64,000 bases of DNA from Eubacteriales bacterium (GTDB taxonomy: Bacteria > Bacillota > Clostridia > Oscillospirales > JAAYXM01): assembly GCA_045586595.1 (NCBI GenBank), contig JAZNAQ010000022.1, forward strand, positions 1,605 to 65,604, in the 5' to 3' direction. Positions 1 through 64,000 of this stretch are shown one piece after another. Under the pieces are notes generated by a model. That model was not told the DNA's origin. It was given only the letters and a program-made list of their open reading frames with translations, and searched no databases. The first letter of the stretch is position 1, and the number at the start of each line of letters is the position of its first letter. A program made the translations under genes and the position numbers.

Positions 1-1134
1 CTTGCCTGTTTCTACATCGGTAAACGCCTCGTTCTGGACATCGCCACCAGCTACAACTTCAATAATCGGAAGGTTAAACTTCTTTGCAAAGTCCCAGTCA
101 CGTGTGTCGTGTGCCGGAACTGCCATAATTGCACCTGTTCCGTATGACATAAGAACATAGTCTGAAATAAATATAGGTATTTCTTTTCCGTTCACGGGGT
201 TTATTGCAGAAACACCGTCTATTTTTGCGCCTGTTTTCTCTTTAGCAAGCTCTGTACGCTCAAAGTCGGACTTTTTGGATGAAGTTTCAACATATGCCTT
301 TACTTCATCATAGTTTCTGATAAGGTCTTTCCACTTCTCTACATACGGGTGCTCCGGCGAGATAACCATATATGTAGCACCAAAGAGCGTATCCGGGCGA
401 GTTGTATACACGCGAAGAGTATCGTCTGCAGTTGTCTTGAACTCAACCTCTGCCCCTGTAGACTTACCTATCCAGTTCTTTTGCTGAATTTTTACGCGCT
501 CAATAAAATCAACGTCGTCAAGGTCTTCAATAAGGCGCTCTGCATACTCGGTAATCTTGAGCATCCACTGGCTCTTCTCTTTACGAACAACTTCGCTGCT
601 GCAACGCTCGCAAACACCGTTTACTACCTCTTCGTTTGCAAGAACACACTTACATGATGTACACCAGTTGACCGGCATCTGCATCTTATATGCAAGGCCC
701 TTTTCAAACAGCTTTAAGAATATCCACTGTGTCCACTTAAAATAGCTCGGGTCGGTTGTGTTTATCTCGCGGTCCCAGTCGATGGAGTATCCGAGAGACT
801 GAAGCTGAGATTTAAAAAACGCTATGTTCTTCTCAGTAACCTCGGCAGGATGAATTTTATTTTTAATAGCAAAGTTTTCAGTCGGAAGGCCGAATGCGTC
901 CCACCCCATCGGGAATAGGACATTGTAGCCGTCCATACGGCGCTTTCTTGATACAACGTCAAGCGCAGTATACGGACGTGCGTGGCCTACATGCAAGCCA
1001 TTGCCGGACGGATAAGGAAACTCGACAAGTGCATAAAACTTTTCCTTGTCGCCGCCGTTCTCGGCATGGAAAACCTTTTTCTCCTCCCAACGTTTTTGCC
1101 ATTTCTTTTCGATTAAACCAAAATCATACTTCAT
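1..1134 (-). CDS. leuS: Leucyl-tRNA synthetase, N-terminal part (gene runs off the window start)
   Basis: Absent from the ORF track because there is no stop in the window. Hand translation from ATG at 1134-1132: [58 protein letters not shown]. This carries the class I HIGH-region signature typical of LeuS. Confidence 0.85.
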
Positions 1135-1149
1135 TTTATATAACCCCTT

Positions 1150-1512
1150 TTATTCACTCAGCATGTCATCAACCGGTACGGGTATAGCATCCGCCCAGAC
1201 GCGGTCAAGCTGATAAAAACTTCTGCCATCTTGTGTGAAAATATGGATAATAATGCTTCCATAGTCCATAAGCACCCATGTTCCGCCATGGCCTTCGATG
1301 TGGTGCGGAGCAATCCCCGCCTCATCAAACTTCTGCTCAACAGCCTCTTTAAGTGTGTTGACATGAGTGTTTGAATTACCGGTGCAAATTATAAAATACT
1401 CTGCAAGGGTTGTTATTTCTTCAATCCTAAGTACGTTTATGTCTGCGGCAATTTTATCGTCGAGAGCACGCACTGCAAGCTTAACCTGTTCGTTTATATT
1501 CATCGCATTCAC
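1150..1512 (-). CDS. rsfS: Ribosome silencing factor RsfS (iojap family)
   Basis: 120 aa. The ...ICTGNSNTHV...WVLMDYGSIIIHIF motif pattern matches RsfS, and it sits in the conserved nadD-yqeK-rsfS neighbourhood. Confidence 0.85.
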   Translation of the reverse strand: MNAMNINEQVKLAVRALDDKIAADINVLRIEEITTLAEYFIICTGNSNTHVNTLKEAVEQKFDEAGIAPHHIEGHGGTWVLMDYGSIIIHIFTQDGRSFYQLDRVWADAIPVPVDDMLSE

Positions 1513-2534
1513 CTCTTTTGTTTTTGAAACAGATTGAGTTCCTCAATCTGGGTTGTATACGGATTATAATACTCGTTTATAAGAGCAAGGACTTCCTCCT
1601 CATTCGGGAAATAGTATGACAAGCTGTCGTAATAATCTGCATATCCCGGAAGCGTATGCATATTTACATCTGTCTCAAGATTCATTGTAAGCATCTGCTT
1701 GCCGAGCCAGATTTCATTCCCGAGAGAAAGATCCGTCTCAATATTGTCGAGAATAATCTCGGCAAGTTCGGGTATTCTCGAAAAAGTCGTAGGGGTAAGC
1801 ATCTTTTTTATAAGTGCCTCAACAAAAGTATGCTGTACCTTTATTCTGCCAAGGTCGCCATCCACATAGGTTGCACGGTAGCGCATAAACCCCATCGAAT
1901 CATATCCGTCAAGTGTTTGCAAACCTTTTTTAATATTAATTGTAAGGTCCTGAGCAGGGTCTTTATAATACATATCTATCGGAACATCAACCTCTACCCC
2001 GCCGATTGCGTCGATAAAATCAACAAAACCTTCGACCGAAACAAGAACATGTTTATCCGGACGTATGCCCGTTATACTCTCGACCTCGTCATAAAGGGCG
2101 TATATGTCCCCACCCGACGAAGCATATGCTGCATTTATCTTTTTTGTGGTGCGAGATACGTTTACTATTGTATCGCGCGGGATACTGAGTATGTTCATAT
2201 TTTTATTTGCCGTATCGAACATAGCAAGCATAATGGTGTCTGTGCTCCGGCTTGCCGCATCTTTACCTACAACAAGCACCGTAAACACGCCTTCTCGGTG
2301 GCGCAGGTCAATAGTCGGTACTTTTTCATCGCGAATAACGCTGCCCCTGTATTGAGAGCTTGCACTCGACACTGCCGGAGGCTTTACGCGGTTTATCGCC
2401 ACCGCCGCGGCAACCATAACAACTGCCGCTATCACAAGAATAATTGATATTATATATTTAGCCTTGTTGCTGATAGCATATCTTTTCTTCATCTTCAGTA
2501 TTTTTATCCTTTCAGCCGCGCTCCGATATTTCAA
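1509..2534 (-). CDS. LytR-CpsA-Psr (LCP) family cell-envelope phosphotransferase
   Basis: 341 aa with an N-terminal TM helix and LCP-like motifs (TDTIMLA, LSIPRDT, KINAAY). The start may be the internal MKKRY (about 2495), which would remove the overlap with yqeK. Confidence 0.75.
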   Translation of the reverse strand: MKYRSAAERIKILKMKKRYAISNKAKYIISIILVIAAVVMVAAAVAINRVKPPAVSSASSQYRGSVIRDEKVPTIDLRHREGVFTVLVVGKDAASRSTDTIMLAMFDTANKNMNILSIPRDTIVNVSRTTKKINAAYASSGGDIYALYDEVESITGIRPDKHVLVSVEGFVDFIDAIGGVEVDVPIDMYYKDPAQDLTINIKKGLQTLDGYDSMGFMRYRATYVDGDLGRIKVQHTFVEALIKKMLTPTTFSRIPELAEIILDNIETDLSLGNEIWLGKQMLTMNLETDVNMHTLPGYADYYDSLSYYFPNEEEVLALINEYYNPYTTQIEELNLFQKQKR

Positions 2535-3072
2535 AGTTACGCGCCTCTATCATGTTGGCGTCAATCTCGCTTCCTCGCGATATAAGAACGCTAAGCGTTG
2601 TATCAAATCCGCGAATAAGCGCAGCAGACAAATCGCTAAATGCAAGAGATCGAATTTCTGAAACGCCGTCAAAGGTACGTCCCTCTTCGGTTAAGTCTGC
2701 AAGCCAGATAACCTTTTCTAAAAGTGTCATACCTCGATGCGCTGTAGTATGCCAGCGTATGGCCCCGCACACAGCCTCAGGCTCATCAAAGCGAGCCCAG
2801 GCTATAATTGCGCCCGAGAAAGCATGAATTATTTTTTCAGAACGCTGAGTTCCGGTCAATATAATACCATGCTCATCCACTAATTGCAACTGCTGCTCAT
2901 ATGGCATTTCCTTTGCTATGTCGTGCAGGTATGCCGCACGGCGGGCAAGGTCTACATCCGCACCCCAGCGTACAGCAAGCTTTTCGGCCATTTTGACACA
3001 GCCCTCGGTATGGAGAAACCGTTTTTCGCTCATAGATGATTTTACATGAGTTATTATGTCTTTTTCTGTCAA
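2512..3072 (-). CDS. yqeK: HD-domain protein YqeK (bis(5'-nucleosyl)-tetraphosphatase type)
   Basis: 186 aa with an HD motif (YLHDIAK). It overlaps the nadD stop by 4 nt, as in the conserved nadD-yqeK pair. Confidence 0.8.
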   Translation of the reverse strand: MTEKDIITHVKSSMSEKRFLHTEGCVKMAEKLAVRWGADVDLARRAAYLHDIAKEMPYEQQLQLVDEHGIILTGTQRSEKIIHAFSGAIIAWARFDEPEAVCGAIRWHTTAHRGMTLLEKVIWLADLTEEGRTFDGVSEIRSLAFSDLSAALIRGFDTTLSVLISRGSEIDANMIEARNFEISERG

Positions 3073-3686
3073 AATCTATCGCTCCCCGAAATTCCGTAAA
3101 GCTTATTTTTGGCTATATAAGCACGCACCTCTTCAGGTAAAAACTCTAAAAAACCGTTGCTGTTTATATCGGGGCGAAGCTCCGACGATGATATTGTAAC
3201 CGCCTCGGTTTCTATTATCCTCGACACTGCACCGTACTTTTCTTTTAATAGTCTGCCGTGTTTTCTAAGAGTTTCTAAATCGTTTTTATCTCTTGGAACC
3301 GCAGCAATATTTACAAGTTCAAAAATAGTCTGCGGCTCACGCCAGCTTTCTATGCTGAGGAACATATCTGTACCCATAACAAGCCACAGATCGTCTTTGG
3401 GCAACTTACTTTTAATCTCTCTTAGTGTATCTACCGTAAAGCTCTTGCCCTCACGTAAGATTTCAATATCGCTTACCTCAGCATCAACAAGCCTTGCGGC
3501 AATCCGCGTCATCTCAAGCCGGTCCTGAGATGACGGTGAGCCTGCCGCCATTTGCTTATGCGGCGGAACTCCCGTAGGTATAAATATAAGTCTGTCAAGC
3601 TCAAGCTCAACTTTTGCAGCGCGTGCTGCATTTATATGCCCCATATGCGGCGGATTGAATGTGCCGCCCATAAGCCCTGTACGCAT
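3069..3686 (-). CDS. nadD: Nicotinate-nucleotide adenylyltransferase
   Basis: 205 aa with the GGTFNPPHMGH nucleotidyltransferase signature. Confidence 0.9.
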   Translation of the reverse strand: MRTGLMGGTFNPPHMGHINAARAAKVELELDRLIFIPTGVPPHKQMAAGSPSSQDRLEMTRIAARLVDAEVSDIEILREGKSFTVDTLREIKSKLPKDDLWLVMGTDMFLSIESWREPQTIFELVNIAAVPRDKNDLETLRKHGRLLKEKYGAVSRIIETEAVTISSSELRPDINSNGFLEFLPEEVRAYIAKNKLYGISGSDRF

Positions 3687-4280
3687 TTACAAAACTTCCT
3701 CAAGCTTTTTTGCCATTATTTCAAGTGATTTTGCGCGGTGGGATATTTCGTTCTTTCTCTCCTGTGACATCTCCGCCATGGTCATACCCTCACTCGGCAC
3801 AAAGAACACAGGGTCATACCCAAAGCCTCCCTCGCCATGCGGAGAACGCAAAATCTCGCCCTCAATCTCTCCACGCGCCGAAAACTCGCGCCCATCAGGG
3901 AATACACATGTTATAACCGAAACAAATCTAGCACTTCTCTCGCCGTGGGAAACATTACTCAAATTATTAAGGAGATACTCATATCTCTCTGTATCATCTT
4001 TACATTTATCTCCGCCGTAACGGGCAGAGTAAACACCCGGTTCGCCATCAAGTGCATCAACCTCAAGGCCTGAATCGTCGGCGATAGCAGGGAGGTTTGA
4101 CACCTGCATTGCCGCAACGGCCTTTATTCGGGAGTTCTCCTCAAAGGTTGTTCCCGTCTCTTCTGCATCTGACTCGATGCCCGCCTCTGCAAGAGAGAGC
4201 GCCTCTATGCCGAACTTATCAAGTATTGCGCCTATCTCACGGAGCTTTTTTTTATTATTTGTGGCTATGATAAATTTCAT
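3687..4280 (-). CDS. rdgB: Non-canonical purine NTP pyrophosphatase (RdgB/HAM1 family)
   Basis: 197 aa. MKFIIATNNKKKLREI..., FGYDPVF and ISHRAKS are typical RdgB/HAM1 motifs. Confidence 0.85.
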   Translation of the reverse strand: MKFIIATNNKKKLREIGAILDKFGIEALSLAEAGIESDAEETGTTFEENSRIKAVAAMQVSNLPAIADDSGLEVDALDGEPGVYSARYGGDKCKDDTERYEYLLNNLSNVSHGERSARFVSVITCVFPDGREFSARGEIEGEILRSPHGEGGFGYDPVFFVPSEGMTMAEMSQERKNEISHRAKSLEIMAKKLEEVL

Positions 4281-4290
4281 TTAAATCACC

Positions 4291-5196
4291 CTATTCAAAC
4301 AGCGCATCAACAAACGACACAGCGTCAAATTCGGTAAGGTCGTCTATCTGTTCACCTACGCCGATATATTTTATGGGTAAGTTCATCTCATCTGCTATTG
4401 AGATTACGATACCGCCCTTTGCGGTACCGTCAAGTTTTGTAAGTATTATACCGGAAAGATTTGTTACCTCATTGAATTTCTTTGCCTGAATAAGTGCGTT
4501 CTGCCCTGTTGTTGCGTCAAGCACAAGGTATGAATCAATAACCGCGTCGGGAAGCTCACGTTCAAGCACTCTGCGGATTTTTGCAAGCTCGTTCATAAGG
4601 TTCTGGTTGTTGTGGAGTCTTCCTGCAGTATCACAAATAAGAACATCAGCCTTCCTTGCTCTTGCGGCATTTGAAGCATCAAACACAACCGCGGCCGGGT
4701 CAGCCCCCTCACCGTGGCGCACAATCTCCGCACCCGAGCGTTTTGCCCATATATCAAGCTGCTCGCCCGCAGCGGCTCTGAATGTGTCGCCTGCGGCAAG
4801 AATTACACGCTTGCCCTCTGATGTAAACTTTGAAGCAAGCTTTCCGATTGAAGTTGTTTTGCCAACACCATTAACGCCAACTATGAGAATGGCACGCTGA
4901 TTTGGCTCATTTACACTTTTATCGTTGCGGTTTAAAATATCAAGGATGATGTGCTTTAGCTCTGCAATTATTTCCTCGTCGGTCTTGAGCTTCTTTTCCT
5001 TAACATTCTCGCGCAAACGCTCGGTTATGTTCATCGCGGTAGAAACACCGAGGTCTGCCATTATGAGAGTTTCTTCAAGCTCGTCGAGCATTTCATCACG
5101 ATTTGAAGAAAATGAACGGATAACATTGCTTATTTGCCCGCCCACTGCATCGCGCGTTTTTGCAAGACCTTTTTTGAATTTATCAAATAATCCCAT
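4291..5196 (-). CDS. ftsY: Signal recognition particle receptor FtsY
   Basis: 301 aa with the SRP GTPase motifs GVNGVGKTTSIGKLA, DTAGR and TKLDGTAKGG. Confidence 0.92.
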   Translation of the reverse strand: MGLFDKFKKGLAKTRDAVGGQISNVIRSFSSNRDEMLDELEETLIMADLGVSTAMNITERLRENVKEKKLKTDEEIIAELKHIILDILNRNDKSVNEPNQRAILIVGVNGVGKTTSIGKLASKFTSEGKRVILAAGDTFRAAAGEQLDIWAKRSGAEIVRHGEGADPAAVVFDASNAARARKADVLICDTAGRLHNNQNLMNELAKIRRVLERELPDAVIDSYLVLDATTGQNALIQAKKFNEVTNLSGIILTKLDGTAKGGIVISIADEMNLPIKYIGVGEQIDDLTEFDAVSFVDALFE

Positions 5197-5222
5197 TTTT
5201 AAACCTCAATTAAACTATATTA

Positions 5223-8200
5223 TTATGTCAGCTTAACTCCCACAGAGCGCTCTACTTCTGAAATGCTTATTGCAAGCATCTTAGATACACCCTTCTCCTG
5301 CATTGTTACACCGTAAAGAGCATCTGCCTCTTCCATTGTTCCTCGACGGTGAGTTATTACGATGAACTGTGTTGTCTCTGCCAGACGGCGTAAATACTCC
5401 GCATACCTTGCGACGTTTACATCGTCAAGCGCAGCCTCGATTTCGTCCAGTACACAGAACGGAGTCGGGCGAATCTTCATTATTGCAAAGTACAGCGCAA
5501 TAGCAACAAGCGCGCGCTCGCCACCAGAAAGAAGCGTTATTGTCTTAAGCGTCTTCCCCGGGGGCTGGACGCGTATTTCTATTCCGCAATTTAAGATGTC
5601 GCCCTCGTCCTCTAAGACGAGTTCTGCCTTACCGCCACCAAATATCTCGGCAAATGTCTCGCCGAAGTTGCGGTTGATTACCTTGAACTGCTCTGCAAAT
5701 ATAGTCTGCATTTCTTCGGTAATCTCAAAAATCATCTTTTCAAGCTCTGCCTTTGCCTTTTCAAGGTCACCACACTGCTTTGTCATAAACTCATAACGCT
5801 CGGATACGCGCTCATATTCTTCTATCGCATTTACGTTGACATCTCCGAGTTTTCTGACTGCGCTCTTAAGCGCTGATATACGCTTTGTGGCCTCAGACAT
5901 AGACTCTATCGGAACAATGTATTTTTCTGCAGTACCCATCGTAAGTTCATACGACTCCCACAGTTTTTCTGTTATCTGCTCCTCCTCGCGAGCGGCAGAC
6001 TCCTTCTTCATTTCAAGGCGTGAGCGCTCACGCTCAAGCTTTAATATATCATCGTTCTTTTCTTTACTTTCTTTATCCTTGCAGCTGCGCTCCGCTTCAA
6101 GATTAATGCGCGCCTCTGCAATATCACAAAGCCTCTGCTCTATGAGTTTTTTCTTCTCGCGGCGTGCTTCTGCCGCCGCCTTCTTCGCCAAAATTTCAGT
6201 TGCGAGTTCGTCATTCTGCTTTTCAATATCGCGGATGGTCTGCTCCTTTGAGGCGCGGTCTCCCGCCATTGCAGATGAAAGCATTTCTATTTCTTCAAGC
6301 GCACGTCGTGCCTCAGAAGACTCAGCAAGGTTTGCCGCAAGGCTTGCCTGAGCGGTCGCCATCTCCTCAGCGAGTTCGGTCTTTTGCGCGGCAAGGGACG
6401 AATTACCTTCAATAAGAGCCTCTTCCTCCTCGCGAAGCGCACTAAGCTCTTTTTCTTTATCTGCGATACACTCGATCGTTGTTTCTTTAACGCGCAGCGA
6501 CTGGCTTTTCTTCGCCGCAAGAGCTGTAAGCTCATCGTTCAATGAGTCTATAAGCTCGTTTAAGTGGCGGTGTAGCGTCTTGTAATGCTCAATTTCCGTC
6601 TCGGCTTTAAGCAGAACGTCCTCGGCATTGCGCTTATCGTTTCTGCAGACCTCCATCTCATACATAAGCGCATTATAGTCGCGCTCAGCTTCTGCCTTTT
6701 CGGTGTTGGTCTTCTCAATCTTTTCACGAAGTGCGACAATGTCGCCCTCGAGCTTCTTTATCTCATTTGTACGGGTAAGTATTCCGGAGGTCTTGTTCGT
6801 ACTACCGCCGGTATACGTACCGCCCGAGTTTATTATCTGCCCGTCAAGCGTGACTATACGGAAGCTGTAGCCGTATTTTTTCGCAACGGCAGACGCGCTG
6901 TTGATGTTATCGCAAACGACTATTTTGCCAAGCAAATAGCGGATTGCAGGCGCAAACTTCTCGTCATAGCCTACAAGGTTTGATGCAAGCCCGACAAATC
7001 CTGCCTGGTTTGAAAGACCCTGTTTATCAAGTTCGCTTCCCTTAACTGTATCAAGCGGCATGAACGTAGCCCTGCCGCCGTCGGTACGTTTTAAGAATGC
7101 GATTGCTTCTTTTGAGTCGCGCTCATCTGAAACTATTATATTCTGAAGTGCCCCGCCGAGAATCGTCTCAATGGCAACTGTGTACTTATCCTCAACTCGT
7201 ATAAGCTGAGAAACCGTACCGTAAATGCCGCCGAGATTGCCTTTATCCTTCGCTTTCATTATATTTTTAACTGCATACGAATACCCCTGCAAGTCGCGCT
7301 CCATCTCACGGAGCATACGAAGCTTATTCTCCATCGACTCAAGGGAAAGCTCAAGCTTTGAGCTCTGCTCGCGGAGCTTTTCAAAGCGCTCACCACGGGA
7401 TTTATACTTCATCTCAAAGCCGTTTAGCATATTATCCGCGCTTGAACACTTTTCCTCGGCTTCTTCGAGGTTTTCTTTAACAAGTGCAAACTTCTGCTTT
7501 GACTCAGAAAGCTCGGCTTCACGAGTGGCAAGCTCTGCCTCTATATCTGTTTTACGGGTATCAAAACCTGCAATCTCCGCATCAGAGGCGGACATTGCTA
7601 TTTTAAGTTTTGCAATATCGTCTTCGCAAATCCTGAAGCGCAGGCGTAAATCGTCAAGCTTTGCCGCCGCGTCATCACTCTTGCCTGAGGCAAGAAGTGC
7701 GGCTTCGCGCAGGCTCTCTATCTTCTCCTCTATGGTGCGGGCATCCGACTCAAGCTCACTCACACGCTTTTCTCGCGCTTTTATCTGTTCGGCAATGCTC
7801 TGTGCACGGTTTGTTTCGTCATTAATTTCTGCGCGGATACGTTCAATATTATGAAGATTGTTGGTGGAGGTAGACTCGAGCGCAGCTATTTCGCTTGCTA
7901 CCTCGTTTATCTCACGCTCTGCCTCACGCTCTTCGTCACGCGCTGCCTGCGCCTGCACATCCTTTTCGCGCATTTTCTCTGCGAGTTCTTCAACCTCTGC
8001 ATAGAGCGAATCGAGCGCAGCTTTAGAGGCAGCAAACTGACTGCATACCACCTCATAATCATTTATGTATTTCTGAGCATTCTCTTTTGCGCGGGCGAGG
8101 TTTTCTGTCCATACACTGACCTCAAGGCCCCGAAGCTCATCATATATTTTTATGTATTCACGGGCCTTTTCCGCCTGATGCTTAAGCGGGCCGACCTGCG

Positions 8201-8798
8201 ACTCAATCTCGGAGAGAATATCGCGAAGGCGGATAAGATTCTCCTCGGTTGAATTGAGCTTGCGCTCAGACTCCTCTTTGCGGTGACGGAACTTTGAAAT
8301 ACCCGATGCCTCTTCAAAAATCTCACGGCGGTCACCGCTCTTTGCAGAGAGAATTTCGTCAATTCTGCCCTGACCGATGATTGAATATCCGTCACGCCCA
8401 AGGCCGGTATCCATAAACATCTCGTTTATGTCGCGAAGCCTTACGGAACTGCGGTTTATATAGTATTCGCTCTCGCCCGAACGGTAAAGACGGCGGGTAA
8501 CCGTAACCTCGTTATACTCACACGGCAAGACGCCGTCGGAATTATCAATCGTGAGCGAAACCTCAGCAAAACCGACAGCACCGCGTTTTTGCGTACCCGC
8601 AAATATAACGTCCTGCATATTACTGCCGCGGAGCGTTTTTGTGGACTGTTCGCCCAAAACCCAGCGCACAGCGTCTGAAATATTAGATTTACCGCTTCCG
8701 TTAGGGCCGACAATGGCAGTTATGCCGTCGTCAAACGAAATAACAGTTTTGTCGGGGAACGATTTAAACCCCTGAAGTTCAAGACTTTTTAAGCGCAA
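5223..8798 (-). CDS. smc: Chromosome partition protein Smc
   Basis: About 1190 aa with Walker A GPNGSGKSN, a long coiled coil, hinge, the LSGGE signature and Walker B. I place the start at TTG 8798-8796 (MRLKSLELQGFKSF), preceded by AAAGGAGGTG. The track ORF's 15 upstream codons run through that RBS. Confidence 0.92.
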   Translation of the reverse strand: MRLKSLELQGFKSFPDKTVISFDDGITAIVGPNGSGKSNISDAVRWVLGEQSTKTLRGSNMQDVIFAGTQKRGAVGFAEVSLTIDNSDGVLPCEYNEVTVTRRLYRSGESEYYINRSSVRLRDINEMFMDTGLGRDGYSIIGQGRIDEILSAKSGDRREIFEEASGISKFRHRKEESERKLNSTEENLIRLRDILSEIESQVGPLKHQAEKAREYIKIYDELRGLEVSVWTENLARAKENAQKYINDYEVVCSQFAASKAALDSLYAEVEELAEKMREKDVQAQAARDEEREAEREINEVASEIAALESTSTNNLHNIERIRAEINDETNRAQSIAEQIKAREKRVSELESDARTIEEKIESLREAALLASGKSDDAAAKLDDLRLRFRICEDDIAKLKIAMSASDAEIAGFDTRKTDIEAELATREAELSESKQKFALVKENLEEAEEKCSSADNMLNGFEMKYKSRGERFEKLREQSSKLELSLESMENKLRMLREMERDLQGYSYAVKNIMKAKDKGNLGGIYGTVSQLIRVEDKYTVAIETILGGALQNIIVSDERDSKEAIAFLKRTDGGRATFMPLDTVKGSELDKQGLSNQAGFVGLASNLVGYDEKFAPAIRYLLGKIVVCDNINSASAVAKKYGYSFRIVTLDGQIINSGGTYTGGSTNKTSGILTRTNEIKKLEGDIVALREKIEKTNTEKAEAERDYNALMYEMEVCRNDKRNAEDVLLKAETEIEHYKTLHRHLNELIDSLNDELTALAAKKSQSLRVKETTIECIADKEKELSALREEEEALIEGNSSLAAQKTELAEEMATAQASLAANLAESSEARRALEEIEMLSSAMAGDRASKEQTIRDIEKQNDELATEILAKKAAAEARREKKKLIEQRLCDIAEARINLEAERSCKDKESKEKNDDILKLERERSRLEMKKESAAREEEQITEKLWESYELTMGTAEKYIVPIESMSEATKRISALKSAVRKLGDVNVNAIEEYERVSERYEFMTKQCGDLEKAKAELEKMIFEITEEMQTIFAEQFKVINRNFGETFAEIFGGGKAELVLEDEGDILNCGIEIRVQPPGKTLKTITLLSGGERALVAIALYFAIMKIRPTPFCVLDEIEAALDDVNVARYAEYLRRLAETTQFIVITHRRGTMEEADALYGVTMQEKGVSKMLAISISEVERSVGVKLT

Positions 8799-8940
8799 AC
8801 AATCCACCTCCTTTTGTTTTTTTGATGTACATATGTATACCAATATATTTTATCAATTTTTATGGCATTTTGCAAGAAATATTTTCTTTATTTATACATA
8901 TTAAATGACCGGAAGAAAAATCGTTCTCCCGGCCATGGTT

Positions 8941-9648
8941 CTACTCTGTTTCAATTGTGAGCCACATAGCGGGTCTTATCCCGACATCTGTGCGGTTCAT
9001 TTCGCGGCCACGGTGGAAGCGTTTGCCGAGGTCGTCTGCGCAGGCTCCGAACATCTCGTCAACAGTGCTCTCACGAAGCCACCACATAACAGCACCATCA
9101 CGGCGAAGTTCTATCCCCTTTGCCTTTGCATATTCCGTCGGAAAAGCTATGGTTTCCTCACGGTATACGGTGTCGGTATCTCTCGGAAAAAATTCGTAAA
9201 TCTCCTCCATGCTGATTAAAAAGACTTTTTCTCTTGTAGGGGGCATTTCAGGAATACCGTAATCGCGCACGGGTGCGTTTTTGTTTACGGTTTCTGCGAT
9301 TCTTGCTTCTTCCTTTTCAGAAAACGCCGAGCTTATAAACTCTGCATTAAGCCACTTGCGGATTGTACTGTTCTCCCATGTAAGGCCGGATTTTATCTCC
9401 TCATTAAAAGGCACACAATCGATAACCTTCTCAGAAAGAACCAAAACTCTGTTCTCCTCCTTAGCAAGAACCTTCCACTCAATCGCTTCCTTGCCGTTTG
9501 CCTCGTCGTTGTCTTGCTCGTATGTACCGAATGTGATAATGTCGCCAACCTCAGCGTCCTTTAATATCTTCCCTGTCTTGTCTCCGCACGCACAAAGCGA
9601 GAGCGCGAGCAGCGCCGCAAGCATTATAGTAACCAGTTTTTTCATCAT
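8941..9648 (-). CDS. Secreted lipoprotein of unknown function (DUF6273-like)
   Basis: 235 aa. Signal peptide plus lipobox (LALSLC-AC). The FGTYEQDN...IEWKVL pattern is recalled from DUF6273-type proteins, from memory only. Confidence 0.55.
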   Translation of the reverse strand: MMKKLVTIMLAALLALSLCACGDKTGKILKDAEVGDIITFGTYEQDNDEANGKEAIEWKVLAKEENRVLVLSEKVIDCVPFNEEIKSGLTWENSTIRKWLNAEFISSAFSEKEEARIAETVNKNAPVRDYGIPEMPPTREKVFLISMEEIYEFFPRDTDTVYREETIAFPTEYAKAKGIELRRDGAVMWWLRESTVDEMFGACADDLGKRFHRGREMNRTDVGIRPAMWLTIETE

Positions 9649-9723
9649 AAACCTCCTTAATTTGTTCGTTTTTTCATATTACCATTTTCTCAAATGTAAA
9701 TCAACTTTTTTATCCTTGGGGGG

Positions 9724-9752
9724 TTTACTTCAACGGCTTTTTTTGGTATAAT
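9724..9752 (+). promoter_or_regulatory. Putative sigma-A promoter of tRNA-Ala
   Basis: TTTACT (9724-9729), 17 nt spacer, then extended -10 TGgTATAAT (-10 hexamer at 9747-9752), about 20 nt upstream of the tRNA 5' end. Confidence 0.5.
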
Positions 9753-9773
9753 GTATTGTGTATTCAAATATAC

Positions 9774-9849
9774 GGGGGCGTAGCTCAGCTGGGAGAGCGC
9801 TGCGTTCGCAACGCAGAGGTCAAGGGTTCGATCCCCTCCGTCTCCACCA
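9774..9849 (+). tRNA. tRNA-Ala (anticodon CGC), CCA encoded
   Basis: Cloverleaf folded by hand: acceptor GGGGGCG/CGTCTCC with the G3:U70 alanine identity pair, D arm GCTC-AGCTGGGA-GAGC, anticodon arm CTGCG-TTCGCAA-CGCAG, T loop TTCGATC, then ACCA. Confidence 0.9.
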
Positions 9850-9911
9850 AACAGATAACGTACCATCCGCAAGGTTGGTGCGTTTTTTGTTTGGTGCCCG
9901 TGACGGTGAGG
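9830..9911 (+). repeat. Direct repeat copy A (tRNA-Ala from G57 to CCA, plus terminator, plus 23 nt)
   Basis: 82 nt repeated at 9981-10062 with a single mismatch (C9898 vs T10049). The period is 151 bp. Confidence 0.95.
9859..9888 (+). terminator. Intrinsic terminator after tRNA-Ala
   Basis: Hairpin CGTACCATCC-GCAA-GGTTGGTGCG followed by TTTTTT. An identical copy lies at 10010-10039. Confidence 0.7.
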
Positions 9912-9980
9912 GAGCGAACAGGACGGCGGCTCGCAAGCCGTAAAAAGGCTGCCGGTGGCAGGCTTTTTAGTCCGCGGGCA
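9912..9980 (+). ncRNA. Conserved structured core element (copy 1), function unknown
   Basis: 69 nt unique spacer between the repeats, homologous to 32571-32635. P1 is GGAC(9921-9924)/GTCC(9970-9973). Inside are hairpin H1 GCGGCT-CGCA-AGCCGT and GC-rich hairpin H2 AAAAAGGCTGCC-GGT-GGCAGGCTTTTT. It then runs into the duplicated tRNA 3' end (9981-10000). Confidence 0.4.
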
Positions 9981-10062
9981 GATCCCCTCCGTCTCCACCA
10001 AACAGATAACGTACCATCCGCAAGGTTGGTGCGTTTTTTGTTTGGTGTCCGTGACGGTGAGG
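9981..10062 (+). repeat. Direct repeat copy B (orphan tRNA-Ala 3' fragment G57-CCA, plus terminator copy)
   Basis: See copy A. There is no tRNA 5' half upstream of it. Confidence 0.95.
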
Positions 10063-10145
10063 AATCTAATATAACTTCTATTGCAAAAAGAGACAATATA
10101 ATGTATACTTAATTAAAAGAAAACACGCAAAACGGAGGAAATCAA

Positions 10146-11369
10146 ATGAAAAAAGTTTTGGGTTTATACACAAAGTCGCCCCTTATTCTTCGCATTGCAA
10201 TCGGCCTTGTAATAGGCATTTGTCTTGGGCTTTGGGTGCCGCAGGCATCATTTGTCACCATTCTCGGTGATGTCTTCGTAGGCGCACTGAAAGCAATCGC
10301 TCCCATCCTCGTATTCGTTCTCGTAATTGCGTCCCTTGCAAGTGCGGGCACCGGCATTGGCAAGCGTTTTGGCACGGTTATCTTTTTCTATATGCTCACA
10401 ACATTTCTTGCAGCAGTTCTTGCCGTTGTTGCAAGCTATGCTTTCCCTGTTTCAATCCCGCTTACCGAGGCTGTCTCTCAGAGTGCCCCGACAGGGCTTG
10501 GTGAGGTGTTCAGAACGCTTCTCGGCAACATGGTTATGAATCCTGTTTCTGCGATAACCTCCGGTAACTACATCGGTATTCTCACATGGTCTGTAATTCT
10601 CGGCCTTGCGCTCCGACGCGGTGCGAGCGACAAGACAAAAGAGGTTCTCTCAGACATTTCCGGTGCAGTTTCAACAGCCGTTGCCTGGGTTATACAGTTT
10701 GCGCCGTTTGGCATTATGGGGCTTGTCTTTTCCTCCGTCAACGAATACGGTCTTGAAATATTTACCGATTACGGAAAGCTTTTGCTTTTGCTTGTCGGTT
10801 GTATGCTGACAATGGCTCTTGTTATAAGCCCGACAGTCGTCGGCATTGCGCTTCGCAAAAACCCTTATCCTCTCGTTTTCCGCTGTCTTAAAGAGTCAGG
10901 GGTAACAGCGTTCTTTACAAGAAGCTCTGCTGCAAACATCCCGGTCAACATGAGCCTATGCGAAAAGCTCGGTTTAGACCGTGAATATTACTCCGTGTCA
11001 ATCCCGCTCGGCGCAACGATAAATATGGACGGAGCGGCAATAACAATAACTATAATGTCGCTTGCGGCGGCGTTCTCTCAAGGTATTGAGGTTAATATTG
11101 TCGTAGCAATACTTCTAAGCTTTATCGCAACTCTCGGCGCGTGCGGAGCATCAGGTGTTGCGGGTGGCTCACTTCTCCTCATCCCTATGGCGTGCTCGCT
11201 TCTCGGTGTCAGCGCGGATGTCGCTATGCAGGTTGTAGGCGTCGGCTTTATAATCGGCGTAGTTCAGGACTCTTTGGAAACTGCTCTCAATTCTTCGGGA
11301 GATGTTCTCTTCTGCGCTGCAGCAGAATACCTTGAATGGAAAAAGCAAGGCAAAGAAATCAATTTTTAA
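10146..11369 (+). CDS. sstT: Serine/threonine:Na+ symporter SstT (DAACS family)
   Basis: 407 aa, polytopic. Long collinear matches to recalled E. coli SstT (FVGALKAIAPILVFVLV, FFTRSSAANIPVNM, YSVSIPLGATINM, CGASGVAGGSLLLIP). Confidence 0.88.
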   Translation: MKKVLGLYTKSPLILRIAIGLVIGICLGLWVPQASFVTILGDVFVGALKAIAPILVFVLVIASLASAGTGIGKRFGTVIFFYMLTTFLAAVLAVVASYAFPVSIPLTEAVSQSAPTGLGEVFRTLLGNMVMNPVSAITSGNYIGILTWSVILGLALRRGASDKTKEVLSDISGAVSTAVAWVIQFAPFGIMGLVFSSVNEYGLEIFTDYGKLLLLLVGCMLTMALVISPTVVGIALRKNPYPLVFRCLKESGVTAFFTRSSAANIPVNMSLCEKLGLDREYYSVSIPLGATINMDGAAITITIMSLAAAFSQGIEVNIVVAILLSFIATLGACGASGVAGGSLLLIPMACSLLGVSADVAMQVVGVGFIIGVVQDSLETALNSSGDVLFCAAAEYLEWKKQGKEINF

Positions 11370-11377
11370 ACACAAGC

Positions 11378-11416
11378 AAAAAATGCTCTGACATATAAAT
11401 GTCAGAGCATTTTTTA
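11378..11416. terminator. Bidirectional terminator between sstT and pyk
   Basis: Perfect hairpin AATGCTCTGACAT-ATAA-ATGTCAGAGCATT flanked by an A-run and a T-run. Confidence 0.8.
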
Positions 11417-11421
11417 TACCC

Positions 11422-12834
11422 TTAAATAACCTCAACCTTAATTGTGTTGGTGTTTCCGGATTTGCCGTTTATAATTCCTCCGGTGAGGACTATTGCATCG
11501 CCCTCTTGAAGCGGCAGATTTTCCTTCGCGGCGCGTCTTGCATGGTAGAACAAAACGTCGGACGAATTAAACTGTTCGCTGAGTACCGGGAGAACACCCC
11601 ACGAAAGCGCAAGCCTATACCAGACCGACTTATTAGTCGCCATACCGATAATATCTGTAGGCGCACGGAAACGCGATACCATTCGTACGGTCATGCCCGA
11701 CATTGAGCTTACAACAATCGCCTTAGCACCGATATCAATAGCCATGCCGCAGGTTGCATGAGAAATTGCGTCGACCTGATTTTTTATTTTAAAATCTCTG
11801 TTCTTGAAGCGTTTTCCGTAGTTGATGTTTTTCTCTGTCTCCTCGACAATCTCAGCCATTGCCTTGACCGTTGCAACCGGATATTTGCCCGCAGCAGTCT
11901 CACCCGAAAGCATTACTGCACTAGTGCCATCATATACGGCATTTGCAACGTCAGAAATCTCAGCACGGGTCGGGCGCGGGTTGTAAATCATCGACTCGAG
12001 CATCTCGGTCGCCGTAATTACACGTTTGCCGAGCAATCGGCATTTTGTAATCAGGTGCTTCTGAATCGCAGGAAGCTCTGCAAACGGAACTTCAACACCG
12101 AGGTCGCCTCGAGCAACCATTATTCCCTCACAAACCTCGCATATTTCTTCGATATTATCAACGCCTGAGCGATTTTCAATCTTTGAGATAACCTCTATTC
12201 CCTCGCCGCCATTTTCTTTAAGGAAATTTTTAAGGTCGAGTATGTCCTGCTTTGATGAAACAAACGAAGCTGCAATAAAGTCTACATCGTTTTTGATGCC
12301 GAAAAGCAAATCTTCCTTATCCTGCTCGCTGAGATATACTGTACTTAGAACCTTGTTCGGGAAGCTCATGCTCTTACGGTTTGAAAGCTCACCGCCTGCA
12401 ATAACATCACAGATAACATCATTACCTTTTATCTCGCAAACCTCAAATATTACAAGCCCGTTGTTTACAAGCACACGGTCGCCGACAGAAAGGTCGTCTG
12501 CAAGGCCCTTGTAGTTTACTGATACCTTTGTTTCGTCTCCTTCAACCTCTTCAGTGGTAAAAATAAACTTCGTACCTGTATCAACATCAACCTTGCCATC
12601 CTTAAAGGTTTTTATTCTGTATTCCGGCCCCTTTGTATCGAGCATAATTGCAATCGGCATATTAAGCTTTTCGCGGACTCTCTTTATCATATCTATCTTT
12701 TCCTGGTGCTCAGAGTGAGTACCATGTGAAAAGTTAAGTCTTGCAACATTAAGCCCTGCGCGGCACATAGCCTCAAAGGTAGCGTCACTTGAGCTGGAAG
12801 GGCCTATTGTTCCGACAATTTTTGTCTTTCTCAT
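11422..12834 (-). CDS. pyk: Pyruvate kinase
   Basis: 470 aa. MRKTKIVGTIGPSS..., NFSHG and MVARGDLGVE are canonical PK motifs. Confidence 0.93.
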   Translation of the reverse strand: MRKTKIVGTIGPSSSSDATFEAMCRAGLNVARLNFSHGTHSEHQEKIDMIKRVREKLNMPIAIMLDTKGPEYRIKTFKDGKVDVDTGTKFIFTTEEVEGDETKVSVNYKGLADDLSVGDRVLVNNGLVIFEVCEIKGNDVICDVIAGGELSNRKSMSFPNKVLSTVYLSEQDKEDLLFGIKNDVDFIAASFVSSKQDILDLKNFLKENGGEGIEVISKIENRSGVDNIEEICEVCEGIMVARGDLGVEVPFAELPAIQKHLITKCRLLGKRVITATEMLESMIYNPRPTRAEISDVANAVYDGTSAVMLSGETAAGKYPVATVKAMAEIVEETEKNINYGKRFKNRDFKIKNQVDAISHATCGMAIDIGAKAIVVSSMSGMTVRMVSRFRAPTDIIGMATNKSVWYRLALSWGVLPVLSEQFNSSDVLFYHARRAAKENLPLQEGDAIVLTGGIINGKSGNTNTIKVEVI

Positions 12835-12934
12835 ATGTAATGCATCTCCTTGACAATCTGAAAAAATTTTCCTAATTTACAGTATATCACAAACATACGA
12901 AAAGTTAAATAGTTAAAAACACTATTTTTTATGC

Positions 12935-12964
12935 AAAAAAGAACTTCCTCACGGAAGTTCTTTT
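12935..12964. terminator. Terminator downstream of the DUF975 gene
   Basis: GAACTTCC-TCAC-GGAAGTTC hairpin flanked by A6 and T4. Confidence 0.65.
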
Positions 12965-12984
12965 AAAAACAAGTTTTAAGCACT

Positions 12985-13575
12985 TTATGCTTTCGGCTTT
13001 ATGCTGTTATAGAAGTTAGCGTATGTAGCCTGCATATACGGCATAATCCAAATATATGCAACACCAAGCGTTATCAAGCCAACAATCCCCCATCCGATAA
13101 AGGAAAGCTCGAGAATAAACAAATCCATCTTATGACCTTCCATCATCTCTTTAGAACGGTTGATAGCCTCTCTGGCAGACATCCCTTTATTCTCGGCAAG
13201 TATGTAATATGCCTGTGAATAGGAAAGTGCTTTTATTATACCCGGAACTATTAGCAGAAGCATCCAAAGAGATAAAAGCACATACATCAACAAAAATGTT
13301 TTTATGGCGCTCCACAAATCGTCATAACCGACAAACGCATCAACAATCTGCGGTTTTTTATCCTCGTTTACTACGGCAAGATAAATCCGTGCAAGGCTCA
13401 GTGAAAACGGTATTACTGCAACTGTGGCTATAAGTGCACCCACATACGGAACTCTCCCAAGTATAAGCGAAGCTGCCCAAGTTATAACATAAATAATGAG
13501 CATAACTGCGAGCAGGTTCCAAATCTTACCCTTAATCTGTTCCTTTGCCAATGACTTGAGCTGTATTCTGTCCAT
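12985..13575 (-). CDS. DUF975-family integral membrane protein
   Basis: 196 aa with 4-5 TM segments. The MDRIQLKSLAKEQIKGKIW N-terminus is typical of DUF975 (from memory). Confidence 0.6.
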   Translation of the reverse strand: MDRIQLKSLAKEQIKGKIWNLLAVMLIIYVITWAASLILGRVPYVGALIATVAVIPFSLSLARIYLAVVNEDKKPQIVDAFVGYDDLWSAIKTFLLMYVLLSLWMLLLIVPGIIKALSYSQAYYILAENKGMSAREAINRSKEMMEGHKMDLFILELSFIGWGIVGLITLGVAYIWIMPYMQATYANFYNSIKPKA

Positions 13576-13648
13576 AAAGCAACCTCCTTAATATTTGGTG
13601 TAATTTTATTATATCAAAATGTTAAGAAATTGTAAATAATGCTTTTCT

Positions 13649-14353
13649 CTATTTGCCCTTTATTATTTTGTTGTACGCAGTCTTTGCGGCAGAGATGTCC
13701 ATATTGCACGCCAACCTCCAGAACTTAGCGGTTCTCGCAGTTATATCAAGCGCATCAAGCACATTTATAACGCCACTGCCCTGCGGGAGGTGAAGGCTCG
13801 GCAAAAGGTTCTGCACAACCTCGCCTTTTTCAACCTCACAGACGGAGTTTTCTTTTGCGCGCTCCAAAAAGCAGATGTCTGTAAGGCGCACTCGCGCGTT
13901 TTTATTTATCTCTTCCTTTCCGCACCACGGTGTACCGTAGGCGTATGCAATACTGTCAAGTATGCGGATAAGGGGCTTATCGCCGTTTATTATCTCGCAC
14001 CGATCCCCGAGAAGCTTAAGCCAGAGTGCCGCGTGGGTTGTTTTTCCCGTACCGCTCTCAGCGCACAGCAAAATACCGTGGTCCTCTGCCGACATCAGCA
14101 CGCCGTGCATCAGAAAGCCATGAAACTCAGAGAGTTTTTCTGCAATCTTGCGATATATGGCAAGCGTTTCAAGATATTCAGGCGGAAATCCCCCCTGCCC
14201 GTCTCTGCCCTGCTCGCGCATAATCTCCTCGTCTGTTGCGCTGACAGAAAAGTTTGCGACTTCATCTGTTATATAGTCGCGACACATATGCCTTATATAT
14301 TCATATTTATTCTCTATACATATTGATATGTCGGCAATTTTTATATTAAACAT
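13649..14353 (-). CDS. HPr-kinase C-terminal-like P-loop protein, function unknown
   Basis: 234 aa. AESGTGKTTHAALWLKLLGDRCEIINGDKPLI resembles the HprK/P P-loop segment (G-D/E-S-G-x-G-K-S/T...DD). It starts 5 nt after the larC stop. Confidence 0.45.
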   Translation of the reverse strand: MFNIKIADISICIENKYEYIRHMCRDYITDEVANFSVSATDEEIMREQGRDGQGGFPPEYLETLAIYRKIAEKLSEFHGFLMHGVLMSAEDHGILLCAESGTGKTTHAALWLKLLGDRCEIINGDKPLIRILDSIAYAYGTPWCGKEEINKNARVRLTDICFLERAKENSVCEVEKGEVVQNLLPSLHLPQGSGVINVLDALDITARTAKFWRLACNMDISAAKTAYNKIIKGK

Positions 14354-14358
14354 GTCTG

Positions 14359-15519
14359 CTATTCCTCCTCGGAAAGCTTTTTTCGCACGTCCGAAATGCT
14401 CATATCGTTTTCATAGGCAATCCTTGAAAGGTCTGAAAACTCATATTTCTCGCGAGTCACACCAAACCCGCGAGATACCTTTTTTCTCACTGTACCAAGG
14501 CTTGTTTTTACTTCTTCAATGTTGCGTGCTAGCGTGCGGCGCGTACATTTTATTTCGCGCACACCCAGCGTTGTTGTATGTTGGAACATAAGCCGTGACA
14601 TTTTTTCTGAGTCACAAGCCCTGCACAGTACACATAGCATGACCCCCGTGCGGGATTTTTTCATTCCTATGTTCTCTGTCCATACATCAAGCGCGCTCTC
14701 ATCTCGCAGAACTTCAGCCGCATATGAAAGCTCTTCACCTGTCATGTCGTCTATATTTGCACGAAGCTCAACCGTGTCGTTGTTCTCGTTTGTTTCTCCA
14801 AGAAGGGCGCGTACACAATTTACGGCATCAAACTCGCGTTTGCCCATGCCATAGCCTATATGAGTCACCGAGAGCGGCGGGAGATTTCCAAACTCCGATA
14901 CAAAGTATTTAAGCAGAGCGACTCCCGTAGGAGTACACAGCTCTCCACGGATTTCCCCGCCGTAAATAGGCACACCTTTAAGGATCTCTGCCGTTGCAGG
15001 TGCGGGTACAGGCAGTATTCCATGCGCGCACTTCACCTGGCCGGACCCAACATGCACGGGCGATGCAACAACCTTATCGGGTGATAGTTTTTTCATAGCA
15101 AGGCTCACCGCCGCAATATCGGCAACGGCATCAAGCATGCCCACCTCATGGAAATGCACCTCGCGGACGTCCACTCCGTGAACACAGCTCTCTGCCGCGG
15201 CGATTATATCATATATTTCTAGGATGTTTTTCTTTATATCCTCTGTTGTATTAAGTGAGGCAACTATACTCTCAATATCATGCATACAATGGCCGTGGTG
15301 GCTGTGCTTATCTTCCATCGCACCATTGACTTTTACAGAGAGTGATTTGCCAATAATCCCTCCGCGCGAAAGCGGCAAAAGCTCTGCCGAAACACCTGGT
15401 ATATTCATTTGGTTCAGCTCTTTTATGAAGCTGTCTTTATCATCAAGCAAGTCAGCAAGAGATGCAGCAAGCATATCACCCGCCGCGCCCATAGCGCAAT
15501 CGAGATATAATATACTCAT
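14359..15519 (-). CDS. larC: Nickel-pincer cofactor biosynthesis protein LarC (nickel insertion)
   Basis: 386 aa. The N-terminus MSILYLDCAMGAAGDMLAASL is typical of LarC/DUF111, and there is a His-rich KHSHHGH segment. Confidence 0.85.
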   Translation of the reverse strand: MSILYLDCAMGAAGDMLAASLADLLDDKDSFIKELNQMNIPGVSAELLPLSRGGIIGKSLSVKVNGAMEDKHSHHGHCMHDIESIVASLNTTEDIKKNILEIYDIIAAAESCVHGVDVREVHFHEVGMLDAVADIAAVSLAMKKLSPDKVVASPVHVGSGQVKCAHGILPVPAPATAEILKGVPIYGGEIRGELCTPTGVALLKYFVSEFGNLPPLSVTHIGYGMGKREFDAVNCVRALLGETNENNDTVELRANIDDMTGEELSYAAEVLRDESALDVWTENIGMKKSRTGVMLCVLCRACDSEKMSRLMFQHTTTLGVREIKCTRRTLARNIEEVKTSLGTVRKKVSRGFGVTREKYEFSDLSRIAYENDMSISDVRKKLSEEE

Positions 15520-16262
15520 TTTCGCACCTCCATATGGTTTATCATACTTGCAAGATACCCCGCACCAAAGCCGTTATCTATATTGACAACCGAAACACCG
15601 CTCGCACAGGAATTCAGCATTGAAAGAAGCGCCGTCATCCCCTCAAATGCCGCGCCGTAACCGACGCTTGTGGGAACAGCGACTACAGGGCAATCGCAAA
15701 GCCCTCCAACCACGCTGGCAAGTGCGCCCTCCATCCCTGCAACAGCAACAATTACGCTCGCGCTCATTATAACATCAAGGTGGTAGAGCAATCTATGAAG
15801 CCCTGCAACCCCGACATCGTATACACGCTCAACCTCGTTGCCGAGAAATTCTGCCGTGAGCGCCGCCTCCTCAGCAACGGGAATATCGCTCGTGCCACCG
15901 CTCAGTATAACTATTTTACCTATTCCGTCAGGCATTTTTTTCTCTCCGCATATACCAAGCCGTGCCGTTTTATAATATGTTATATCCGAAATCTCGTTTG
16001 CCTTCTCAGGAGAAAGGCGCGTTATCAGAACGTTCTTCTCGCCTGACTCATTTAAAGCCTGTACAATTCTATTTATCTGCTCGGCAGTCTTCCCTTCTCC
16101 GTAGATAATCTCACACGCGCCGTTGCGAAGGTGGCGGTGGGTATCTACTTTTGCGAAATCTATATCGGTAAACGGCTCTGATTTGAGCTTAAGCTCTGCA
16201 TCCTTTACGCTCATCTCGCCGTTTTTGACTGCCGACAATATATCAGTCAGAAAGCTTTTCAT
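15516..16262 (-). CDS. larB: Nickel-pincer cofactor biosynthesis protein LarB (NaAD carboxylase/hydrolase)
   Basis: 248 aa with a PurE-like C-terminal half (GGTSDIPVAEEAALTAEFLG...VAGMEGAL). Confidence 0.85.
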   Translation of the reverse strand: MKSFLTDILSAVKNGEMSVKDAELKLKSEPFTDIDFAKVDTHRHLRNGACEIIYGEGKTAEQINRIVQALNESGEKNVLITRLSPEKANEISDITYYKTARLGICGEKKMPDGIGKIVILSGGTSDIPVAEEAALTAEFLGNEVERVYDVGVAGLHRLLYHLDVIMSASVIVAVAGMEGALASVVGGLCDCPVVAVPTSVGYGAAFEGMTALLSMLNSCASGVSVVNIDNGFGAGYLASMINHMEVRK

Positions 16263-17004
16263 CCCGTGCCTCCATATCCAACAACACGAAGCTGTAATAT
16301 TTTTTAAGTTCAGACAGTATTTGTGTTCTGTGCTTTATAAGCCTTTCTACATCGTACGAGCATATTTCAATTCTTGCAGTCTCACCCGAAATTCTTACAC
16401 GAAAATCCGAAAAGCCTAAGCCTCCCAAAAATGCTTCTGCACATTCAACCGCGTTTAGCTTTTCGCAGGTTATCGCCTCTCCTTTGCACACACGCGTTGC
16501 AAGGCATGCGTATGCAGGCTTGTCCCATGTGAACAACCCCTCTTTGCGTGAAAGGTCTCGCACCTCGTCCTTGGTTATTCCGCAAAGCTTTAAGGGCGAC
16601 AGAACCGAAAGCTCGCATAGCGCACGGTATCCAGGGCGGTCAGCCACATCATCCGATGCATTTGTACCGTCACATATTATGTCATAACCATCACTCATTG
16701 CAGTGGCTAAGATTATCTGCATAATACCTCTTTTGCAATAATAGCAGCGCTCTTCGCCGTTTTCTCGTACATTTTCATCGTCGAGTGCAGAAAAATCAAT
16801 GACACACAGATCAACACCCGCATCATTTGCCGCGCGCCTTGCATCTAAAAGCTCAGACTCGGGTTGGAACTCTGTTTTTGCAAAATAAGCGCGAACATCT
16901 GCACCGTACTTTTTGGCCATATGCAGAAGAAGCACCGAATCTGCCCCACCGGAAAGCGCAACCGCTACCTTCTTATGTATTTTAAAAAACTGCTCAAGCG
17001 TCAT
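16243..17004 (-). CDS. larE: ATP-dependent sulfur transferase LarE (PP-loop)
   Basis: 253 aa with PP-loop ALSGGADS. First gene of the overlapping larE-larB-larC set. Confidence 0.8.
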   Translation of the reverse strand: MTLEQFFKIHKKVAVALSGGADSVLLLHMAKKYGADVRAYFAKTEFQPESELLDARRAANDAGVDLCVIDFSALDDENVRENGEERCYYCKRGIMQIILATAMSDGYDIICDGTNASDDVADRPGYRALCELSVLSPLKLCGITKDEVRDLSRKEGLFTWDKPAYACLATRVCKGEAITCEKLNAVECAEAFLGGLGFSDFRVRISGETARIEICSYDVERLIKHRTQILSELKKYYSFVLLDMEARDEKLSD

Positions 17005-17171
17005 TGCTGCACCTACCGAATTCTAATATACTTATTCAATTATATATTATAATATTTTACAATATTTTTTGTCAAGATTAGCGCTTTGAGATATTGACTT
17101 TTCAGAGAAGATATGTTTTAATATTTCATCATATTTTTTTGCTATCCACTTTTGAAAGGGTGATATATAAA

Positions 17172-18152
17172 ATGAAAATAAGAGTAGCCATCGCAGGATA
17201 CGGCAACCTCGGCCGCGGCGTTGAGAGTGCGGTTTCTACCGCGCCCGACATGGAGCTTTGCGCTCTGTTTACAAGGCGTGACCCCGCCTCGGTTAACCCC
17301 GCATCGGGTGTTTCTGTATACTCAATGGACAAAGCCTTAGAGATGAAAGGCGACATCGACGTTCTCATACTCTGCGGAGGAAGCGCAAACGACCTGCCTG
17401 AGCAAACTCCCGAGCTAGCAAAGCACTTTAACGTAATAGACAGCTTTGACACTCACGCAAAAATCCCCGAGCATTTTGAAAAGGTAAACCGTGAAAGTAT
17501 CAATGCCGGTAAAGTAAGCATTATCTCCGTAGGCTGGGACCCGGGTATGTTCTCCTTAAACCGTCTTTACGGCCAGGCCATTCTGCCCGAGGGCAACGAC
17601 TACACCTTCTGGGGCAAAGGCGTAAGCCAGGGACACTCTGATGCTATCAGAAGAATTGACGGTGTTATCGATGCAAGACAGTACACCGTACCTGTCAACG
17701 CAGCACTTGAGAGTGTAAGAGCCGGCGAAAACCCGTCTCTTTCAACACGCGAGAAGCACACACGCGAATGCTTCGTTGTAGCAGAGGAAGGTGCAGACCT
17801 CAAAAGAATTGAGAGCGAAATTGTAAATATGCCCAACTACTTTGCAGATTACGACACAACGGTTCATTTTATAAGCCAAGAGGAGCTTAACCGTGACCAT
17901 GCAGGAATCCCCCACGGTGGCAGAGTTTTCCGCACAGGTACAACAAACGGCGGCAAAAACAAACACGTTATCGAATACAGCCTAAAGCTCGACAGCAACC
18001 CCGAGTTTACCGCAAGCGTTCTCACAGCATACGCAAGAGCAGCATACCGCCTTAATTCAGAAGGGGTATCAGGCGCAAAAACCGTATTTGACATTCCCCC
18101 TGCATATCTCCATCAGGCAACCGGCGAAGAGCTTCGCCGAAACCTTCTCTAA
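17172..18152 (+). CDS. ddh: meso-Diaminopimelate D-dehydrogenase
   Basis: MKIRVAIAGYGNLGRGVE... (Rossmann). About 326 aa from the ATG at 17172, which has an AAAGGGTG RBS. The track ORF's 26-codon extension is hydrophobic junk. Confidence 0.8.
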   Translation: MKIRVAIAGYGNLGRGVESAVSTAPDMELCALFTRRDPASVNPASGVSVYSMDKALEMKGDIDVLILCGGSANDLPEQTPELAKHFNVIDSFDTHAKIPEHFEKVNRESINAGKVSIISVGWDPGMFSLNRLYGQAILPEGNDYTFWGKGVSQGHSDAIRRIDGVIDARQYTVPVNAALESVRAGENPSLSTREKHTRECFVVAEEGADLKRIESEIVNMPNYFADYDTTVHFISQEELNRDHAGIPHGGRVFRTGTTNGGKNKHVIEYSLKLDSNPEFTASVLTAYARAAYRLNSEGVSGAKTVFDIPPAYLHQATGEELRRNLL

Positions 18153-18164
18153 ACCACGACATCT

Positions 18165-18200
18165 CCGGCTCTCCGACAGCTTCGGCGAGCCGGTTTTTTT
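18165..18200 (+). terminator. Intrinsic terminator after ddh
   Basis: CCGGCTC...GAGCCGG hairpin plus T7. Confidence 0.8.
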
Positions 18201-18206
18201 ATGCCA

Positions 18207-18282
18207 AAACACATTAAACGATATTGACAAAAAATACGATATATGCTAATATTATTCTTACTCACATACAAGATATTGTTTT
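18207..18282 (+). promoter_or_regulatory. nrdDG promoter with two copies of a 16-17 nt operator-like motif (possible NrdR boxes)
   Basis: TTGACA (18224-18229), 17 nt spacer, TAATAT (18247-18252). The motif appears as CACATTAAACGATATTG (18210-18226, overlapping the -35) and CACATACAAGATATTG (18263-18278, just downstream of the -10). Confidence 0.35.
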
Positions 18283-18315
18283 ACATATATAATACTAGAA
18301 AAAGGGAGAAAAGAC

Positions 18316-20493
18316 ATGAAGATTATAAAACGCGACGGTTCTGAAGTTGTTTTTGACATCACCAAAATCATAGTCGCTGTCTCTAAAGCAAACGAAACAG
18401 TTGAGGAAAAGGACCGCATGACTCCGATGCAGATTCAGCGCATTGCAGAGAGTGTTGTTCTTGCCTGCGAAAAGCTCGGCCGCTCGCCTGTTGTTGAAGA
18501 GATTCAGGATATGGTAGAAAAACAGATTATGGCACACGGTGCGTTTGAGGTCGCAAAATCATATATAACCTACCGATACACACGCACGCTTGTCCGTCAG
18601 TCAAACACAACAGATGACAAAATACTCAGCCTTATCGAGTGTAACAACGAAGAGGCAAAGCAGGAAAACTCAAACAAAAACCCTGTTATTAACTCAACCC
18701 AGCGCGACTATATGGCGGGCGAGGTTTCGCGCGATATTACAAACAGAATACTCCTCCCGCAGGATATTGTTGACGCGCATAACGACGGTATTATACACTT
18801 TCACGATTCCGACTATTTTGCGCAGCATATGCACAACTGCGACCTTGTAAACCTCGAAGATATGCTCCAGAACGGAACCGTTATCACAGGCACGCTTATT
18901 GAGCGTCCGCACAGCTTCTCGACCGCGTGCAACATCGCAACTCAGATTATAGCTCAGGTTGCTTCAAACCAGTATGGCGGGCAGTCAATTTCGCTTGCTC
19001 ACCTCGCTCCGTTTGTAAACGTAAGCCGTGAGAAAATACGCCGCGATTTAAAGGACGAGACCGAGTCTATCGGCATCAATCTCCCTCAGTCTGATTTTAA
19101 TAAGATTGTTGAAAAACGCCTGCGCGAAGAAATCCGCCGCGGTGTCCAGACTATTCAGTATCAGGTTGTAACACTTCTTACCACAAATGGCCAGGCTCCG
19201 TTTGTAACTGTGTTCATGTATCTCGGTGAGGCAAAAAACGAACAGGAAAAACGCGACCTTGCGCTTATCATCGAGGAGACCCTCGAGCAACGCTATAGAG
19301 GCGTAAAGAACGAAGACGGCGTATGGGTTACCCCTGCCTTCCCGAAGCTTGTATACGTTCTTGAAGAAGACAACATACACGAAGATTCGCAGTATTTCTA
19401 CCTCACAAAGCTCTCCGCAAAGTGTACGGCACGCAGAATGGTTCCTGACTATATCTCAGAAAAAATCATGCTCCGCGACAAGGTTGACAAAAACGGCAAC
19501 GGTCACTGCTACACCTGCATGGGTTGCCGCTCATTCCTCACACCGTATGTTGACCCCGAAACAAACGAACCGAAGTATTACGGACGCTTCAACCAGGGCG
19601 TTGTCACCATTAACCTCGTTGATATTGCCCTTTCATCGGGCGGAAACCTTGACAAGTTCTGGAAGATATTTGACGAAAGGCTCGACCTCTGCTACCGTGC
19701 GCTCATGTGCCGACATAACCGCTTAAAAGGTACGTTATCCGATGCAGCACCGATTTTGTGGCAGTACGGCGCTCTTGCAAGACTTAAAAAGGGCGAATGC
19801 ATAGACAAGCTCCTATATGGCGGCTATTCAACCATTTCGCTCGGCTATGCAGGCCTTTATGAGTGCGTAAAGTATATGACAGGCAAAAGCCACACAGACC
19901 CATCGGCAACACCATTTGCACTTGATGTTATGAAGTATCTTAACAAGGCGACGAAGGCATGGAAAGAAAAAGAGAACATCGACTTCTCACTCTACGGCAC
20001 GCCGATTGAGTCTACAACATACAAATTTGCAAAGTGTCTCCAGCGCAGATTTGGTATAATTGAAGGCGTAACCGACAAGGGCTATATCACAAACAGCTAC
20101 CACGTCCATGTTTCTGAAGAGATTGATGCGTTTGAGAAGCTCCGCTTCGAGTCGCAGTTCCAGACGCTTTCACCCGGTGGCGCAATAAGCTATGTAGAGG
20201 TTCCCAATATGCAGCACAACCTCGACGCCGTGCTTGAGGTCATGAAGTTTATCTATGACAACATCATGTACGCTGAGCTCAACACAAAGAGCGACTATTG
20301 CCAGGTTTGCGGTTGGGACGGCGAAATTGAAATCCGTGAGGATGACGGAAAGCTTGTATGGACATGCCCCAAGTGCGGCAACACCGACCAGGACAAGATG
20401 AACGTCGCACGCCGCACCTGCGGATATATAGGCACACAGTTCTGGAACCAAGGGCGCACACAAGAGATAAAAGAGCGCGTCCTGCACCTTTAA
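18316..20493 (+). CDS. nrdD: Anaerobic ribonucleoside-triphosphate reductase
   Basis: 725 aa with an N-terminal ATP cone, a C-terminal Zn ribbon (CQVCGW...CPKCG) and the glycyl-radical tail RRTCGYIG. Confidence 0.93.
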   Translation: MKIIKRDGSEVVFDITKIIVAVSKANETVEEKDRMTPMQIQRIAESVVLACEKLGRSPVVEEIQDMVEKQIMAHGAFEVAKSYITYRYTRTLVRQSNTTDDKILSLIECNNEEAKQENSNKNPVINSTQRDYMAGEVSRDITNRILLPQDIVDAHNDGIIHFHDSDYFAQHMHNCDLVNLEDMLQNGTVITGTLIERPHSFSTACNIATQIIAQVASNQYGGQSISLAHLAPFVNVSREKIRRDLKDETESIGINLPQSDFNKIVEKRLREEIRRGVQTIQYQVVTLLTTNGQAPFVTVFMYLGEAKNEQEKRDLALIIEETLEQRYRGVKNEDGVWVTPAFPKLVYVLEEDNIHEDSQYFYLTKLSAKCTARRMVPDYISEKIMLRDKVDKNGNGHCYTCMGCRSFLTPYVDPETNEPKYYGRFNQGVVTINLVDIALSSGGNLDKFWKIFDERLDLCYRALMCRHNRLKGTLSDAAPILWQYGALARLKKGECIDKLLYGGYSTISLGYAGLYECVKYMTGKSHTDPSATPFALDVMKYLNKATKAWKEKENIDFSLYGTPIESTTYKFAKCLQRRFGIIEGVTDKGYITNSYHVHVSEEIDAFEKLRFESQFQTLSPGGAISYVEVPNMQHNLDAVLEVMKFIYDNIMYAELNTKSDYCQVCGWDGEIEIREDDGKLVWTCPKCGNTDQDKMNVARRTCGYIGTQFWNQGRTQEIKERVLHL

Positions 20494-20499
20494 TCAGCC

Positions 20500-21018
20500 A
20501 TGCATTACGGTGAAATAAAAAACAACGACATCGCAAACGGAACAGGTGTGCGCGTAACTCTGTTTGTATCAGGTTGCCGCAACGGGTGCAAGAACTGTTT
20601 CCAGCCCCAGACCTGGGCATTTGACTACGGTAAGGAATTTACCGAGGAGACAGAGAAATACATTCTCTCACTTCTCTCCCCGTCGCACATCAGTGGGCTT
20701 ACGCTCCTCGGTGGCGAGCCGTTTGAGCCTGAGAACCAGCGCGAACTGCTCCCTTTTTTAAAGCGAGTGAAGGAAACATTTCCGCAAAAGACCATATGGG
20801 CGTATTCGGGTTTTACCCTTGAAGAGCTTCTTGGCAACAGCCGCGGAAGCTGCGAAGCAACTCGTGAGCTTCTGGGTCTTATAGACGTGCTTGTTGACGG
20901 AAGATATGTTGATGAGTTAAAGGACATTTCGCTCCGATTCCGCGGTTCGTCAAACCAGCGTATCATCGACCTACCTAAATCATTAAATAGCGGAAACATC
21001 ATTTTATGGGATAAATAG
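20500..21018 (+). CDS. nrdG: Anaerobic RNR activating protein (radical SAM)
   Basis: 172 aa with the CxxxCxxC cluster motif (SGCRNGCKNCF). It begins 7 nt after nrdD. Confidence 0.9.
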   Translation: MHYGEIKNNDIANGTGVRVTLFVSGCRNGCKNCFQPQTWAFDYGKEFTEETEKYILSLLSPSHISGLTLLGGEPFEPENQRELLPFLKRVKETFPQKTIWAYSGFTLEELLGNSRGSCEATRELLGLIDVLVDGRYVDELKDISLRFRGSSNQRIIDLPKSLNSGNIILWDK

Positions 21019-21025
21019 CTCTTTG

Positions 21026-21055
21026 GCGCACACGATAAATTCGTGTGCGCTTTTT
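21026..21055 (+). terminator. Intrinsic terminator after nrdG
   Basis: GCGCACACGA-TAAAT-TCGTGTGCGC plus T5. Confidence 0.85.
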
Positions 21056-21123
21056 ATTGATATTTAAGGTCTTCGGTGCTATAATATGCTCATACGAAAG
21101 ACTTTTAAAAGGGAGTTTTCAAT

Positions 21124-21861
21124 ATGCGTGATTATAAAAAAGAGCTCGAAGAAAGAGTTGCTTATATAAAAAAACTTGTTGCAGAAAGCCATGCCGACGG
21201 CATCGTTTTCGGAAACTCCGGCGGTAAGGACTGCGCGCTTGTCGGCATACTATGTAAAATGGCATGTGATAACACTGTCTGCATACAGCTGCCGTGTTTT
21301 TCAAAGCAGAACTTCGGCTCGGATATGGACGATGCGCTCGCAGTTGCAAAAAAGTTTAATATTGCTAACCGCACGTTTGACCTCACCGATGTACGCGCGG
21401 CTATGCTCTCTATGTTTGGCGATGAGGTTTCGCTTAACAACAACGCGCTCGTAAACCTCCCCCCGAGACTGCGAATGACAACGCTCTACACCGTTGCCGC
21501 AGCAGAAAACCGACTTGTTGCGGGAACAGGCAACAGAAGCGAGCGCTATATGGGCTACTTTACAAAGCATGGCGACGGTGCGTGTGACTTCAACCCAATT
21601 TCAGACCTTACCGTAACAGAGGTGTATGAGTTTTTAACATTCCTTGATGCACCCGAATCCGTCATTAAGAAAGCTCCTTCGGCGGGGCTTTATGAAGGGC
21701 AGACAGACGAGGCGGATATGGGAATCAGCTATGCTAAAATCGACGAATATCTGCTCAACGGCACAGCTACCGACTCTGACCTTGAGATAATAAACCGCTA
21801 CCATTCAAGAAGTGAGCACAAACGCCGCCCGACAAATATGTTTTTTGAAGTGAACGACTGA
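21124..21861 (+). CDS. nadE: NH3-dependent NAD+ synthetase
   Basis: 245 aa with a PP-loop variant (GNSGGKDCALV) and the NadE-like RSERYMGYFTKHGDG. Confidence 0.85.
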   Translation: MRDYKKELEERVAYIKKLVAESHADGIVFGNSGGKDCALVGILCKMACDNTVCIQLPCFSKQNFGSDMDDALAVAKKFNIANRTFDLTDVRAAMLSMFGDEVSLNNNALVNLPPRLRMTTLYTVAAAENRLVAGTGNRSERYMGYFTKHGDGACDFNPISDLTVTEVYEFLTFLDAPESVIKKAPSAGLYEGQTDEADMGISYAKIDEYLLNGTATDSDLEIINRYHSRSEHKRRPTNMFFEVND

Positions 21862-21863
21862 TT

Positions 21864-22598
21864 ATGAAGAAAGCACTTTTTACATCATCGGTTATATGCT
21901 TTATTATATCGTCTATTTTCATCTTCTGCCTTATAGGGTATAAGTTTACGGGCTTTCTCATTTTTGTACTCGGCGCGTTCTTTCTCTATCTCGCGTTGAG
22001 TGTGGGGGTTACAAACAAGCGACTTATATTTCTCAGACGGGTTATTGTAGCTTTTGCAACAGTGGGTATTTTATTTACGGCTTGTATGACCTGCATCGTA
22101 ACAAATGATATGGACGGCGATAAAGAGATTGCCTGCGACTATGTTATTGTGCTCGGCGCAGGGCTTGACGGCACTACCCCGTCACTCACGCTTGTTGACC
22201 GCTTGGAGCGTACGCTTGACTACCTGAACCAATTCCCCGAAGCTATCGCAATAGTCAGCGGAGGTATGGGAGACGGCGAGGACATTACCGAAGCAGAAGC
22301 TATGGAACGTTATCTTACCAAACACGGGATTAACTCTTCACGCATAATAAAAGAAGAAAACGCAACAAACACAAACGAAAATCTTCAGTTTTCAAAAAAG
22401 ATAATTGATGAACGTGGCGGAGGAAGTGTCGCAATAGTATCAAGCGACTACCATATTTTCCGTGCAAGGCGTCTTGCAAACAGTCACGGTATTTCGGCAA
22501 CCATGCTCGCGGCAAAATCGTCACTTCCCATACTTCGCTTAAACTACGCTGTCCGCGAGGGTTTTGCACTCATCAAATCTTACGCTCTGTATATATAG
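21864..22598 (+). CDS. YdcF/DUF218-family membrane-anchored protein
   Basis: 244 aa with N-terminal TM helices followed by a DUF218-like core (VIVLGAGL...SGG...VSSDYHIFRA). Confidence 0.7.
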   Translation: MKKALFTSSVICFIISSIFIFCLIGYKFTGFLIFVLGAFFLYLALSVGVTNKRLIFLRRVIVAFATVGILFTACMTCIVTNDMDGDKEIACDYVIVLGAGLDGTTPSLTLVDRLERTLDYLNQFPEAIAIVSGGMGDGEDITEAEAMERYLTKHGINSSRIIKEENATNTNENLQFSKKIIDERGGGSVAIVSSDYHIFRARRLANSHGISATMLAAKSSLPILRLNYAVREGFALIKSYALYI

Positions 22599-22609
22599 GA
22601 GTTGTTTTT

Positions 22610-23542
22610 ATGAATATTAATAAGTCAATAGAGAGCCTTATCGGAAACACACCGATGCTTGAGCTTACAAATCTTATAAAAGAAAGAAATATCCCTTCAA
22701 AAATAATTGCCAAGCTCGAGTACTTTAACCCGACCGGAAGCGTTAAAGACCGCGCCGCATACGGCATGATAATTGATGCAGAAAAAAGCGGAAAGCTCAA
22801 GCCCGGTGCTGTTATCATAGAGCCCACAAGCGGGAACACTGGCATAGGCCTTGCCGCAATAGGTGCAGCTCGCGGGTATCATGTGGTTCTCACTATGCCG
22901 GACACAATGAGCATTGAGCGGCAAACTCTTCTTGCGGCATACGGTGCCGAGCTTGTTCTTACACCCGGTGCCGAAGGCATGAGCGGAGCTATAAAAAAGG
23001 CGCATGAGCTGCATGAGGAAATTGAAGGAAGCTTTATCCCCAACCAGTTTGAAAACCCTGCAAACCCTGCAATTCACGAGCTCACCACTGCAGAGGAGAT
23101 TTGGAATGACACAGACGGAAAGGTTGATATTGTTGTTGCAGGTGTCGGCTCGGGCGGCACTATAAGCGGTATCGGGCGCGCACTTAAGAAAAAAAATCCG
23201 AACATAAAAATTGTAGCGGTTGAGCCGTGTGACTCGCCCGTTCTCTCAGGAGGGCAGGCCGGTAAGCACAAACTCCAGGGCATAGGCGCAGGCTTTATCC
23301 CAGAGGCTCTCGACACCGATATTTACGACGAGATAATAACAATATCCACAGAGGATGCTTACCGCACAGCGCGCGATGTGTGCCGTCTTGACGGAGCTTT
23401 TGTCGGCATAACCTCAGGCGCGGCGATATATGCCGCCGAAATTGCGGCTTCATTGCCCGAAAACAACGGTAAAATGATTGTTGCAATCGCGCCGGATTCG
23501 GGCACTCGGTATTTATCTACGCCGCATTTGTTCTGCGAATAA
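22610..23542 (+). CDS. cysK: Cysteine synthase A (O-acetylserine sulfhydrylase)
   Basis: 310 aa with PLP-fold motifs (NPTGSVKDR, PTSGNTGIGLA, GVGSGGTISG). Confidence 0.92.
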   Translation: MNINKSIESLIGNTPMLELTNLIKERNIPSKIIAKLEYFNPTGSVKDRAAYGMIIDAEKSGKLKPGAVIIEPTSGNTGIGLAAIGAARGYHVVLTMPDTMSIERQTLLAAYGAELVLTPGAEGMSGAIKKAHELHEEIEGSFIPNQFENPANPAIHELTTAEEIWNDTDGKVDIVVAGVGSGGTISGIGRALKKKNPNIKIVAVEPCDSPVLSGGQAGKHKLQGIGAGFIPEALDTDIYDEIITISTEDAYRTARDVCRLDGAFVGITSGAAIYAAEIAASLPENNGKMIVAIAPDSGTRYLSTPHLFCE

Positions 23543-23552
23543 TTCAAACAGC

Positions 23553-23587
23553 AAAAAAGACAGTACAAAACTTGTACTGTCTTTTTT
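23553..23587. terminator. Bidirectional terminator after cysK
   Basis: GACAGTACAA...TTGTACTGTC hairpin flanked by A6 and T6. Confidence 0.8.
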
Positions 23588-23660
23588 ATACTGTTTTACG
23601 ATTTTTAAAAATACTTCCCCAAAACCCTCTCCCATATCAATTTGCGCAGCTGCTAATAAT

Positions 23661-24557
23661 TTAATAATCCTCGCTTATGTAATCAGGCGGAAGAAGAAGT
23701 AACTCGGGATTCTTAACATAGTACTTAAACAACTTTATCGCGGAAGCAAAGTAATACCCGTCACATATACGCTCATCAAGAACAAAACGCATATTGATAA
23801 CATGCTTATGCTCTGTAGAGCCGTCGCGGTTTACAACATTTATCGCTTCTTTTTTGCCTATCGCCATAAACACCGAGGTTGTGCCAAACTCATACAAATG
23901 ATGATATACCGGGTTTAAACCTATAGACCCTACGTTTGTTACATATGCAGAAGAATGAAACGGGCTTACCCTATTTATTATCTTCGGCATAAGGCCGAAC
24001 GAGTCGAGCGAGCGAAGAACCCATACAACAAATTTTTTGAAAAAGCCGGGAAGGAAATTCACAAGCTTGACTATGAAGTCGGTATCGTTGCCCTTGGCTT
24101 GTGCGGCTTCTTCTTCAGCACGTACCTCTGCAAGCGCGGCGTTAAACTTTTCGGTTACATCACGCAAGGTATCAGTAGGCTCGAAATTGGGCATGAGGTT
24201 TCCCTCTTCACCGTCCTCGTGCATGGATTTTTTCACTGTAAGTGAAACCCTGATATAGCTTCTTGAGAAAATCTTTCTACCGCTGACAAATCGGTTTATG
24301 CGCGGGCGCTGGGCAATCGTACGTACCAACGCCGCGATGAAGAAGTGATACATCGAAAGGCCCGGTATGCTCTCGCGGTTTTCTACGATGAACTTGCGAA
24401 GCCCCGATATATCTATCTGTTCTTCAAAGAAAATCTGGCTGTCTAGCCTTGTCCGCATAATGTACGGAATAATCCCGAAAACAGGGTCAATATTTCTAAC
24501 CCTGTAACCATCATATCTGTCGCCAAGTCTGCGCTTGCGCTTGTTATTACCTGTCAT
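23661..24557 (-). CDS. Stand-alone 2-oxoacid dehydrogenase E2-type (CAT-like) acyltransferase domain protein
   Basis: 298 aa with a C-terminal LDERICDGYYFA, which matches the DHRxxDG catalytic motif class. No lipoyl domain. Confidence 0.5.
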   Translation of the reverse strand: MTGNNKRKRRLGDRYDGYRVRNIDPVFGIIPYIMRTRLDSQIFFEEQIDISGLRKFIVENRESIPGLSMYHFFIAALVRTIAQRPRINRFVSGRKIFSRSYIRVSLTVKKSMHEDGEEGNLMPNFEPTDTLRDVTEKFNAALAEVRAEEEAAQAKGNDTDFIVKLVNFLPGFFKKFVVWVLRSLDSFGLMPKIINRVSPFHSSAYVTNVGSIGLNPVYHHLYEFGTTSVFMAIGKKEAINVVNRDGSTEHKHVINMRFVLDERICDGYYFASAIKLFKYYVKNPELLLLPPDYISEDY

Positions 24558-24607
24558 ATTAAACTTTATCCCCTTATTCCCCCAATTTACTATCTATTAT
24601 AACACAA

Positions 24608-25588
24608 TTACTTAACTTTTTCAACCGCAGGCTTCTTTCTTGGAACCGCACTTTTTGCCCTGCGCTTTCTGTGAGCTTTACGCGCCGCTTCTTTTTTTAC
24701 GCGCTTTTCATAAAAGGCTTCTGCACCGCCGCCCGCGGTATATATAACCTTAGATATATTGTATTCTCCGTTTGTTTTGCTTACGGTCATTCTCGCAATA
24801 TAATCGCCATGCTCCGGGCATGAAGCAAGTGTTATATATCTGTCGTTTCTCTCTGCAACCCACTTGCGGATATCTTCGCATATTTTTTTGCATTCAGGGC
24901 ACCTTACGCTTGATGCATCATGTGAGCGGAATATCTCGTGGCGTGTTTTATACCCCGCATACACTTCACAAAACAATGGCTTTGACTCATCAAGTATTGC
25001 GCGCAGACGGTCTGCATGAATAAGCTCAGCTATACCGAGTGCGAGGTCTAACTTTTGTACAACCAGCGCTGTATAGTACGCATCGTTGAGAGCATCATGG
25101 AGCGGCTCTTCGGGTATAATACCAAAGTTTTCCATAGCAGTCGCAAGAGATTTCTGATTATCTCCTGATTTTGTCTGCATATTATATATCGTCTGAACAT
25201 TAAACCATGTATTTATCCATTCCGAATTATCTCCGTACATCTCAATGTTTCGGCGAAGCATTCGTATGTCATCCGGCCCCCATGTAAGAAAAGCAAAATC
25301 ATCGCCACACCATGAGCGAAGCTTTGACATGGCAGCTCGAAACTCCTCGCCTTTTTCGAGGTCCTCCTGATTAATTCCCGTTATCTGGCGCACTTTTCGA
25401 TGAATTAATTTGTAATACTTCGGCTTGACATTCAGCTTGAGCTCATCTGCAATCTGCAAACCCTCTCCGAGCTTTACTGCGCCAATCTGTATTATCTCAC
25501 CATATAGCTTATTGCCGTCACTGTCTGCAACGACATCACGGTTACTTCGCGCCTGATTCCATTCAAGGTCGATTATAATATATGTCAC
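24608..25588 (-). CDS. DEDDh 3'-5' exonuclease domain protein with Cys-rich C-terminal region and basic tail
   Basis: 326 aa. IIIDLEWNQ (Exo I), HDALNDAYY (Exo III, H-x4-D), CPECKK...CPEHG, and a KR-rich C-terminus. Confidence 0.65.
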   Translation of the reverse strand: MTYIIIDLEWNQARSNRDVVADSDGNKLYGEIIQIGAVKLGEGLQIADELKLNVKPKYYKLIHRKVRQITGINQEDLEKGEEFRAAMSKLRSWCGDDFAFLTWGPDDIRMLRRNIEMYGDNSEWINTWFNVQTIYNMQTKSGDNQKSLATAMENFGIIPEEPLHDALNDAYYTALVVQKLDLALGIAELIHADRLRAILDESKPLFCEVYAGYKTRHEIFRSHDASSVRCPECKKICEDIRKWVAERNDRYITLASCPEHGDYIARMTVSKTNGEYNISKVIYTAGGGAEAFYEKRVKKEAARKAHRKRRAKSAVPRKKPAVEKVK

Positions 25589-25726
25589 TTCTCTTACACG
25601 TCCTTTATTATGCTCCCGCTATATTATATATGTATATTGTATTTTCTGCAAGTGGATATTTCGAGCTTTATTGACATTGAATGTAATACAGAATATAATT
25701 TTTATAAAGGCGGTGATTTTCTTAAA

Positions 25727-26422
25727 ATGAAAAACCAAATTAACTGGAAAAGGGCAATAGGTATATTTGTTTTTGCCTCGCTCTTTTTATCAATAGGATA
25801 TTCAATAGCAAAAATTCTGAGTACACCGGAAAGTGTTGCTACTCCGGATGCAAGCACGCATCTCCGCAGTGATTATGTGCTCATGCTCATTCAATGCTGC
25901 CTCGGTCTTCTCGTTATAGGGCTGCCTGCAGCACTTGAGCAAAAGTGGTCATTTGAGATACCAAACTACATGAGTATTCTTTATTTTATCTTTCTGTACT
26001 GTGCCATATACCTTGGCGAGGTTAGGAATTTTTACTATGCAGTTCCGCACTGGGACACTATTCTTCACGCGTTTTCAGGCGCGATGCTAGGCGCATTCGG
26101 CTTCACGCTTGTGAGAATACTTAACGACTCTGAAAAAGTCAATGTCGCATTAAGCCCGCTCTTTATATGCCTGTTTGCTTTCTGCTTTGCGCTTGCAGTA
26201 GGCGCACTGTGGGAGATATATGAATTTACGGGTGATGCACTATTCGGGCTGAATATGCAAAAATTCCGTCTGGCTGACGGAACTGAGCTTGTTGGCCACA
26301 ACGCACTCGGCGATACTATGAAAGACATTATCATTGACGCCATTGGGGCTTTTATCGTCACCCTTGTCGGTTATCTCACACTACTTGGAAAGAAAAGGTA
26401 CAAAGATCATAACAAGAAATAA
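25727..26422 (+). CDS. Integral membrane protein, unknown function
   Basis: About 231 aa from ATG 25727 (RBS AAAGGCGGTGA) with 5-6 TM helices. The upstream part of the track ORF lacks coding character. Confidence 0.5.
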   Translation: MKNQINWKRAIGIFVFASLFLSIGYSIAKILSTPESVATPDASTHLRSDYVLMLIQCCLGLLVIGLPAALEQKWSFEIPNYMSILYFIFLYCAIYLGEVRNFYYAVPHWDTILHAFSGAMLGAFGFTLVRILNDSEKVNVALSPLFICLFAFCFALAVGALWEIYEFTGDALFGLNMQKFRLADGTELVGHNALGDTMKDIIIDAIGAFIVTLVGYLTLLGKKRYKDHNKK

Positions 26423-26459
26423 AAATAAACTCTCAAACTTTAGTTTGGGAGTTTATTTT
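26423..26459. terminator. Bidirectional terminator
   Basis: AAATAAACTCTCAAAC-TTTA-GTTTGGGAGTTTATTT hairpin between convergent genes. Confidence 0.7.
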
Positions 26460-27180
26460 ATTTAATATACTGTTTAAACTCTGAACGGCTTCCCGCAAAT
26501 ACATTCAGGTCTATATATTCTTCTTCGCCGTCATATCCCGGGAGCTTCCCCGTGTGAGTGTATTGCCAGAATGTCCACTCGCGGCCATCAGGCAATGTAG
26601 GTTTCTTTATTATATCACAAATCCAAATATCGCAGTTTTCATATCCCCCCGAAATATACAGAGAATATGCTCTGCGATTTGTATATATAATTGGCATTTC
26701 TCCGTAAGCCGTATACATCTCTGTCACAAGAGCATCCAGTATCTGCCGTACTGATGCTGCACTCGGTGGCTTTGAGCTGTAATCGCCATAAAGCTCAACA
26801 TCAATCACAGGCGGCAAATCTATCATTTCGCGGGGTACCGCAGAAATAAAGTTTTGTGCCTGAGCCTTACCGTCGCTTTCAAAGCTCATGAAGTGGTATG
26901 CGCCCGACGCTATTGCAGTATTCTGTATATTTTCTATATTATCTTCAAAGAAACGGTCGCGATAGCCACTTCCCTCTGTTGCTTTAATAAACGCAAAGTC
27001 TATATCGTTTTTTTCCATTTCATGCCAATCAATATATCCCTGATACGAGGACACATCAACACCGCGCACCGGATACTCCTCCTGTGCACGCCGACTCATA
27101 TAAATTGTTATACAAAACAATGCGAAAGCAACAAATATTGTAACAACCAGTATTCTGAAAAGTGTCTTTCTCTTTTTCAT
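26458..27180 (-). CDS. Membrane-anchored GH25 muramidase (lysozyme)
   Basis: 240 aa with an N-terminal TM anchor. [14 protein letters not shown] and [10 protein letters not shown] are GH25 signatures. Confidence 0.85.
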
Positions 27181-27593
27181 TCGCCGATTATTTTTATAAG
27201 CGCATGCTTTCGGCGCTTTCCGTCAAACTCAAAATAAAAAATTTGCTCCCATGTACCGAAATCAAGCCTTCCGTCAGTTATAGCAACAACAACCTCACGC
27301 CCCATTATAGTGCGCTTTAGGTGTGCATCCCCATTGTCCTCATATCCGTTGTGCATATATCTGCTATATGGCTTTTCCGGTGCAAGCCCCTCAAGCCACA
27401 CCTCAAAATCGTGGTGAAGCCCGCTCTCATCGTCGTTTATAAACACACTTGCCGTTATGTTCATTGCGTTTACAAGAACAAGCCCCTCTTTTACGCCTGA
27501 TTCTCGTACCGCCGCCTCAACCTGCGGGGTTATATTTACAAGCCCGCGCCGTGTAGGTACATTAAAAAACAATTCTTTCCTGTATGATTTCAT
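27177..27593 (-). CDS. yjbQ: YjbQ/UPF0047 family protein (secondary thiamine-phosphate synthase type)
   Basis: 138 aa. ...[18 protein letters not shown]...GDAHLK... is typical of YjbQ. Confidence 0.8.
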
Positions 27594-29080
27594 CGCTGTT
27601 GCACCTCTTTTATAAATCTGTCAAATGCCGCATTTCCCTTGTTGTCTCTAGCGAATACACCTGCACATTTCAAACATTCTTCAAACGCTTTTCCTATTTC
27701 CCGTTTAAATAAGTCTTCAAAACTTTCGTCCGGTTTTTTATTTTTAATTACCCTTGCTGCCCATATTGCGTGCTTTTTTATCTGCTCACACTCAAAAAAA
27801 CTGCTGCCGTTTTCTGCATACTCACACAACAAGTGAAGCTCTTCCTTGAGCCTTGACGGGAGAACCGCAAGGCCCATCGCCTCAATCAGCCCGATATTCT
27901 CACGCTTTATATGATGAAGTTCCTCATGCGGATGATAGCGCCCTAAAGGATGTTCTTCTGTTGTTATATTATTGCGGAGCACAAGGTCAAGCTCATACAC
28001 TTCCCCACGCCTGCGGGCAATGGGTGTTATTGTATTATGAGGCGTATTATCCGTATATGCAAATATATACGCGTTCTCGTCAGTATATTCAAGCCAAGTG
28101 GCGAGTATTCTCTCTGCGAGAGAGCATACTCGTGCTTTATCTTTGCCGCAGATGCGTATAACAGACATCGGCCATTTTACTCTGCCGACTGTAATATCCT
28201 CATATCCCTTTATAGTATACTCTTTTTCAATCGGCGCGCGCTCCATAGCGAACGTGTATCTGCCGCCCTGAAAATGCTCATGTGAGAGAATTGAGCCTCC
28301 GACAATAGGTAGGTCTGCATTTGAGCCTATGAAATAGTGAGGGAATAAATCAATAAACGACACAAGCTTTGAAAATATTTCCTTATCAATCTTCATCGGC
28401 ACATGAGTTCGGTTAAACACTATGCAATGCTCATTATAATACACATAAGGGGAATATTGCAAGCCCCAATACTCCCCACAAATTTCTATCGGTATAATAC
28501 GGTGGTTTTGACGTGCAGGAAAATCGGTGCGACCTGCATATCCCTCACTCTCAGCACACAAAGCACACCTCGGATACACTGCTTGTCCGATTTCTTTAGC
28601 CTTAGCTATTGTGTGCGGGTCCTTTTCGGGTTTTGCAAGATTTATTGTTATATCAAGCTCTCCGTATTCTGTTTTTACCTTCCAGTTCATATCTCGCGCG
28701 ATACGGTAGCGTCGTATATAATCTGTATCCTGTGAAAAATTATAATACCACTGCGTGGCACGCTCTGGCGACTCGAGATACAGTTCACAAAACCTTGATA
28801 TAACCTCTCCCGGGCGCTGGGTAAGTTCACCCATAATTCGTGTATCAAAGAGGTCAAACTCCGTTGTGCTTCGCTCAATAATTTCCTTATCAGCCGCATA
28901 CTCACAAAGCGATGTGAGAATTTCTTCAAGACTCTTTTTTGAACTTTCTTCATTTTTAAAGCCGCTTATTTTCAAAACGTCAATAAGCCTATTTCTTATA
29001 TATGTTTTATCAAGAGGAGAGATTAGCCCCCGCTCCTCTGCATAAGAAACAAGCGCGTTTATATCCGCAAAAACACTCAT
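27590..29080 (-). CDS. galT: UDP-glucose--hexose-1-phosphate uridylyltransferase (type 2 GalT)
   Basis: 496 aa with the SHEHFQGG active-site motif. Overlaps the galE stop by 4 nt. Confidence 0.88.
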
Positions 29081-30066
29081 TTCAAATATCCTTTCGGATG
29101 AGATTTATGCCAACGCCATGCAGAGCTTACAATCTCATCAAGGTCGGCATGCTTTGGCTTCCATGCGAGGATTGTTCTTGCCTTAGAGGATGATGCTACA
29201 AGCCGCGCAGGGTCTCCTGAGCGGCGAGGTGCGAGCACCTCCGGTATAGGATGCCCTGTAACCCGTCGCGCACTTTTTATAACCTCACGGACAGTAAATC
29301 CTACACCATTGCCGAGATTAAATATATCACTCATGCCACCTTTTTGCAGGTATTCTACCGCGAGGATATGGGCTTCAGCAAGGTCTGTTACATGAATATA
29401 ATCACGAACGCACGAACCGTCTTTTGTATCGTAATCATACCCAAAAACAGAGATGGACTCGCGCATACCGCTTGGAACCTGCAAAATAAGTGGTATAAGG
29501 TGTGATTCAGGATTATGCGCCTCGCCGAAATCCCCGCTTTCGTCTGCTCCGCAGGCATTAAAATAGCGAAGAGATATAAACCTTATTCCGTGTGCAGCCT
29601 CCGCCCATCGAAACATTTTTTCCACTGCAAGCTTTGTTTCGCCGTAAGGGTTTGTCGGGCATGTTCTATCACTCTCAAGTATCGGCACGCGCTCGGGCTC
29701 GCCATATACTGCAGCAGTAGATGAGAAGACTATTTTATCAATTCCCGCCTCAATCATGACCTCAAGAAGAGTAACTGTACCCCCGACATTATTGTTGTAA
29801 TACTTAAGAGGGGCTACTACACTCTCTCCCACAAGCGAACAGGCGGCGAAATGAATGACTGCATCAAAGCCTGCACCGATTAGAACAGAACGCAAAAACT
29901 CTCTATCGCGAATATCTCCACAAAAGAATTCTGCCAAATCATGCACCGCTTCACGATAACCGGTTTGCAAATTGTCTATTACGGTTACCTTATGACCTTT
30001 TTCTATCAATTCTTTAACCGTATGCGAGCCTATATATCCGGCACCGCCAAGAACTGCCACTTTCAT
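29077..30066 (-). CDS. galE: UDP-glucose 4-epimerase
   Basis: 329 aa with GGAGYIGSH Rossmann motif and the SSTAAVYG / YGETK catalytic triad context. Confidence 0.92.
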   Translation of the reverse strand: MKVAVLGGAGYIGSHTVKELIEKGHKVTVIDNLQTGYREAVHDLAEFFCGDIRDREFLRSVLIGAGFDAVIHFAACSLVGESVVAPLKYYNNNVGGTVTLLEVMIEAGIDKIVFSSTAAVYGEPERVPILESDRTCPTNPYGETKLAVEKMFRWAEAAHGIRFISLRYFNACGADESGDFGEAHNPESHLIPLILQVPSGMRESISVFGYDYDTKDGSCVRDYIHVTDLAEAHILAVEYLQKGGMSDIFNLGNGVGFTVREVIKSARRVTGHPIPEVLAPRRSGDPARLVASSSKARTILAWKPKHADLDEIVSSAWRWHKSHPKGYLK

Positions 30067-30078
30067 AACCTACACTCC

Positions 30079-31248
30079 TTAAATTATTCTTATGCCGCCA
30101 TCAAAGCGGAATGAAAGCATTTTGCACATATCATCACCTAACATCTTTTGTATTCCAAGCTTAAACATTTCTGTCATTTCACAAGGAACAAACGCTTCGA
30201 GCGTGCCACCGAATCCCCCGCCCTGTATCCTGACCGCACCCCTGCCGCCGAGAATCTCCTCACATACAGCAAGCGCATATGCCATCTCCTGATTTTTAAC
30301 CGCACCCGATACATATATGTTCTGAAGATACTTAAACGACGAATCACCTGACTCTCTAATAAGCTTTAAGAACCCATCAAAGTTGCCGCATTTCAGGCAT
30401 TTTGCCTCCTCTTTTGCACGTCGGCTGTCACGAAAAAAGTGAACTGCCCGCAATGTGGCGCGGTCTCCCACAAGTTTTCTCACCTGTGAAACCCTGTCGT
30501 AAAACTCGCTCTCAGAAACCTCGCCGAGCACTTTTTCCCCAAATACTTCTGCAACTTTTTTCATCTCAGCAGGAATACTTGCATACTCATCTGTAAGACC
30601 TGCATGGTCAGCCCCTGCATCAATTATTGCAAGGTCATATCCGTATTTTTTTATATCACACTCTATCTTTTCGATTTTTGCCGGAGTATGTGAAAAATCA
30701 ATAAAAACAACTCCGCCCACAGCACATGCAAGCTGGTCCATGAGCCCGCCGGGCTTTCCGAAGTATTCGCGCTCTGCATACTGTCCGATTTCGGCAATTT
30801 CTTCCGGGGTTAAATTTGCGTCAAACATATCAGAAAGCGCAGTTGCCATAAGCACCTCAAATGCCGCAGAAGAGGATAACCCTGAGCCGCGAAGTATATC
30901 TGATACTATATACATATCCGCACCGGATAAATTTTTACCTCTCTTTAAAAATCCGGCTGCAATGCCTCTTACTAATGCCTTGGTCGTGTTTCTTTCTGTT
31001 TCTCTCGGTGATAAATCCGAAAGGTCTATATCTATCTGACGGTATCCTTCGCTTTTTACGCTAATAACACGCTTTCCGTTCTTTGCAACAGCTGCTTTCA
31101 TATCAAGGTTAATACTCGCCGCAAGCACACAACCACACTGATGGTCAGTATGGTTTCCGCCAAGCTCAACTCTTCCGGGCGCACCGTAAACACGAATATC
31201 CTCTTTTTCACCAAACACTCTTTTAAAAGAATTTATAAGTTCTTTCAT
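30079..31248 (-). CDS. galK: Galactokinase
   Basis: 389 aa with the GAPGRVELGGNHTDH galactokinase signature and GHMP motif GSGLSSSAA. Confidence 0.92.
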   Translation of the reverse strand: MKELINSFKRVFGEKEDIRVYGAPGRVELGGNHTDHQCGCVLAASINLDMKAAVAKNGKRVISVKSEGYRQIDIDLSDLSPRETERNTTKALVRGIAAGFLKRGKNLSGADMYIVSDILRGSGLSSSAAFEVLMATALSDMFDANLTPEEIAEIGQYAEREYFGKPGGLMDQLACAVGGVVFIDFSHTPAKIEKIECDIKKYGYDLAIIDAGADHAGLTDEYASIPAEMKKVAEVFGEKVLGEVSESEFYDRVSQVRKLVGDRATLRAVHFFRDSRRAKEEAKCLKCGNFDGFLKLIRESGDSSFKYLQNIYVSGAVKNQEMAYALAVCEEILGGRGAVRIQGGGFGGTLEAFVPCEMTEMFKLGIQKMLGDDMCKMLSFRFDGGIRII

Positions 31249-31323
31249 TTTTTCACCGCCAAATAAGTATTATCTCTATATTATCATTCCCTTTTAAACC
31301 AAAAATACGACCAAATATAAAAT

Positions 31324-31358
31324 AAATATCCACCCCACTCATGGGGTGGATATTTATT
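31324..31358 (-). terminator. Terminator after the cupin gene
   Basis: ATATCCACCCC-ACTCAT-GGGGTGGATAT hairpin flanked by T/A runs. Confidence 0.75.
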
Positions 31359-31703
31359 TTACGGTAATATTATTGCAAATATAACAAGTGGCTCGTTTGT
31401 TCTGTTTTCTATTGAATGGGTTTCTCCAGCAGTTGTCCACATTGCATCGCCTTCACCAAGTTCAAAAACCTTTCCGCAATCGGTAACCGTTGCCGTGCCT
31501 TTCATAACAATGTACATCTCACCCTCTTCGCCATGCGGGTGCTCACCTATAGACTCACCGGGGAGAAGCGTTACCTCAGCAAACATATTCGCCTTATCCT
31601 TCAGCTCTCCTTTTTCAAATATGTGCGAAAACTGTAATGCGCCCTTCCCGCCGCGGAGATTTTCGCGGGTTTCACTTCGTCTTTCACTTTTTAATTTAAT
31701 CAT
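31359..31703 (-). CDS. Cupin-domain protein
   Basis: 114 aa with the cupin motif GESIGEHPHGEEGEMYIV...GETHSIEN. Confidence 0.75.
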   Translation of the reverse strand: MIKLKSERRSETRENLRGGKGALQFSHIFEKGELKDKANMFAEVTLLPGESIGEHPHGEEGEMYIVMKGTATVTDCGKVFELGEGDAMWTTAGETHSIENRTNEPLVIFAIILP

Positions 31704-31816
31704 ATGTGTTTCTCAATCCTCTCGCAAAATATATACCCTATTTTACACTATTTATAACATCAAGTCCAGCAAATAATCGCTATAACACTTGAAAAAACAG
31801 ATGTATCTGGTATATA

Positions 31817-32374
31817 ATGTTAGATGAGGTGAAATATATGCCCGGATTTGGTTTTGTCAGAAGTGAGCTTGAGATAAAAACACTCACTCTTCATGTTCTT
31901 GACTATATTAAACTGTCCGTCACGTTTGACGAGCTTATGCGCTGTGTATTCGTTGACGATGCGATAAACTACTTTAAATTTGCCGACTACTTAAACGGGA
32001 TGGTAGAAACCGGCCATGTTGAAATCTGCTCCGACACCGGAGAGGACAGGTATTCTATAACCCCCAAGGGCGTGCGTGACCTTGAGCACATCCGCACCTC
32101 TGTGCCCGGCTCAGTGCTTCGCAAAGCAGAGAAGGCGTGTGACTCTGTCAGAAAAGAGGTTATCCGTAAGAGCCTTGTAAACGTAAAGGTGGTTGAAGAA
32201 AACGGCAAATTCCGCGCGGACTGCTCGCTTTCTGATGATTCGGGCGAAATATTCTCATTTTCAATGACCGCAATGTCGCGGAGTGATGCAAAAAAGCTTA
32301 CCGCTAATTTTTACAAACACGCCGAGCGCATATATAATGAGTTTCTTCGCGCCATGCTCGATACTTCAGATTAA
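31817..32374 (+). CDS. DUF4364-like hypothetical protein
   Basis: 185 aa (or the start is at MPGFGF, 31838). The family assignment is from memory only. Confidence 0.45.
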   Translation: MLDEVKYMPGFGFVRSELEIKTLTLHVLDYIKLSVTFDELMRCVFVDDAINYFKFADYLNGMVETGHVEICSDTGEDRYSITPKGVRDLEHIRTSVPGSVLRKAEKACDSVRKEVIRKSLVNVKVVEENGKFRADCSLSDDSGEIFSFSMTAMSRSDAKKLTANFYKHAERIYNEFLRAMLDTSD

Positions 32375-32390
32375 TTCCTCAAAAAAACTA

Positions 32391-32419
32391 TTGACAAAGC
32401 CTTATATTTTTTGTATAAT
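32391..32419 (+). promoter_or_regulatory. Consensus sigma-A promoter of the CAU tRNA
   Basis: TTGACA (32391-32396), 17 nt spacer, TATAAT (32414-32419), 17 nt upstream of the tRNA 5' end. Confidence 0.75.
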
Positions 32420-32436
32420 ATATAAGCTTAATATTT

Positions 32437-32513
32437 GGGCCTTTAGCTCAGTTGGCTAGAGCTCCCGGCTCATAACCGGATGGTCCTGGGTTCGAGTCCC
32501 CGAAGGCCCACCA
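32437..32513 (+). tRNA. tRNA with anticodon CAU (elongator Met or lysidine-type Ile2; not distinguishable by eye), CCA encoded
   Basis: Acceptor GGGCCTT/AAGGCCC, D arm GCTC-AGTTGGCTA-GAGC, anticodon loop CTCATAA, T loop TTCGAGT, then ACCA. Confidence 0.88.
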
Positions 32514-32522
32514 AAGAAGATA
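32494..32522 (+). repeat. Direct repeat copy A (CAU-tRNA G57 to CCA, plus 9 nt)
   Basis: GAGTCCCCGAAGGCCCACCAAAGAAGATA is repeated exactly at 32636-32664. Confidence 0.95.
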
Positions 32523-32553
32523 ACACCGATTTTTATCGGTGTTATCTTTTTTT
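32517..32553 (+). terminator. Intrinsic terminator after the CAU tRNA
   Basis: AAGATAACACCGAT-TTTT-ATCGGTGTTATCTT plus T5. Confidence 0.85.
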
Positions 32554-32563
32554 GTGGCATCCT

Positions 32564-32635
32564 GAGGTGGACGAGAACAGCACGGCGACTTGTCGTAAAA
32601 AGGGTGCCGGTGGCACGCTTTTTAGTGCGCGGGTA
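32564..32635 (+). ncRNA. Conserved structured core element (copy 2), function unknown
   Basis: Homologous to 9904-9980. Shared blocks are TGA-N-GGTG, AACAG, P1 GCAC(32580-32583)/GTGC(32625-32628), H1 GCGA-CTTG-TCGT, H2 AAAAAGGGTGCC-GGT-GGCACGCTTTTT, and CGCGGG-YA. It is followed by the tRNA 3' duplicate. Confidence 0.4.
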
Positions 32636-32664
32636 GAGTCCCCGAAGGCCCACCAAAGAAGATA
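32636..32664 (+). repeat. Direct repeat copy B (orphan tRNA 3' fragment)
   Basis: Exact 29-nt copy with no tRNA 5' half preceding it. Confidence 0.95.
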
Positions 32665-32702
32665 CCGCACAGGAGATCAAAATTTCCGTGCGGTATCTTC
32701 TT
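32656..32702. terminator. Hairpin terminator after the orphan tRNA 3' fragment (also abuts the stop of the convergent EAL gene)
   Basis: AAGAAGATACCGCAC...GTGCGGTATCTTCTT, a 15-bp stem. Confidence 0.6.
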
Positions 32703-34096
32703 TAGTTTTTGTCATGCTTATATCTTTTCATAAACAGCTCACTCTCTTCAACCGGAAGCGGTTTCGAATAATACCATCCCTGAACATAATCGCAGTCTGA
32801 TTCTGATACAAGTTTGTTTTGTGCTTCGGTCTCAACACCCTCGCAAATCACCTTAATATTCAGATTGTGCGCAAGAGCGATAATGCCGGAGAAGAGGTCT
32901 CTTCCTTTTTTCGTATCCGTCTTAAGAAGAATATCGCGGTCGATTTTGACAACATCAATCGGATAATCGCAAAGATTAACAAGTGAAGTATATCCGCTTC
33001 CGAGGTCATCGAGATAGACATTAAAGCCGAGCGCCTTGCACTTTGCAACATTCTCCGTTGCCAGTTCCCTGTCTTTTTCCATCGCATCTTCGGTAATCTC
33101 AATAACAAGCTTTGACTTGTCAAATTTATAGCTGTTTGCAATCTCTGTAAATCTGTCAATAAAATTCTCTTCTGAGAGCGTAATTCGCGTGAAGTTACAG
33201 GAAATCATAATATCTTTACATTCTGTATCATTCCACTTTTCAAGCTGACGGCAGACAAGCTCAAACATATAAAAATCAAGTTTACTGATGAGGCCCACCG
33301 TTTCCATGTTTTCTATATACATACTCGGTGGAAGTAACCCCTTGTCCACACTATTCCATCTTGAAAGAGCTTCGGCGGATACTATTTTTTTCGTTTTGTT
33401 GTCAACAACAAACTGCAGATACATCTTAAACTCGTTGTTTTCAAAGCCCTTGAGTATATTCTCTGTAATTTGTTTTTCTTGCTGAATCGAACTCATAGAA
33501 TTGGAATCGCAATATACAATCTGTTTTTCGGTACCAAAAATCCTGTTGCAGTTTTTTCTCAGATTAAAAAGCAAAAGCTCACAGTTTAAATCAGATTCTG
33601 AAAGCGGATATACTGCTGCGTAGAACATAAGCTTTCGCCTTCTGTCTTCTGTCTTTCCAAAAGCATTGAGCGCACCCATAAGCTCATTCAGCCTTTTTTT
33701 GGCGTTCTCATCATCCGTCGCACGGAAAGCAAAAGCAAACCCGTTTTCGGTAATTCTTGCGGAGATTTCTTTTTCTTCTGTATGCTCCGTCAAAACAGAT
33801 GCGGCATACTTCAGCACATCCGTAAATGAATTTCCGTCGTGATACGGTCTTAAATAAGTGCTGTCCAAAATAATATACGCAACATGATACGTACTTCTCA
33901 GGATATCACCTATAGTGTACTTGAAATGATACTTAAAAAACTGCAGGTTCCCTATCCCTGTTTCAGTATCCGTCATTTTGCCTGCTTCTTTTTCTTTTTT
34001 TACTTGCCTTATTTTCACGAGCAAAACCGCTATCAAAACGAGCAAAACAGGAACAAGAACAAACCTTATCAAAATTTTATCCATCGGACTGATCAC
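32702..34096 (-). CDS. Membrane-anchored c-di-GMP phosphodiesterase (degenerate GGDEF-like region + EAL)
   Basis: 464 aa with an N-terminal TM helix and EAL motifs (SAEALSRW, DDLGSGYTSL, VKIDRD, EGVE). Confidence 0.8.
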   Translation of the reverse strand: MISPMDKILIRFVLVPVLLVLIAVLLVKIRQVKKEKEAGKMTDTETGIGNLQFFKYHFKYTIGDILRSTYHVAYIILDSTYLRPYHDGNSFTDVLKYAASVLTEHTEEKEISARITENGFAFAFRATDDENAKKRLNELMGALNAFGKTEDRRRKLMFYAAVYPLSESDLNCELLLFNLRKNCNRIFGTEKQIVYCDSNSMSSIQQEKQITENILKGFENNEFKMYLQFVVDNKTKKIVSAEALSRWNSVDKGLLPPSMYIENMETVGLISKLDFYMFELVCRQLEKWNDTECKDIMISCNFTRITLSEENFIDRFTEIANSYKFDKSKLVIEITEDAMEKDRELATENVAKCKALGFNVYLDDLGSGYTSLVNLCDYPIDVVKIDRDILLKTDTKKGRDLFSGIIALAHNLNIKVICEGVETEAQNKLVSESDCDYVQGWYYSKPLPVEESELFMKRYKHDKN

Positions 34097-34160
34097 CTCT
34101 TTTACAGAACATCATATTCCTTTTTATTTATATAAGGTGTACCACAGACAACTGAAAATA

Positions 34161-34208
34161 AAAAACTGCAACAATAAGAAGCCCTATTACGGGCCCTTAT
34201 TATTGCAG
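34161..34208 (-). terminator. Intrinsic terminator after the GGDEF gene
   Basis: On the minus strand, a roughly 18-bp stem CTGCAATAATAAGGGCCC...GGGCTTCTTATTGTTGCAG followed by U5. Confidence 0.75.
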
Positions 34209-34327
34209 CTGGACTGGCATAGTATAAAACCTTAGCCTCTTGGCTTTGCGTCGCCGACTTTCGCCGGTTTTGCCAAATGTTCAATTTTCACCAGTTTATC
34301 ACACTAAAGCATTTTTGTCAAACACTT

Positions 34328-36628
34328 TTAATCTTTTGCAAAAACCCAGAGTGTTTCGTTAACACGCTCTTCTTCGTCGTTTAACTTATATACGCTGAGA
34401 ATAACAATTTCTCCGTTTACCCTCTTATAAGTAATTTTTGGAGTCTTACCTGCCATAAGCTGTTTTCTGATAGCGTCATAATTCAAGAAACTTGCCATAG
34501 ATCTGTGAAAATCGGGATGCACCATGTCACCCACATACGCTTCCAGTAGCTTTGAAAACTGTTCTTCATTTTCTTTATATCCCAGGTATGATGGCATAAG
34601 GATTCTGTATGCTCTATTCGTATCAAGAGAAACACGGTAGATTCCGTTATAATGCTCTTTCAACACAGAAATCATAGTATCAATTTCGCGAATTCCTGTT
34701 TTAGTCTGAACATAGCTGATATCTTCTGTTTCAACCGTACTCTTGTTTTCTTTGTTCTGGTAATACTGAGCCTTTGCTTCATACATTCTTATCTCAGCTT
34801 CTCTTACCATCTCTTCAGTGTCAGTGTTCTGGGTTCTGTAAGATGTACCGATTGCAACATTATAATTCATCGGCTTGAGTCGCTCTACAAGGAGAGATAC
34901 CCCATTTTTAATCAAACTCGCATCGGTTTCTTTTGCGAAAACAAGGAACTCGTCGCCGCCCATACGGTATATGTTGTGCCCATAAAATACTTCTTTTAAT
35001 GTATTTGCGATAAATATCAACATCTCATCGCCTTTGGCATGGCCGTATTTATTGTTTATGAGATGGAGCTCATTTACGTCAATGTAAACACAAGAAAAAT
35101 CTCTCGGTTTTTCGTTGTCAAACTCGTATAAATCCCTCTTATAAACAACGCGGTTGAGCACGCCCGTGAGCGAGTCTGTTGTTGCTGCATGCTCTGTTCT
35201 GTTGAGATGCTTCTTGTTGTAGAGTGCAATAGAGAAGCAAACGGCAATATTCTCTGCAAGAAGTCTTGCAGCTCTGCTCCTTGCCGGATTTATTGTACCG
35301 ATAATGGTGATCTGATTATCCTTGCTTGTTACGGCAGCAAAAGAAGCTTCTCTTATGCCATGAACTTTTAAAAATTCAAAAAATCTCGGGTTAGTTTTTG
35401 AAAGATGCTCATTCGGAACAATGCGCATGACACTGACGGTTGATTCACTTGTCTTTCGAAGCTGCGCTGAATAATGCAAGAGCTCTTCAATAAAATATTT
35501 TCTGTTCTCGCCGACTAAAAGATTATTTTCGTCTGTCGGCAAAACATAATGATAATTTTCTCCGTCAGTATCAAAAAAATATGCCGACTTTGCCCTTGGA
35601 AATTCACAGATCTTACGGAGTGCTTCTGTTATATTATTCTGCTGCTGATTTATCTCGAGAAGAGTTTTTCTCACATGCGAAGCACAGATAGTTACAGCAT
35701 TCCTCCGTCTTTCGTCAGCCATAACAATCAGCACATACAACACCATTACAACAGCCATCGCAAGGAAGGTGTAAACCAAAACACTTAATATGTTATGCGT
35801 ATCGGCAAAAACCTGTGACTCATATCGAGCAAGCATAATTCCCCAGTTAGAATCCTCTAACGTGGAGTAATGAACATACAAATCCTCTCCCGTAAGTATT
35901 GACTTGAACGAGGAGAATCCTTTATCAGATGTTTTTAACTCTTCATATGTATATCCGTCATTATACTTTCTGTTTTCAAATTGCGATAATTCGCCGGGAG
36001 TTTTGTTGATTGTATCAATAACAAACTTTCCGCTTTCTTTGTCGTACACAAAAAGCTGTGCATCAAGCTCTCTTGCCATTGTTACATACTTCTCACCTAT
36101 TGTTTCAAGCTTTATAACGCCGTACAACATGCCTACTGTCTTTTCGCCAACTTTAATCGGAACAGCGCTTCTTATAATCTCATAATCTTTTCGTGTAAGG
36201 TCAGAAACTCTACCGCTTATATATGCACCTTTACGGGCTTCTTCCTCAAAAGAAATTTTGCCGTTTAAATCCAGCGAGCCCGCTTTTGTAACAAACGTAT
36301 TATCCGGATTCAGAATGCCAATATTCGAGAACAAGCCTATTGGTTCAAATGACGCAAACATCCTGTCATAGTTTTCGCCGTCAGCATACAGCTTTGCAGC
36401 AAAATGCGCCATCGTAACAAGATTTTCTCTGTCAGATTTTATCTGCAGTGTCAAGTCGTCTTTAATCTGCTTTGTCTGAAGATGGAGCATTTCGTATGCC
36501 TCATCTTCAGCCTTTGTATGCAACCAGCTGACCATAGATAAAAATATCGCGCACAACAAAACAACGGTTATAACCGTATAAACAATGTTATTTTGTCTCT
36601 GCTTTCTTTTCCCGTATGTTGCTGCCAT
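34328..36628 (-). CDS. Sensor diguanylate cyclase (TM, extracytoplasmic Cache-like domain, TM, GAF/PAS-like, GGDEF, extra C-terminal domain)
   Basis: 766 aa with an intact RMGGDEF active site. About 190 aa of unassigned domain follow the GGDEF. Confidence 0.8.
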   Translation of the reverse strand: MAATYGKRKQRQNNIVYTVITVVLLCAIFLSMVSWLHTKAEDEAYEMLHLQTKQIKDDLTLQIKSDRENLVTMAHFAAKLYADGENYDRMFASFEPIGLFSNIGILNPDNTFVTKAGSLDLNGKISFEEEARKGAYISGRVSDLTRKDYEIIRSAVPIKVGEKTVGMLYGVIKLETIGEKYVTMARELDAQLFVYDKESGKFVIDTINKTPGELSQFENRKYNDGYTYEELKTSDKGFSSFKSILTGEDLYVHYSTLEDSNWGIMLARYESQVFADTHNILSVLVYTFLAMAVVMVLYVLIVMADERRRNAVTICASHVRKTLLEINQQQNNITEALRKICEFPRAKSAYFFDTDGENYHYVLPTDENNLLVGENRKYFIEELLHYSAQLRKTSESTVSVMRIVPNEHLSKTNPRFFEFLKVHGIREASFAAVTSKDNQITIIGTINPARSRAARLLAENIAVCFSIALYNKKHLNRTEHAATTDSLTGVLNRVVYKRDLYEFDNEKPRDFSCVYIDVNELHLINNKYGHAKGDEMLIFIANTLKEVFYGHNIYRMGGDEFLVFAKETDASLIKNGVSLLVERLKPMNYNVAIGTSYRTQNTDTEEMVREAEIRMYEAKAQYYQNKENKSTVETEDISYVQTKTGIREIDTMISVLKEHYNGIYRVSLDTNRAYRILMPSYLGYKENEEQFSKLLEAYVGDMVHPDFHRSMASFLNYDAIRKQLMAGKTPKITYKRVNGEIVILSVYKLNDEEERVNETLWVFAKD

Positions 36629-36795
36629 TTTGAATATCTTCTTTCATAATTATATATGTATAGCTCTGTTTTTTATATTATACCACTAATTCTTACCTAA
36701 AACAACATAAATGTGTTTTAAAGTGCAAGTATTCTCCACAAAACGCATACACCGCACGGGTGTTTTCGCTTCCCATACGGCGTATTTTGAATAAT

Positions 36796-37467
36796 TTATC
36801 CGTGATATTCACCGTTGTACTGGATGAGAGTAACGTCCTCTACGCCCTCAACTGCGCGTATTTTCTCAAGGATGAAGGTGTCGTTGTTCTTGCAGTAAAC
36901 CTCAACTGCCATTTCAACGACATCCTTTCTGACAGTTTTTGATTTTATGAAATACTTCATCTTACCAAACGCGCGAAGGATGTTGTCCCCTGCCTCGTCT
37001 GTAACGTAATGTATAACCGCTATGTAGATTCTGCCTTTAAGCTGATGCTTGTTGAATATTATGATAATCAATACCATAACTGCGGCAGCCACAAGCACCA
37101 AAAGGTACATATTTGCACCTGAAGCAATGCCTGATGTTATTGCCCAGAACAGGTAAAGAAGGTCAAGCGGGTCTTTTACCGCAGTTCGGAAACGGACAAT
37201 TGAAAGCGCACCAACCATACCGAGCGATATTACGATGTTTGTACTTATGGCAAGAGTTATTACCGCGGTCATAATCGTCATACCAATAAGCGTTACGGCA
37301 AAGCTTCTTGAATAAATAACACCTGTATAGAACTTCTGATAGGTCAGGTATATAACCGAGCCGATTATAATTGCGGTAACGAGTCCGAGCGCAATGTTTG
37401 TCAGACTCAGCCCGTCAAATGCGCCTGATTCAAGTATTGATTTTTTAATAACGTCTTGAATGCTCAT
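36796..37467 (-). CDS. DUF4956-family membrane protein
   Basis: 223 aa with 4 TM helices and a cytoplasmic C-terminal domain. The SIVRFRTAVKDPLDL motif is typical of the family that accompanies VTC/CotH genes. Confidence 0.7.
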   Translation of the reverse strand: MSIQDVIKKSILESGAFDGLSLTNIALGLVTAIIIGSVIYLTYQKFYTGVIYSRSFAVTLIGMTIMTAVITLAISTNIVISLGMVGALSIVRFRTAVKDPLDLLYLFWAITSGIASGANMYLLVLVAAAVMVLIIIIFNKHQLKGRIYIAVIHYVTDEAGDNILRAFGKMKYFIKSKTVRKDVVEMAVEVYCKNNDTFILEKIRAVEGVEDVTLIQYNGEYHG

Positions 37468-37481
37468 ATTTCTATCTCCCC

Positions 37482-38204
37482 TTAATTATCATACCAGTAT
37501 TTTGTAAAAGCGTTCATATATTCGGTTTTCTCGTAGCAAAGAACATATTTTGATACCGCTGTGAACTCCGAACCTCTATCAGGCAGTATCTCGCGAACAC
37601 CCTGCGGAAGAAACTCCGTAAATTTCACTTCCATAACACATTTCCCCGGTTCAAGCACCGGAAGGGTCGGAAGGGTTGAATCAAATATATCAAAGCTCCC
37701 GACAGCCGCCCGAACATCCATATCAAAAGTTATTCTGACCGTACCCTCATCAGCAATCCACGGCTCACGATCATAGTCAACGGTCACCCTCGGGCGCATA
37801 ACATTAGATACACACTCAAAATAAAACTCTCTTAAGAGGGGCTTATCACTCTGAAGCAGAAAATCATAATGTCCATCTAAAATTTTATAAACTTCATCTC
37901 GTGAAAGGCTCGCCGCTTCTTTGAAAATGTAGCTTCCGTATTTTTTCTTTCGTTCTAATTTTATGCTTGAATCAGAGCAGTTGTATATGCGGATGCGGTA
38001 TTTTTTTCGTTGAAGAAAACCACCCTCTTTTTCTTCATAAGCCGTATTGTAGTAATCGTCAAAATAAAGACTTCGTATCATATATCCGCCGTTTTTCGCG
38101 TGTTTATCAAGTTCGAGATACGGTGAAAGCCTTTTGCAGATTACCTCTTTTTGTGCAGTATCAATAAGATACTTCCACTCGTTTCTGTATCTCTCAGCCT
38201 TCAT
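37482..38204 (-). CDS. VTC-domain (polyphosphate polymerase-like, CYTH-type) protein
   Basis: About 240 aa from ATG 38204 (RBS GGAGGA 6 nt upstream, inside the cotH 3' end). YRNEWKY...RSLYFD...RKKYRIRIY are typical of bacterial VTC-domain proteins. Confidence 0.72.
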   Translation of the reverse strand: MKAERYRNEWKYLIDTAQKEVICKRLSPYLELDKHAKNGGYMIRSLYFDDYYNTAYEEKEGGFLQRKKYRIRIYNCSDSSIKLERKKKYGSYIFKEAASLSRDEVYKILDGHYDFLLQSDKPLLREFYFECVSNVMRPRVTVDYDREPWIADEGTVRITFDMDVRAAVGSFDIFDSTLPTLPVLEPGKCVMEVKFTEFLPQGVREILPDRGSEFTAVSKYVLCYEKTEYMNAFTKYWYDN

Positions 38205-39960
38205 ATATATCCTCCACGACGTTGCCGCGAGCATCTATATAGAAGCACTTCGTACCGTACTTTTTAGCACCGTCAACATAATAATAGTCAAAAGCTGTCT
38301 GAGTGTATCCGCTTTTGTTTGTTGCGGTTACCTTTATGAAGTACTGCCCCTGTGGAAGCATATTTATTTCGGTGATAGGAAGTGATACATCCTGCTTGTT
38401 AAGGATGAGATTGCTGAAATTAAAGTCCCTTGCGACCTGTATATCGTATGTGATTTGCTCGGCATCAAAGTCAAACGCGCTCTGGCTTGAAATGATAAGT
38501 TTGTCACCATTCTTTCTCGGCACATCTATATAAAACGGCATAGGTTTTTCAAATGATGCCTTGTACAGTTTGTGGTTCAGTTCAATTTCCGAGGACAAAC
38601 CGTTCACAACCCTGTCATACTGCCCGGAGGTGAGCGGTATGTGGAGAATGTCAGGATAAGAATAAACATACGGTTTTACTATGGCCGCATATCTCTTTGC
38701 AATACTATCTACTTTCTCTTTTGACAGGTAGTTTGTTTTAAGGTCGCTTATTGCATCGTCAAGAGCCTTCCTAAATTTTTCGCTCTTGAGCGCTCTCTGA
38801 AACAGCACGTTACCCCAGTAGTTACTGACGCCCGTTTCCCACTCTGCATAAGAGACCCTGTTCTGCTCAGAATACTCTGTTTTATTCAGCATGCCGTCGT
38901 TATCCCATGATATAAAATACCATTTATCAAGGTTTAACGGGCTGTATATGTATACATTTCGGCTCTGCGTGTCGGCATTACCCGTAAGGATATGGAATGC
39001 CATCCAATAGCTTAGGTTCTCGATGTCGAAATGCTTGTCGAGGATCTCTTCAATAGGCTTTGAAAAATCGTTTACATCCTCAAGCATTTTAATGAGCTTT
39101 TCGTGGTTATCGTTACCTTTTGTTTCTATGAGCTCTTCAAATGCCGCCTCGTTAAATGTCGGGTCCTCCTTCATTTTTATTACATCTTCGTATCTGTAAA
39201 ACTCAAACACATTTATTTTATAAAGGTGTCCGTTTGCATCAAGGCCGTGCGCCTTCAGCGCTTTTTTGTTAAGCTGTTCAACAAAAGTATAGATGCCGTA
39301 ATCGGTAAATTCGTTGTTTCCGCCGACAGTAGTATCCTTTACATACAGATGAACAAATTTCGTACGGAGTGCCATCATCTGCGGAACTCCGGCAATAAGG
39401 TCATATGCCATCTTGTTGCGGAACCTGAGCCCCTCGTTGATGTGCTTATTCAAAGGAATAGAGGTATTCCCCATCCACATTCCTTTGTTGTCCTTAAGGC
39501 TTATCTTATAGTTTTTTACAGACTGACGGCTTGACGTCTGACCGCGGATCTGTATCGTGCAGTTTGGTGAAACCTGACCATAACCGAGTTTTCCGGGAAG
39601 CGGACCTGACTCATCGCCAATCTGCAAAAGTCCCTCAACCTTGTATCTTTCAACGCCCATATCCTCATAGTCGAATACGGAATATGTATTTATCTCGCTC
39701 CAGGTATGGTTTGTTTTTTCGCCTTCGTTGCCTCCTGAAACGGTAAGATACATTGTTACAACGTCTTCGGGTTTATCAACTGTATATAAATCCTTTTTAT
39801 CGCGGAGCTTATATTTTTCATTGTATTCCAAATCAGGCACATAAACACTCTCAGGTGCTTGGGACTCCGTTTCTTCCTCCTGCGGCAAAAAGACAGCGCA
39901 GCCCGACAAAAGGATACTCAATATAGTCAGCAAAGAGATAATTTTTAATGTGTTTTTCAT
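38194..39960 (-). CDS. CotH-family atypical kinase, predicted lipoprotein
   Basis: 588 aa with a lipobox (LLSGC-AV). CotH-like core plus a C-terminal beta-rich (Ig/FN3-like) domain. Its ATG overlaps the pelG TGA (ATGA). Confidence 0.72.
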   Translation of the reverse strand: MKNTLKIISLLTILSILLSGCAVFLPQEEETESQAPESVYVPDLEYNEKYKLRDKKDLYTVDKPEDVVTMYLTVSGGNEGEKTNHTWSEINTYSVFDYEDMGVERYKVEGLLQIGDESGPLPGKLGYGQVSPNCTIQIRGQTSSRQSVKNYKISLKDNKGMWMGNTSIPLNKHINEGLRFRNKMAYDLIAGVPQMMALRTKFVHLYVKDTTVGGNNEFTDYGIYTFVEQLNKKALKAHGLDANGHLYKINVFEFYRYEDVIKMKEDPTFNEAAFEELIETKGNDNHEKLIKMLEDVNDFSKPIEEILDKHFDIENLSYWMAFHILTGNADTQSRNVYIYSPLNLDKWYFISWDNDGMLNKTEYSEQNRVSYAEWETGVSNYWGNVLFQRALKSEKFRKALDDAISDLKTNYLSKEKVDSIAKRYAAIVKPYVYSYPDILHIPLTSGQYDRVVNGLSSEIELNHKLYKASFEKPMPFYIDVPRKNGDKLIISSQSAFDFDAEQITYDIQVARDFNFSNLILNKQDVSLPITEINMLPQGQYFIKVTATNKSGYTQTAFDYYYVDGAKKYGTKCFYIDARGNVVEDIYEG

Positions 39961-41417
39961 TTCTTATCCGCCTCCAGCTTATCTTCAAGAAATACCTTCA
40001 TTTTTCGGAACACTCCCGACTTGTCCTCATTCACAAGCGGTTGAACCGCAAGTATATAGTAAGGCAAGCGTTTTGTGAAATAATCAAGCCTTACAATCGC
40101 CGTTATCACGAAAATCATCGATGCTATTAAAAACCCGAACCCGTAATAAACCTGTGGCAAAAACAGAGATATCACGGAAAGAACAACAGAGCCTGCCGCA
40201 AAAAGCCCCGTTGCAAAAAAAGCACCTTTATAGTCGGTAAAATACAAAAGCATAAGCATCGTCATATTTCCGATGGCGTAAAGCCCGTATCCTACGCACA
40301 GAGTTCTGAAATACCCTCTCATCATTTCGTTGAACCCGAGAGGCAAAATATCAAGCAAGAATCCGCCAGCCGCTATGAACAGCGCTGTACACAAAAGCTG
40401 TTTTATTGCAGTATAGAGCATTTCTGTTTTCAGTGTATCAAGCATTTCTTTTTCTGCCTGAAGAATATCTTTTACAGTGCCCTTATCGTTGTATAGGCTA
40501 TAATGATTTCTATACTTCCCATAAAAATTAACCTCAACCGATACAACAAAGTTTACGGTTGTGATAAGCGTAGTCATAAAAGCAAGAAGTGCAGGAACAT
40601 CGTGTTCCGGAGCACCGTAGAAAAGCCCTTGCACCTTTATGCCTATATCAGAAAACCACATTATCACAAGGTGCGAAAACATTCCGATATTCACAAAAAA
40701 ACCCGACAGTGCAAGATACAAATATTCATCTACCCATTCAAGGAAAACAAATGCGCCGACATCTGATTTTGGAAAATATTTGTGAAGAAGTACTAAATTC
40801 CATATGACCATAACGCCATATCCTACTGTTATGGAAAGAAGAAGCATTTCTATTACATATGTTTTAAAAGCAAACGTCAAAACAAAACCGAGAACAAATA
40901 TCACAAGTATCGCAACAAAATACGAAAGAAAGATTCCTCTATAATCCTTTATGGCTGTGAGATAGCTCATGGCATTCCATACTACTATCATCTCGTTGAA
41001 GAATATAAACATAAGCGCACAGCATAAAAGGTTTGCGCCCGAGAATGCAAGAAACGCCGTCCACAGTACGCTTCCAATTGTCATCATGAGCGCACTGCTT
41101 CCCCAGAACGACGGAAGCACTGCACTCTTTTTTTCTTCATAGAGCATATCTGCGGTAAATCTGGTTATTGTCATTGAGAAGAAGGACGTAACAATAATTG
41201 ACGCGAGTAGCGTATAGGTTATCATGCATATAAGAAGTTCTCTCGACTGGGTTTCTATCCCTGCCCTTTTGCACAAAAACATTATGCCGAGCAACAGAAT
41301 AACACCAAGAAGCATTGGTCCTGAACAAATAACTGTAGCATAACCGTATGCCTTAGCCGAATTGAGTATTCCCTTTTTTTGAAAGAGCTTCTTAAGTTCA
41401 AACCCTATGCCTGCCAA
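39957..41417 (-). CDS. pelG: Pel exopolysaccharide export/polymerisation membrane protein PelG
   Basis: 486 aa, about 12 TM helices. The MAGIGFELKKL N-terminus is characteristic of PelG. Confidence 0.8.
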   Translation of the reverse strand: MAGIGFELKKLFQKKGILNSAKAYGYATVICSGPMLLGVILLLGIMFLCKRAGIETQSRELLICMITYTLLASIIVTSFFSMTITRFTADMLYEEKKSAVLPSFWGSSALMMTIGSVLWTAFLAFSGANLLCCALMFIFFNEMIVVWNAMSYLTAIKDYRGIFLSYFVAILVIFVLGFVLTFAFKTYVIEMLLLSITVGYGVMVIWNLVLLHKYFPKSDVGAFVFLEWVDEYLYLALSGFFVNIGMFSHLVIMWFSDIGIKVQGLFYGAPEHDVPALLAFMTTLITTVNFVVSVEVNFYGKYRNHYSLYNDKGTVKDILQAEKEMLDTLKTEMLYTAIKQLLCTALFIAAGGFLLDILPLGFNEMMRGYFRTLCVGYGLYAIGNMTMLMLLYFTDYKGAFFATGLFAAGSVVLSVISLFLPQVYYGFGFLIASMIFVITAIVRLDYFTKRLPYYILAVQPLVNEDKSGVFRKMKVFLEDKLEADKK

Positions 41418-42835
41418 CCTTCTTCTACCTCCTTGTAAAGATTTCTGTATTTGCCAAGCATTATCGCATATCGGTAATACTCATATGCTCTCTTTTTGGC
41501 AATTTCTCCCATTTTGAGTCTCAACTGTCTCGACTCACACATAACTTCCATTCGGTCAGCGAGCTTTTCTCTCTGCATAGGCGGAACGCAATATCCCGCT
41601 ACACCGAAAGTGTCTTCAGGGCTTCCTTCCAGTAGTTCCCTGCAACAACCGACATCGGTGGTTACGCACGGCCTTCCTGCGGCAAACGACTCGAGCACAG
41701 ACAGCGGCTGACCTTCAGAAATACTCGTAAGTATTGTAAAGTCAAGCTTTTCAAAATATTTGACAACATCAACTCTTCCCGGCATTATGACCTTGTCATC
41801 TATACCCAGCTGTGTAATCAGATCTCTGCATTCTGCCGCATATTCCTCGTCGTCCACGCCACCCATTATGTGCAATCTGACGTTATCCATTCGGGTAGAC
41901 AGCTCAAAAAAGGAATAGATCATCGTTTTGATATCCTTGATCGGCGCAAATCTGACAACTGCCCCGATATCAACATATCCGTCATCTTCTTTTAGCGGTA
42001 TGTCGCAGAATCGCTCATAGCTTATGCCGTTTTCTATAACATAGCATTTAGTCTCATCACAGCCCATTTCCACCTGCGTTGCCTTGGCACGCGTAAAAAG
42101 TGATGTAACACGAAACGCACGGCCATATATAAGGTCAGAAAGCATATAAAAGAATTTAACCCACTGACCTTTAAATGCCTTCTCAACCCATTTTGCTCTT
42201 ATTATTTCCTCTTCTCTTTCTCGGGTATATATGCCGTGTTCGGTCAAGAGAACAGGTTTTTTCTTGGCATATCCGCCAAGGCTTGCGAGCAACCCGCCGT
42301 ACCCGGTTGAAATAGCGTGATAGCAGTCCGCCTCAGGCACCTCTGCGCCCATAAGATACAAAACGGGCAAAAGTCTTGAGCGCACCGAATGGAACGCATC
42401 TGAAAAAGCGGTGTATGGAAACTCCGCTTTACATATTTCTATGAGAGTTTTCAAAAAGTGTTCACTCTTCAAATAGCTCATCGGGTTTATTTTCTTTGTA
42501 TGGTACATATTAAAGAGCAAATCCCAGTCGGGTTTGTCAGAAAAAACGAGTCGTCTGAGAGCCTCGTTTTCCTTTTCTGAAAAGGTATGGTTAAATACCT
42601 TGTTAGGTTTAACCTTCAGGGCATCATCAAGAAATACCTGACGCACTTCCACAACATTTTCGGGAAGCTTATATGCAAACTTGTCCTTATCCTCGGATTT
42701 TGCGCCGATAACCCAAAGAACAAATTCGTGTTCGGGCATCTCCGTTATATATTGGTGTGCCCAGGTGGACACGCCGCCGTTTATAAAAGGGTAACACCCT
42801 TCAAGAACCATACAAATTCTCATCGTTTTCACCAA
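41405..42835 (-). CDS. pelF: Pel glycosyltransferase PelF (GT4)
   Basis: 476 aa. EGCYPFINGGVSTW at the N-terminus and the GT4 E-x7-E region (SISEGQPLSVLESFAAGRP). Confidence 0.8.
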   Translation of the reverse strand: MVKTMRICMVLEGCYPFINGGVSTWAHQYITEMPEHEFVLWVIGAKSEDKDKFAYKLPENVVEVRQVFLDDALKVKPNKVFNHTFSEKENEALRRLVFSDKPDWDLLFNMYHTKKINPMSYLKSEHFLKTLIEICKAEFPYTAFSDAFHSVRSRLLPVLYLMGAEVPEADCYHAISTGYGGLLASLGGYAKKKPVLLTEHGIYTREREEEIIRAKWVEKAFKGQWVKFFYMLSDLIYGRAFRVTSLFTRAKATQVEMGCDETKCYVIENGISYERFCDIPLKEDDGYVDIGAVVRFAPIKDIKTMIYSFFELSTRMDNVRLHIMGGVDDEEYAAECRDLITQLGIDDKVIMPGRVDVVKYFEKLDFTILTSISEGQPLSVLESFAAGRPCVTTDVGCCRELLEGSPEDTFGVAGYCVPPMQREKLADRMEVMCESRQLRLKMGEIAKKRAYEYYRYAIMLGKYRNLYKEVEEGWQA

Positions 42836-42838
42836 ACA

Positions 42839-44689
42839 CTACTTCAGATTAATTGTTACCGTTTCTTCTTCCGCACAGAGCAGATATAAGTTTCCCGTAA
42901 GATGAGAAAAACTTCCGCCTTCTACGCTTTCATATTCACCTTCATTGAAGCGGACAAAGAAGTATCCCTCATCATAAAAATTGCCGATTTTAAGCACGAG
43001 TTTGTCTTCTGTGTGCTCCTTTTCTACAGTAATTGCCGCATATCTCTGCACCGCCGCAGAAGTTTCAGAGCCTGTGAAGTTTCTGATTGTCGGCGCCGAT
43101 GTGTAGAGATAGTTTAGATATTTATCAAAGCTTACAGAAAGACTTCTCCAACCCTTTTCCGCCCCTCGCTCTGGGTCAAGCGCATCGTCAGGGTGTGTAA
43201 AGTGGCTGTTTACAAAGTGCATATTAAGCTCAGACACAAGTGCAAGCTCCATAAACGGGGTAAGCTCGCAGCTTGATATAATTCGCGGCTGATACACTCT
43301 GCCGTCGGGCAGAACGTCAAACTCCTGTGTACATCCGAATTTAAAATCGCCGTCCGGGAAATATATCCCCGATATCGTCTTTATGTGTGGATATGTACTG
43401 AACAAAAACTCTTCGCCAACCTTGGACATAATGTTTGATGGCGGAACATATAGCGACACATCAACACCGGGAAAAAGCCTTTCGCAAAGGTCTACAAGCG
43501 AGTCAAACGCACTTTTCATTGCCCACTTACTTTCCCACGTTTTATAGTCGTACAGATCTCCATAATCACATTCGCTCATACAGAGAGGCTGATGGTTATA
43601 TCCGTGGTATCCAACCTCGCCGCCCTGTCGGAGAAGCATATTTCCAAAGTTCAAAAACGTGCCCTCGTCAGGCTCTGACGGGGTTGTTCCGTCAACATTG
43701 TCATCATATCCCGTAATCGCAAGTCCCGTGTATTTTATACCGTACTTATCTGCGAAGTCCATCATTGCAGGCCACCAGATGTTGACGTAAAAATCTCTTG
43801 TTGTCGCCCCGAAATCACGCATTATATACTCATTACTGCCCTGCGGAATCTGCGACGGAAAGTCGTCGAGATAGAAGGTTGATGCATTTATAACCGGATA
43901 AACGGATATATCATCGAGCAAGCTGAAGGATGCAGCATAGAATCCGCGCGTAACCTTTTCACAAAGGCCTAAGTTATTTACAACAAACTTACCTTCTCCG
44001 TGTTTTGTTTCCCATATAAGCGGGGTGCGGCTTTCATTGTCAATCCATGCATGAACTTTCGCTCTCTGTTCATCAAGTCGAACCTCCCAAACTGAATCGT
44101 ATCCGTCCTCAACAACAAAGCCTCTGCCGCCACCAACCATAAATCCATCTTCAATATATATGCTTTCAAGATGTGCATTTTCCCACGATGCTTCCATGAT
44201 ACCGAGTGAGCTTTCAAGCACAGATACATATATATCTCTCTGAAGTGTAAGCGCAAACAAAACTTTTCCGCCAGCATACACCCAATCACTCAGGCTAATA
44301 ATATTTTCTCCTATCGGAGACAAACTGCCCAAGAGAATGACTACCTTATCATACTTTGACAAGTCCGGAAATGCACATTTTGACAAATCAGCGATGTCAT
44401 ATCCCACTTTCATATCCGACAGGATTAGAGGAAATTCATCAAGGGCTTCTTTGCTTTCAGGCTGACTCGTGTCGCACAGAACAAGTGTGTTTTTGGCAAG
44501 CGTCTCATTTGCCTGCCTCTTGGTAACAATATTCGAAGTTTCTAAAAGCTGAAGGTCGGGCTTGTTATAATTATATTGAATTCCGCTTCGCTCAACAAAA
44601 AGAACTACTGCCATAAGCGCAAACATCAAGATAACTACAAGCATGCCGTTATATCTGAATTTTAAAAATCTTTCTTTCAATCTTTCCAA
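42839..44689 (-). CDS. PelA-like polysaccharide deacetylase-type protein (DUF2194-like), membrane anchored
   Basis: 616 aa with an N-terminal TM helix and CE4-like motifs (YLDDFP, GYHGYNH). It sits between pelE-like and pelF, as in Gram-positive pel operons. Confidence 0.5.
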   Translation of the reverse strand: MERLKERFLKFRYNGMLVVILMFALMAVVLFVERSGIQYNYNKPDLQLLETSNIVTKRQANETLAKNTLVLCDTSQPESKEALDEFPLILSDMKVGYDIADLSKCAFPDLSKYDKVVILLGSLSPIGENIISLSDWVYAGGKVLFALTLQRDIYVSVLESSLGIMEASWENAHLESIYIEDGFMVGGGRGFVVEDGYDSVWEVRLDEQRAKVHAWIDNESRTPLIWETKHGEGKFVVNNLGLCEKVTRGFYAASFSLLDDISVYPVINASTFYLDDFPSQIPQGSNEYIMRDFGATTRDFYVNIWWPAMMDFADKYGIKYTGLAITGYDDNVDGTTPSEPDEGTFLNFGNMLLRQGGEVGYHGYNHQPLCMSECDYGDLYDYKTWESKWAMKSAFDSLVDLCERLFPGVDVSLYVPPSNIMSKVGEEFLFSTYPHIKTISGIYFPDGDFKFGCTQEFDVLPDGRVYQPRIISSCELTPFMELALVSELNMHFVNSHFTHPDDALDPERGAEKGWRSLSVSFDKYLNYLYTSAPTIRNFTGSETSAAVQRYAAITVEKEHTEDKLVLKIGNFYDEGYFFVRFNEGEYESVEGGSFSHLTGNLYLLCAEEETVTINLK

Positions 44690-45564
44690 AATGCTATAGC
44701 CTCCTTCACTCGTCTGGAAACAAACATTTTCTTGGACTGTATGTCAGAAATAAGCGCTTTTATTTTATCGGCCTGCTTAAGCTGAGAATAGTATTTAAGC
44801 TTAAGCAAAATGATTTCTTCATAATCTCCGTATCGCTCATCTGCCTCTGCAAGTATCTTGCCTGCAATACTGTAATTCCCAAGTGCAAACTCATTTTCGA
44901 AGTAATGCATGTAGTCTTCAAATGTTTTTACGTATCCAAGCTTTTTTGAAATGAGCTGCGAATATAGGTTTCTGTTCATAACCTCAACCTGACCGGAGAG
45001 AAGCTTCTGCTCAAGCACCTCCCATAAAAAGTCGCAGTAGCTGGAAAGAACATTGATATCATCGGGGTTTTCTTCATATTGCTTGCTGAATCTTTGAAGG
45101 GCTTCATCGTTTTCATTTGAGATTTCAACCATTGCCGTAACAGCATAATGAACAACCTCAGGGTCCTCGTTGTTTCCCGCTTTTTGCAGAAATTCAACAT
45201 ATTCCGCCGGATTATCGTTAAGAACATCCATTATTATCTCGCGGCGGACTTTGGGGGAGTTTATAATAAGAGCTTCTTCGATTGCCACAAGCGAGTCATC
45301 GTTTTTCTTTTCTTCAACTGCTATACCCTTGTAAAGTGCAGAATCAAGTTTCATCTTCTGCACCCCTACCGCTATCGTGTCGTCTTTTTCAAACACTACC
45401 TGGAAATGAAGAAACATAACCGCCATAAATCCCCAGAAAGGAAGGCATAGCACCACAAAAAACATATATTTATGGACTTTTAGAAACTTAAACCGAGTAC
45501 CAAGGAACGTAAAAATGCATAAAAGGATATGTATGAAAATCAAAACAGCAGCCAAATAATTCAT
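44677..45564 (-). CDS. PelE-like membrane-anchored helical-repeat protein
   Basis: 295 aa with 2 N-terminal TM helices and a TPR-like helical region. Assignment rests mainly on position between pelD and the pelA-like gene. Confidence 0.45.
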   Translation of the reverse strand: MNYLAAVLIFIHILLCIFTFLGTRFKFLKVHKYMFFVVLCLPFWGFMAVMFLHFQVVFEKDDTIAVGVQKMKLDSALYKGIAVEEKKNDDSLVAIEEALIINSPKVRREIIMDVLNDNPAEYVEFLQKAGNNEDPEVVHYAVTAMVEISNENDEALQRFSKQYEENPDDINVLSSYCDFLWEVLEQKLLSGQVEVMNRNLYSQLISKKLGYVKTFEDYMHYFENEFALGNYSIAGKILAEADERYGDYEEIILLKLKYYSQLKQADKIKALISDIQSKKMFVSRRVKEAIAFWKD

Positions 45565-45578
45565 ACATACCCCTCCTT

Positions 45579-48359
45579 TTATCTTATATTTATTTCTATA
45601 TCAAGACCTTCAAACCTTGGCAGAATATACTGCAAATCGCTCTTGGTCGCTTGCGACAAAAGAATCCCGAGCTTCCCGTCTTCAACCTCGCCCTGAATAT
45701 CATTTGCGCGGATTTTGCCGGCCAGCATCGCATCGACTTCCTGATATGAGTGCCCTTTTGCATCAACTTCTATAAACTCGTATGTAAACACTTTTCGCTC
45801 TGCCATACTCTTGAAGTTTGTGTGAATCTTATCAAACTCTTCTCTGTTCAGAATATGAGTATCTCGTATGTACTGACTTTCATATAAATGCTGGTTATAG
45901 TCATACGCTCTGAGAAGTGATATCTCAACGAGATCGCGCAGTATCTTAAACAGGTTTACATAGTAAAGCGAATTCTGCTCCGGCTTCACATGCCATATAA
46001 AGATCAAAAGCTCAAGCTTTTCTCGTCGCCACACGCCTGCCGCATACATTGGCAAATTCGGCAGAAATTCTGTATTTCTCCAGATTTCGTCCTTTTTAAT
46101 CTTGTCAAGAATCGGCTTGTATGTATCAAGAGATATCGATCTTGAAACCTCGCTCAATATATCTCTTGACGCTACCTCAAGCCTCCCGAACGCGCTCTTT
46201 TCGTTTATTGAATACACGCTCAGGCACTTGTTTTCAAGTGTATCCTCGAATGTATCCATAATCTTGAGGTAAAGCCTGTGCGGTTCAACTGTATCCAATT
46301 GTCTCGTAACATCAAATATTTTGCCAAAGCTGTCTTTTGAACCTATAATCTGCTTCTTAAGATCACGCTTTTCACCGAATGTATCCTGATAAAGTTCACG
46401 CGTAAACTCAAGCTTTTCTTCGAGAAGACCAATCTGTTCATTCCCGAATTTTATTTTATCATCCTTGGCAAGACGGATATATCCCGAAACCGCTCCAACG
46501 AGAAAGTAATAAACAAACGCAAACCAGTTTGACGGCTCGTAGAATATGGTAAGCCAGCTTGTTCCGGAAAGAACCTTTGCAACAAACCAAGCAACCGACG
46601 AAAGACCTGCCGCCATAAGTCCCGAATAAAGGCCGTGAACAGTTGCAACTATCACAATAAACGCCATTCTGAAATCAACGATCGCAAAAATTACCGACGA
46701 ACCTGTTGCCAAATTCAAAAGCTCTGTTACAATGAACATAAGCGCAATCTCTACGGCCTTTATGACAGGAGTATGCTCGCTCATCCATTTTTTTACTTTG
46801 CTCCTAAAGTCTGTGGCTTTGATGTTTTTTGCAACAAGATAGTTTTCATATTCCTCTTCAAGGTCATCTATAATTGATATTCTTGAAAACCAACCGTATT
46901 CGTTCCGAAGGGCAGTGTTTTTCATTTCCAGTAGCGCGCCTTCATCTTCGCCTGTAAACTTAACATAAAGGCCAGGCCAAAAGCCAGAGATTCGTTTCAT
47001 TACATCTCCAAATGTAATGTTGAACTCATCCCCTACATTAAGAGTTCCTACTCCCTCCTGCCAGTTCTCGATGAAACGAGCAACCAAAACCGAAACATCG
47101 TGCATCGAAATAAAGATTGCTCTTGAGCCTTCAATCTCCTTTAATGTAACAATTCCCGTTTCCATTTCTGAGAAAATGCCATTCAAAAAGTCGCCCTCAA
47201 GTATTCCGCTGTATAGATGAGGAATTCTCACTATCTTTATGTCAACACCAAAATGCTTCGTGTAAAATTCACACAAATTTTCCTTTGACAGTGTAATTAC
47301 ACTTATATCCTTTTTATTTGAGTACGCACCGTCAAGGGATGAGAAATATATAACTTTTGCGCCTTTCTGATATTTCGCAGTGTAGCTTAAAACTTCTCTC
47401 AGTTTTTCTGTGTCAGGCTCTGCTTTCGAGCGATATGTAAGCTCTCTTGCAAAAAAAAGCACAATGTCAAAATCGTATGTTTCAAATATTCTTTCATAAG
47501 GAATTTGTTTTCCGTTATACACCTTAACTCTGCCCTTGGATTTGAGATGTGTTTCACCGGCAATAATGATGTTGTTGTTCTCAAAAGTGTCTTCAATAAA
47601 TTTTTCCGTAATGTATCCGGTGTTTCCTATGAGCAGGATTCGTTTTGTTACAAGTGTGTTCGGTTCTGTAACGATTCTGTTTTTATTGGCAAGCTGCTCT
47701 CTTATTTCCAAAAGGTCGTTGTTGTTGACAACGTTAAGCAAGCACTCAACAAGAAAATCATCAAACACGCCACTCATGCCGTTCGCAATCATTTCTATTG
47801 CAACATCCTGTGAGAAAGCGTCTTTATAGCTTCTTGTGCTTGTGAGTGCATCAAAAGAGTCCGCTATCGAAACAACGCGCGCAGAGATGGGAATTTCTTC
47901 ACCTCTTAAGCCGTTGGGATATCCTGTTCCGTCTATTCTCTCGTGGTGGTATTTTGCAATATCCTTTGCATGTTTTATGATTTGCTCATCAATGCCCGAT
48001 GATATTTCATCAATCATCTCATGCCCTAAAACAGTGTGCTTTTTGACTATATCATACTCTATCGGAGAAAGCTTTCCCGGAAAATTAAGGATACTTTCAG
48101 GTATTCTACTCTTTCCTATATCATGAAGCGAGGATGCTATGGATATAAATCTTATGTCTTCTTCTGACAATGAGTACTTATCCGTTACGTTATTAAGCTC
48201 ACGAAGCATAAGCTCAGTGAGCATTCTGACGTGATAAATATGAAATCCCGCTTCACCGTTTAACATCTCAGGTATATTATCACTTGAAATATCAACTACT
48301 TCGAGATGTTTTTCGTCAGTTTCAGTATTCAGCACAAGAAGAGATTTTACTGATGCCAT
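45579..48359 (-). CDS. pelD: PelD-like c-di-GMP receptor fused to N-terminal HD-GYP and SDR/epimerase-like domains
   Basis: 926 aa. HD-GYP (HDIGK...HHERIDGTGYPNGL), then Rossmann LLIGNTGYIT, then 4 TM helices, then a GAF-like domain. The C-terminal degenerate GGDEF has an intact I-site (RAND, five residues, then EDGKL in place of GGDEF). Confidence 0.6.
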   Translation of the reverse strand: MASVKSLLVLNTETDEKHLEVVDISSDNIPEMLNGEAGFHIYHVRMLTELMLRELNNVTDKYSLSEEDIRFISIASSLHDIGKSRIPESILNFPGKLSPIEYDIVKKHTVLGHEMIDEISSGIDEQIIKHAKDIAKYHHERIDGTGYPNGLRGEEIPISARVVSIADSFDALTSTRSYKDAFSQDVAIEMIANGMSGVFDDFLVECLLNVVNNNDLLEIREQLANKNRIVTEPNTLVTKRILLIGNTGYITEKFIEDTFENNNIIIAGETHLKSKGRVKVYNGKQIPYERIFETYDFDIVLFFARELTYRSKAEPDTEKLREVLSYTAKYQKGAKVIYFSSLDGAYSNKKDISVITLSKENLCEFYTKHFGVDIKIVRIPHLYSGILEGDFLNGIFSEMETGIVTLKEIEGSRAIFISMHDVSVLVARFIENWQEGVGTLNVGDEFNITFGDVMKRISGFWPGLYVKFTGEDEGALLEMKNTALRNEYGWFSRISIIDDLEEEYENYLVAKNIKATDFRSKVKKWMSEHTPVIKAVEIALMFIVTELLNLATGSSVIFAIVDFRMAFIVIVATVHGLYSGLMAAGLSSVAWFVAKVLSGTSWLTIFYEPSNWFAFVYYFLVGAVSGYIRLAKDDKIKFGNEQIGLLEEKLEFTRELYQDTFGEKRDLKKQIIGSKDSFGKIFDVTRQLDTVEPHRLYLKIMDTFEDTLENKCLSVYSINEKSAFGRLEVASRDILSEVSRSISLDTYKPILDKIKKDEIWRNTEFLPNLPMYAAGVWRREKLELLIFIWHVKPEQNSLYYVNLFKILRDLVEISLLRAYDYNQHLYESQYIRDTHILNREEFDKIHTNFKSMAERKVFTYEFIEVDAKGHSYQEVDAMLAGKIRANDIQGEVEDGKLGILLSQATKSDLQYILPRFEGLDIEINIR

Positions 48360-48711
48360 AAAATTTCATCCTCCTTTCACAAAAGTAAAATAATTATATT
48401 TTCGCATTTTAAATTTCATTCTTATTTTATTATATAGCATTATACGCCTTTTTTCAACATTTAAAGTGTATTTGAAAGCAGGCACCTCTGTGAATAATAT
48501 TGCACAAAATATATAAGCGTGAAACAAGGCACTTCTTTTTAGCGGGAAAGCCTTAATTTGTTGGTATATACACTTAAACTTAATTTTAAAACAGCGATTT
48601 TTAGATGTTCGGCGCCTGTTTCATCGGTTTTATCGGCACTTTTCTTTATTTACAAATTTTCTGTTTCATGTTATTATAAAGATATAATTCGACAATAAGG
48701 AGGCCGAGTTT

Positions 48712-49203
48712 ATGGCTTTTTGTACTAAATGCGGAGTCGAGCTCAAAGACGGTTCAAGCTTTTGTCATGCTTGCGGAACTAAAGTCGGAGGCGACGCGCC
48801 TAAATATGACTTTTCCTCATATGTAAATCAATTTACAGGCACAACGGACACAACGGATAAATACGACCCGATAGATATTGCTCAGAACAAAGCAGTCAGC
48901 GTAATCGCATATATATCATGGCTCGTGCTTATCCCTCTTCTCAAAGCAAAAAACTCGCCATTTGCGCGTTTCCACACAAATCAGGGCTTGGTATTATGGC
49001 TTCTGAGCATTGGCTGGAGCGTTGCGCAAGCGGTTATTTCTTTTGTCTTACTCTCAATTTCACATTATCTCAAACCCGTTGTATCACTTCTCAGCCTTAT
49101 GGACATTGTATTTATCGTGCTTATGGTTATAGGAATAGTCAATGCCGCCCAAGGCAAGGCAAAAGAACTCCCTATTATCGGGAAAATAAAGCTTATAAAG
49201 TAG
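48712..49203 (+). CDS. Zinc-ribbon + DUF4870-like membrane protein
   Basis: 163 aa with an N-terminal CTKCG...CHACG ribbon, then a 3-TM region with HTNQGL. Confidence 0.55.
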   Translation: MAFCTKCGVELKDGSSFCHACGTKVGGDAPKYDFSSYVNQFTGTTDTTDKYDPIDIAQNKAVSVIAYISWLVLIPLLKAKNSPFARFHTNQGLVLWLLSIGWSVAQAVISFVLLSISHYLKPVVSLLSLMDIVFIVLMVIGIVNAAQGKAKELPIIGKIKLIK

Positions 49204-49210
49204 ACTATAC

Positions 49211-49246
49211 AAAAGGCTCTGTACTGTGTCGGGTACAGAGCCTTTT
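49211..49246. terminator. Bidirectional terminator (end of the ilvE-oxidoreductase operon)
   Basis: AAAAGGCTCTGTAC-TGTGTCGG-GTACAGAGCCTTTT. Confidence 0.85.
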
Positions 49247-49255
49247 GATTTTGTT

Positions 49256-49789
49256 TTAGTCTTTGTAGTTAATTCCGCAGTTGATTGCCTTTAAGTTTAC
49301 TTCTAAAAGGTTTGCGCGCTTTGCAGAAACAACCTTCTTGAGTGAATCCTCAATATTGTCAGTTCTCATGCCGCTTTCCTTCATGAGCTTACCTGTGATA
49401 ATCATGTTTGCGAGCGTCGGTGCCTCCATAGCCTGTGCAAGCTGTGTTGCTGGGATATAGAACACCTTGACGTCGTCTCTCTTAACCTTGCGCTCGATAA
49501 GAGTTGAGTCAACGATAATCATACCGCCGGGTACAACTGCATCCTCATACTTATCAAGTGACGGAAGGTTCATTGCAACAAGAATATCGGGGTTTGAAAC
49601 AATGGGTGAGCCTACAGGGTCATCAGAGAGGATAACGCTGCAGTTTGCTGTGCCGCCGCGCATCTCCGGACCATAGGACGGAAGCCAGCTGAGCTGTTTT
49701 CCCTCAAGAAGGCCTTTATATGCAAGGAACTTACCCGCGAACAGGATGCCCTGGCCTCCAAAGCCCGCTAAAAGCAACTGTGTTGTCAT
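49256..49789 (-). CDS. 2-oxoacid:ferredoxin oxidoreductase, gamma subunit
   Basis: About 177 aa from [20 protein letters not shown]. That start is 2 nt after the beta stop, so the track ORF's 27-codon extension overlaps the beta subunit. Confidence 0.85.
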
Positions 49790-49791
49790 AA

Positions 49792-50544
49792 TTATGCTTC
49801 CTCCTTCTGTGCGCTCTTGTCTCTGTAAACACCGAGCGGATAGTATGGAATCATCTTCTCGTCTACCCACTTGAGAGCGTCATTCGGAGTCATACCCCAG
49901 TTTGTCGGGCAGGTAGAGACAACCTCGATAAGAGAGAATCCCTTTCCCTCAACCTGATTGCGAAACGCCTTGAGAATTGCCTTACCCGCAGCCTTTACAT
50001 TTTTAACGCTGTTTACTGCAACACGCTCAATATACTCAGGTCCGTCGAGAGTTGAGAGCATTTCGCTGACTCTTATCGGGTAGCCTGCTGTTGTTACATC
50101 ACGCCCGTACGGAGATGTCTGAGTTACCTGGCCGGGGAGTGATGTCGGGGCCATCTGGCCTCCGGTCATACCGTAGATTGCGTTATTTACAAATATAACG
50201 GTAATGTTTTCATTACGAGCTGCTGCGTGGACTGTCTCTGCCATACCGATTGAGGCAAGGTCTCCGTCGCCCTGATATGTAAAGATAACATTCTCAGGGA
50301 AAGCTCGCTTAAGGCCCGTTGCGACAGCCGGAGCACGGCCGTGAGCCGCCTCTACCATATCGCATGAAAAGTAATCATATGCCATAACAGAGCATCCGAC
50401 CGGTGCGACACCGATTGTCTTGCCCTCTACGCCGAGTGCGTCAATCGCCTCAGCAACAAGGCGGTGAATAATGCCGTGGGTGCAGCCCGGGCAGTAGTGA
50501 AGCGGTGCGTCTGTTAAGCTTTTCGGTTTTTCAAATACTACCAT
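49792..50544 (-). CDS. 2-oxoacid:ferredoxin oxidoreductase, beta (TPP-binding) subunit
   Basis: 250 aa with YCPGCTHG and the GDGD TPP motif. Confidence 0.88.
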   Translation of the reverse strand: MVVFEKPKSLTDAPLHYCPGCTHGIIHRLVAEAIDALGVEGKTIGVAPVGCSVMAYDYFSCDMVEAAHGRAPAVATGLKRAFPENVIFTYQGDGDLASIGMAETVHAAARNENITVIFVNNAIYGMTGGQMAPTSLPGQVTQTSPYGRDVTTAGYPIRVSEMLSTLDGPEYIERVAVNSVKNVKAAGKAILKAFRNQVEGKGFSLIEVVSTCPTNWGMTPNDALKWVDEKMIPYYPLGVYRDKSAQKEEA

Positions 50545-51605
50545 TAGTTGCTACCTCCCTTGACTTCTTTAATTTTTTCAAGAACCTGCTCAGGTGACGG
50601 AATCATGCCGCCGACGCGGTTACAGAGATGAACAGGCTTTTTGCAGTCTGTTGCAAGGCGGATGTCTTCAATCATCTGGCCCATTGAAAGCTCAACGCTG
50701 ATAAATGCCTGTACCTTATCTGCAGCCTCAGCAAGCGGTGCCTTCGGGAACGGCCATACGGTAATCGGGCGAATCATACCGACCTTTATACCCTCTTTTC
50801 GTGCTGCAACAACTGCGTTCTTTGCAACACGGGCAGCGATACCGAATGCGACAACACAGTACTCTGCATCATCCATCATAAAGCTTTCGTATCTTGCCTC
50901 TGTCTCTTCTATAAGCTTATATCTCTCATAGCGCTCGATATTCTTCTGCTCGAGCTCTTCAGGCTTTAAGTAGAGCGAGTTTATGATGTTATGCTCGCGC
51001 TTCATATCAGTTCCGGTTACTGCCCACGGCTTATCTGTTGTATTAACGCTTTCTTCAGGAAGCTCAACCGGCTCCATCATCTGCCCCATTGTGCCGTCTG
51101 CAAGAAGCATAGCAGGCATACGATATTTTTCGGCAAGCTCAAACGCAAGAGCTGTCATATCAGCCATTTCCTGAACGGATTCAGGTGTAAGGACTATCAT
51201 GCGATAGTCGCCGTGACCTCCGCCCTTTGTTGACTGGAAGTAGTCTGACTGAGACGGCTGGATGCCGCCGAGACCGGGGCCGCCGCGCTGTACGTTAACG
51301 ATAAGTGCCGGAAGGTCTGCACCTGCAATATAGGAGATACCCTCCTGCTTAAGCGAGATACCGGGGCTTGAGGAGGAGGTCATAACACGCTTGCCTGTAC
51401 CCGCAACTCCGTATACCATATTAATAGCCGAGATTTCACTCTCTGCCTGGAGGAATGTCCCCCCGATTTTCGGCATTCTCTTTGCCATGTATGCCGCAAC
51501 CTCTGTCTGCGGTGTTATCGGATAACCGAAGTAATGGCGACAGCCCGCACGGATAGCGGCTTCTGCGATTGCTTCGTTACCTTTCATCAAAACTTTTTCT
51601 GCCAT
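50544..51605 (-). CDS. 2-oxoacid:ferredoxin oxidoreductase, alpha subunit
   Basis: About 353 aa from MAEKVLMKGNEAIAEAA, with RBS GAGGTG 8 nt upstream. Typical VOR/KOR alpha N-terminus. Confidence 0.88.
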   Translation of the reverse strand: MAEKVLMKGNEAIAEAAIRAGCRHYFGYPITPQTEVAAYMAKRMPKIGGTFLQAESEISAINMVYGVAGTGKRVMTSSSSPGISLKQEGISYIAGADLPALIVNVQRGGPGLGGIQPSQSDYFQSTKGGGHGDYRMIVLTPESVQEMADMTALAFELAEKYRMPAMLLADGTMGQMMEPVELPEESVNTTDKPWAVTGTDMKREHNIINSLYLKPEELEQKNIERYERYKLIEETEARYESFMMDDAEYCVVAFGIAARVAKNAVVAARKEGIKVGMIRPITVWPFPKAPLAEAADKVQAFISVELSMGQMIEDIRLATDCKKPVHLCNRVGGMIPSPEQVLEKIKEVKGGSN

Positions 51606-51617
51606 TTTCCGCACACC

Positions 51618-51824
51618 TCACTTTTCTACCTTGATTACGCAGTCCGGGCACATAGTTGCACAGAATGCGCAAGCGATACATTTCTCCTGGTCGGTTATCT
51701 CCGCCGGAGAATGACCCTTTTTGTTGATTTTGTCTTTTGCAAGACGGATTATCCCCTTCGGACAAGCTGTAACACAAAGGCCACAACCCTTACAAATGTC
51801 CGAGTCGAATGTTACCTTAGCCAT
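51618..51824 (-). CDS. 2-oxoacid:ferredoxin oxidoreductase, delta subunit (2x[4Fe-4S] ferredoxin)
   Basis: 68 aa with two CxxCxxCxxxCP motifs. Confidence 0.88.
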   Translation of the reverse strand: MAKVTFDSDICKGCGLCVTACPKGIIRLAKDKINKKGHSPAEITDQEKCIACAFCATMCPDCVIKVEK

Positions 51825-51845
51825 AATAACACTCCTTTTTCTGTA

Positions 51846-52514
51846 TTAAAATAATTTTTCTTGTAATTTGAGTTTAAAGAAAGACGTATTTTGCGCCTGC
51901 TCGCAAAGATTCTTTTCTGATGTTGTCATAACAACGGGAACGCCGGATATTTCCGCAAGTTCTTCAGCAAATGCCAAGGTGTTCACAACATCGTCGATTG
52001 TCGTCTCGACCCCGATATTGGAGTTATTGACAATCCCCGTAAACGGAATCCCCGATGCTGTTTCTATCTCGCGAAAAACCTCAAGCGCTTCTTTTGCCGT
52101 ACGCGTAAGCGGGCGATAGAAGTTTACAACGAACAGGTTTGCAAAGTCGTTCTCTTCTAAAATATACGGACGGTATCTGCCAAGAGCATACGCACCGCGG
52201 TCATCGCCGCCTATGTCCATAACAACCCGGCGGTCTCTCCTCTGCACAAGGCCATAGACCTCCTGCGGAAGCGAGGGCAAATCTACGCTTGTGTTTGCAA
52301 ACGGTAGCGCAATAACCTCAACACCTGCATCGGTAAGCTCTTTTAAGCTATCCTTTGTGCGGAAATACGGATTTACAATATCAATATCAGCGATACTTAC
52401 GGGAAAACCTTTCTCGCTTAAGTGGAGCGCATAGTTTACCGCGATGTTGGTTTTGCCGCTGCCGTAGTGGCCGCAGAAAAGAGTAACTCTTTTATTTAAA
52501 GCGTGATTGTCCAA
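51846..52514 (-). CDS. MinD/CooC-like P-loop NTPase, function unknown
   Basis: 222 aa with a deviant Walker A (GHYGSGKTN). Embedded between ilvE and the delta subunit, overlapping ilvE by 19 nt. Confidence 0.5.
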   Translation of the reverse strand: MDNHALNKRVTLFCGHYGSGKTNIAVNYALHLSEKGFPVSIADIDIVNPYFRTKDSLKELTDAGVEVIALPFANTSVDLPSLPQEVYGLVQRRDRRVVMDIGGDDRGAYALGRYRPYILEENDFANLFVVNFYRPLTRTAKEALEVFREIETASGIPFTGIVNNSNIGVETTIDDVVNTLAFAEELAEISGVPVVMTTSEKNLCEQAQNTSFFKLKLQEKLF

Positions 52515-53563
52515 TTAAACTTATCCTCACACTTGCCCCACTGAATACCTGTGATGGTGTCATAGAGCTTCTGGCTGACCTCGCCTATTGTGTTGTTATT
52601 GATAAGCATAACATCGTCTTTATAACGAAGCTTACCAACCGGCGAGATTACGGCTGCCGTGCCTGTTCCGAAGCACTCTTCAAGCTTGCCGCTCTTCTGT
52701 GCATTTAAAAGCTCCTCAACGCTTATTTTGCGTTCCTCAACCTCATATCCCCAGGACTTACATACCTCAATTACCGAGTTTCTTGTGATACCCGGCAGAA
52801 TGCTGCCGGAGTGCTCCGGGGTTACGATTTTGCCGTCAATCTTAAAGAAGATGTTCATAGCACCGACTTCTTCGATGTACTTTCTCTCTACACCGTCAAG
52901 CCAGAGAACCTGTGAATAGCCCTCGTCGTGAGCCTTGACCTGAGCCGCAAGAGAAGCTGCGTAGTTACCGCCTGTCTTTGCAAAGCCCATACCGCCCTTG
53001 ACAGCGCGGACATAGTCGTCTTCAATCCAGATACCTACAGGAGCAAGGCCGCTTGCGTAATATGCGCCTGACGGAGAAAGGATGATGATAAAGAGATATG
53101 TCTTTGACGGTGCAACACCGAGGAACTCGTCTGTTGCGATGATAAACGGTCTTATGTAGAGCGATGTGCCGGGGGCTGTGGGTATCCAATCCTCATCAAC
53201 CTTGACAACTGCTTTACATGCCTCTACAAAAAGCTCCTCAGGAAGCTGAGGGATGCAAAGACGCTCGTTTGTGGCGTTTGTTCTCTTTGCGTTCATATCA
53301 GGTCTGAAAAGGCGAGCCTTTCCGTCACGTCCTCTGTATGCCTTAAGGCCTTCAAACATTTCCTGACCGTAGTGGAAAACCATTGCGGACGGGTCGAGAG
53401 AGAGCTTCTCATACGGGACTATTCTCCCGTCGTGCCAGCCTTTTCCCTCGGTATAGTTCATAACAAACATATGGTCTGTAAACACCTTGCCAAAGCCGAG
53501 CTTTGACTCATCTTCTGGTCGCTGTTTAGGATTTGTTGTTTTTGTTATCGGAAAATTATACAT
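52496..53563 (-). CDS. ilvE: Branched-chain amino acid aminotransferase
   Basis: 355 aa, fold-type IV PLP enzyme (long IlvE form) with motifs FEGLKAY, GGNYAASL and GITR. Confidence 0.9.
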   Translation of the reverse strand: MYNFPITKTTNPKQRPEDESKLGFGKVFTDHMFVMNYTEGKGWHDGRIVPYEKLSLDPSAMVFHYGQEMFEGLKAYRGRDGKARLFRPDMNAKRTNATNERLCIPQLPEELFVEACKAVVKVDEDWIPTAPGTSLYIRPFIIATDEFLGVAPSKTYLFIIILSPSGAYYASGLAPVGIWIEDDYVRAVKGGMGFAKTGGNYAASLAAQVKAHDEGYSQVLWLDGVERKYIEEVGAMNIFFKIDGKIVTPEHSGSILPGITRNSVIEVCKSWGYEVEERKISVEELLNAQKSGKLEECFGTGTAAVISPVGKLRYKDDVMLINNNTIGEVSQKLYDTITGIQWGKCEDKFNWTITL

Positions 53564-53588
53564 TTCAAATCTCTCCTTTTTATTTATA

Positions 53589-55877
53589 TCACAGCTTATT
53601 TCTCTGAATCTTTCCGCTTACTGTCTTGGGCAGCTCGTCACGGAATACGACGAGGCGCGGATATTTATACGGAGCTGTATGCTCTTTAACATAGTTCTGA
53701 ATCTCTTTCTTGAGTTCTTCTGTAGGCTCTGTGCCCTTTGTAAGAACGATACTTGCCTTTACTATCTGGCCGCGAACCTCATCAGGTGCTGCAGAAACGC
53801 CACACTCAAGGACGTACGGAAGCTCCATGATAACGCTTTCAATCTCAAACGGCCCGATGCGGTAGCCGGATGACTTGATAACGTCATCAACACGGCCGAC
53901 ATACCAATAGAAGCCGTCCTCATCACGCCATGCGGTATCTCCTGTGTGATAGTATCCGTCGTGGAGAACCTCAAGAGTTTTTTCCTCGTCGCGGTAGTAC
54001 TCAACAAAGAGGCCGCAGGGCTTGCCGTTCTTTACGTTAATTACGATTTCGCCGGTCTCACCGACAGCTACGGGCTCGCCTTTGTCATTTACAAGCTCAA
54101 CATTGTATATCGGAGCAGGCTTACCCATAGAACCAATTTTGTGCGGAGCACCTATCATGTTACCGATAATCATTGTGCTCTCTGTCTGGCCAAAGCCCTC
54201 AATTATCTGAAGGCCTGTTGCCTTTTCAAATTGCTTATAGACCTCGGGGTTTAAAGCCTCGCCCGCTGTTGACATATGCTTGACAGACGAGAAGTCATAC
54301 TGCGAAATATCTTCTTTAACAAGCATACGAAGCATTGTAGGCGGTGCGCAGAAGGTCGTGATGTTATGACGCGCAAACATCGGAAGAATTTCTTTCGCAT
54401 CAAAGCGGTCAAAGTCATAAACGAATATTGCCGCCTCGCAAAGCCACTGGCCGTAGAGCTTACCCCACATAGACTTTGCCCAGCCTGTATCTGAAATTGT
54501 GAAGTGTAGCCCATCAGGGTCAACATTGTGCCAATACTTTGCTGTATGGAAGTGACCGAGCGGATATTTATGGTTGTGTGCCGCAATCTTCGGGTATCCG
54601 GTAGTGCCGGATGTAAAGAACATCAGAAGCAAATCATCGCCGCACGGTGAATCATCGTTTCTTTCAAAGTGTGAGCTGTATAGCGGGTACTCGTCAGCAA
54701 AGCTTCTCCAACCCTCACGCTCGCCACCGACTATAATCTTATGTATAAGCTCAGGGCAGGTCTTTGCCGCCTCATCTACCTGTGCGGTACACTCTCCGTC
54801 TGCCGTGCAGAGGATTGTGTTTACGCCCGCCGCCTGAAAACGATACTCAAAGTCATGAACCTGAAGCTGGTTTGTGGCGGGGATAGCGATTGCGCCGAGC
54901 TTATTAAGACCAATCATAGCATACCAGAATTCGTAATGACGCTTCAGTACGAGCATAACTCTGTCGCCTTTTTTGATACCGAGTGACTTAAAGTAGTTTG
55001 CGCATCTTGCTGATTCACGCTTTACATCCTCAAAAGTAATGCGGCGTTCTACTTTATTCTTGTCGATATGAAGCATCGCAAGCTTATCAGGCTCGCGTTC
55101 TGCCAAAGCATCTACAAGGTCGAAAGCAAAGTTAAAGTTTTCGGTGTTTTTAAACTCAATCTTTGTAGGTGTTCCCTTTTCGTTCTCTTCAACAGAAATA
55201 TACTTACGGTAAATTCTGTCCTTAGTGTCACGCTTGACCTCGCGGGGATCGTCGATAGCTTTTATCGGAGTAAGCTCAGGAATGGGCTCACCTGACGGAT
55301 TCAAAACGATTGCATAGAAAACACAATCACGACCGTTTACGGCAATCATACCGTGTGGGGTATTACTGTCAAAGTAAATGCTGTCACCCGCGCGGAGAAC
55401 CTCGCGGTGCTCGCCTATCTGAACCATAAGCTCGCCCTCAACGACTATGTCACACTCCTGACCATCGTGAGTGGTAAGCTCAATATCGCGGTTTTGCGCG
55501 CTCTCATCATAAGCACATCTGACGTAGAGCGGCTCTGCGATTCTGTTCTGAAAAGCATATGCAAGGTTATAATATGTCATGCCATGAGCATTTGCTATTT
55601 CCTGCCCCAAACCGTTTCTTGTAACCGTAAACGATTTAAGAGTAGGGCTGTAGCCCTCAATAATATCTGTTACGTTAACACGCAATGCAAGCGCGCAACG
55701 GTAAAGGAATGCAAAGTTAAGGTCTTGCTTGCCTTCTTCACACAAAATATACTCTTCAACCGAAACATCGGTCTTTTCGGCCATCTCTGCCGGGGTCAAC
55801 CCCTCAATCTCACGAAGTTCGCGTATACGAGATGCCATCTCTTGAATTTTGTAGTCAAGTCCTGATATAGGTTGCAT
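53589..55877 (-). CDS. XRE-HTH + cupin + medium/short-chain acyl-CoA synthetase (AMP-forming) fusion, paralog 1 (behind the Val T-box)
   Basis: 762 aa from ATG 55877 (MQPISG..., RBS GAAAGGATGG). HTH (LTPAEMAEKTDVSVEEY), cupin (GDSIYFDSNTPHGMIA), then AMP-binding motifs FTSGTTGYPK, YHTGDTAWRDEDGFYWYVGRVDDVIKSSGYRIGPFEIE and SGKIQR. Confidence 0.85.
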   Translation of the reverse strand: MQPISGLDYKIQEMASRIRELREIEGLTPAEMAEKTDVSVEEYILCEEGKQDLNFAFLYRCALALRVNVTDIIEGYSPTLKSFTVTRNGLGQEIANAHGMTYYNLAYAFQNRIAEPLYVRCAYDESAQNRDIELTTHDGQECDIVVEGELMVQIGEHREVLRAGDSIYFDSNTPHGMIAVNGRDCVFYAIVLNPSGEPIPELTPIKAIDDPREVKRDTKDRIYRKYISVEENEKGTPTKIEFKNTENFNFAFDLVDALAEREPDKLAMLHIDKNKVERRITFEDVKRESARCANYFKSLGIKKGDRVMLVLKRHYEFWYAMIGLNKLGAIAIPATNQLQVHDFEYRFQAAGVNTILCTADGECTAQVDEAAKTCPELIHKIIVGGEREGWRSFADEYPLYSSHFERNDDSPCGDDLLLMFFTSGTTGYPKIAAHNHKYPLGHFHTAKYWHNVDPDGLHFTISDTGWAKSMWGKLYGQWLCEAAIFVYDFDRFDAKEILPMFARHNITTFCAPPTMLRMLVKEDISQYDFSSVKHMSTAGEALNPEVYKQFEKATGLQIIEGFGQTESTMIIGNMIGAPHKIGSMGKPAPIYNVELVNDKGEPVAVGETGEIVINVKNGKPCGLFVEYYRDEEKTLEVLHDGYYHTGDTAWRDEDGFYWYVGRVDDVIKSSGYRIGPFEIESVIMELPYVLECGVSAAPDEVRGQIVKASIVLTKGTEPTEELKKEIQNYVKEHTAPYKYPRLVVFRDELPKTVSGKIQRNKL

Positions 55878-55905
55878 AATAAGCCATCCTTTCACGGAAC
55901 GAATT

Positions 55906-56191
55906 AAAAAGCACTCGTCCCAAAGCTGATAATCTTTGAGACGAGTGTCAGAATTTCTAATACACCCGCGGTACCACTCAAATTGCGCTTTACGCGCCAC
56001 TCAGACTCAAACAAGCCGTATGCATTTACGCAGCAGTCACGGAAAGGTTCTACTCGCCTTATATAAGACTTTCTTCCTCTCAGCTCAGAAGCTACAGACA
56101 CAAGTAACAATGCCGATAGTTCACACCCACCACTATCTCTCTGAAGGACTGTACACTCACGCTCTCTTCGTCAACGCCTTTATATTCATTT
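55906..56191 (-). promoter_or_regulatory. T-box riboswitch, specifier GUA (Val)
   Basis: Promoter TTGACA (56226-56221), 17 nt spacer, TATAAT (56203-56198). Stem I has the GA motif UUGACGAAG, AGAGAG bulge and a GGUG distal loop. Specifier loop GUCU-GUA-G-CUUC (codon at plus 56093-56095). CCGUGA F-box. T-box UUUGAGUGGUACCGCGGG (55965-55984). Terminator CACUCGUC...GACGAGUG plus U5 (55906-55947). Confidence 0.85.
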
Positions 56192-56278
56192 GTGGTTATT
56201 ATATATCAGTCAAGGGAATTTGTCAATACCTATTTGTGGCATATTATGAGTTTTTATGCGAGTTTTTGCGATTATCTA

Positions 56279-58546
56279 TCAAAGTTTATTCCTCTGAATT
56301 TTACCGCTTATTGTCTTGGGGAGTTCATCACGGAATACAACAAGGCGCGGGTATTTATACGGCGCTGTATGCTCCTTGACGTAGTTCTGGATTTCTTTCT
56401 TAAGCTCTTCCGTCGGCTCCGTCCCCTTTGTAAGAACAATGCTTGCCTTTACAATCTGACCGCGGAGCTCATCGGGAGCTGCAGAAACGCCGCACTCGAG
56501 AACATACGGAAGCTCCATAATGACACTCTCAATCTCACACGGCCCGATGCGGTAACCGGATGATTTGATAACATCGTCAATTCGGCTGACATACCAGAAA
56601 TAGCCGTCCTCATCACGCCATGCGGTATCTTCTGTGTGGTACATTCCGCCACGCATACACTCTTCCATTTTTTCTTCATCATCAAGATACTGTCTGAAGA
56701 GGCCAACAGGAGTTCCGTTATCAAGGCGTACAACAATTTCACCGACCTCACCATTTGCAACCGGGTTGCCGTCGAGGTCAACAATATCAATATCATACTG
56801 CGGAGATGCCTTGCCCATTGCGCCTACGCGCGGAGTCGTACCATAGAGGTTTGCGATAACAAGGGTTGTTTCTGTTTGGCCGAAGCCCTCCATTATCTTA
56901 AGGCCTGTTGCCTTTTCAAATTGCTTATACACTTCGGGGTTGAGTGCCTCTCCTGCTGTTGTCATATGGTGGATGGAGGAAAGGTCGTATTTTGAAAGGT
57001 CTTCTTTTATGAACATACGAAGCATTGTTGGCGGCGCGCAGAAGGTTGTGATGTTGTATTTTGCAAACATCGGGAGAATTTCGTTTGCAGAAAAGCGGTC
57101 AAAGTCGTAAACGAATACTGCCCCCTCGCAGAGCCATTGGCCATAGAGCTTACCCCAGAGGGATTTGCCCCAGCCTGTGTCAGAGATTGTAAAGTGGAGC
57201 CCATCACGCTCGCAGCAGTGCCAGTATTTTGCAGTCACAAAGTGACCAAGGCCGTATGTGTGCTTATGCTCGACCATTTTCGGGTTACCTGTTGTTCCCG
57301 ACGAGAAGAACATAAGAGCCGCCTCATCGCCGCAGGGGGTATCATCGCTTCTGTCAAAGTGGCTTGAGAACATTGCATATTCGCTGTCAAAATCATGCCA
57401 GCCATCGCGATGACCGCCGACAAGTACAAGAGTTTTTACACTCGGGCATTTCTTTGCTGCAGCCTCTGCGATTGTAGCCGTATCATCATCAGCGGTGCAG
57501 ACAACAGCCTTTACGTTTGCCGCCTCATAGCGGTATACAAAGTCGTGGTCCTTAAGCTGATGTGTTGCAGGGATTGCAACAGCACCGAGCTTATGAAGCG
57601 CAACCATCGCAAACCAGAACTGATAATGGCGCTTGAGAACAAGCATTACGCGGTCACCCTGACCGATGCCGAGTGACTTGAAATAGTTTGCACATCGTGC
57701 CGATTCTTTTCTTATATCATCAAATGTAAAGCGGCGCTCAACCATGTTCTTGTCAACATGGAGCATCGCAAGCTTATCGGGAGTTTTCTTTGCAATTTCG
57801 TCGACAACATCGAAGCCGAAGTTGAATGTATCAGTATTCATAAACTCGATTTTTTCGAGTACGCCCGGCTCGCTCTCTGTACATTTTACAAACTTCTCAC
57901 ACGCGAGCTTTGTTGCCGGACGAAGAGATACAACGCTCTCGCGCACTTCTTCTTCCTTTGCATCCTCTCCAGGGAGAACTACTGCACAGAATACGCAGTC
58001 TTCACCGTTTACAGCTATCATACCGTGCGGTGTGGAGCTGTTATAGTAGATGCTGTCACCCTCGCTTAAAACTTCGGTGTGAGTGCCGACCTGAACCTTG
58101 AGCGAGCCCTTGAGAACGAGGTCAAACTCCTGCCCGCTATGCTTTGTAAGGTGTATCGGCTTATTCTGCTGCTCCTCAGAGTATTCATATCTTACCCAAT
58201 AGGGCTCAGCTATTTTGTTTTTAAACTTCGGGGCAAGGTTTGAAATGCTGATACCCTCCTCTTTAGCCGTCTCCTGCCCCTTGCCCTTACGAGTTACGGT
58301 GTAAGAGGAAAGATGCGCCGTGCGGCCCTCCAAAAGTTCTGTAAGCTCAATACCAAAGGCAAGCGCGCATTTGTGAAGAAACGAGAACGGCATATCCGCC
58401 GCACCGTTTTCGAACTTTTTGTATTCATCAAGTGTTACTTCGGTTTTCTCTGCCATCTGGTTTGCAGTCATACCCATAACCTCACGCATCTCACGGATGC
58501 GGGCTGCAACCTCGCCGAGTTGTGTCATAGTTTTTTCTGTGCTCAT
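56279..58546 (-). CDS. XRE-HTH + cupin + acyl-CoA synthetase (AMP-forming) fusion, paralog 2 (behind the Ile T-box)
   Basis: 755 aa from ATG 58546 (MSTEKT..., RBS AAAGGAG). Same architecture as paralog 1, with the C-terminal ~85 aa nearly identical. Confidence 0.85.
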   Translation of the reverse strand: MSTEKTMTQLGEVAARIREMREVMGMTANQMAEKTEVTLDEYKKFENGAADMPFSFLHKCALAFGIELTELLEGRTAHLSSYTVTRKGKGQETAKEEGISISNLAPKFKNKIAEPYWVRYEYSEEQQNKPIHLTKHSGQEFDLVLKGSLKVQVGTHTEVLSEGDSIYYNSSTPHGMIAVNGEDCVFCAVVLPGEDAKEEEVRESVVSLRPATKLACEKFVKCTESEPGVLEKIEFMNTDTFNFGFDVVDEIAKKTPDKLAMLHVDKNMVERRFTFDDIRKESARCANYFKSLGIGQGDRVMLVLKRHYQFWFAMVALHKLGAVAIPATHQLKDHDFVYRYEAANVKAVVCTADDDTATIAEAAAKKCPSVKTLVLVGGHRDGWHDFDSEYAMFSSHFDRSDDTPCGDEAALMFFSSGTTGNPKMVEHKHTYGLGHFVTAKYWHCCERDGLHFTISDTGWGKSLWGKLYGQWLCEGAVFVYDFDRFSANEILPMFAKYNITTFCAPPTMLRMFIKEDLSKYDLSSIHHMTTAGEALNPEVYKQFEKATGLKIMEGFGQTETTLVIANLYGTTPRVGAMGKASPQYDIDIVDLDGNPVANGEVGEIVVRLDNGTPVGLFRQYLDDEEKMEECMRGGMYHTEDTAWRDEDGYFWYVSRIDDVIKSSGYRIGPCEIESVIMELPYVLECGVSAAPDELRGQIVKASIVLTKGTEPTEELKKEIQNYVKEHTAPYKYPRLVVFRDELPKTISGKIQRNKL

Positions 58547-58597
58547 TGCATTTTCTCCTTTCAAATTAAAAACCTTAAAATTTTTAATTGAATAACA

Positions 58598-58879
58598 AAG
58601 ACTCGTCTCAAAGCTTTTATACTTTGAGACGAGCCGAATAAACTATATCCGATACCCGCGGTACCACTCAAATTGCGCTTTACGCGCCACTCAGGCTCAA
58701 ACAAGCCTTATGCATTAACGCAGCAATCACGGAAAGCGTCTACTCGTCAAATCAAACTTTCGGGCTTCCAGCTCAGAAGTGATAGGCAAAAAACATTTCG
58801 CTACCGGGATTACACCGTCCCCGACTCTCTGTAAGCTACCTTGCTTTTCCGTCTTCGTCATAGCCTTTGCTATTCAATT
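58598..58879 (-). promoter_or_regulatory. T-box riboswitch, specifier AUC (Ile)
   Basis: Promoter TTGACA (58914-58909), 17 nt spacer, TAAACT (58891-58886). Stem I has AUGACGAAG, AGAGAG and a GGUGUAA distal loop. Specifier loop GCCU-AUC-A-CUUC (plus 58781-58783). T-box UUUGAGUGGUACCGCGGG (58655-58674). Terminator GGCUCGUCUCAAAG...CUUUGAGACGAGUC plus U run (58598-58635). Confidence 0.85.
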
Positions 58880-58924
58880 GAATACAGTTTACACCTGTTT
58901 TTTCTCTTTGTCAAGACCTTTTTG

Positions 58925-61384
58925 TTATTTTTTAAGACCAAGAATTTTCTCTGATTCCTCACGCATTTTATATTTAAGAATCTTACCCGCGGCGTTCATT
59001 GGGAACTCATTGACAAACAAGAAATATCTCGGCACCTTATGGCGCGCGATAGACGCGTTTCCGAACTCGCGCATCTCTGCCTCGTCGGAGGTTTCGCCCT
59101 TATGGAGAATAATCCACGCGCAACATTCCTCACCGTAACGCTCATCGGGAACTCCTACAATCTGAACATCTCGTATCTTCGGATTTGTCAGGTAGAACTC
59201 CTCAATTTCACGCGGATAGAGGTTTTCGCCACCGCGGATAATCATGTCCTTAAGTCGGCCTGTTACCTTATAATATCCGTCAGGCGTACGGCAACAAATA
59301 TCACCGGAGTGAAGCCAGCCGTCAGCATCAATAGTCTGTGCTGTTGCGTTGGGCATTTTGTAGTAGCCCTTCATTATGTTAAAGCCTCGCGCAACAAACT
59401 CGCCGCTCTCACCGTCAGGAAGCTCCTCACCCGTTTCAGGATCAATGACCTTACACTCAACACCCGGGAAAGCACTTCCGACAGTCTCGACCCTGTGGTC
59501 GAGGTCTTCATTAACCTCTCCCATGGTACAGCCGGGAGAAGCCTCAGTCTGGCCGTAAACGGAGATAATCTCGCGCATATTCATCTCAACAGAGGCACGG
59601 CGCATAAGGTCAGCAGGGCAGTTTGCTCCCGCCATGATGCCCGTACGCATATATGAAAAATCTGTCTTTTCAAAGTCAGGGTGGTTAAACATTGCGATAA
59701 ACATAGTAGGAACACCGTTAAAGCATGTGATATGCTCATCGTTAACGCACGCAAGTGACGATTTCGGTGAGAAGTACGGCATCGGGCAAAGCGTGCCGCC
59801 GTGAGTCATCATTGACGTCATCGAAAGCACCATTCCGAAGCAGTGGAACATCGGCACCTGAATCATCATTCGATCGGCAGTGGAAAGGTCCATCCTGTCA
59901 CCGATTGTCTTGCCGTTGTTTACAATATTTCTGTGTGTGAGCATAACGCCCTTCGGGAAACCGGTTGTACCTGAGGTGTATTGCATATTACATACATCGT
60001 CAGGCTTTACCATTGATGCACGACGGCGTACCTCCTCCTTCGGAACAAGTGCCGCGCGGTCAAGCATCTGCCCCCATGTAAGACAGCCGTGCATAGAGAA
60101 GCCAGCAGTAACAACATTGCGTAAAAACGGCAACTTTTTTGAGTAAAGCGCATCGCCCGGCTTCATATTTTCAAGCTCGGGGCAAAGCTCCTGGATGATT
60201 TCGCGGTAGTTTATATCCTTGCAGTCCTCAATCATAACAAGTGTATGGGTGTCAGACTGCTTTAGCAGATACTCAATCTCGTGGATTTTATATGCTGTAT
60301 TAACTGTTACAAGAACTGCCCCTATTTTAGTTGTTGCCCAGAAGGTTATGAACCACTGAGGAACATTTGTAGCCCATACTGCAACATGGTCGCCCGCTTT
60401 TACGCCGAGCGAAATAAGCGCCGCAGCGCACTCGTCGACATCACGCCGAAACTGTGAATATGTCCTTGTATAGTCGAGCGTAGTATACTTAAACGCATAC
60501 TGGTCAGGATAAGTCTCCGCCATGGTATCAAGCACCTGCGAGAAGGTCTTATCTATAACATCATACTTTTTCCATACAAATGTGCCTGTTCCCGCACGGT
60601 TATAATACAACTTATCATACTCTTTCTTCTCGCGTGAAAGGTTTGCAATATAGTTTGCAAAATGAGTAAGAACGATGTCTGCATCATTTATCTCGTCATT
60701 CCATGCAACCGATACAAAGCCGTCGAAGTTAAGAGACGAAAGTGCGTTTATAAACTCGGTTACAGGAAGAGAGCCTTCACCGATGAGGACGTTTTGTCCG
60801 TCCTTCTTATCGCCGAGGCGTACATACTTAATATATGCGCCAAGGTTTGTAATTGTTTTCTCCGCGCTCTCGCCTGCGCCGAAGTATGTTTCGCGGACAT
60901 TCCATGACGCGCCAACTACTGCAGAAGAAAAGAAATTGATAATATCAATGACATTCTCGGTTGCAGAGAGGTGTCCTGCAGTTTCAAGAAGAATCTGAAT
61001 ATCTGTTTCTTCAGCGCGTTTGATTGCCGGAGCGAGCTTTTTTGAAAGTTCTTCGTTTGACATTTTCTCCTCTATCCTGAGGATAATGCGCTCAACACCG
61101 GCGCTTGAAGCCATATTGACATATTTGAGTATTTCATCTGCGCTTGCATAATCACTTCCTGCATCATGAGGATATACAAGAGCGGATACCTCAAGCCCGC
61201 GATTTACGAGTTTTCTCTTTGCATCGGCCACTCTGTCACTGCGGAGAATGCTGTCGTAGTGCTTCTTTCTTTCACCAAGAGCGTCATAAATCTCAAACCC
61301 CGAATAACCGTAGTCATATGCATAACGACACATATCGAGAAACGACGGGCGGTTTACATTTTTTGTCGAAAAGGTAAGCTTCAT
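58925..61384 (-). CDS. Xylose-isomerase-like TIM-barrel domain fused to a FadD-type AMP-forming acyl-CoA ligase
   Basis: 819 aa from ATG 61384 (MKLTFSTK; RBS GAGGAGGA lies inside the upstream gene's end). The N-terminal ~260 aa are AP-endonuclease-2/sugar-isomerase-like. The C-terminal part carries YTSGTTGFPKGV, YGQTE, GWLHSGD and RGGENLYPREIE. Confidence 0.75.
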   Translation of the reverse strand: MKLTFSTKNVNRPSFLDMCRYAYDYGYSGFEIYDALGERKKHYDSILRSDRVADAKRKLVNRGLEVSALVYPHDAGSDYASADEILKYVNMASSAGVERIILRIEEKMSNEELSKKLAPAIKRAEETDIQILLETAGHLSATENVIDIINFFSSAVVGASWNVRETYFGAGESAEKTITNLGAYIKYVRLGDKKDGQNVLIGEGSLPVTEFINALSSLNFDGFVSVAWNDEINDADIVLTHFANYIANLSREKKEYDKLYYNRAGTGTFVWKKYDVIDKTFSQVLDTMAETYPDQYAFKYTTLDYTRTYSQFRRDVDECAAALISLGVKAGDHVAVWATNVPQWFITFWATTKIGAVLVTVNTAYKIHEIEYLLKQSDTHTLVMIEDCKDINYREIIQELCPELENMKPGDALYSKKLPFLRNVVTAGFSMHGCLTWGQMLDRAALVPKEEVRRRASMVKPDDVCNMQYTSGTTGFPKGVMLTHRNIVNNGKTIGDRMDLSTADRMMIQVPMFHCFGMVLSMTSMMTHGGTLCPMPYFSPKSSLACVNDEHITCFNGVPTMFIAMFNHPDFEKTDFSYMRTGIMAGANCPADLMRRASVEMNMREIISVYGQTEASPGCTMGEVNEDLDHRVETVGSAFPGVECKVIDPETGEELPDGESGEFVARGFNIMKGYYKMPNATAQTIDADGWLHSGDICCRTPDGYYKVTGRLKDMIIRGGENLYPREIEEFYLTNPKIRDVQIVGVPDERYGEECCAWIILHKGETSDEAEMREFGNASIARHKVPRYFLFVNEFPMNAAGKILKYKMREESEKILGLKK

Positions 61385-61385
61385 C

Positions 61386-62774
61386 TTAATCCTCCTCAAA
61401 CACTATCTTATTCAGCGCGTTGATATACGCTCTGATGCTTGCTGCCACAATATCAGTAGAGATTCCGTTGCCGGAATAGAGTTTTCCATCCACGCGAAGC
61501 TTTACAACAGCCGAGCCAAGAGCCTCCTTGCCCTCAGTAACGGCATGGATCTGGAAATCGTCAAGCTCATAGTGATAGCCTATGCACTGTTCTATTGCAC
61601 GAAATGCTGAGTCTACAGCGCCGTCACCCATACTTACGCCGCAGAGAATTTCGTCACCGCACTTGAGCGTAACCTGTGACATGGCACTTGTGAGATTGCC
61701 GCAGTTTGTGGTGTAGCTCTCAAGGTGATATGTTGACGGTGCCTGCATGGCAGAGCTTGCTATAAGTGCCTCAAGCTCCTTCGCGCCGACTGTGCTCTTC
61801 TTCTCGCATACCTGCACAAGAGCACGGTATACATTTCCGTTATCCTCATCGGAAAGGTCATATCCGAGAACCTTTGCAGCCTGTGCAACATCTGAAAGCG
61901 TACTGTCGCAATCAAGAACGATTTTTTTCTTCTCACTTGCAGCATCTGCGCTCTCGTAAGCATCATGATTTATCTTTCGGAGCATCTCATCTACACTTGA
62001 ATGTATCTGGGTAGCTACAATAGAAGTGGATATGCCGAGAGCTTCGCCTCTTGCGCTTATTGCGTCAGAGAGCTCGCCTACAGACAAAACATTCTTTCCT
62101 GCCATCGCACACTTAAGCCCGTCAGCCCCTGCCTTTACCGCAGCAATAGCAGTTGCAACAGCCATATTGATACTGTCGGATACCTGAACATATACCGATG
62201 TGTTTACCTGAGCCTTTATTGCAGCGGTAAGCTCTGCAATCTCCTCAGGAAGTGAAACTCCGGCGTCGTCGCAGATAGTTACGATTCCTGCGCCGCTTGC
62301 CTCAGCCGCTTTAACTGCATTAATAATGAAGTCACGGTCTGCACGAGTTGCATCAAGTGCAACAAATTCGACATCGGGGCAGAATTTCTTTGCCTCGGCT
62401 ACAAGCTCTTCAATCTTTGTAAGCATCTTATCTGCCTTGAGATGATATATATACTCCATCTGCACCGTAGAAGTAGGGAGGGCTACCTGAAGGCGCGGCT
62501 TTGCTGCATCTTTTATACACTCCCATGCGACAGACACCTCGTCTGCCGTAAAGCCGACAGGGAGAGCGACTGCGCTGCTTTTAACGTTTGATGCAATCGT
62601 TTTATAAATAATTGTATCCTCGCGAACATTCTTTATTGGCGCAAGCTCAACAGCATCCGCACCGAGAGAATCTGCACACGCCGCTATAGCTGTTTTCTCT
62701 CTGAAGAGCAGTGAAACCTCACGGTCTTGTGAAAGCTCCTTTAACGTGATGTCAGTAACTAAAATTTTCTTCAT
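61386..62774 (-). CDS. 2-isopropylmalate synthase (LeuA) homolog lacking the catalytic and metal-binding residues but retaining the C-terminal LeuA regulatory domain
   Basis: 462 aa, collinear with recalled B. subtilis LeuA. DTTLRDGEQ is replaced by DITLKELSQ, HCHDD by QVSDS, and GIGERAGN by GKNVLSVG. The C-terminus (TEGKEALGSAVVKL...GISTDIVAASIRAYINALNKI) matches the LeuA_dimer domain. Confidence 0.7.
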   Translation of the reverse strand: MKKILVTDITLKELSQDREVSLLFREKTAIAACADSLGADAVELAPIKNVREDTIIYKTIASNVKSSAVALPVGFTADEVSVAWECIKDAAKPRLQVALPTSTVQMEYIYHLKADKMLTKIEELVAEAKKFCPDVEFVALDATRADRDFIINAVKAAEASGAGIVTICDDAGVSLPEEIAELTAAIKAQVNTSVYVQVSDSINMAVATAIAAVKAGADGLKCAMAGKNVLSVGELSDAISARGEALGISTSIVATQIHSSVDEMLRKINHDAYESADAASEKKKIVLDCDSTLSDVAQAAKVLGYDLSDEDNGNVYRALVQVCEKKSTVGAKELEALIASSAMQAPSTYHLESYTTNCGNLTSAMSQVTLKCGDEILCGVSMGDGAVDSAFRAIEQCIGYHYELDDFQIHAVTEGKEALGSAVVKLRVDGKLYSGNGISTDIVAASIRAYINALNKIVFEED

Positions 62775-62820
62775 AGGTAAAACCCCTTTCTCTGCAATTT
62801 AAATTTTCAGATGTTCGACA

Positions 62821-63127
62821 AAAACGCTTTCATCTCTTTGTTATCCTTTAATAACTCAAAGAGACGAAAGCGTTAAAACTCAAGTATTTAAACCTTTCGC
62901 GGTACCACTCTTTTTCATCCTACGGCGAGGATGCACCTCAGGTGCTGACACACCTTGACTCTGTTACGGGAGCTCCCGTCCGCCCCTACTCTCTTTCAAT
63001 TTCACGGCAGCCGCTCCGTGGTGAGTTCAACGAGGCTAACCCAATGCCTTGCACCAACCGGCATCTCTCTGCGCGGGTATAAGCTTTTCGCATACTATTC
63101 CACATCATCGCGTTTGTTTTCAATTTG
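62821..63127 (-). promoter_or_regulatory. T-box riboswitch, specifier CUC (Leu)
   Basis: Promoter TTGACA (63162-63157), 17 nt spacer, TATAAT (63139-63134). Stem I has GCGAUGAUGUGG, the AGUA S-turn, AGAGAG and a GGUGCAA distal loop. Textbook specifier loop GAA-CUC-A-CCAC (plus 63023-63025). T-box AGAGUGGUACCGCGAAAGG (62896-62912). Terminator AACGCUUUC...GAAAGCGUU plus U4 (62821-62874). Confidence 0.9.
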
Positions 63128-63186
63128 GTAAACATTATATCACTGCATTTTTTGTTTGTCAACAGTTTTCAAAAAATTTTATTAAC

Positions 63187-63633
63187 CTAATTCGCGGCTT
63201 GTGTGTTAGATATTATTTCAATCAGTTTTTCATAAAAGCTATTATCCTGCTCTTTTGTGCGCTTGGGCGGGCCTTTGAGCCTGCCGCCTGCGTTTCTTAT
63301 TTTCTTTGCAGTATGGCGAGCAAGAAGCAGAGCGTCAATATTCTCATTTGTGTACTCAAGCCCATCCTGGTTTATACACACTGCCCCTCGAGAGAGCGCC
63401 ATAGAAGCAAGACCGTAGTCCTGCGTTATCACAACGTCACCTTTCGAAACAAAGTTTACAAGGGCAAAGTCCGCACTGTCTGCTCCCTTAGGAACAACAT
63501 GGGTCTCTGCACCGTTTTTATCAAATATATGTGCGGTATCACAAAATATGTGGCAGTCTTTTTTTAAGCTTTGCGCCGCTTTTATCGCAATATCAACAAC
63601 CGGGCATCCGTCGGCATCTATAAGCACTCGCAC
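63187..63633 (-). CDS. YaiI/YqxD (UPF0178, DUF188) family protein
   Basis: 148 aa with the family-typical MRVLIDADGCPVV N-terminus. Confidence 0.78.
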   Translation of the reverse strand: MRVLIDADGCPVVDIAIKAAQSLKKDCHIFCDTAHIFDKNGAETHVVPKGADSADFALVNFVSKGDVVITQDYGLASMALSRGAVCINQDGLEYTNENIDALLLARHTAKKIRNAGGRLKGPPKRTKEQDNSFYEKLIEIISNTQAAN

Positions 63634-63755
63634 ACCATCACCACCTTTATTTTATTGTATCATAAAAATAAATATAAAACAAAATTTTTATACTGAATAA
63701 AAAACCATTTAGTATAGATACTAAATCCGACTACTAAATTTTTGGAGGAATTTAT

Positions 63756-64000
63756 ATGAGACCCAAAGACCTTATAGATACACAGGATTTTTCAAAGCCC
63801 GAAATACTCCATATTATAAATATCGGGCTTGCACTCAAAAAGTGTATCAAAAACGGCTATTACCCGCCAATTCTCAGAAACAAAACGCTGGGCATGATTT
63901 TCCAGCAGAGTTCAACACGTACAAGAGTTTCGTTTGAAACCGCTATGGAGCAGCTTGGCGGTCATGCTCAGTATCTCGCACCGGGCCAGATTCAGCTTGG
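63756..64000 (+). CDS. Carbamoyltransferase (ornithine/putrescine carbamoyltransferase-like), N-terminal part, runs off the window
   Basis: Hand translation from ATG 63756 (RBS GGAGGA): [29 protein letters not shown]...[19 protein letters not shown]. It contains the S-T-R-T-R carbamoyl-phosphate binding motif. Confidence 0.7.

Follow-up and report, generated by a model that had tools for sequence, protein, structure and literature searches.

A catalytically degenerate 2-isopropylmalate synthase paralog, paired with a TIM-barrel acyl-CoA ligase behind a leucine T-box, as a candidate leucine sensor in gut and rumen Clostridia

The window, a 64,000-nucleotide stretch of an Eubacteriales genome (contig JAZNAQ010000022.1), contains a two-gene unit that pairs a homolog of 2-isopropylmalate synthase (IPMS, LeuA) with an acyl-CoA ligase fused to a TIM barrel; this unit and all other features described below lie on the minus strand. 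A promoter-like site (63134..63162), with TTGACA, a 17-nt spacer, TATAAT and a TG extension (12 of 12 matches), stands upstream of a T-box leader (62857..63117) that matches the full length of the Rfam model RF00230 (positions 1-219) with 107 bits against a gathering score of 93 (E 2.6e-23). The Rfam alignment, together with the sequence itself, places a CUC (Leu) specifier codon in the context GAA-CUC-A at 63023..63025, and RNA folding delineates an intrinsic terminator (62817..62874), consisting of a long hairpin followed by UUUUUGU, with a free energy of -30.1 kcal/mol and a z-score of -5.9, as well as which none of 200 shuffled sequences folded. Thus, the first-pass annotation of this DNA correctly placed the LeuA-like gene at the head of a leucine T-box unit. 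The gene itself (61386..62774; ATG start, 462 codons and a stop codon) was delimited as an open reading frame and by Pfam, NCBIfam and alignments, and the TIM-ligase gene (58925..61384; 819 aa) by Pfam, NCBIfam and synteny.

Further along the same strand we find two additional units, each headed by its own T-box. The first of these T-boxes (58622..58870; 79.8 bits, E 6.5e-17) has a specifier that we read as AUC (Ile) and precedes a gene (56279..58564) for an XRE-type HTH domain fused to a cupin and an MbcS-like acyl-CoA ligase, as defined by Pfam and NCBIfam. The second (55934..56183; 79.6 bits, E 7.2e-17), with a specifier read as GUA (Val), precedes another HTH-cupin-MbcS-like ligase fusion (53589..55877), whose start we set at the first ATG after the T-box. 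Both fall below the Rfam gathering score of 93 and were seen only when an E-value threshold was applied. Next come a branched-chain amino acid aminotransferase (BCAT; 52496..53563; NCBIfam NF009897, 514.5 bits against a cut-off of 307) and a stretch (49256..52514) that encodes a P-loop NTPase (51846..52514), a VorD-like ORF with two [4Fe-4S] clusters (51618..51824) and the alpha (50544..51614), beta (49792..50544) and gamma (49256..49870) subunits of a VOR-type 2-oxoacid:ferredoxin oxidoreductase, in which the VorB model scores 564.6 bits against a cut-off of 399. As judged from its gene content, the cluster appears to serve the conversion of branched-chain fatty acids into branched-chain amino acids. 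Ligases of the MbcS type accept 2-methylbutyrate and isobutyrate but hardly any isovalerate (PMC10026030), a substrate range that matches the presence of MbcS-like genes under the Ile and Val T-boxes and of another class of ligase under the Leu T-box.

To place this unit in a wider setting we compared 156 genomic relatives of the LeuA-like protein and about 105 distant representatives clustered at 50% identity, with flanks of up to 10 kb per locus. A leucine T-box stands ahead of the LeuA-like gene in most cases. The aligned homologous leaders show the same GAA-CUC-A/G context, with CUG in a single case, and all eight distant leaders examined have a CUC or CUG specifier; the latter were read from cmscan alignments, as a GAA-CTN-R regular expression failed on distant leaders. 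The Rfam gathering threshold also missed the leaders of several relatives, some of which were recovered by nhmmer or by eye. Four loci (L004, L005, L006 and L008) have a Leu/Ile-rich leader peptide and a terminator in place of the T-box, and at two more (L078 and L079) we found neither T-box nor leader peptide. These comparisons show that the LeuA-like/ligase unit is under leucine-specific RNA control, as predicted from its leaders.

All 81 close loci have the TIM-ligase gene directly behind the LeuA-like gene, as do all distant loci whose downstream DNA is long enough for a judgement, which shows, at the level of gene order, an obligate genomic pairing. This pairing was counted from the LeuA-like gene; a search for homologs of the TIM domain returned almost exclusively fragments at contig ends. 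Read on the minus strand, the junction is TTT GAG GAG GAT TAA G ATG, so the first-pass annotation was right that a single nucleotide separates the stop codon (61386-61388) from the ATG of the ligase gene (at 61384) and that the ribosome-binding site of the latter (GAGGAGGA, 61390..61397) lies within the last codons (E-E-D) of the former. The distance from stop to start is at most 9 nt in 126 of 140 loci, being exactly 1 nt in 62 and an overlap in 28, an arrangement that supports translational coupling of the two genes. Other parts of the window cluster accompany the module more loosely: HTH-cupin ligases are linked to it in 41 loci and, outside the window, BCAT in 24 and VOR subunits in 14-17, and in most loci the module has no adjacent VOR genes.

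The LeuA-like protein is made up of a degenerate HMGL-like/DRE-TIM barrel (aa 1-250; 62025..62774), a short and poorly conserved linker (aa 251-296; 61887..62024), the accessory subdomain II (aa 297-345; 61740..61886) and a C-terminal LeuA regulatory domain (aa 346-462; 61389..61739), with boundaries drawn from profiles, alignments and a structure model. The Pfam alignments that had been proposed as a check recover both domains, namely HMGL-like (PF00682; 100.1 bits against a cut-off of 29, residues 6-226) and LeuA_dimer (PF08502; 106.6 bits, residues 331-457, profile positions 4-130 of 131), with the active-site columns lost. The NCBIfam LeuA equivalog models score at best 256 bits against a cut-off of 532 (NF002086), and TIGR00973 gives 239.8 bits against 598.7. 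The first-pass annotation had claimed that every catalytic block is substituted, and alignments to the structures 3ewb, 3rmj and 3eeg and to bona fide LeuA sequences confirm the changes in the window protein; the loss holds for the family as a whole. In these alignments DTTLRDGEQ is indeed replaced by DITLKELSQ and HCH(D/N)D by QVSDS. At the level of individual residues: 1) K12, E13, L14 and S15 replace the R, D, G and E of LeuA, with K12 occupying the place of the arginine that binds the 2-oxoacid (R80 in M. tuberculosis). 2) E13, Q197 and S199 sit at the metal-ligand positions of LeuA, that is the Asp of RDGxQ and the HxH motif. 3) Leu140 replaces the catalytic glutamate of the EDA(T)R strand (E218 in M. 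tuberculosis). 4) The GIGERAGN block is degenerate, as had been claimed, but the register proposed for it was wrong: NGIGERAGNASL aligns to AG----KNVLSV with a 4-residue deletion of the GxGERxGN loop, and the leftover columns are variable in the family alignments. In the table of a review (PMC10464499) R80K and E218A of M. tuberculosis IPMS are grouped with substitutions that destroy activity.

Beyond these substitutions, the accessory subdomain I of LeuA (a module of about 35-45 aa with the motif NAFxHESGIHQDG...YEI) is wholly deleted; NCBIfam LeuA model positions ~274-318 are unmatched in the window protein, and the linker, of which residues 271-281 are modelled with low confidence, stands at the expected place. 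The same module, which carries the HxSGIHQDG motif and the catalytic His379 of the M. tuberculosis enzyme, is also deleted in six of six other family members compared with four bona fide LeuA proteins. In contrast to this loss, subdomain II is kept (LGYDLS.ED..VY...ELEALIA). The AlphaFold model of the window protein (pLDDT 88.7) superposes on the Listeria LeuA barrel (3ewb) at 1.6 A rmsd over 275 columns in Foldseek, which indicates that the alignment register is sound. Thus, our alignments show the window protein to be a LeuA paralog devoid of the catalytic apparatus, and on this sequence evidence it is predicted not to be an isopropylmalate synthase.

We also considered whether the catalytic residues are merely displaced. 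No such shift was found in the structural alignment, which agrees in register with the HMM alignments, and a sequence reading shows that H111 is the sole histidine in barrel residues 1-250, which makes a shifted two-histidine metal site impossible; displacement is hence ruled out.

Conservation across the family is consistent with the residue-level picture. Neither R-D-x-E nor HxH occurs in any of the 156 genomic members, and HxH is likewise absent from the ~105 representatives clustered at 50% identity. The former catalytic columns vary freely within the family: the arginine column has K in 87 members, R in 47 and C in 8, the aspartate column of the metal site varies as K/E/Q, and the column of the catalytic glutamate is L in 92 of 156. 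Intact ORFs of about 460 aa are nonetheless found in over 100 clusters at 50% identity and over 150 loci. Identity to the window protein is highest in the regulatory domain (79% in the close set and 60% in the distant set), followed by subdomain II (74% and 47%), the barrel (64% and 39%) and the linker (48% and 16%). These patterns show, to the extent that comparative sequence data can, an enzyme paralog that lacks catalytic residues and is yet under purifying selection. Within the barrel, the residues D8, T10, E43, S102, E107, Y108, K113, D141, R144 and D169 are invariant and lie on the former active-site face, so that a ligand site or some residual barrel chemistry is conceivable.

The best-conserved part of the protein is thus its regulatory domain, and the earlier description of it as intact and well preserved agrees with both the LeuA_dimer score and the conservation. 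The NCBIfam models matched by the C-terminal half are those of LeuA and not that of citramalate synthase. When the domain was compared with solved structures, a phmmer search with the single sequence gave no match and a family profile was needed; with the latter the best solved-structure match was the regulatory domain of citramalate synthase (3f6g, E 2e-5), with weak matches to 1sr9 and 3fig. The family alignment and this profile match single out the loop G383-D-G-A-V-D-S389 (61608..61628), which belongs to a GDGP[IV]D[AS] loop that is nearly invariant across the family and aligns to GNGPLAA of M. tuberculosis LeuA (in a weak match, E 0.61) and to GDGGYDA of the Leptospira citramalate synthase. 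This stretch is the presumed effector-binding loop. In citramalate synthase, the domain homologous to this one binds isoleucine.

The partner of the LeuA-like protein combines a xylose-isomerase-like TIM domain (~aa 1-250; 60635..61384; Pfam AP_endonuc_2, 51 bits) with an AMP-binding ligase (~aa 282-819; Pfam AMP-binding 321 bits and AMP-binding_C 51 bits) that is PRK12583-like (NCBIfam, 665 bits). The fold of the TIM domain is nearest to ketose and sugar-phosphate 3-epimerases. Distant members, with L082 and L142 as examples, keep the canonical Glu-Asp-His-Glu metal site in the fused domain, whereas in the clade of the window the canonical metal ligands are lost. The retention of the site in distant members suggests that the module may include a second enzymatic step. 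The loss of these TIM ligands had gone unremarked in the first-pass annotation, as had Leu140, the deletion of subdomain I, the invariant residues of the barrel face and the branched-chain context of the cluster.

Taken together, the loss of catalysis, the retention of the domain that senses leucine in LeuA and a position always ahead of the ligase lend probability to a role as a leucine-sensing partner of that ligase. Hence, we tentatively favor the proposal that the pseudoenzyme senses leucine for an isovalerate-CoA ligase and adds end-product feedback to the T-box, a reading to which we give a chance only a little short of even. The LeuA barrel would have been kept as a scaffold, along with subdomain II and the putatively leucine-binding regulatory domain, and through translational coupling the LeuA-like protein and the TIM-ligase would be made in fixed proportion, most likely as a complex. 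Uncharged tRNA-Leu would switch the operon on through the T-box, and the ligase would most likely activate isovalerate to isovaleryl-CoA. We infer this substrate from the Leu T-box, the gene neighborhood and the fact that isovalerate is a poor substrate for MbcS-type enzymes. The VOR-type oxidoreductase could then reductively carboxylate isovaleryl-CoA to 2-oxoisocaproate, which the neighboring branched-chain aminotransferase would convert to leucine. As the oxidoreductase and the transaminase would be common to all three amino acids, the ligase would be the only leucine-specific, ATP-consuming step. Leucine bound at the dimer of regulatory domains may damp the ligase, and such fast end-product feedback would be added to the slower control by the T-box. 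This functional proposal fits the pairing seen wherever it could be judged, the superior conservation of the regulatory domain and the place of the ligase as the sole leucine-specific step; the use of isovalerate, the binding of leucine, the formation of a complex and the sign of any allosteric effect are all inferred from the genomic evidence. Several points count against a leucine sensor: the Ile and Val ligases of the same cluster work without a LeuA-like partner, the effector could be a molecule related to leucine, part of the former active-site face is invariant, the TIM domains of distant members keep their metal site, and L078 and L079 show neither kind of leader. In a broader form, for which our expectation is slightly lower again, the dead LeuA sensor and a partly degenerate, epimerase-like TIM adaptor might form an allosteric machine around the isovalerate-CoA ligase in gut and rumen Clostridia.

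Several other explanations may be weighed against the leucine-sensing proposal. The protein might be a structural or assembly subunit with no part in leucine sensing, which stabilizes the TIM-ligase or docks it to VOR for channelling of isovaleryl-CoA and uses its C-terminal domain only for dimerization or docking. We regard this as unlikely: obligate pairing, translational coupling and the frequent linkage to VOR and BCAT are in its favor, as are the Pfam description of LeuA_dimer as a dimerization domain too and the parallel loss of catalytic ligands from the TIM domain of the window clade, which suits a structural role for the non-ligase parts, but the strictest conservation falls on glycine-rich loops, which in the alignments correspond to the presumed effector loops of LeuA and of citramalate synthase and for which a pure interface would have no need, and the VOR genes are not adjacent in most loci. 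A regulatory subunit whose effector is not leucine but 2-oxoisocaproate, isovalerate, isoleucine or valine would accord with the differing specificities of homologous domains, such as the isoleucine-binding one noted above, and with the best structural match being 3f6g; however, the RNA control of the unit is specific for leucine, be it in the window, in each aligned homologous leader or in any of the eight distant ones, and the C-terminal NCBIfam matches are to LeuA models, so that we hold another effector to be decidedly improbable.

It is also rather improbable that the protein is still an enzyme or half-enzyme, in which what is conserved of the barrel mouth, by itself or jointly with the TIM domain of the partner, acts on a leucine precursor in a reaction that needs no metal or relies on other ligands. 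The invariant residues do line the former active-site face and distant TIM domains do keep an epimerase-like Glu-Asp-His-Glu tetrad. Yet most of these invariant residues are common to true LeuA, and are thus probably inherited residues of the fold or its network, while the positions responsible for chemistry in every DRE-TIM enzyme vary freely here, the subdomain I that closes the active site is deleted and, in the clade of the window, the metal ligands of the TIM domain are gone as well. The loss of every catalytic motif would equally be expected of a decaying pseudogene or an annotation artefact, to which we nevertheless assign a vanishingly small probability: the reading frame stays intact and of constant length across the loci (over 150) and clusters (over 100) noted above, conservation of the C-terminal half is strong, relatives keep both the ribosome-binding site and the translational coupling, and the structure model is confident. 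Family-wide comparative data hence refute decay.

Branched-chain fatty acids are growth factors for fiber-degrading rumen and gut bacteria, and it has been known physiologically for decades that rumen bacteria reductively carboxylate isovalerate, 2-methylbutyrate and isobutyrate to leucine, isoleucine and valine, respectively. The genes for this route and their control are, to our knowledge, poorly defined. The route is touched on in PMC7356843. Our full-text literature searches turned up no account that defines it at the level of genes, with a separate T-box for each amino acid and a pseudo-LeuA on the leucine branch, and nothing relevant on a dead LeuA paralog, on T-box control of isovalerate activation or on reductive carboxylation of isovaleryl-CoA. 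The locus offers a testable gene set, in which each of the three amino acids has a specific ligase under a T-box of its own and the oxidoreductase and transaminase are shared, and it suggests that a regulatory module recycled from LeuA may control flux into the leucine branch at the one step specific to it. If this is true, the reductive-carboxylation route would for the first time be defined by its genes, with a T-box for each of the branched-chain amino acids, and Clostridia of the gut and rumen would have a dedicated gateway, under feedback control, from isovalerate into leucine synthesis. There is also a practical side, in that the LeuA-like protein resembles LeuA in domain searches, and a metabolic reconstruction that takes it for leuA would be misled into predicting leucine prototrophy by way of the isopropylmalate pathway, an error that concerns no fewer than 80 species-level genomes and probably a larger number.

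With the short bacterial form of LeuA the family shares the barrel fold, subdomain II, the LeuA_dimer domain with its glycine-rich loops and, as with many leuA genes, a leucine-responsive control. It differs in lacking the Asp/His/His site, the substrate arginine, the catalytic glutamate, the GERAGN loop and subdomain I, and the window protein scores less than half of the NCBIfam LeuA cut-offs; leuBCD never adjoins the LeuA-like gene in the loci seen, whereas the TIM-ligase fusion always does. The cluster of the window holds the parts of rumen reductive carboxylation, namely acid-CoA ligases, a VOR-type oxidoreductase with its ferredoxin subunit and a transaminase. MbcS of Staphylococcus aureus (PMC10026030) likewise activates exogenous branched short-chain acids at the expense of ATP, and the Ile and Val ligases resemble it. 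The ligase of the Leu unit, in contrast, is PRK12583-like and has an N-terminal TIM barrel and a LeuA-like partner, and while MbcS feeds fatty-acid synthesis, the context of VOR, BCAT and T-boxes in the window points to amino-acid synthesis.

In its logic the proposed system is reminiscent of HisZ, a catalytically inactive paralog of histidyl-tRNA synthetase that serves with HisG as the regulatory subunit of ATP phosphoribosyltransferase: in both, a dead paralog of an amino-acid-recognizing enzyme would act as the allosteric subunit through which the first committed enzyme in the synthesis of that amino acid senses its end product. The folds are unrelated, and the HisZ-HisG complex and its inhibition by histidine are experimentally established, whereas the complex and the leucine effect are predictions here; if they hold, the LeuA-like family would exemplify the HisZ principle for a second time and independently of HisZ itself. 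It is in any event a clean and widespread case of an enzyme turned presumed sensor. The methylthioalkylmalate and isobutylmalate synthases of plants are likewise LeuA paralogs recruited to a new role by loss of a module, but they are its mirror image: in the plant enzymes catalysis was kept and the regulatory domain lost, and in the LeuA-like family the reverse happened.

The LeuA-like gene, a 462-codon ORF at 61386..62774 (-), lies downstream of a sigma-70-type promoter consensus (63134..63162, -; 12/12 matches) and a T-box leader (62857..63117, -; 107 bits against the Rfam gathering score of 93), whose specifier CUC at 63023..63025 (-) occurs in the context GAA-CUC-A and whose 3' end folds into a hairpin of -30.1 kcal/mol followed by UUUUUGU. 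Pfam alignment matched both an HMGL-like barrel (residues 6-226, 100.1 bits) and a full-length LeuA_dimer domain (residues 331-457, 106.6 bits). Across the 3' boundary of the gene the minus-strand sequence is TTT GAG GAG GAT TAA G ATG. The ATG (61384), one base past the stop codon, starts the TIM-ligase, an 819-aa fusion of a xylose-isomerase-like TIM barrel and an AMP-forming acyl-CoA ligase (58925..61384, -; Pfam and NCBIfam), whose ribosome-binding site, GAGGAGGA, is inside the last three sense codons of the LeuA-like gene. The first-pass annotation had thus described the locus correctly in its ORF, domains, T-box, 1-nt junction and downstream TIM-ligase.

Alignment with solved LeuA catalytic domains and bona fide LeuA sequences also bore out its claim that the LeuA catalytic machinery is gone: DTTLRDGEQ has become DITLKELSQ, HCH(D/N)D has become QVSDS, and NGIGERAGNASL has become AG----KNVLSV with a 4-residue deletion. 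The losses go beyond those it listed, as Leu140 stands where the (E)DA(T)R strand should have its catalytic Glu, and the accessory subdomain I (NAFxHESGIHQDG...YEI..P..VG), in which the catalytic His379 of M. tuberculosis LeuA is located, is absent. Consistent with the latter, positions ~274-318 of the NCBIfam LeuA model have no counterpart in the protein. Its top score against the LeuA equivalogs, 256 bits, falls below the cut-off of 532. On superposition the AlphaFold model (pLDDT 88.7) fits the barrel of Listeria LeuA to 1.6 A (275 columns) and matches M. tuberculosis LeuA over its full length with E ~1e-21, which places the alignment register beyond doubt. A displaced two-His metal site is ruled out, since residues 1-250 contain a single His. 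Further, the Arg to Lys change corresponds to R80K of M. tuberculosis IPMS, which a review table groups with substitutions reported to destroy enzymatic activity (PMC10464499). The likeness to LeuA is limited to the fold and the regulatory half; as the defining catalytic features fail, the protein ought not to be annotated as isopropylmalate synthase, and counting its gene as leuA would mispredict leucine prototrophy.

In a word-indexed search 120 proteins matched at 72-91% identity; all are ~462 aa, and the named ones are labeled "hypothetical protein" and come from Oscillospiraceae, Ruminococcaceae or Clostridia MAGs. Exhaustive searching of the 50%-identity cluster representatives recovered >100 further clusters of 455-480 aa that align end to end, with identity dropping to ~30%, and ordinary 500-516-aa LeuAs rank after them. 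Scanning of GTDB species representatives yielded 80 loci at 52-76% identity, all from Clostridia (Acutalibacteraceae, Oscillospiraceae, Christensenellaceae and Lachnospiraceae) and mostly from ruminant and other animal guts, and 80 more came from metagenomes scanned with a distant member as seed. Judged by these searches, the LeuA-like protein is a member of a family and no accident. In ~105 representatives neither HxH nor the full RDGEQ motif occurs and the GERAGN-loop deletion is universal; likewise, none of 156 genomic members has R-D-x-E or HxH. In these 156 the former Arg column holds K (87), R (47) or C (8), the former Asp column K, E or Q, and the former Glu218 column L in 92. Such unconstrained catalytic columns are the pattern that would be expected once selection on the site had ceased. 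Some LeuA-like representatives of 503-511 aa (P0251 and P0265) keep a GERAGN-type loop, with Cys replacing the substrate Arg and HSQ or RAY replacing HxH; these could be intermediates, or further LeuA paralogs that have degenerated in part.

The protein itself is under selection, being conserved as a whole, yet unevenly between its parts. Relative to the window protein, the regulatory domain is 79.0% identical in the close set of relatives' loci and 59.9% identical in the distant set; the corresponding figures are 73.6% and 47.4% for subdomain II, 63.5% and 38.8% for the barrel, and 47.9% and 15.5% for the linker that stands in place of subdomain I. A C-terminal-domain profile aligned a near-invariant loop, G-D-G-P-[IV]-D-[AS], with GDGGYDA in the regulatory domain of Leptospira citramalate synthase (3f6g, E 2e-5) and weakly with GNGPLAA of M. 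tuberculosis LeuA; we take this segment to be the effector loop and the location of feedback-resistant mutations. On the old active-site face, D8, T10, E43, S102, E107, Y108, K113, D141, R144 and D169 persist as invariant residues. Most of them are common to real LeuA and so may be fold-network residues, but a ligand or partner could still bind to the barrel there.

The TIM-ligase is encoded directly downstream of the LeuA-like gene in 81/81 close loci and in every distant locus with sufficient downstream DNA to judge, a pairing that holds even at 35-47% LeuA-like identity. Of 140 loci, 126 have a stop-to-start distance of <=9 nt; the two genes are 1 nt apart in 62 and overlap in 28. Rates of evolution differ strongly among the three parts: compared with the window, the ligase domain is ~90% identical in the close set and 64-73% in the distant set, the LeuA-like protein ~67-73% and 35-47%, and the TIM domain (60635..61384, -) ~65% and 25-34%. 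The ligase domain (58925..60541, -, and homologous loci) is unusually conserved, at ~90% across different Clostridia families and still 64-73% where its partners are down to 25-47%. The TIM-domain model (pLDDT 90.7) has as its nearest folds the ketose and sugar-phosphate 3-epimerases of the xylose-isomerase-like superfamily (~15% identity). Distant TIM domains keep canonical metal/catalytic residues at window positions 134, 162, 164/165, 187, 189, 192 and 227, most commonly E/K, D, H, H, H, H, D and E; for comparison, L082, L106, L133 and L142 have Glu-Asp-His-Glu epimerase-type ligands, which in the window clade have become N162, R164, R189 and A227. The window clade instead displays E134, N162, R164, G/E165, Y187, R189, D192 and A227, and by this comparison it has lost most of the canonical site. 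In this clade, then, the ligase alone retains a canonical catalytic site. If the TIM domain has a catalytic role, some of the family seems to have lost it.

Leucine-specific RNA control recurs across the family. A homologous leader with GAA-CUC-A/G is present in ~55 close loci, with CUG in one case; the T-box of L029 passes Rfam, those of L039 and L081 are readable by eye, and in 8/8 distant loci examined by cmscan the specifier is CUC or CUG. In L004, L005, L006 and L008 a short Leu/Ile-codon-rich leader ORF (e.g. MNMQSFFTANILLLIAIIILAI...) and a terminator replace the T-box, an arrangement that has the form of classical attenuation by a leader peptide, acting on this same operon; thus, two distinct RNA mechanisms appear to report one signal. 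After the leader ORF come a GC-rich hairpin and a T-run; in L004 this region lies at ~5750..5990, upstream of the LeuA-like gene. In L078 and L079 no T-box or leader peptide is recognisable ahead of the module.

A route from branched-chain fatty acids to amino acids is known from rumen physiology. In the window three T-boxes (Leu, Ile, Val) occur in tandem on one strand, each ahead of an acyl-CoA ligase gene. The second (58622..58870, -; 79.8 bits, E 6.5e-17), with its specifier read as AUC (Ile), and the third (55934..56183, -; 79.6 bits, E ~7e-17), read as GUA (Val), score below the Rfam gathering score (~80 bits against 93). They precede two fusions of an N-terminal XRE-type HTH, a cupin and an MbcS-like ligase, at 56279..58564 (-) and 53589..55877 (-), which suggests that each branched-chain ligase may have its own sensor or regulator module. 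Within 49256..53563 (-) follow a branched-chain aminotransferase (BCAT; 514.5 bits against a cut-off of 307), a conserved P-loop (MinD/Mrp-like) NTPase, a 68-aa 2x[4Fe-4S] protein, and the alpha (564.6 bits with the VorB model, cut-off 399), beta and gamma subunits of a VOR-type 2-oxoacid:ferredoxin oxidoreductase. The LeuA-like/TIM-ligase pair is linked to an HTH-cupin ligase in 41 other loci, to BCAT in 24 and to VOR subunits in 14-17, and in L004-L008 leader, LeuA-like gene, TIM-ligase, BCAT, NTPase and VOR follow in order on one strand. The NTPase accompanies VOR in 16 other loci. In S. aureus, 2-methylbutyrate and isobutyrate are substrates of MbcS, whereas isovalerate is hardly activated (PMC10026030), which fits MbcS-like enzymes at the Ile and Val T-boxes and another ligase class at the Leu T-box. 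With the T-boxes, ligases, BCAT, VOR and MbcS specificity taken together, the cluster reads as a putative branched-chain fatty acid to amino acid route, in which the acid would be converted to acyl-CoA, reductively carboxylated to the 2-oxoacid and transaminated. Elsewhere in the window, a c-di-GMP-I riboswitch (34201..34284, -; 62.5 bits) upstream of an ORF at 32702..34096 is near genes for an HD-domain protein and Pel-like exopolysaccharide functions (PelG, DUF2194, DUF3492-glycosyltransferase; 39957..48359, -); L082 also has such a riboswitch near its LeuA-like gene.

As the oxidoreductase and transaminase would be common to all three amino acids, the ligase would be the only leucine-specific, ATP-consuming step and therefore the logical point of end-product control. 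We tentatively propose that the dead LeuA is a leucine-sensing partner of the TIM-ligase that exerts feedback on this step: probably dimeric via its regulatory domains, as in LeuA, it would bind the TIM-ligase and pass leucine occupancy on to it, providing fast feedback additional to the T-box. The comparative data show that catalysis is lost, that the protein is under selection and paired with the ligase, that RNA control is Leu-specific, and which pathway genes are neighbours; from these we infer what the ligase activates, that leucine is bound, that a complex forms and in which direction the effect goes. That the dead LeuA is instead a purely structural or channelling subunit appears unlikely. 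We consider it improbable that a new active site arose on the conserved barrel remnant, possibly jointly with the TIM domain. A regulatory subunit responding to another effector seems slightly more improbable still.

Full-text literature searches found no description of the LeuA-like family or the three-T-box cluster, and sources naming the protein call it "hypothetical protein". As a pseudoenzyme with a presumed role as regulatory subunit, the dead LeuA follows a logic similar to that of HisZ, an inactive paralog of histidyl-tRNA synthetase that confers histidine sensitivity on HisG. It is also the mirror image of the plant MAM/IBMS synthases, in which catalysis was retained and the regulatory domain was lost.
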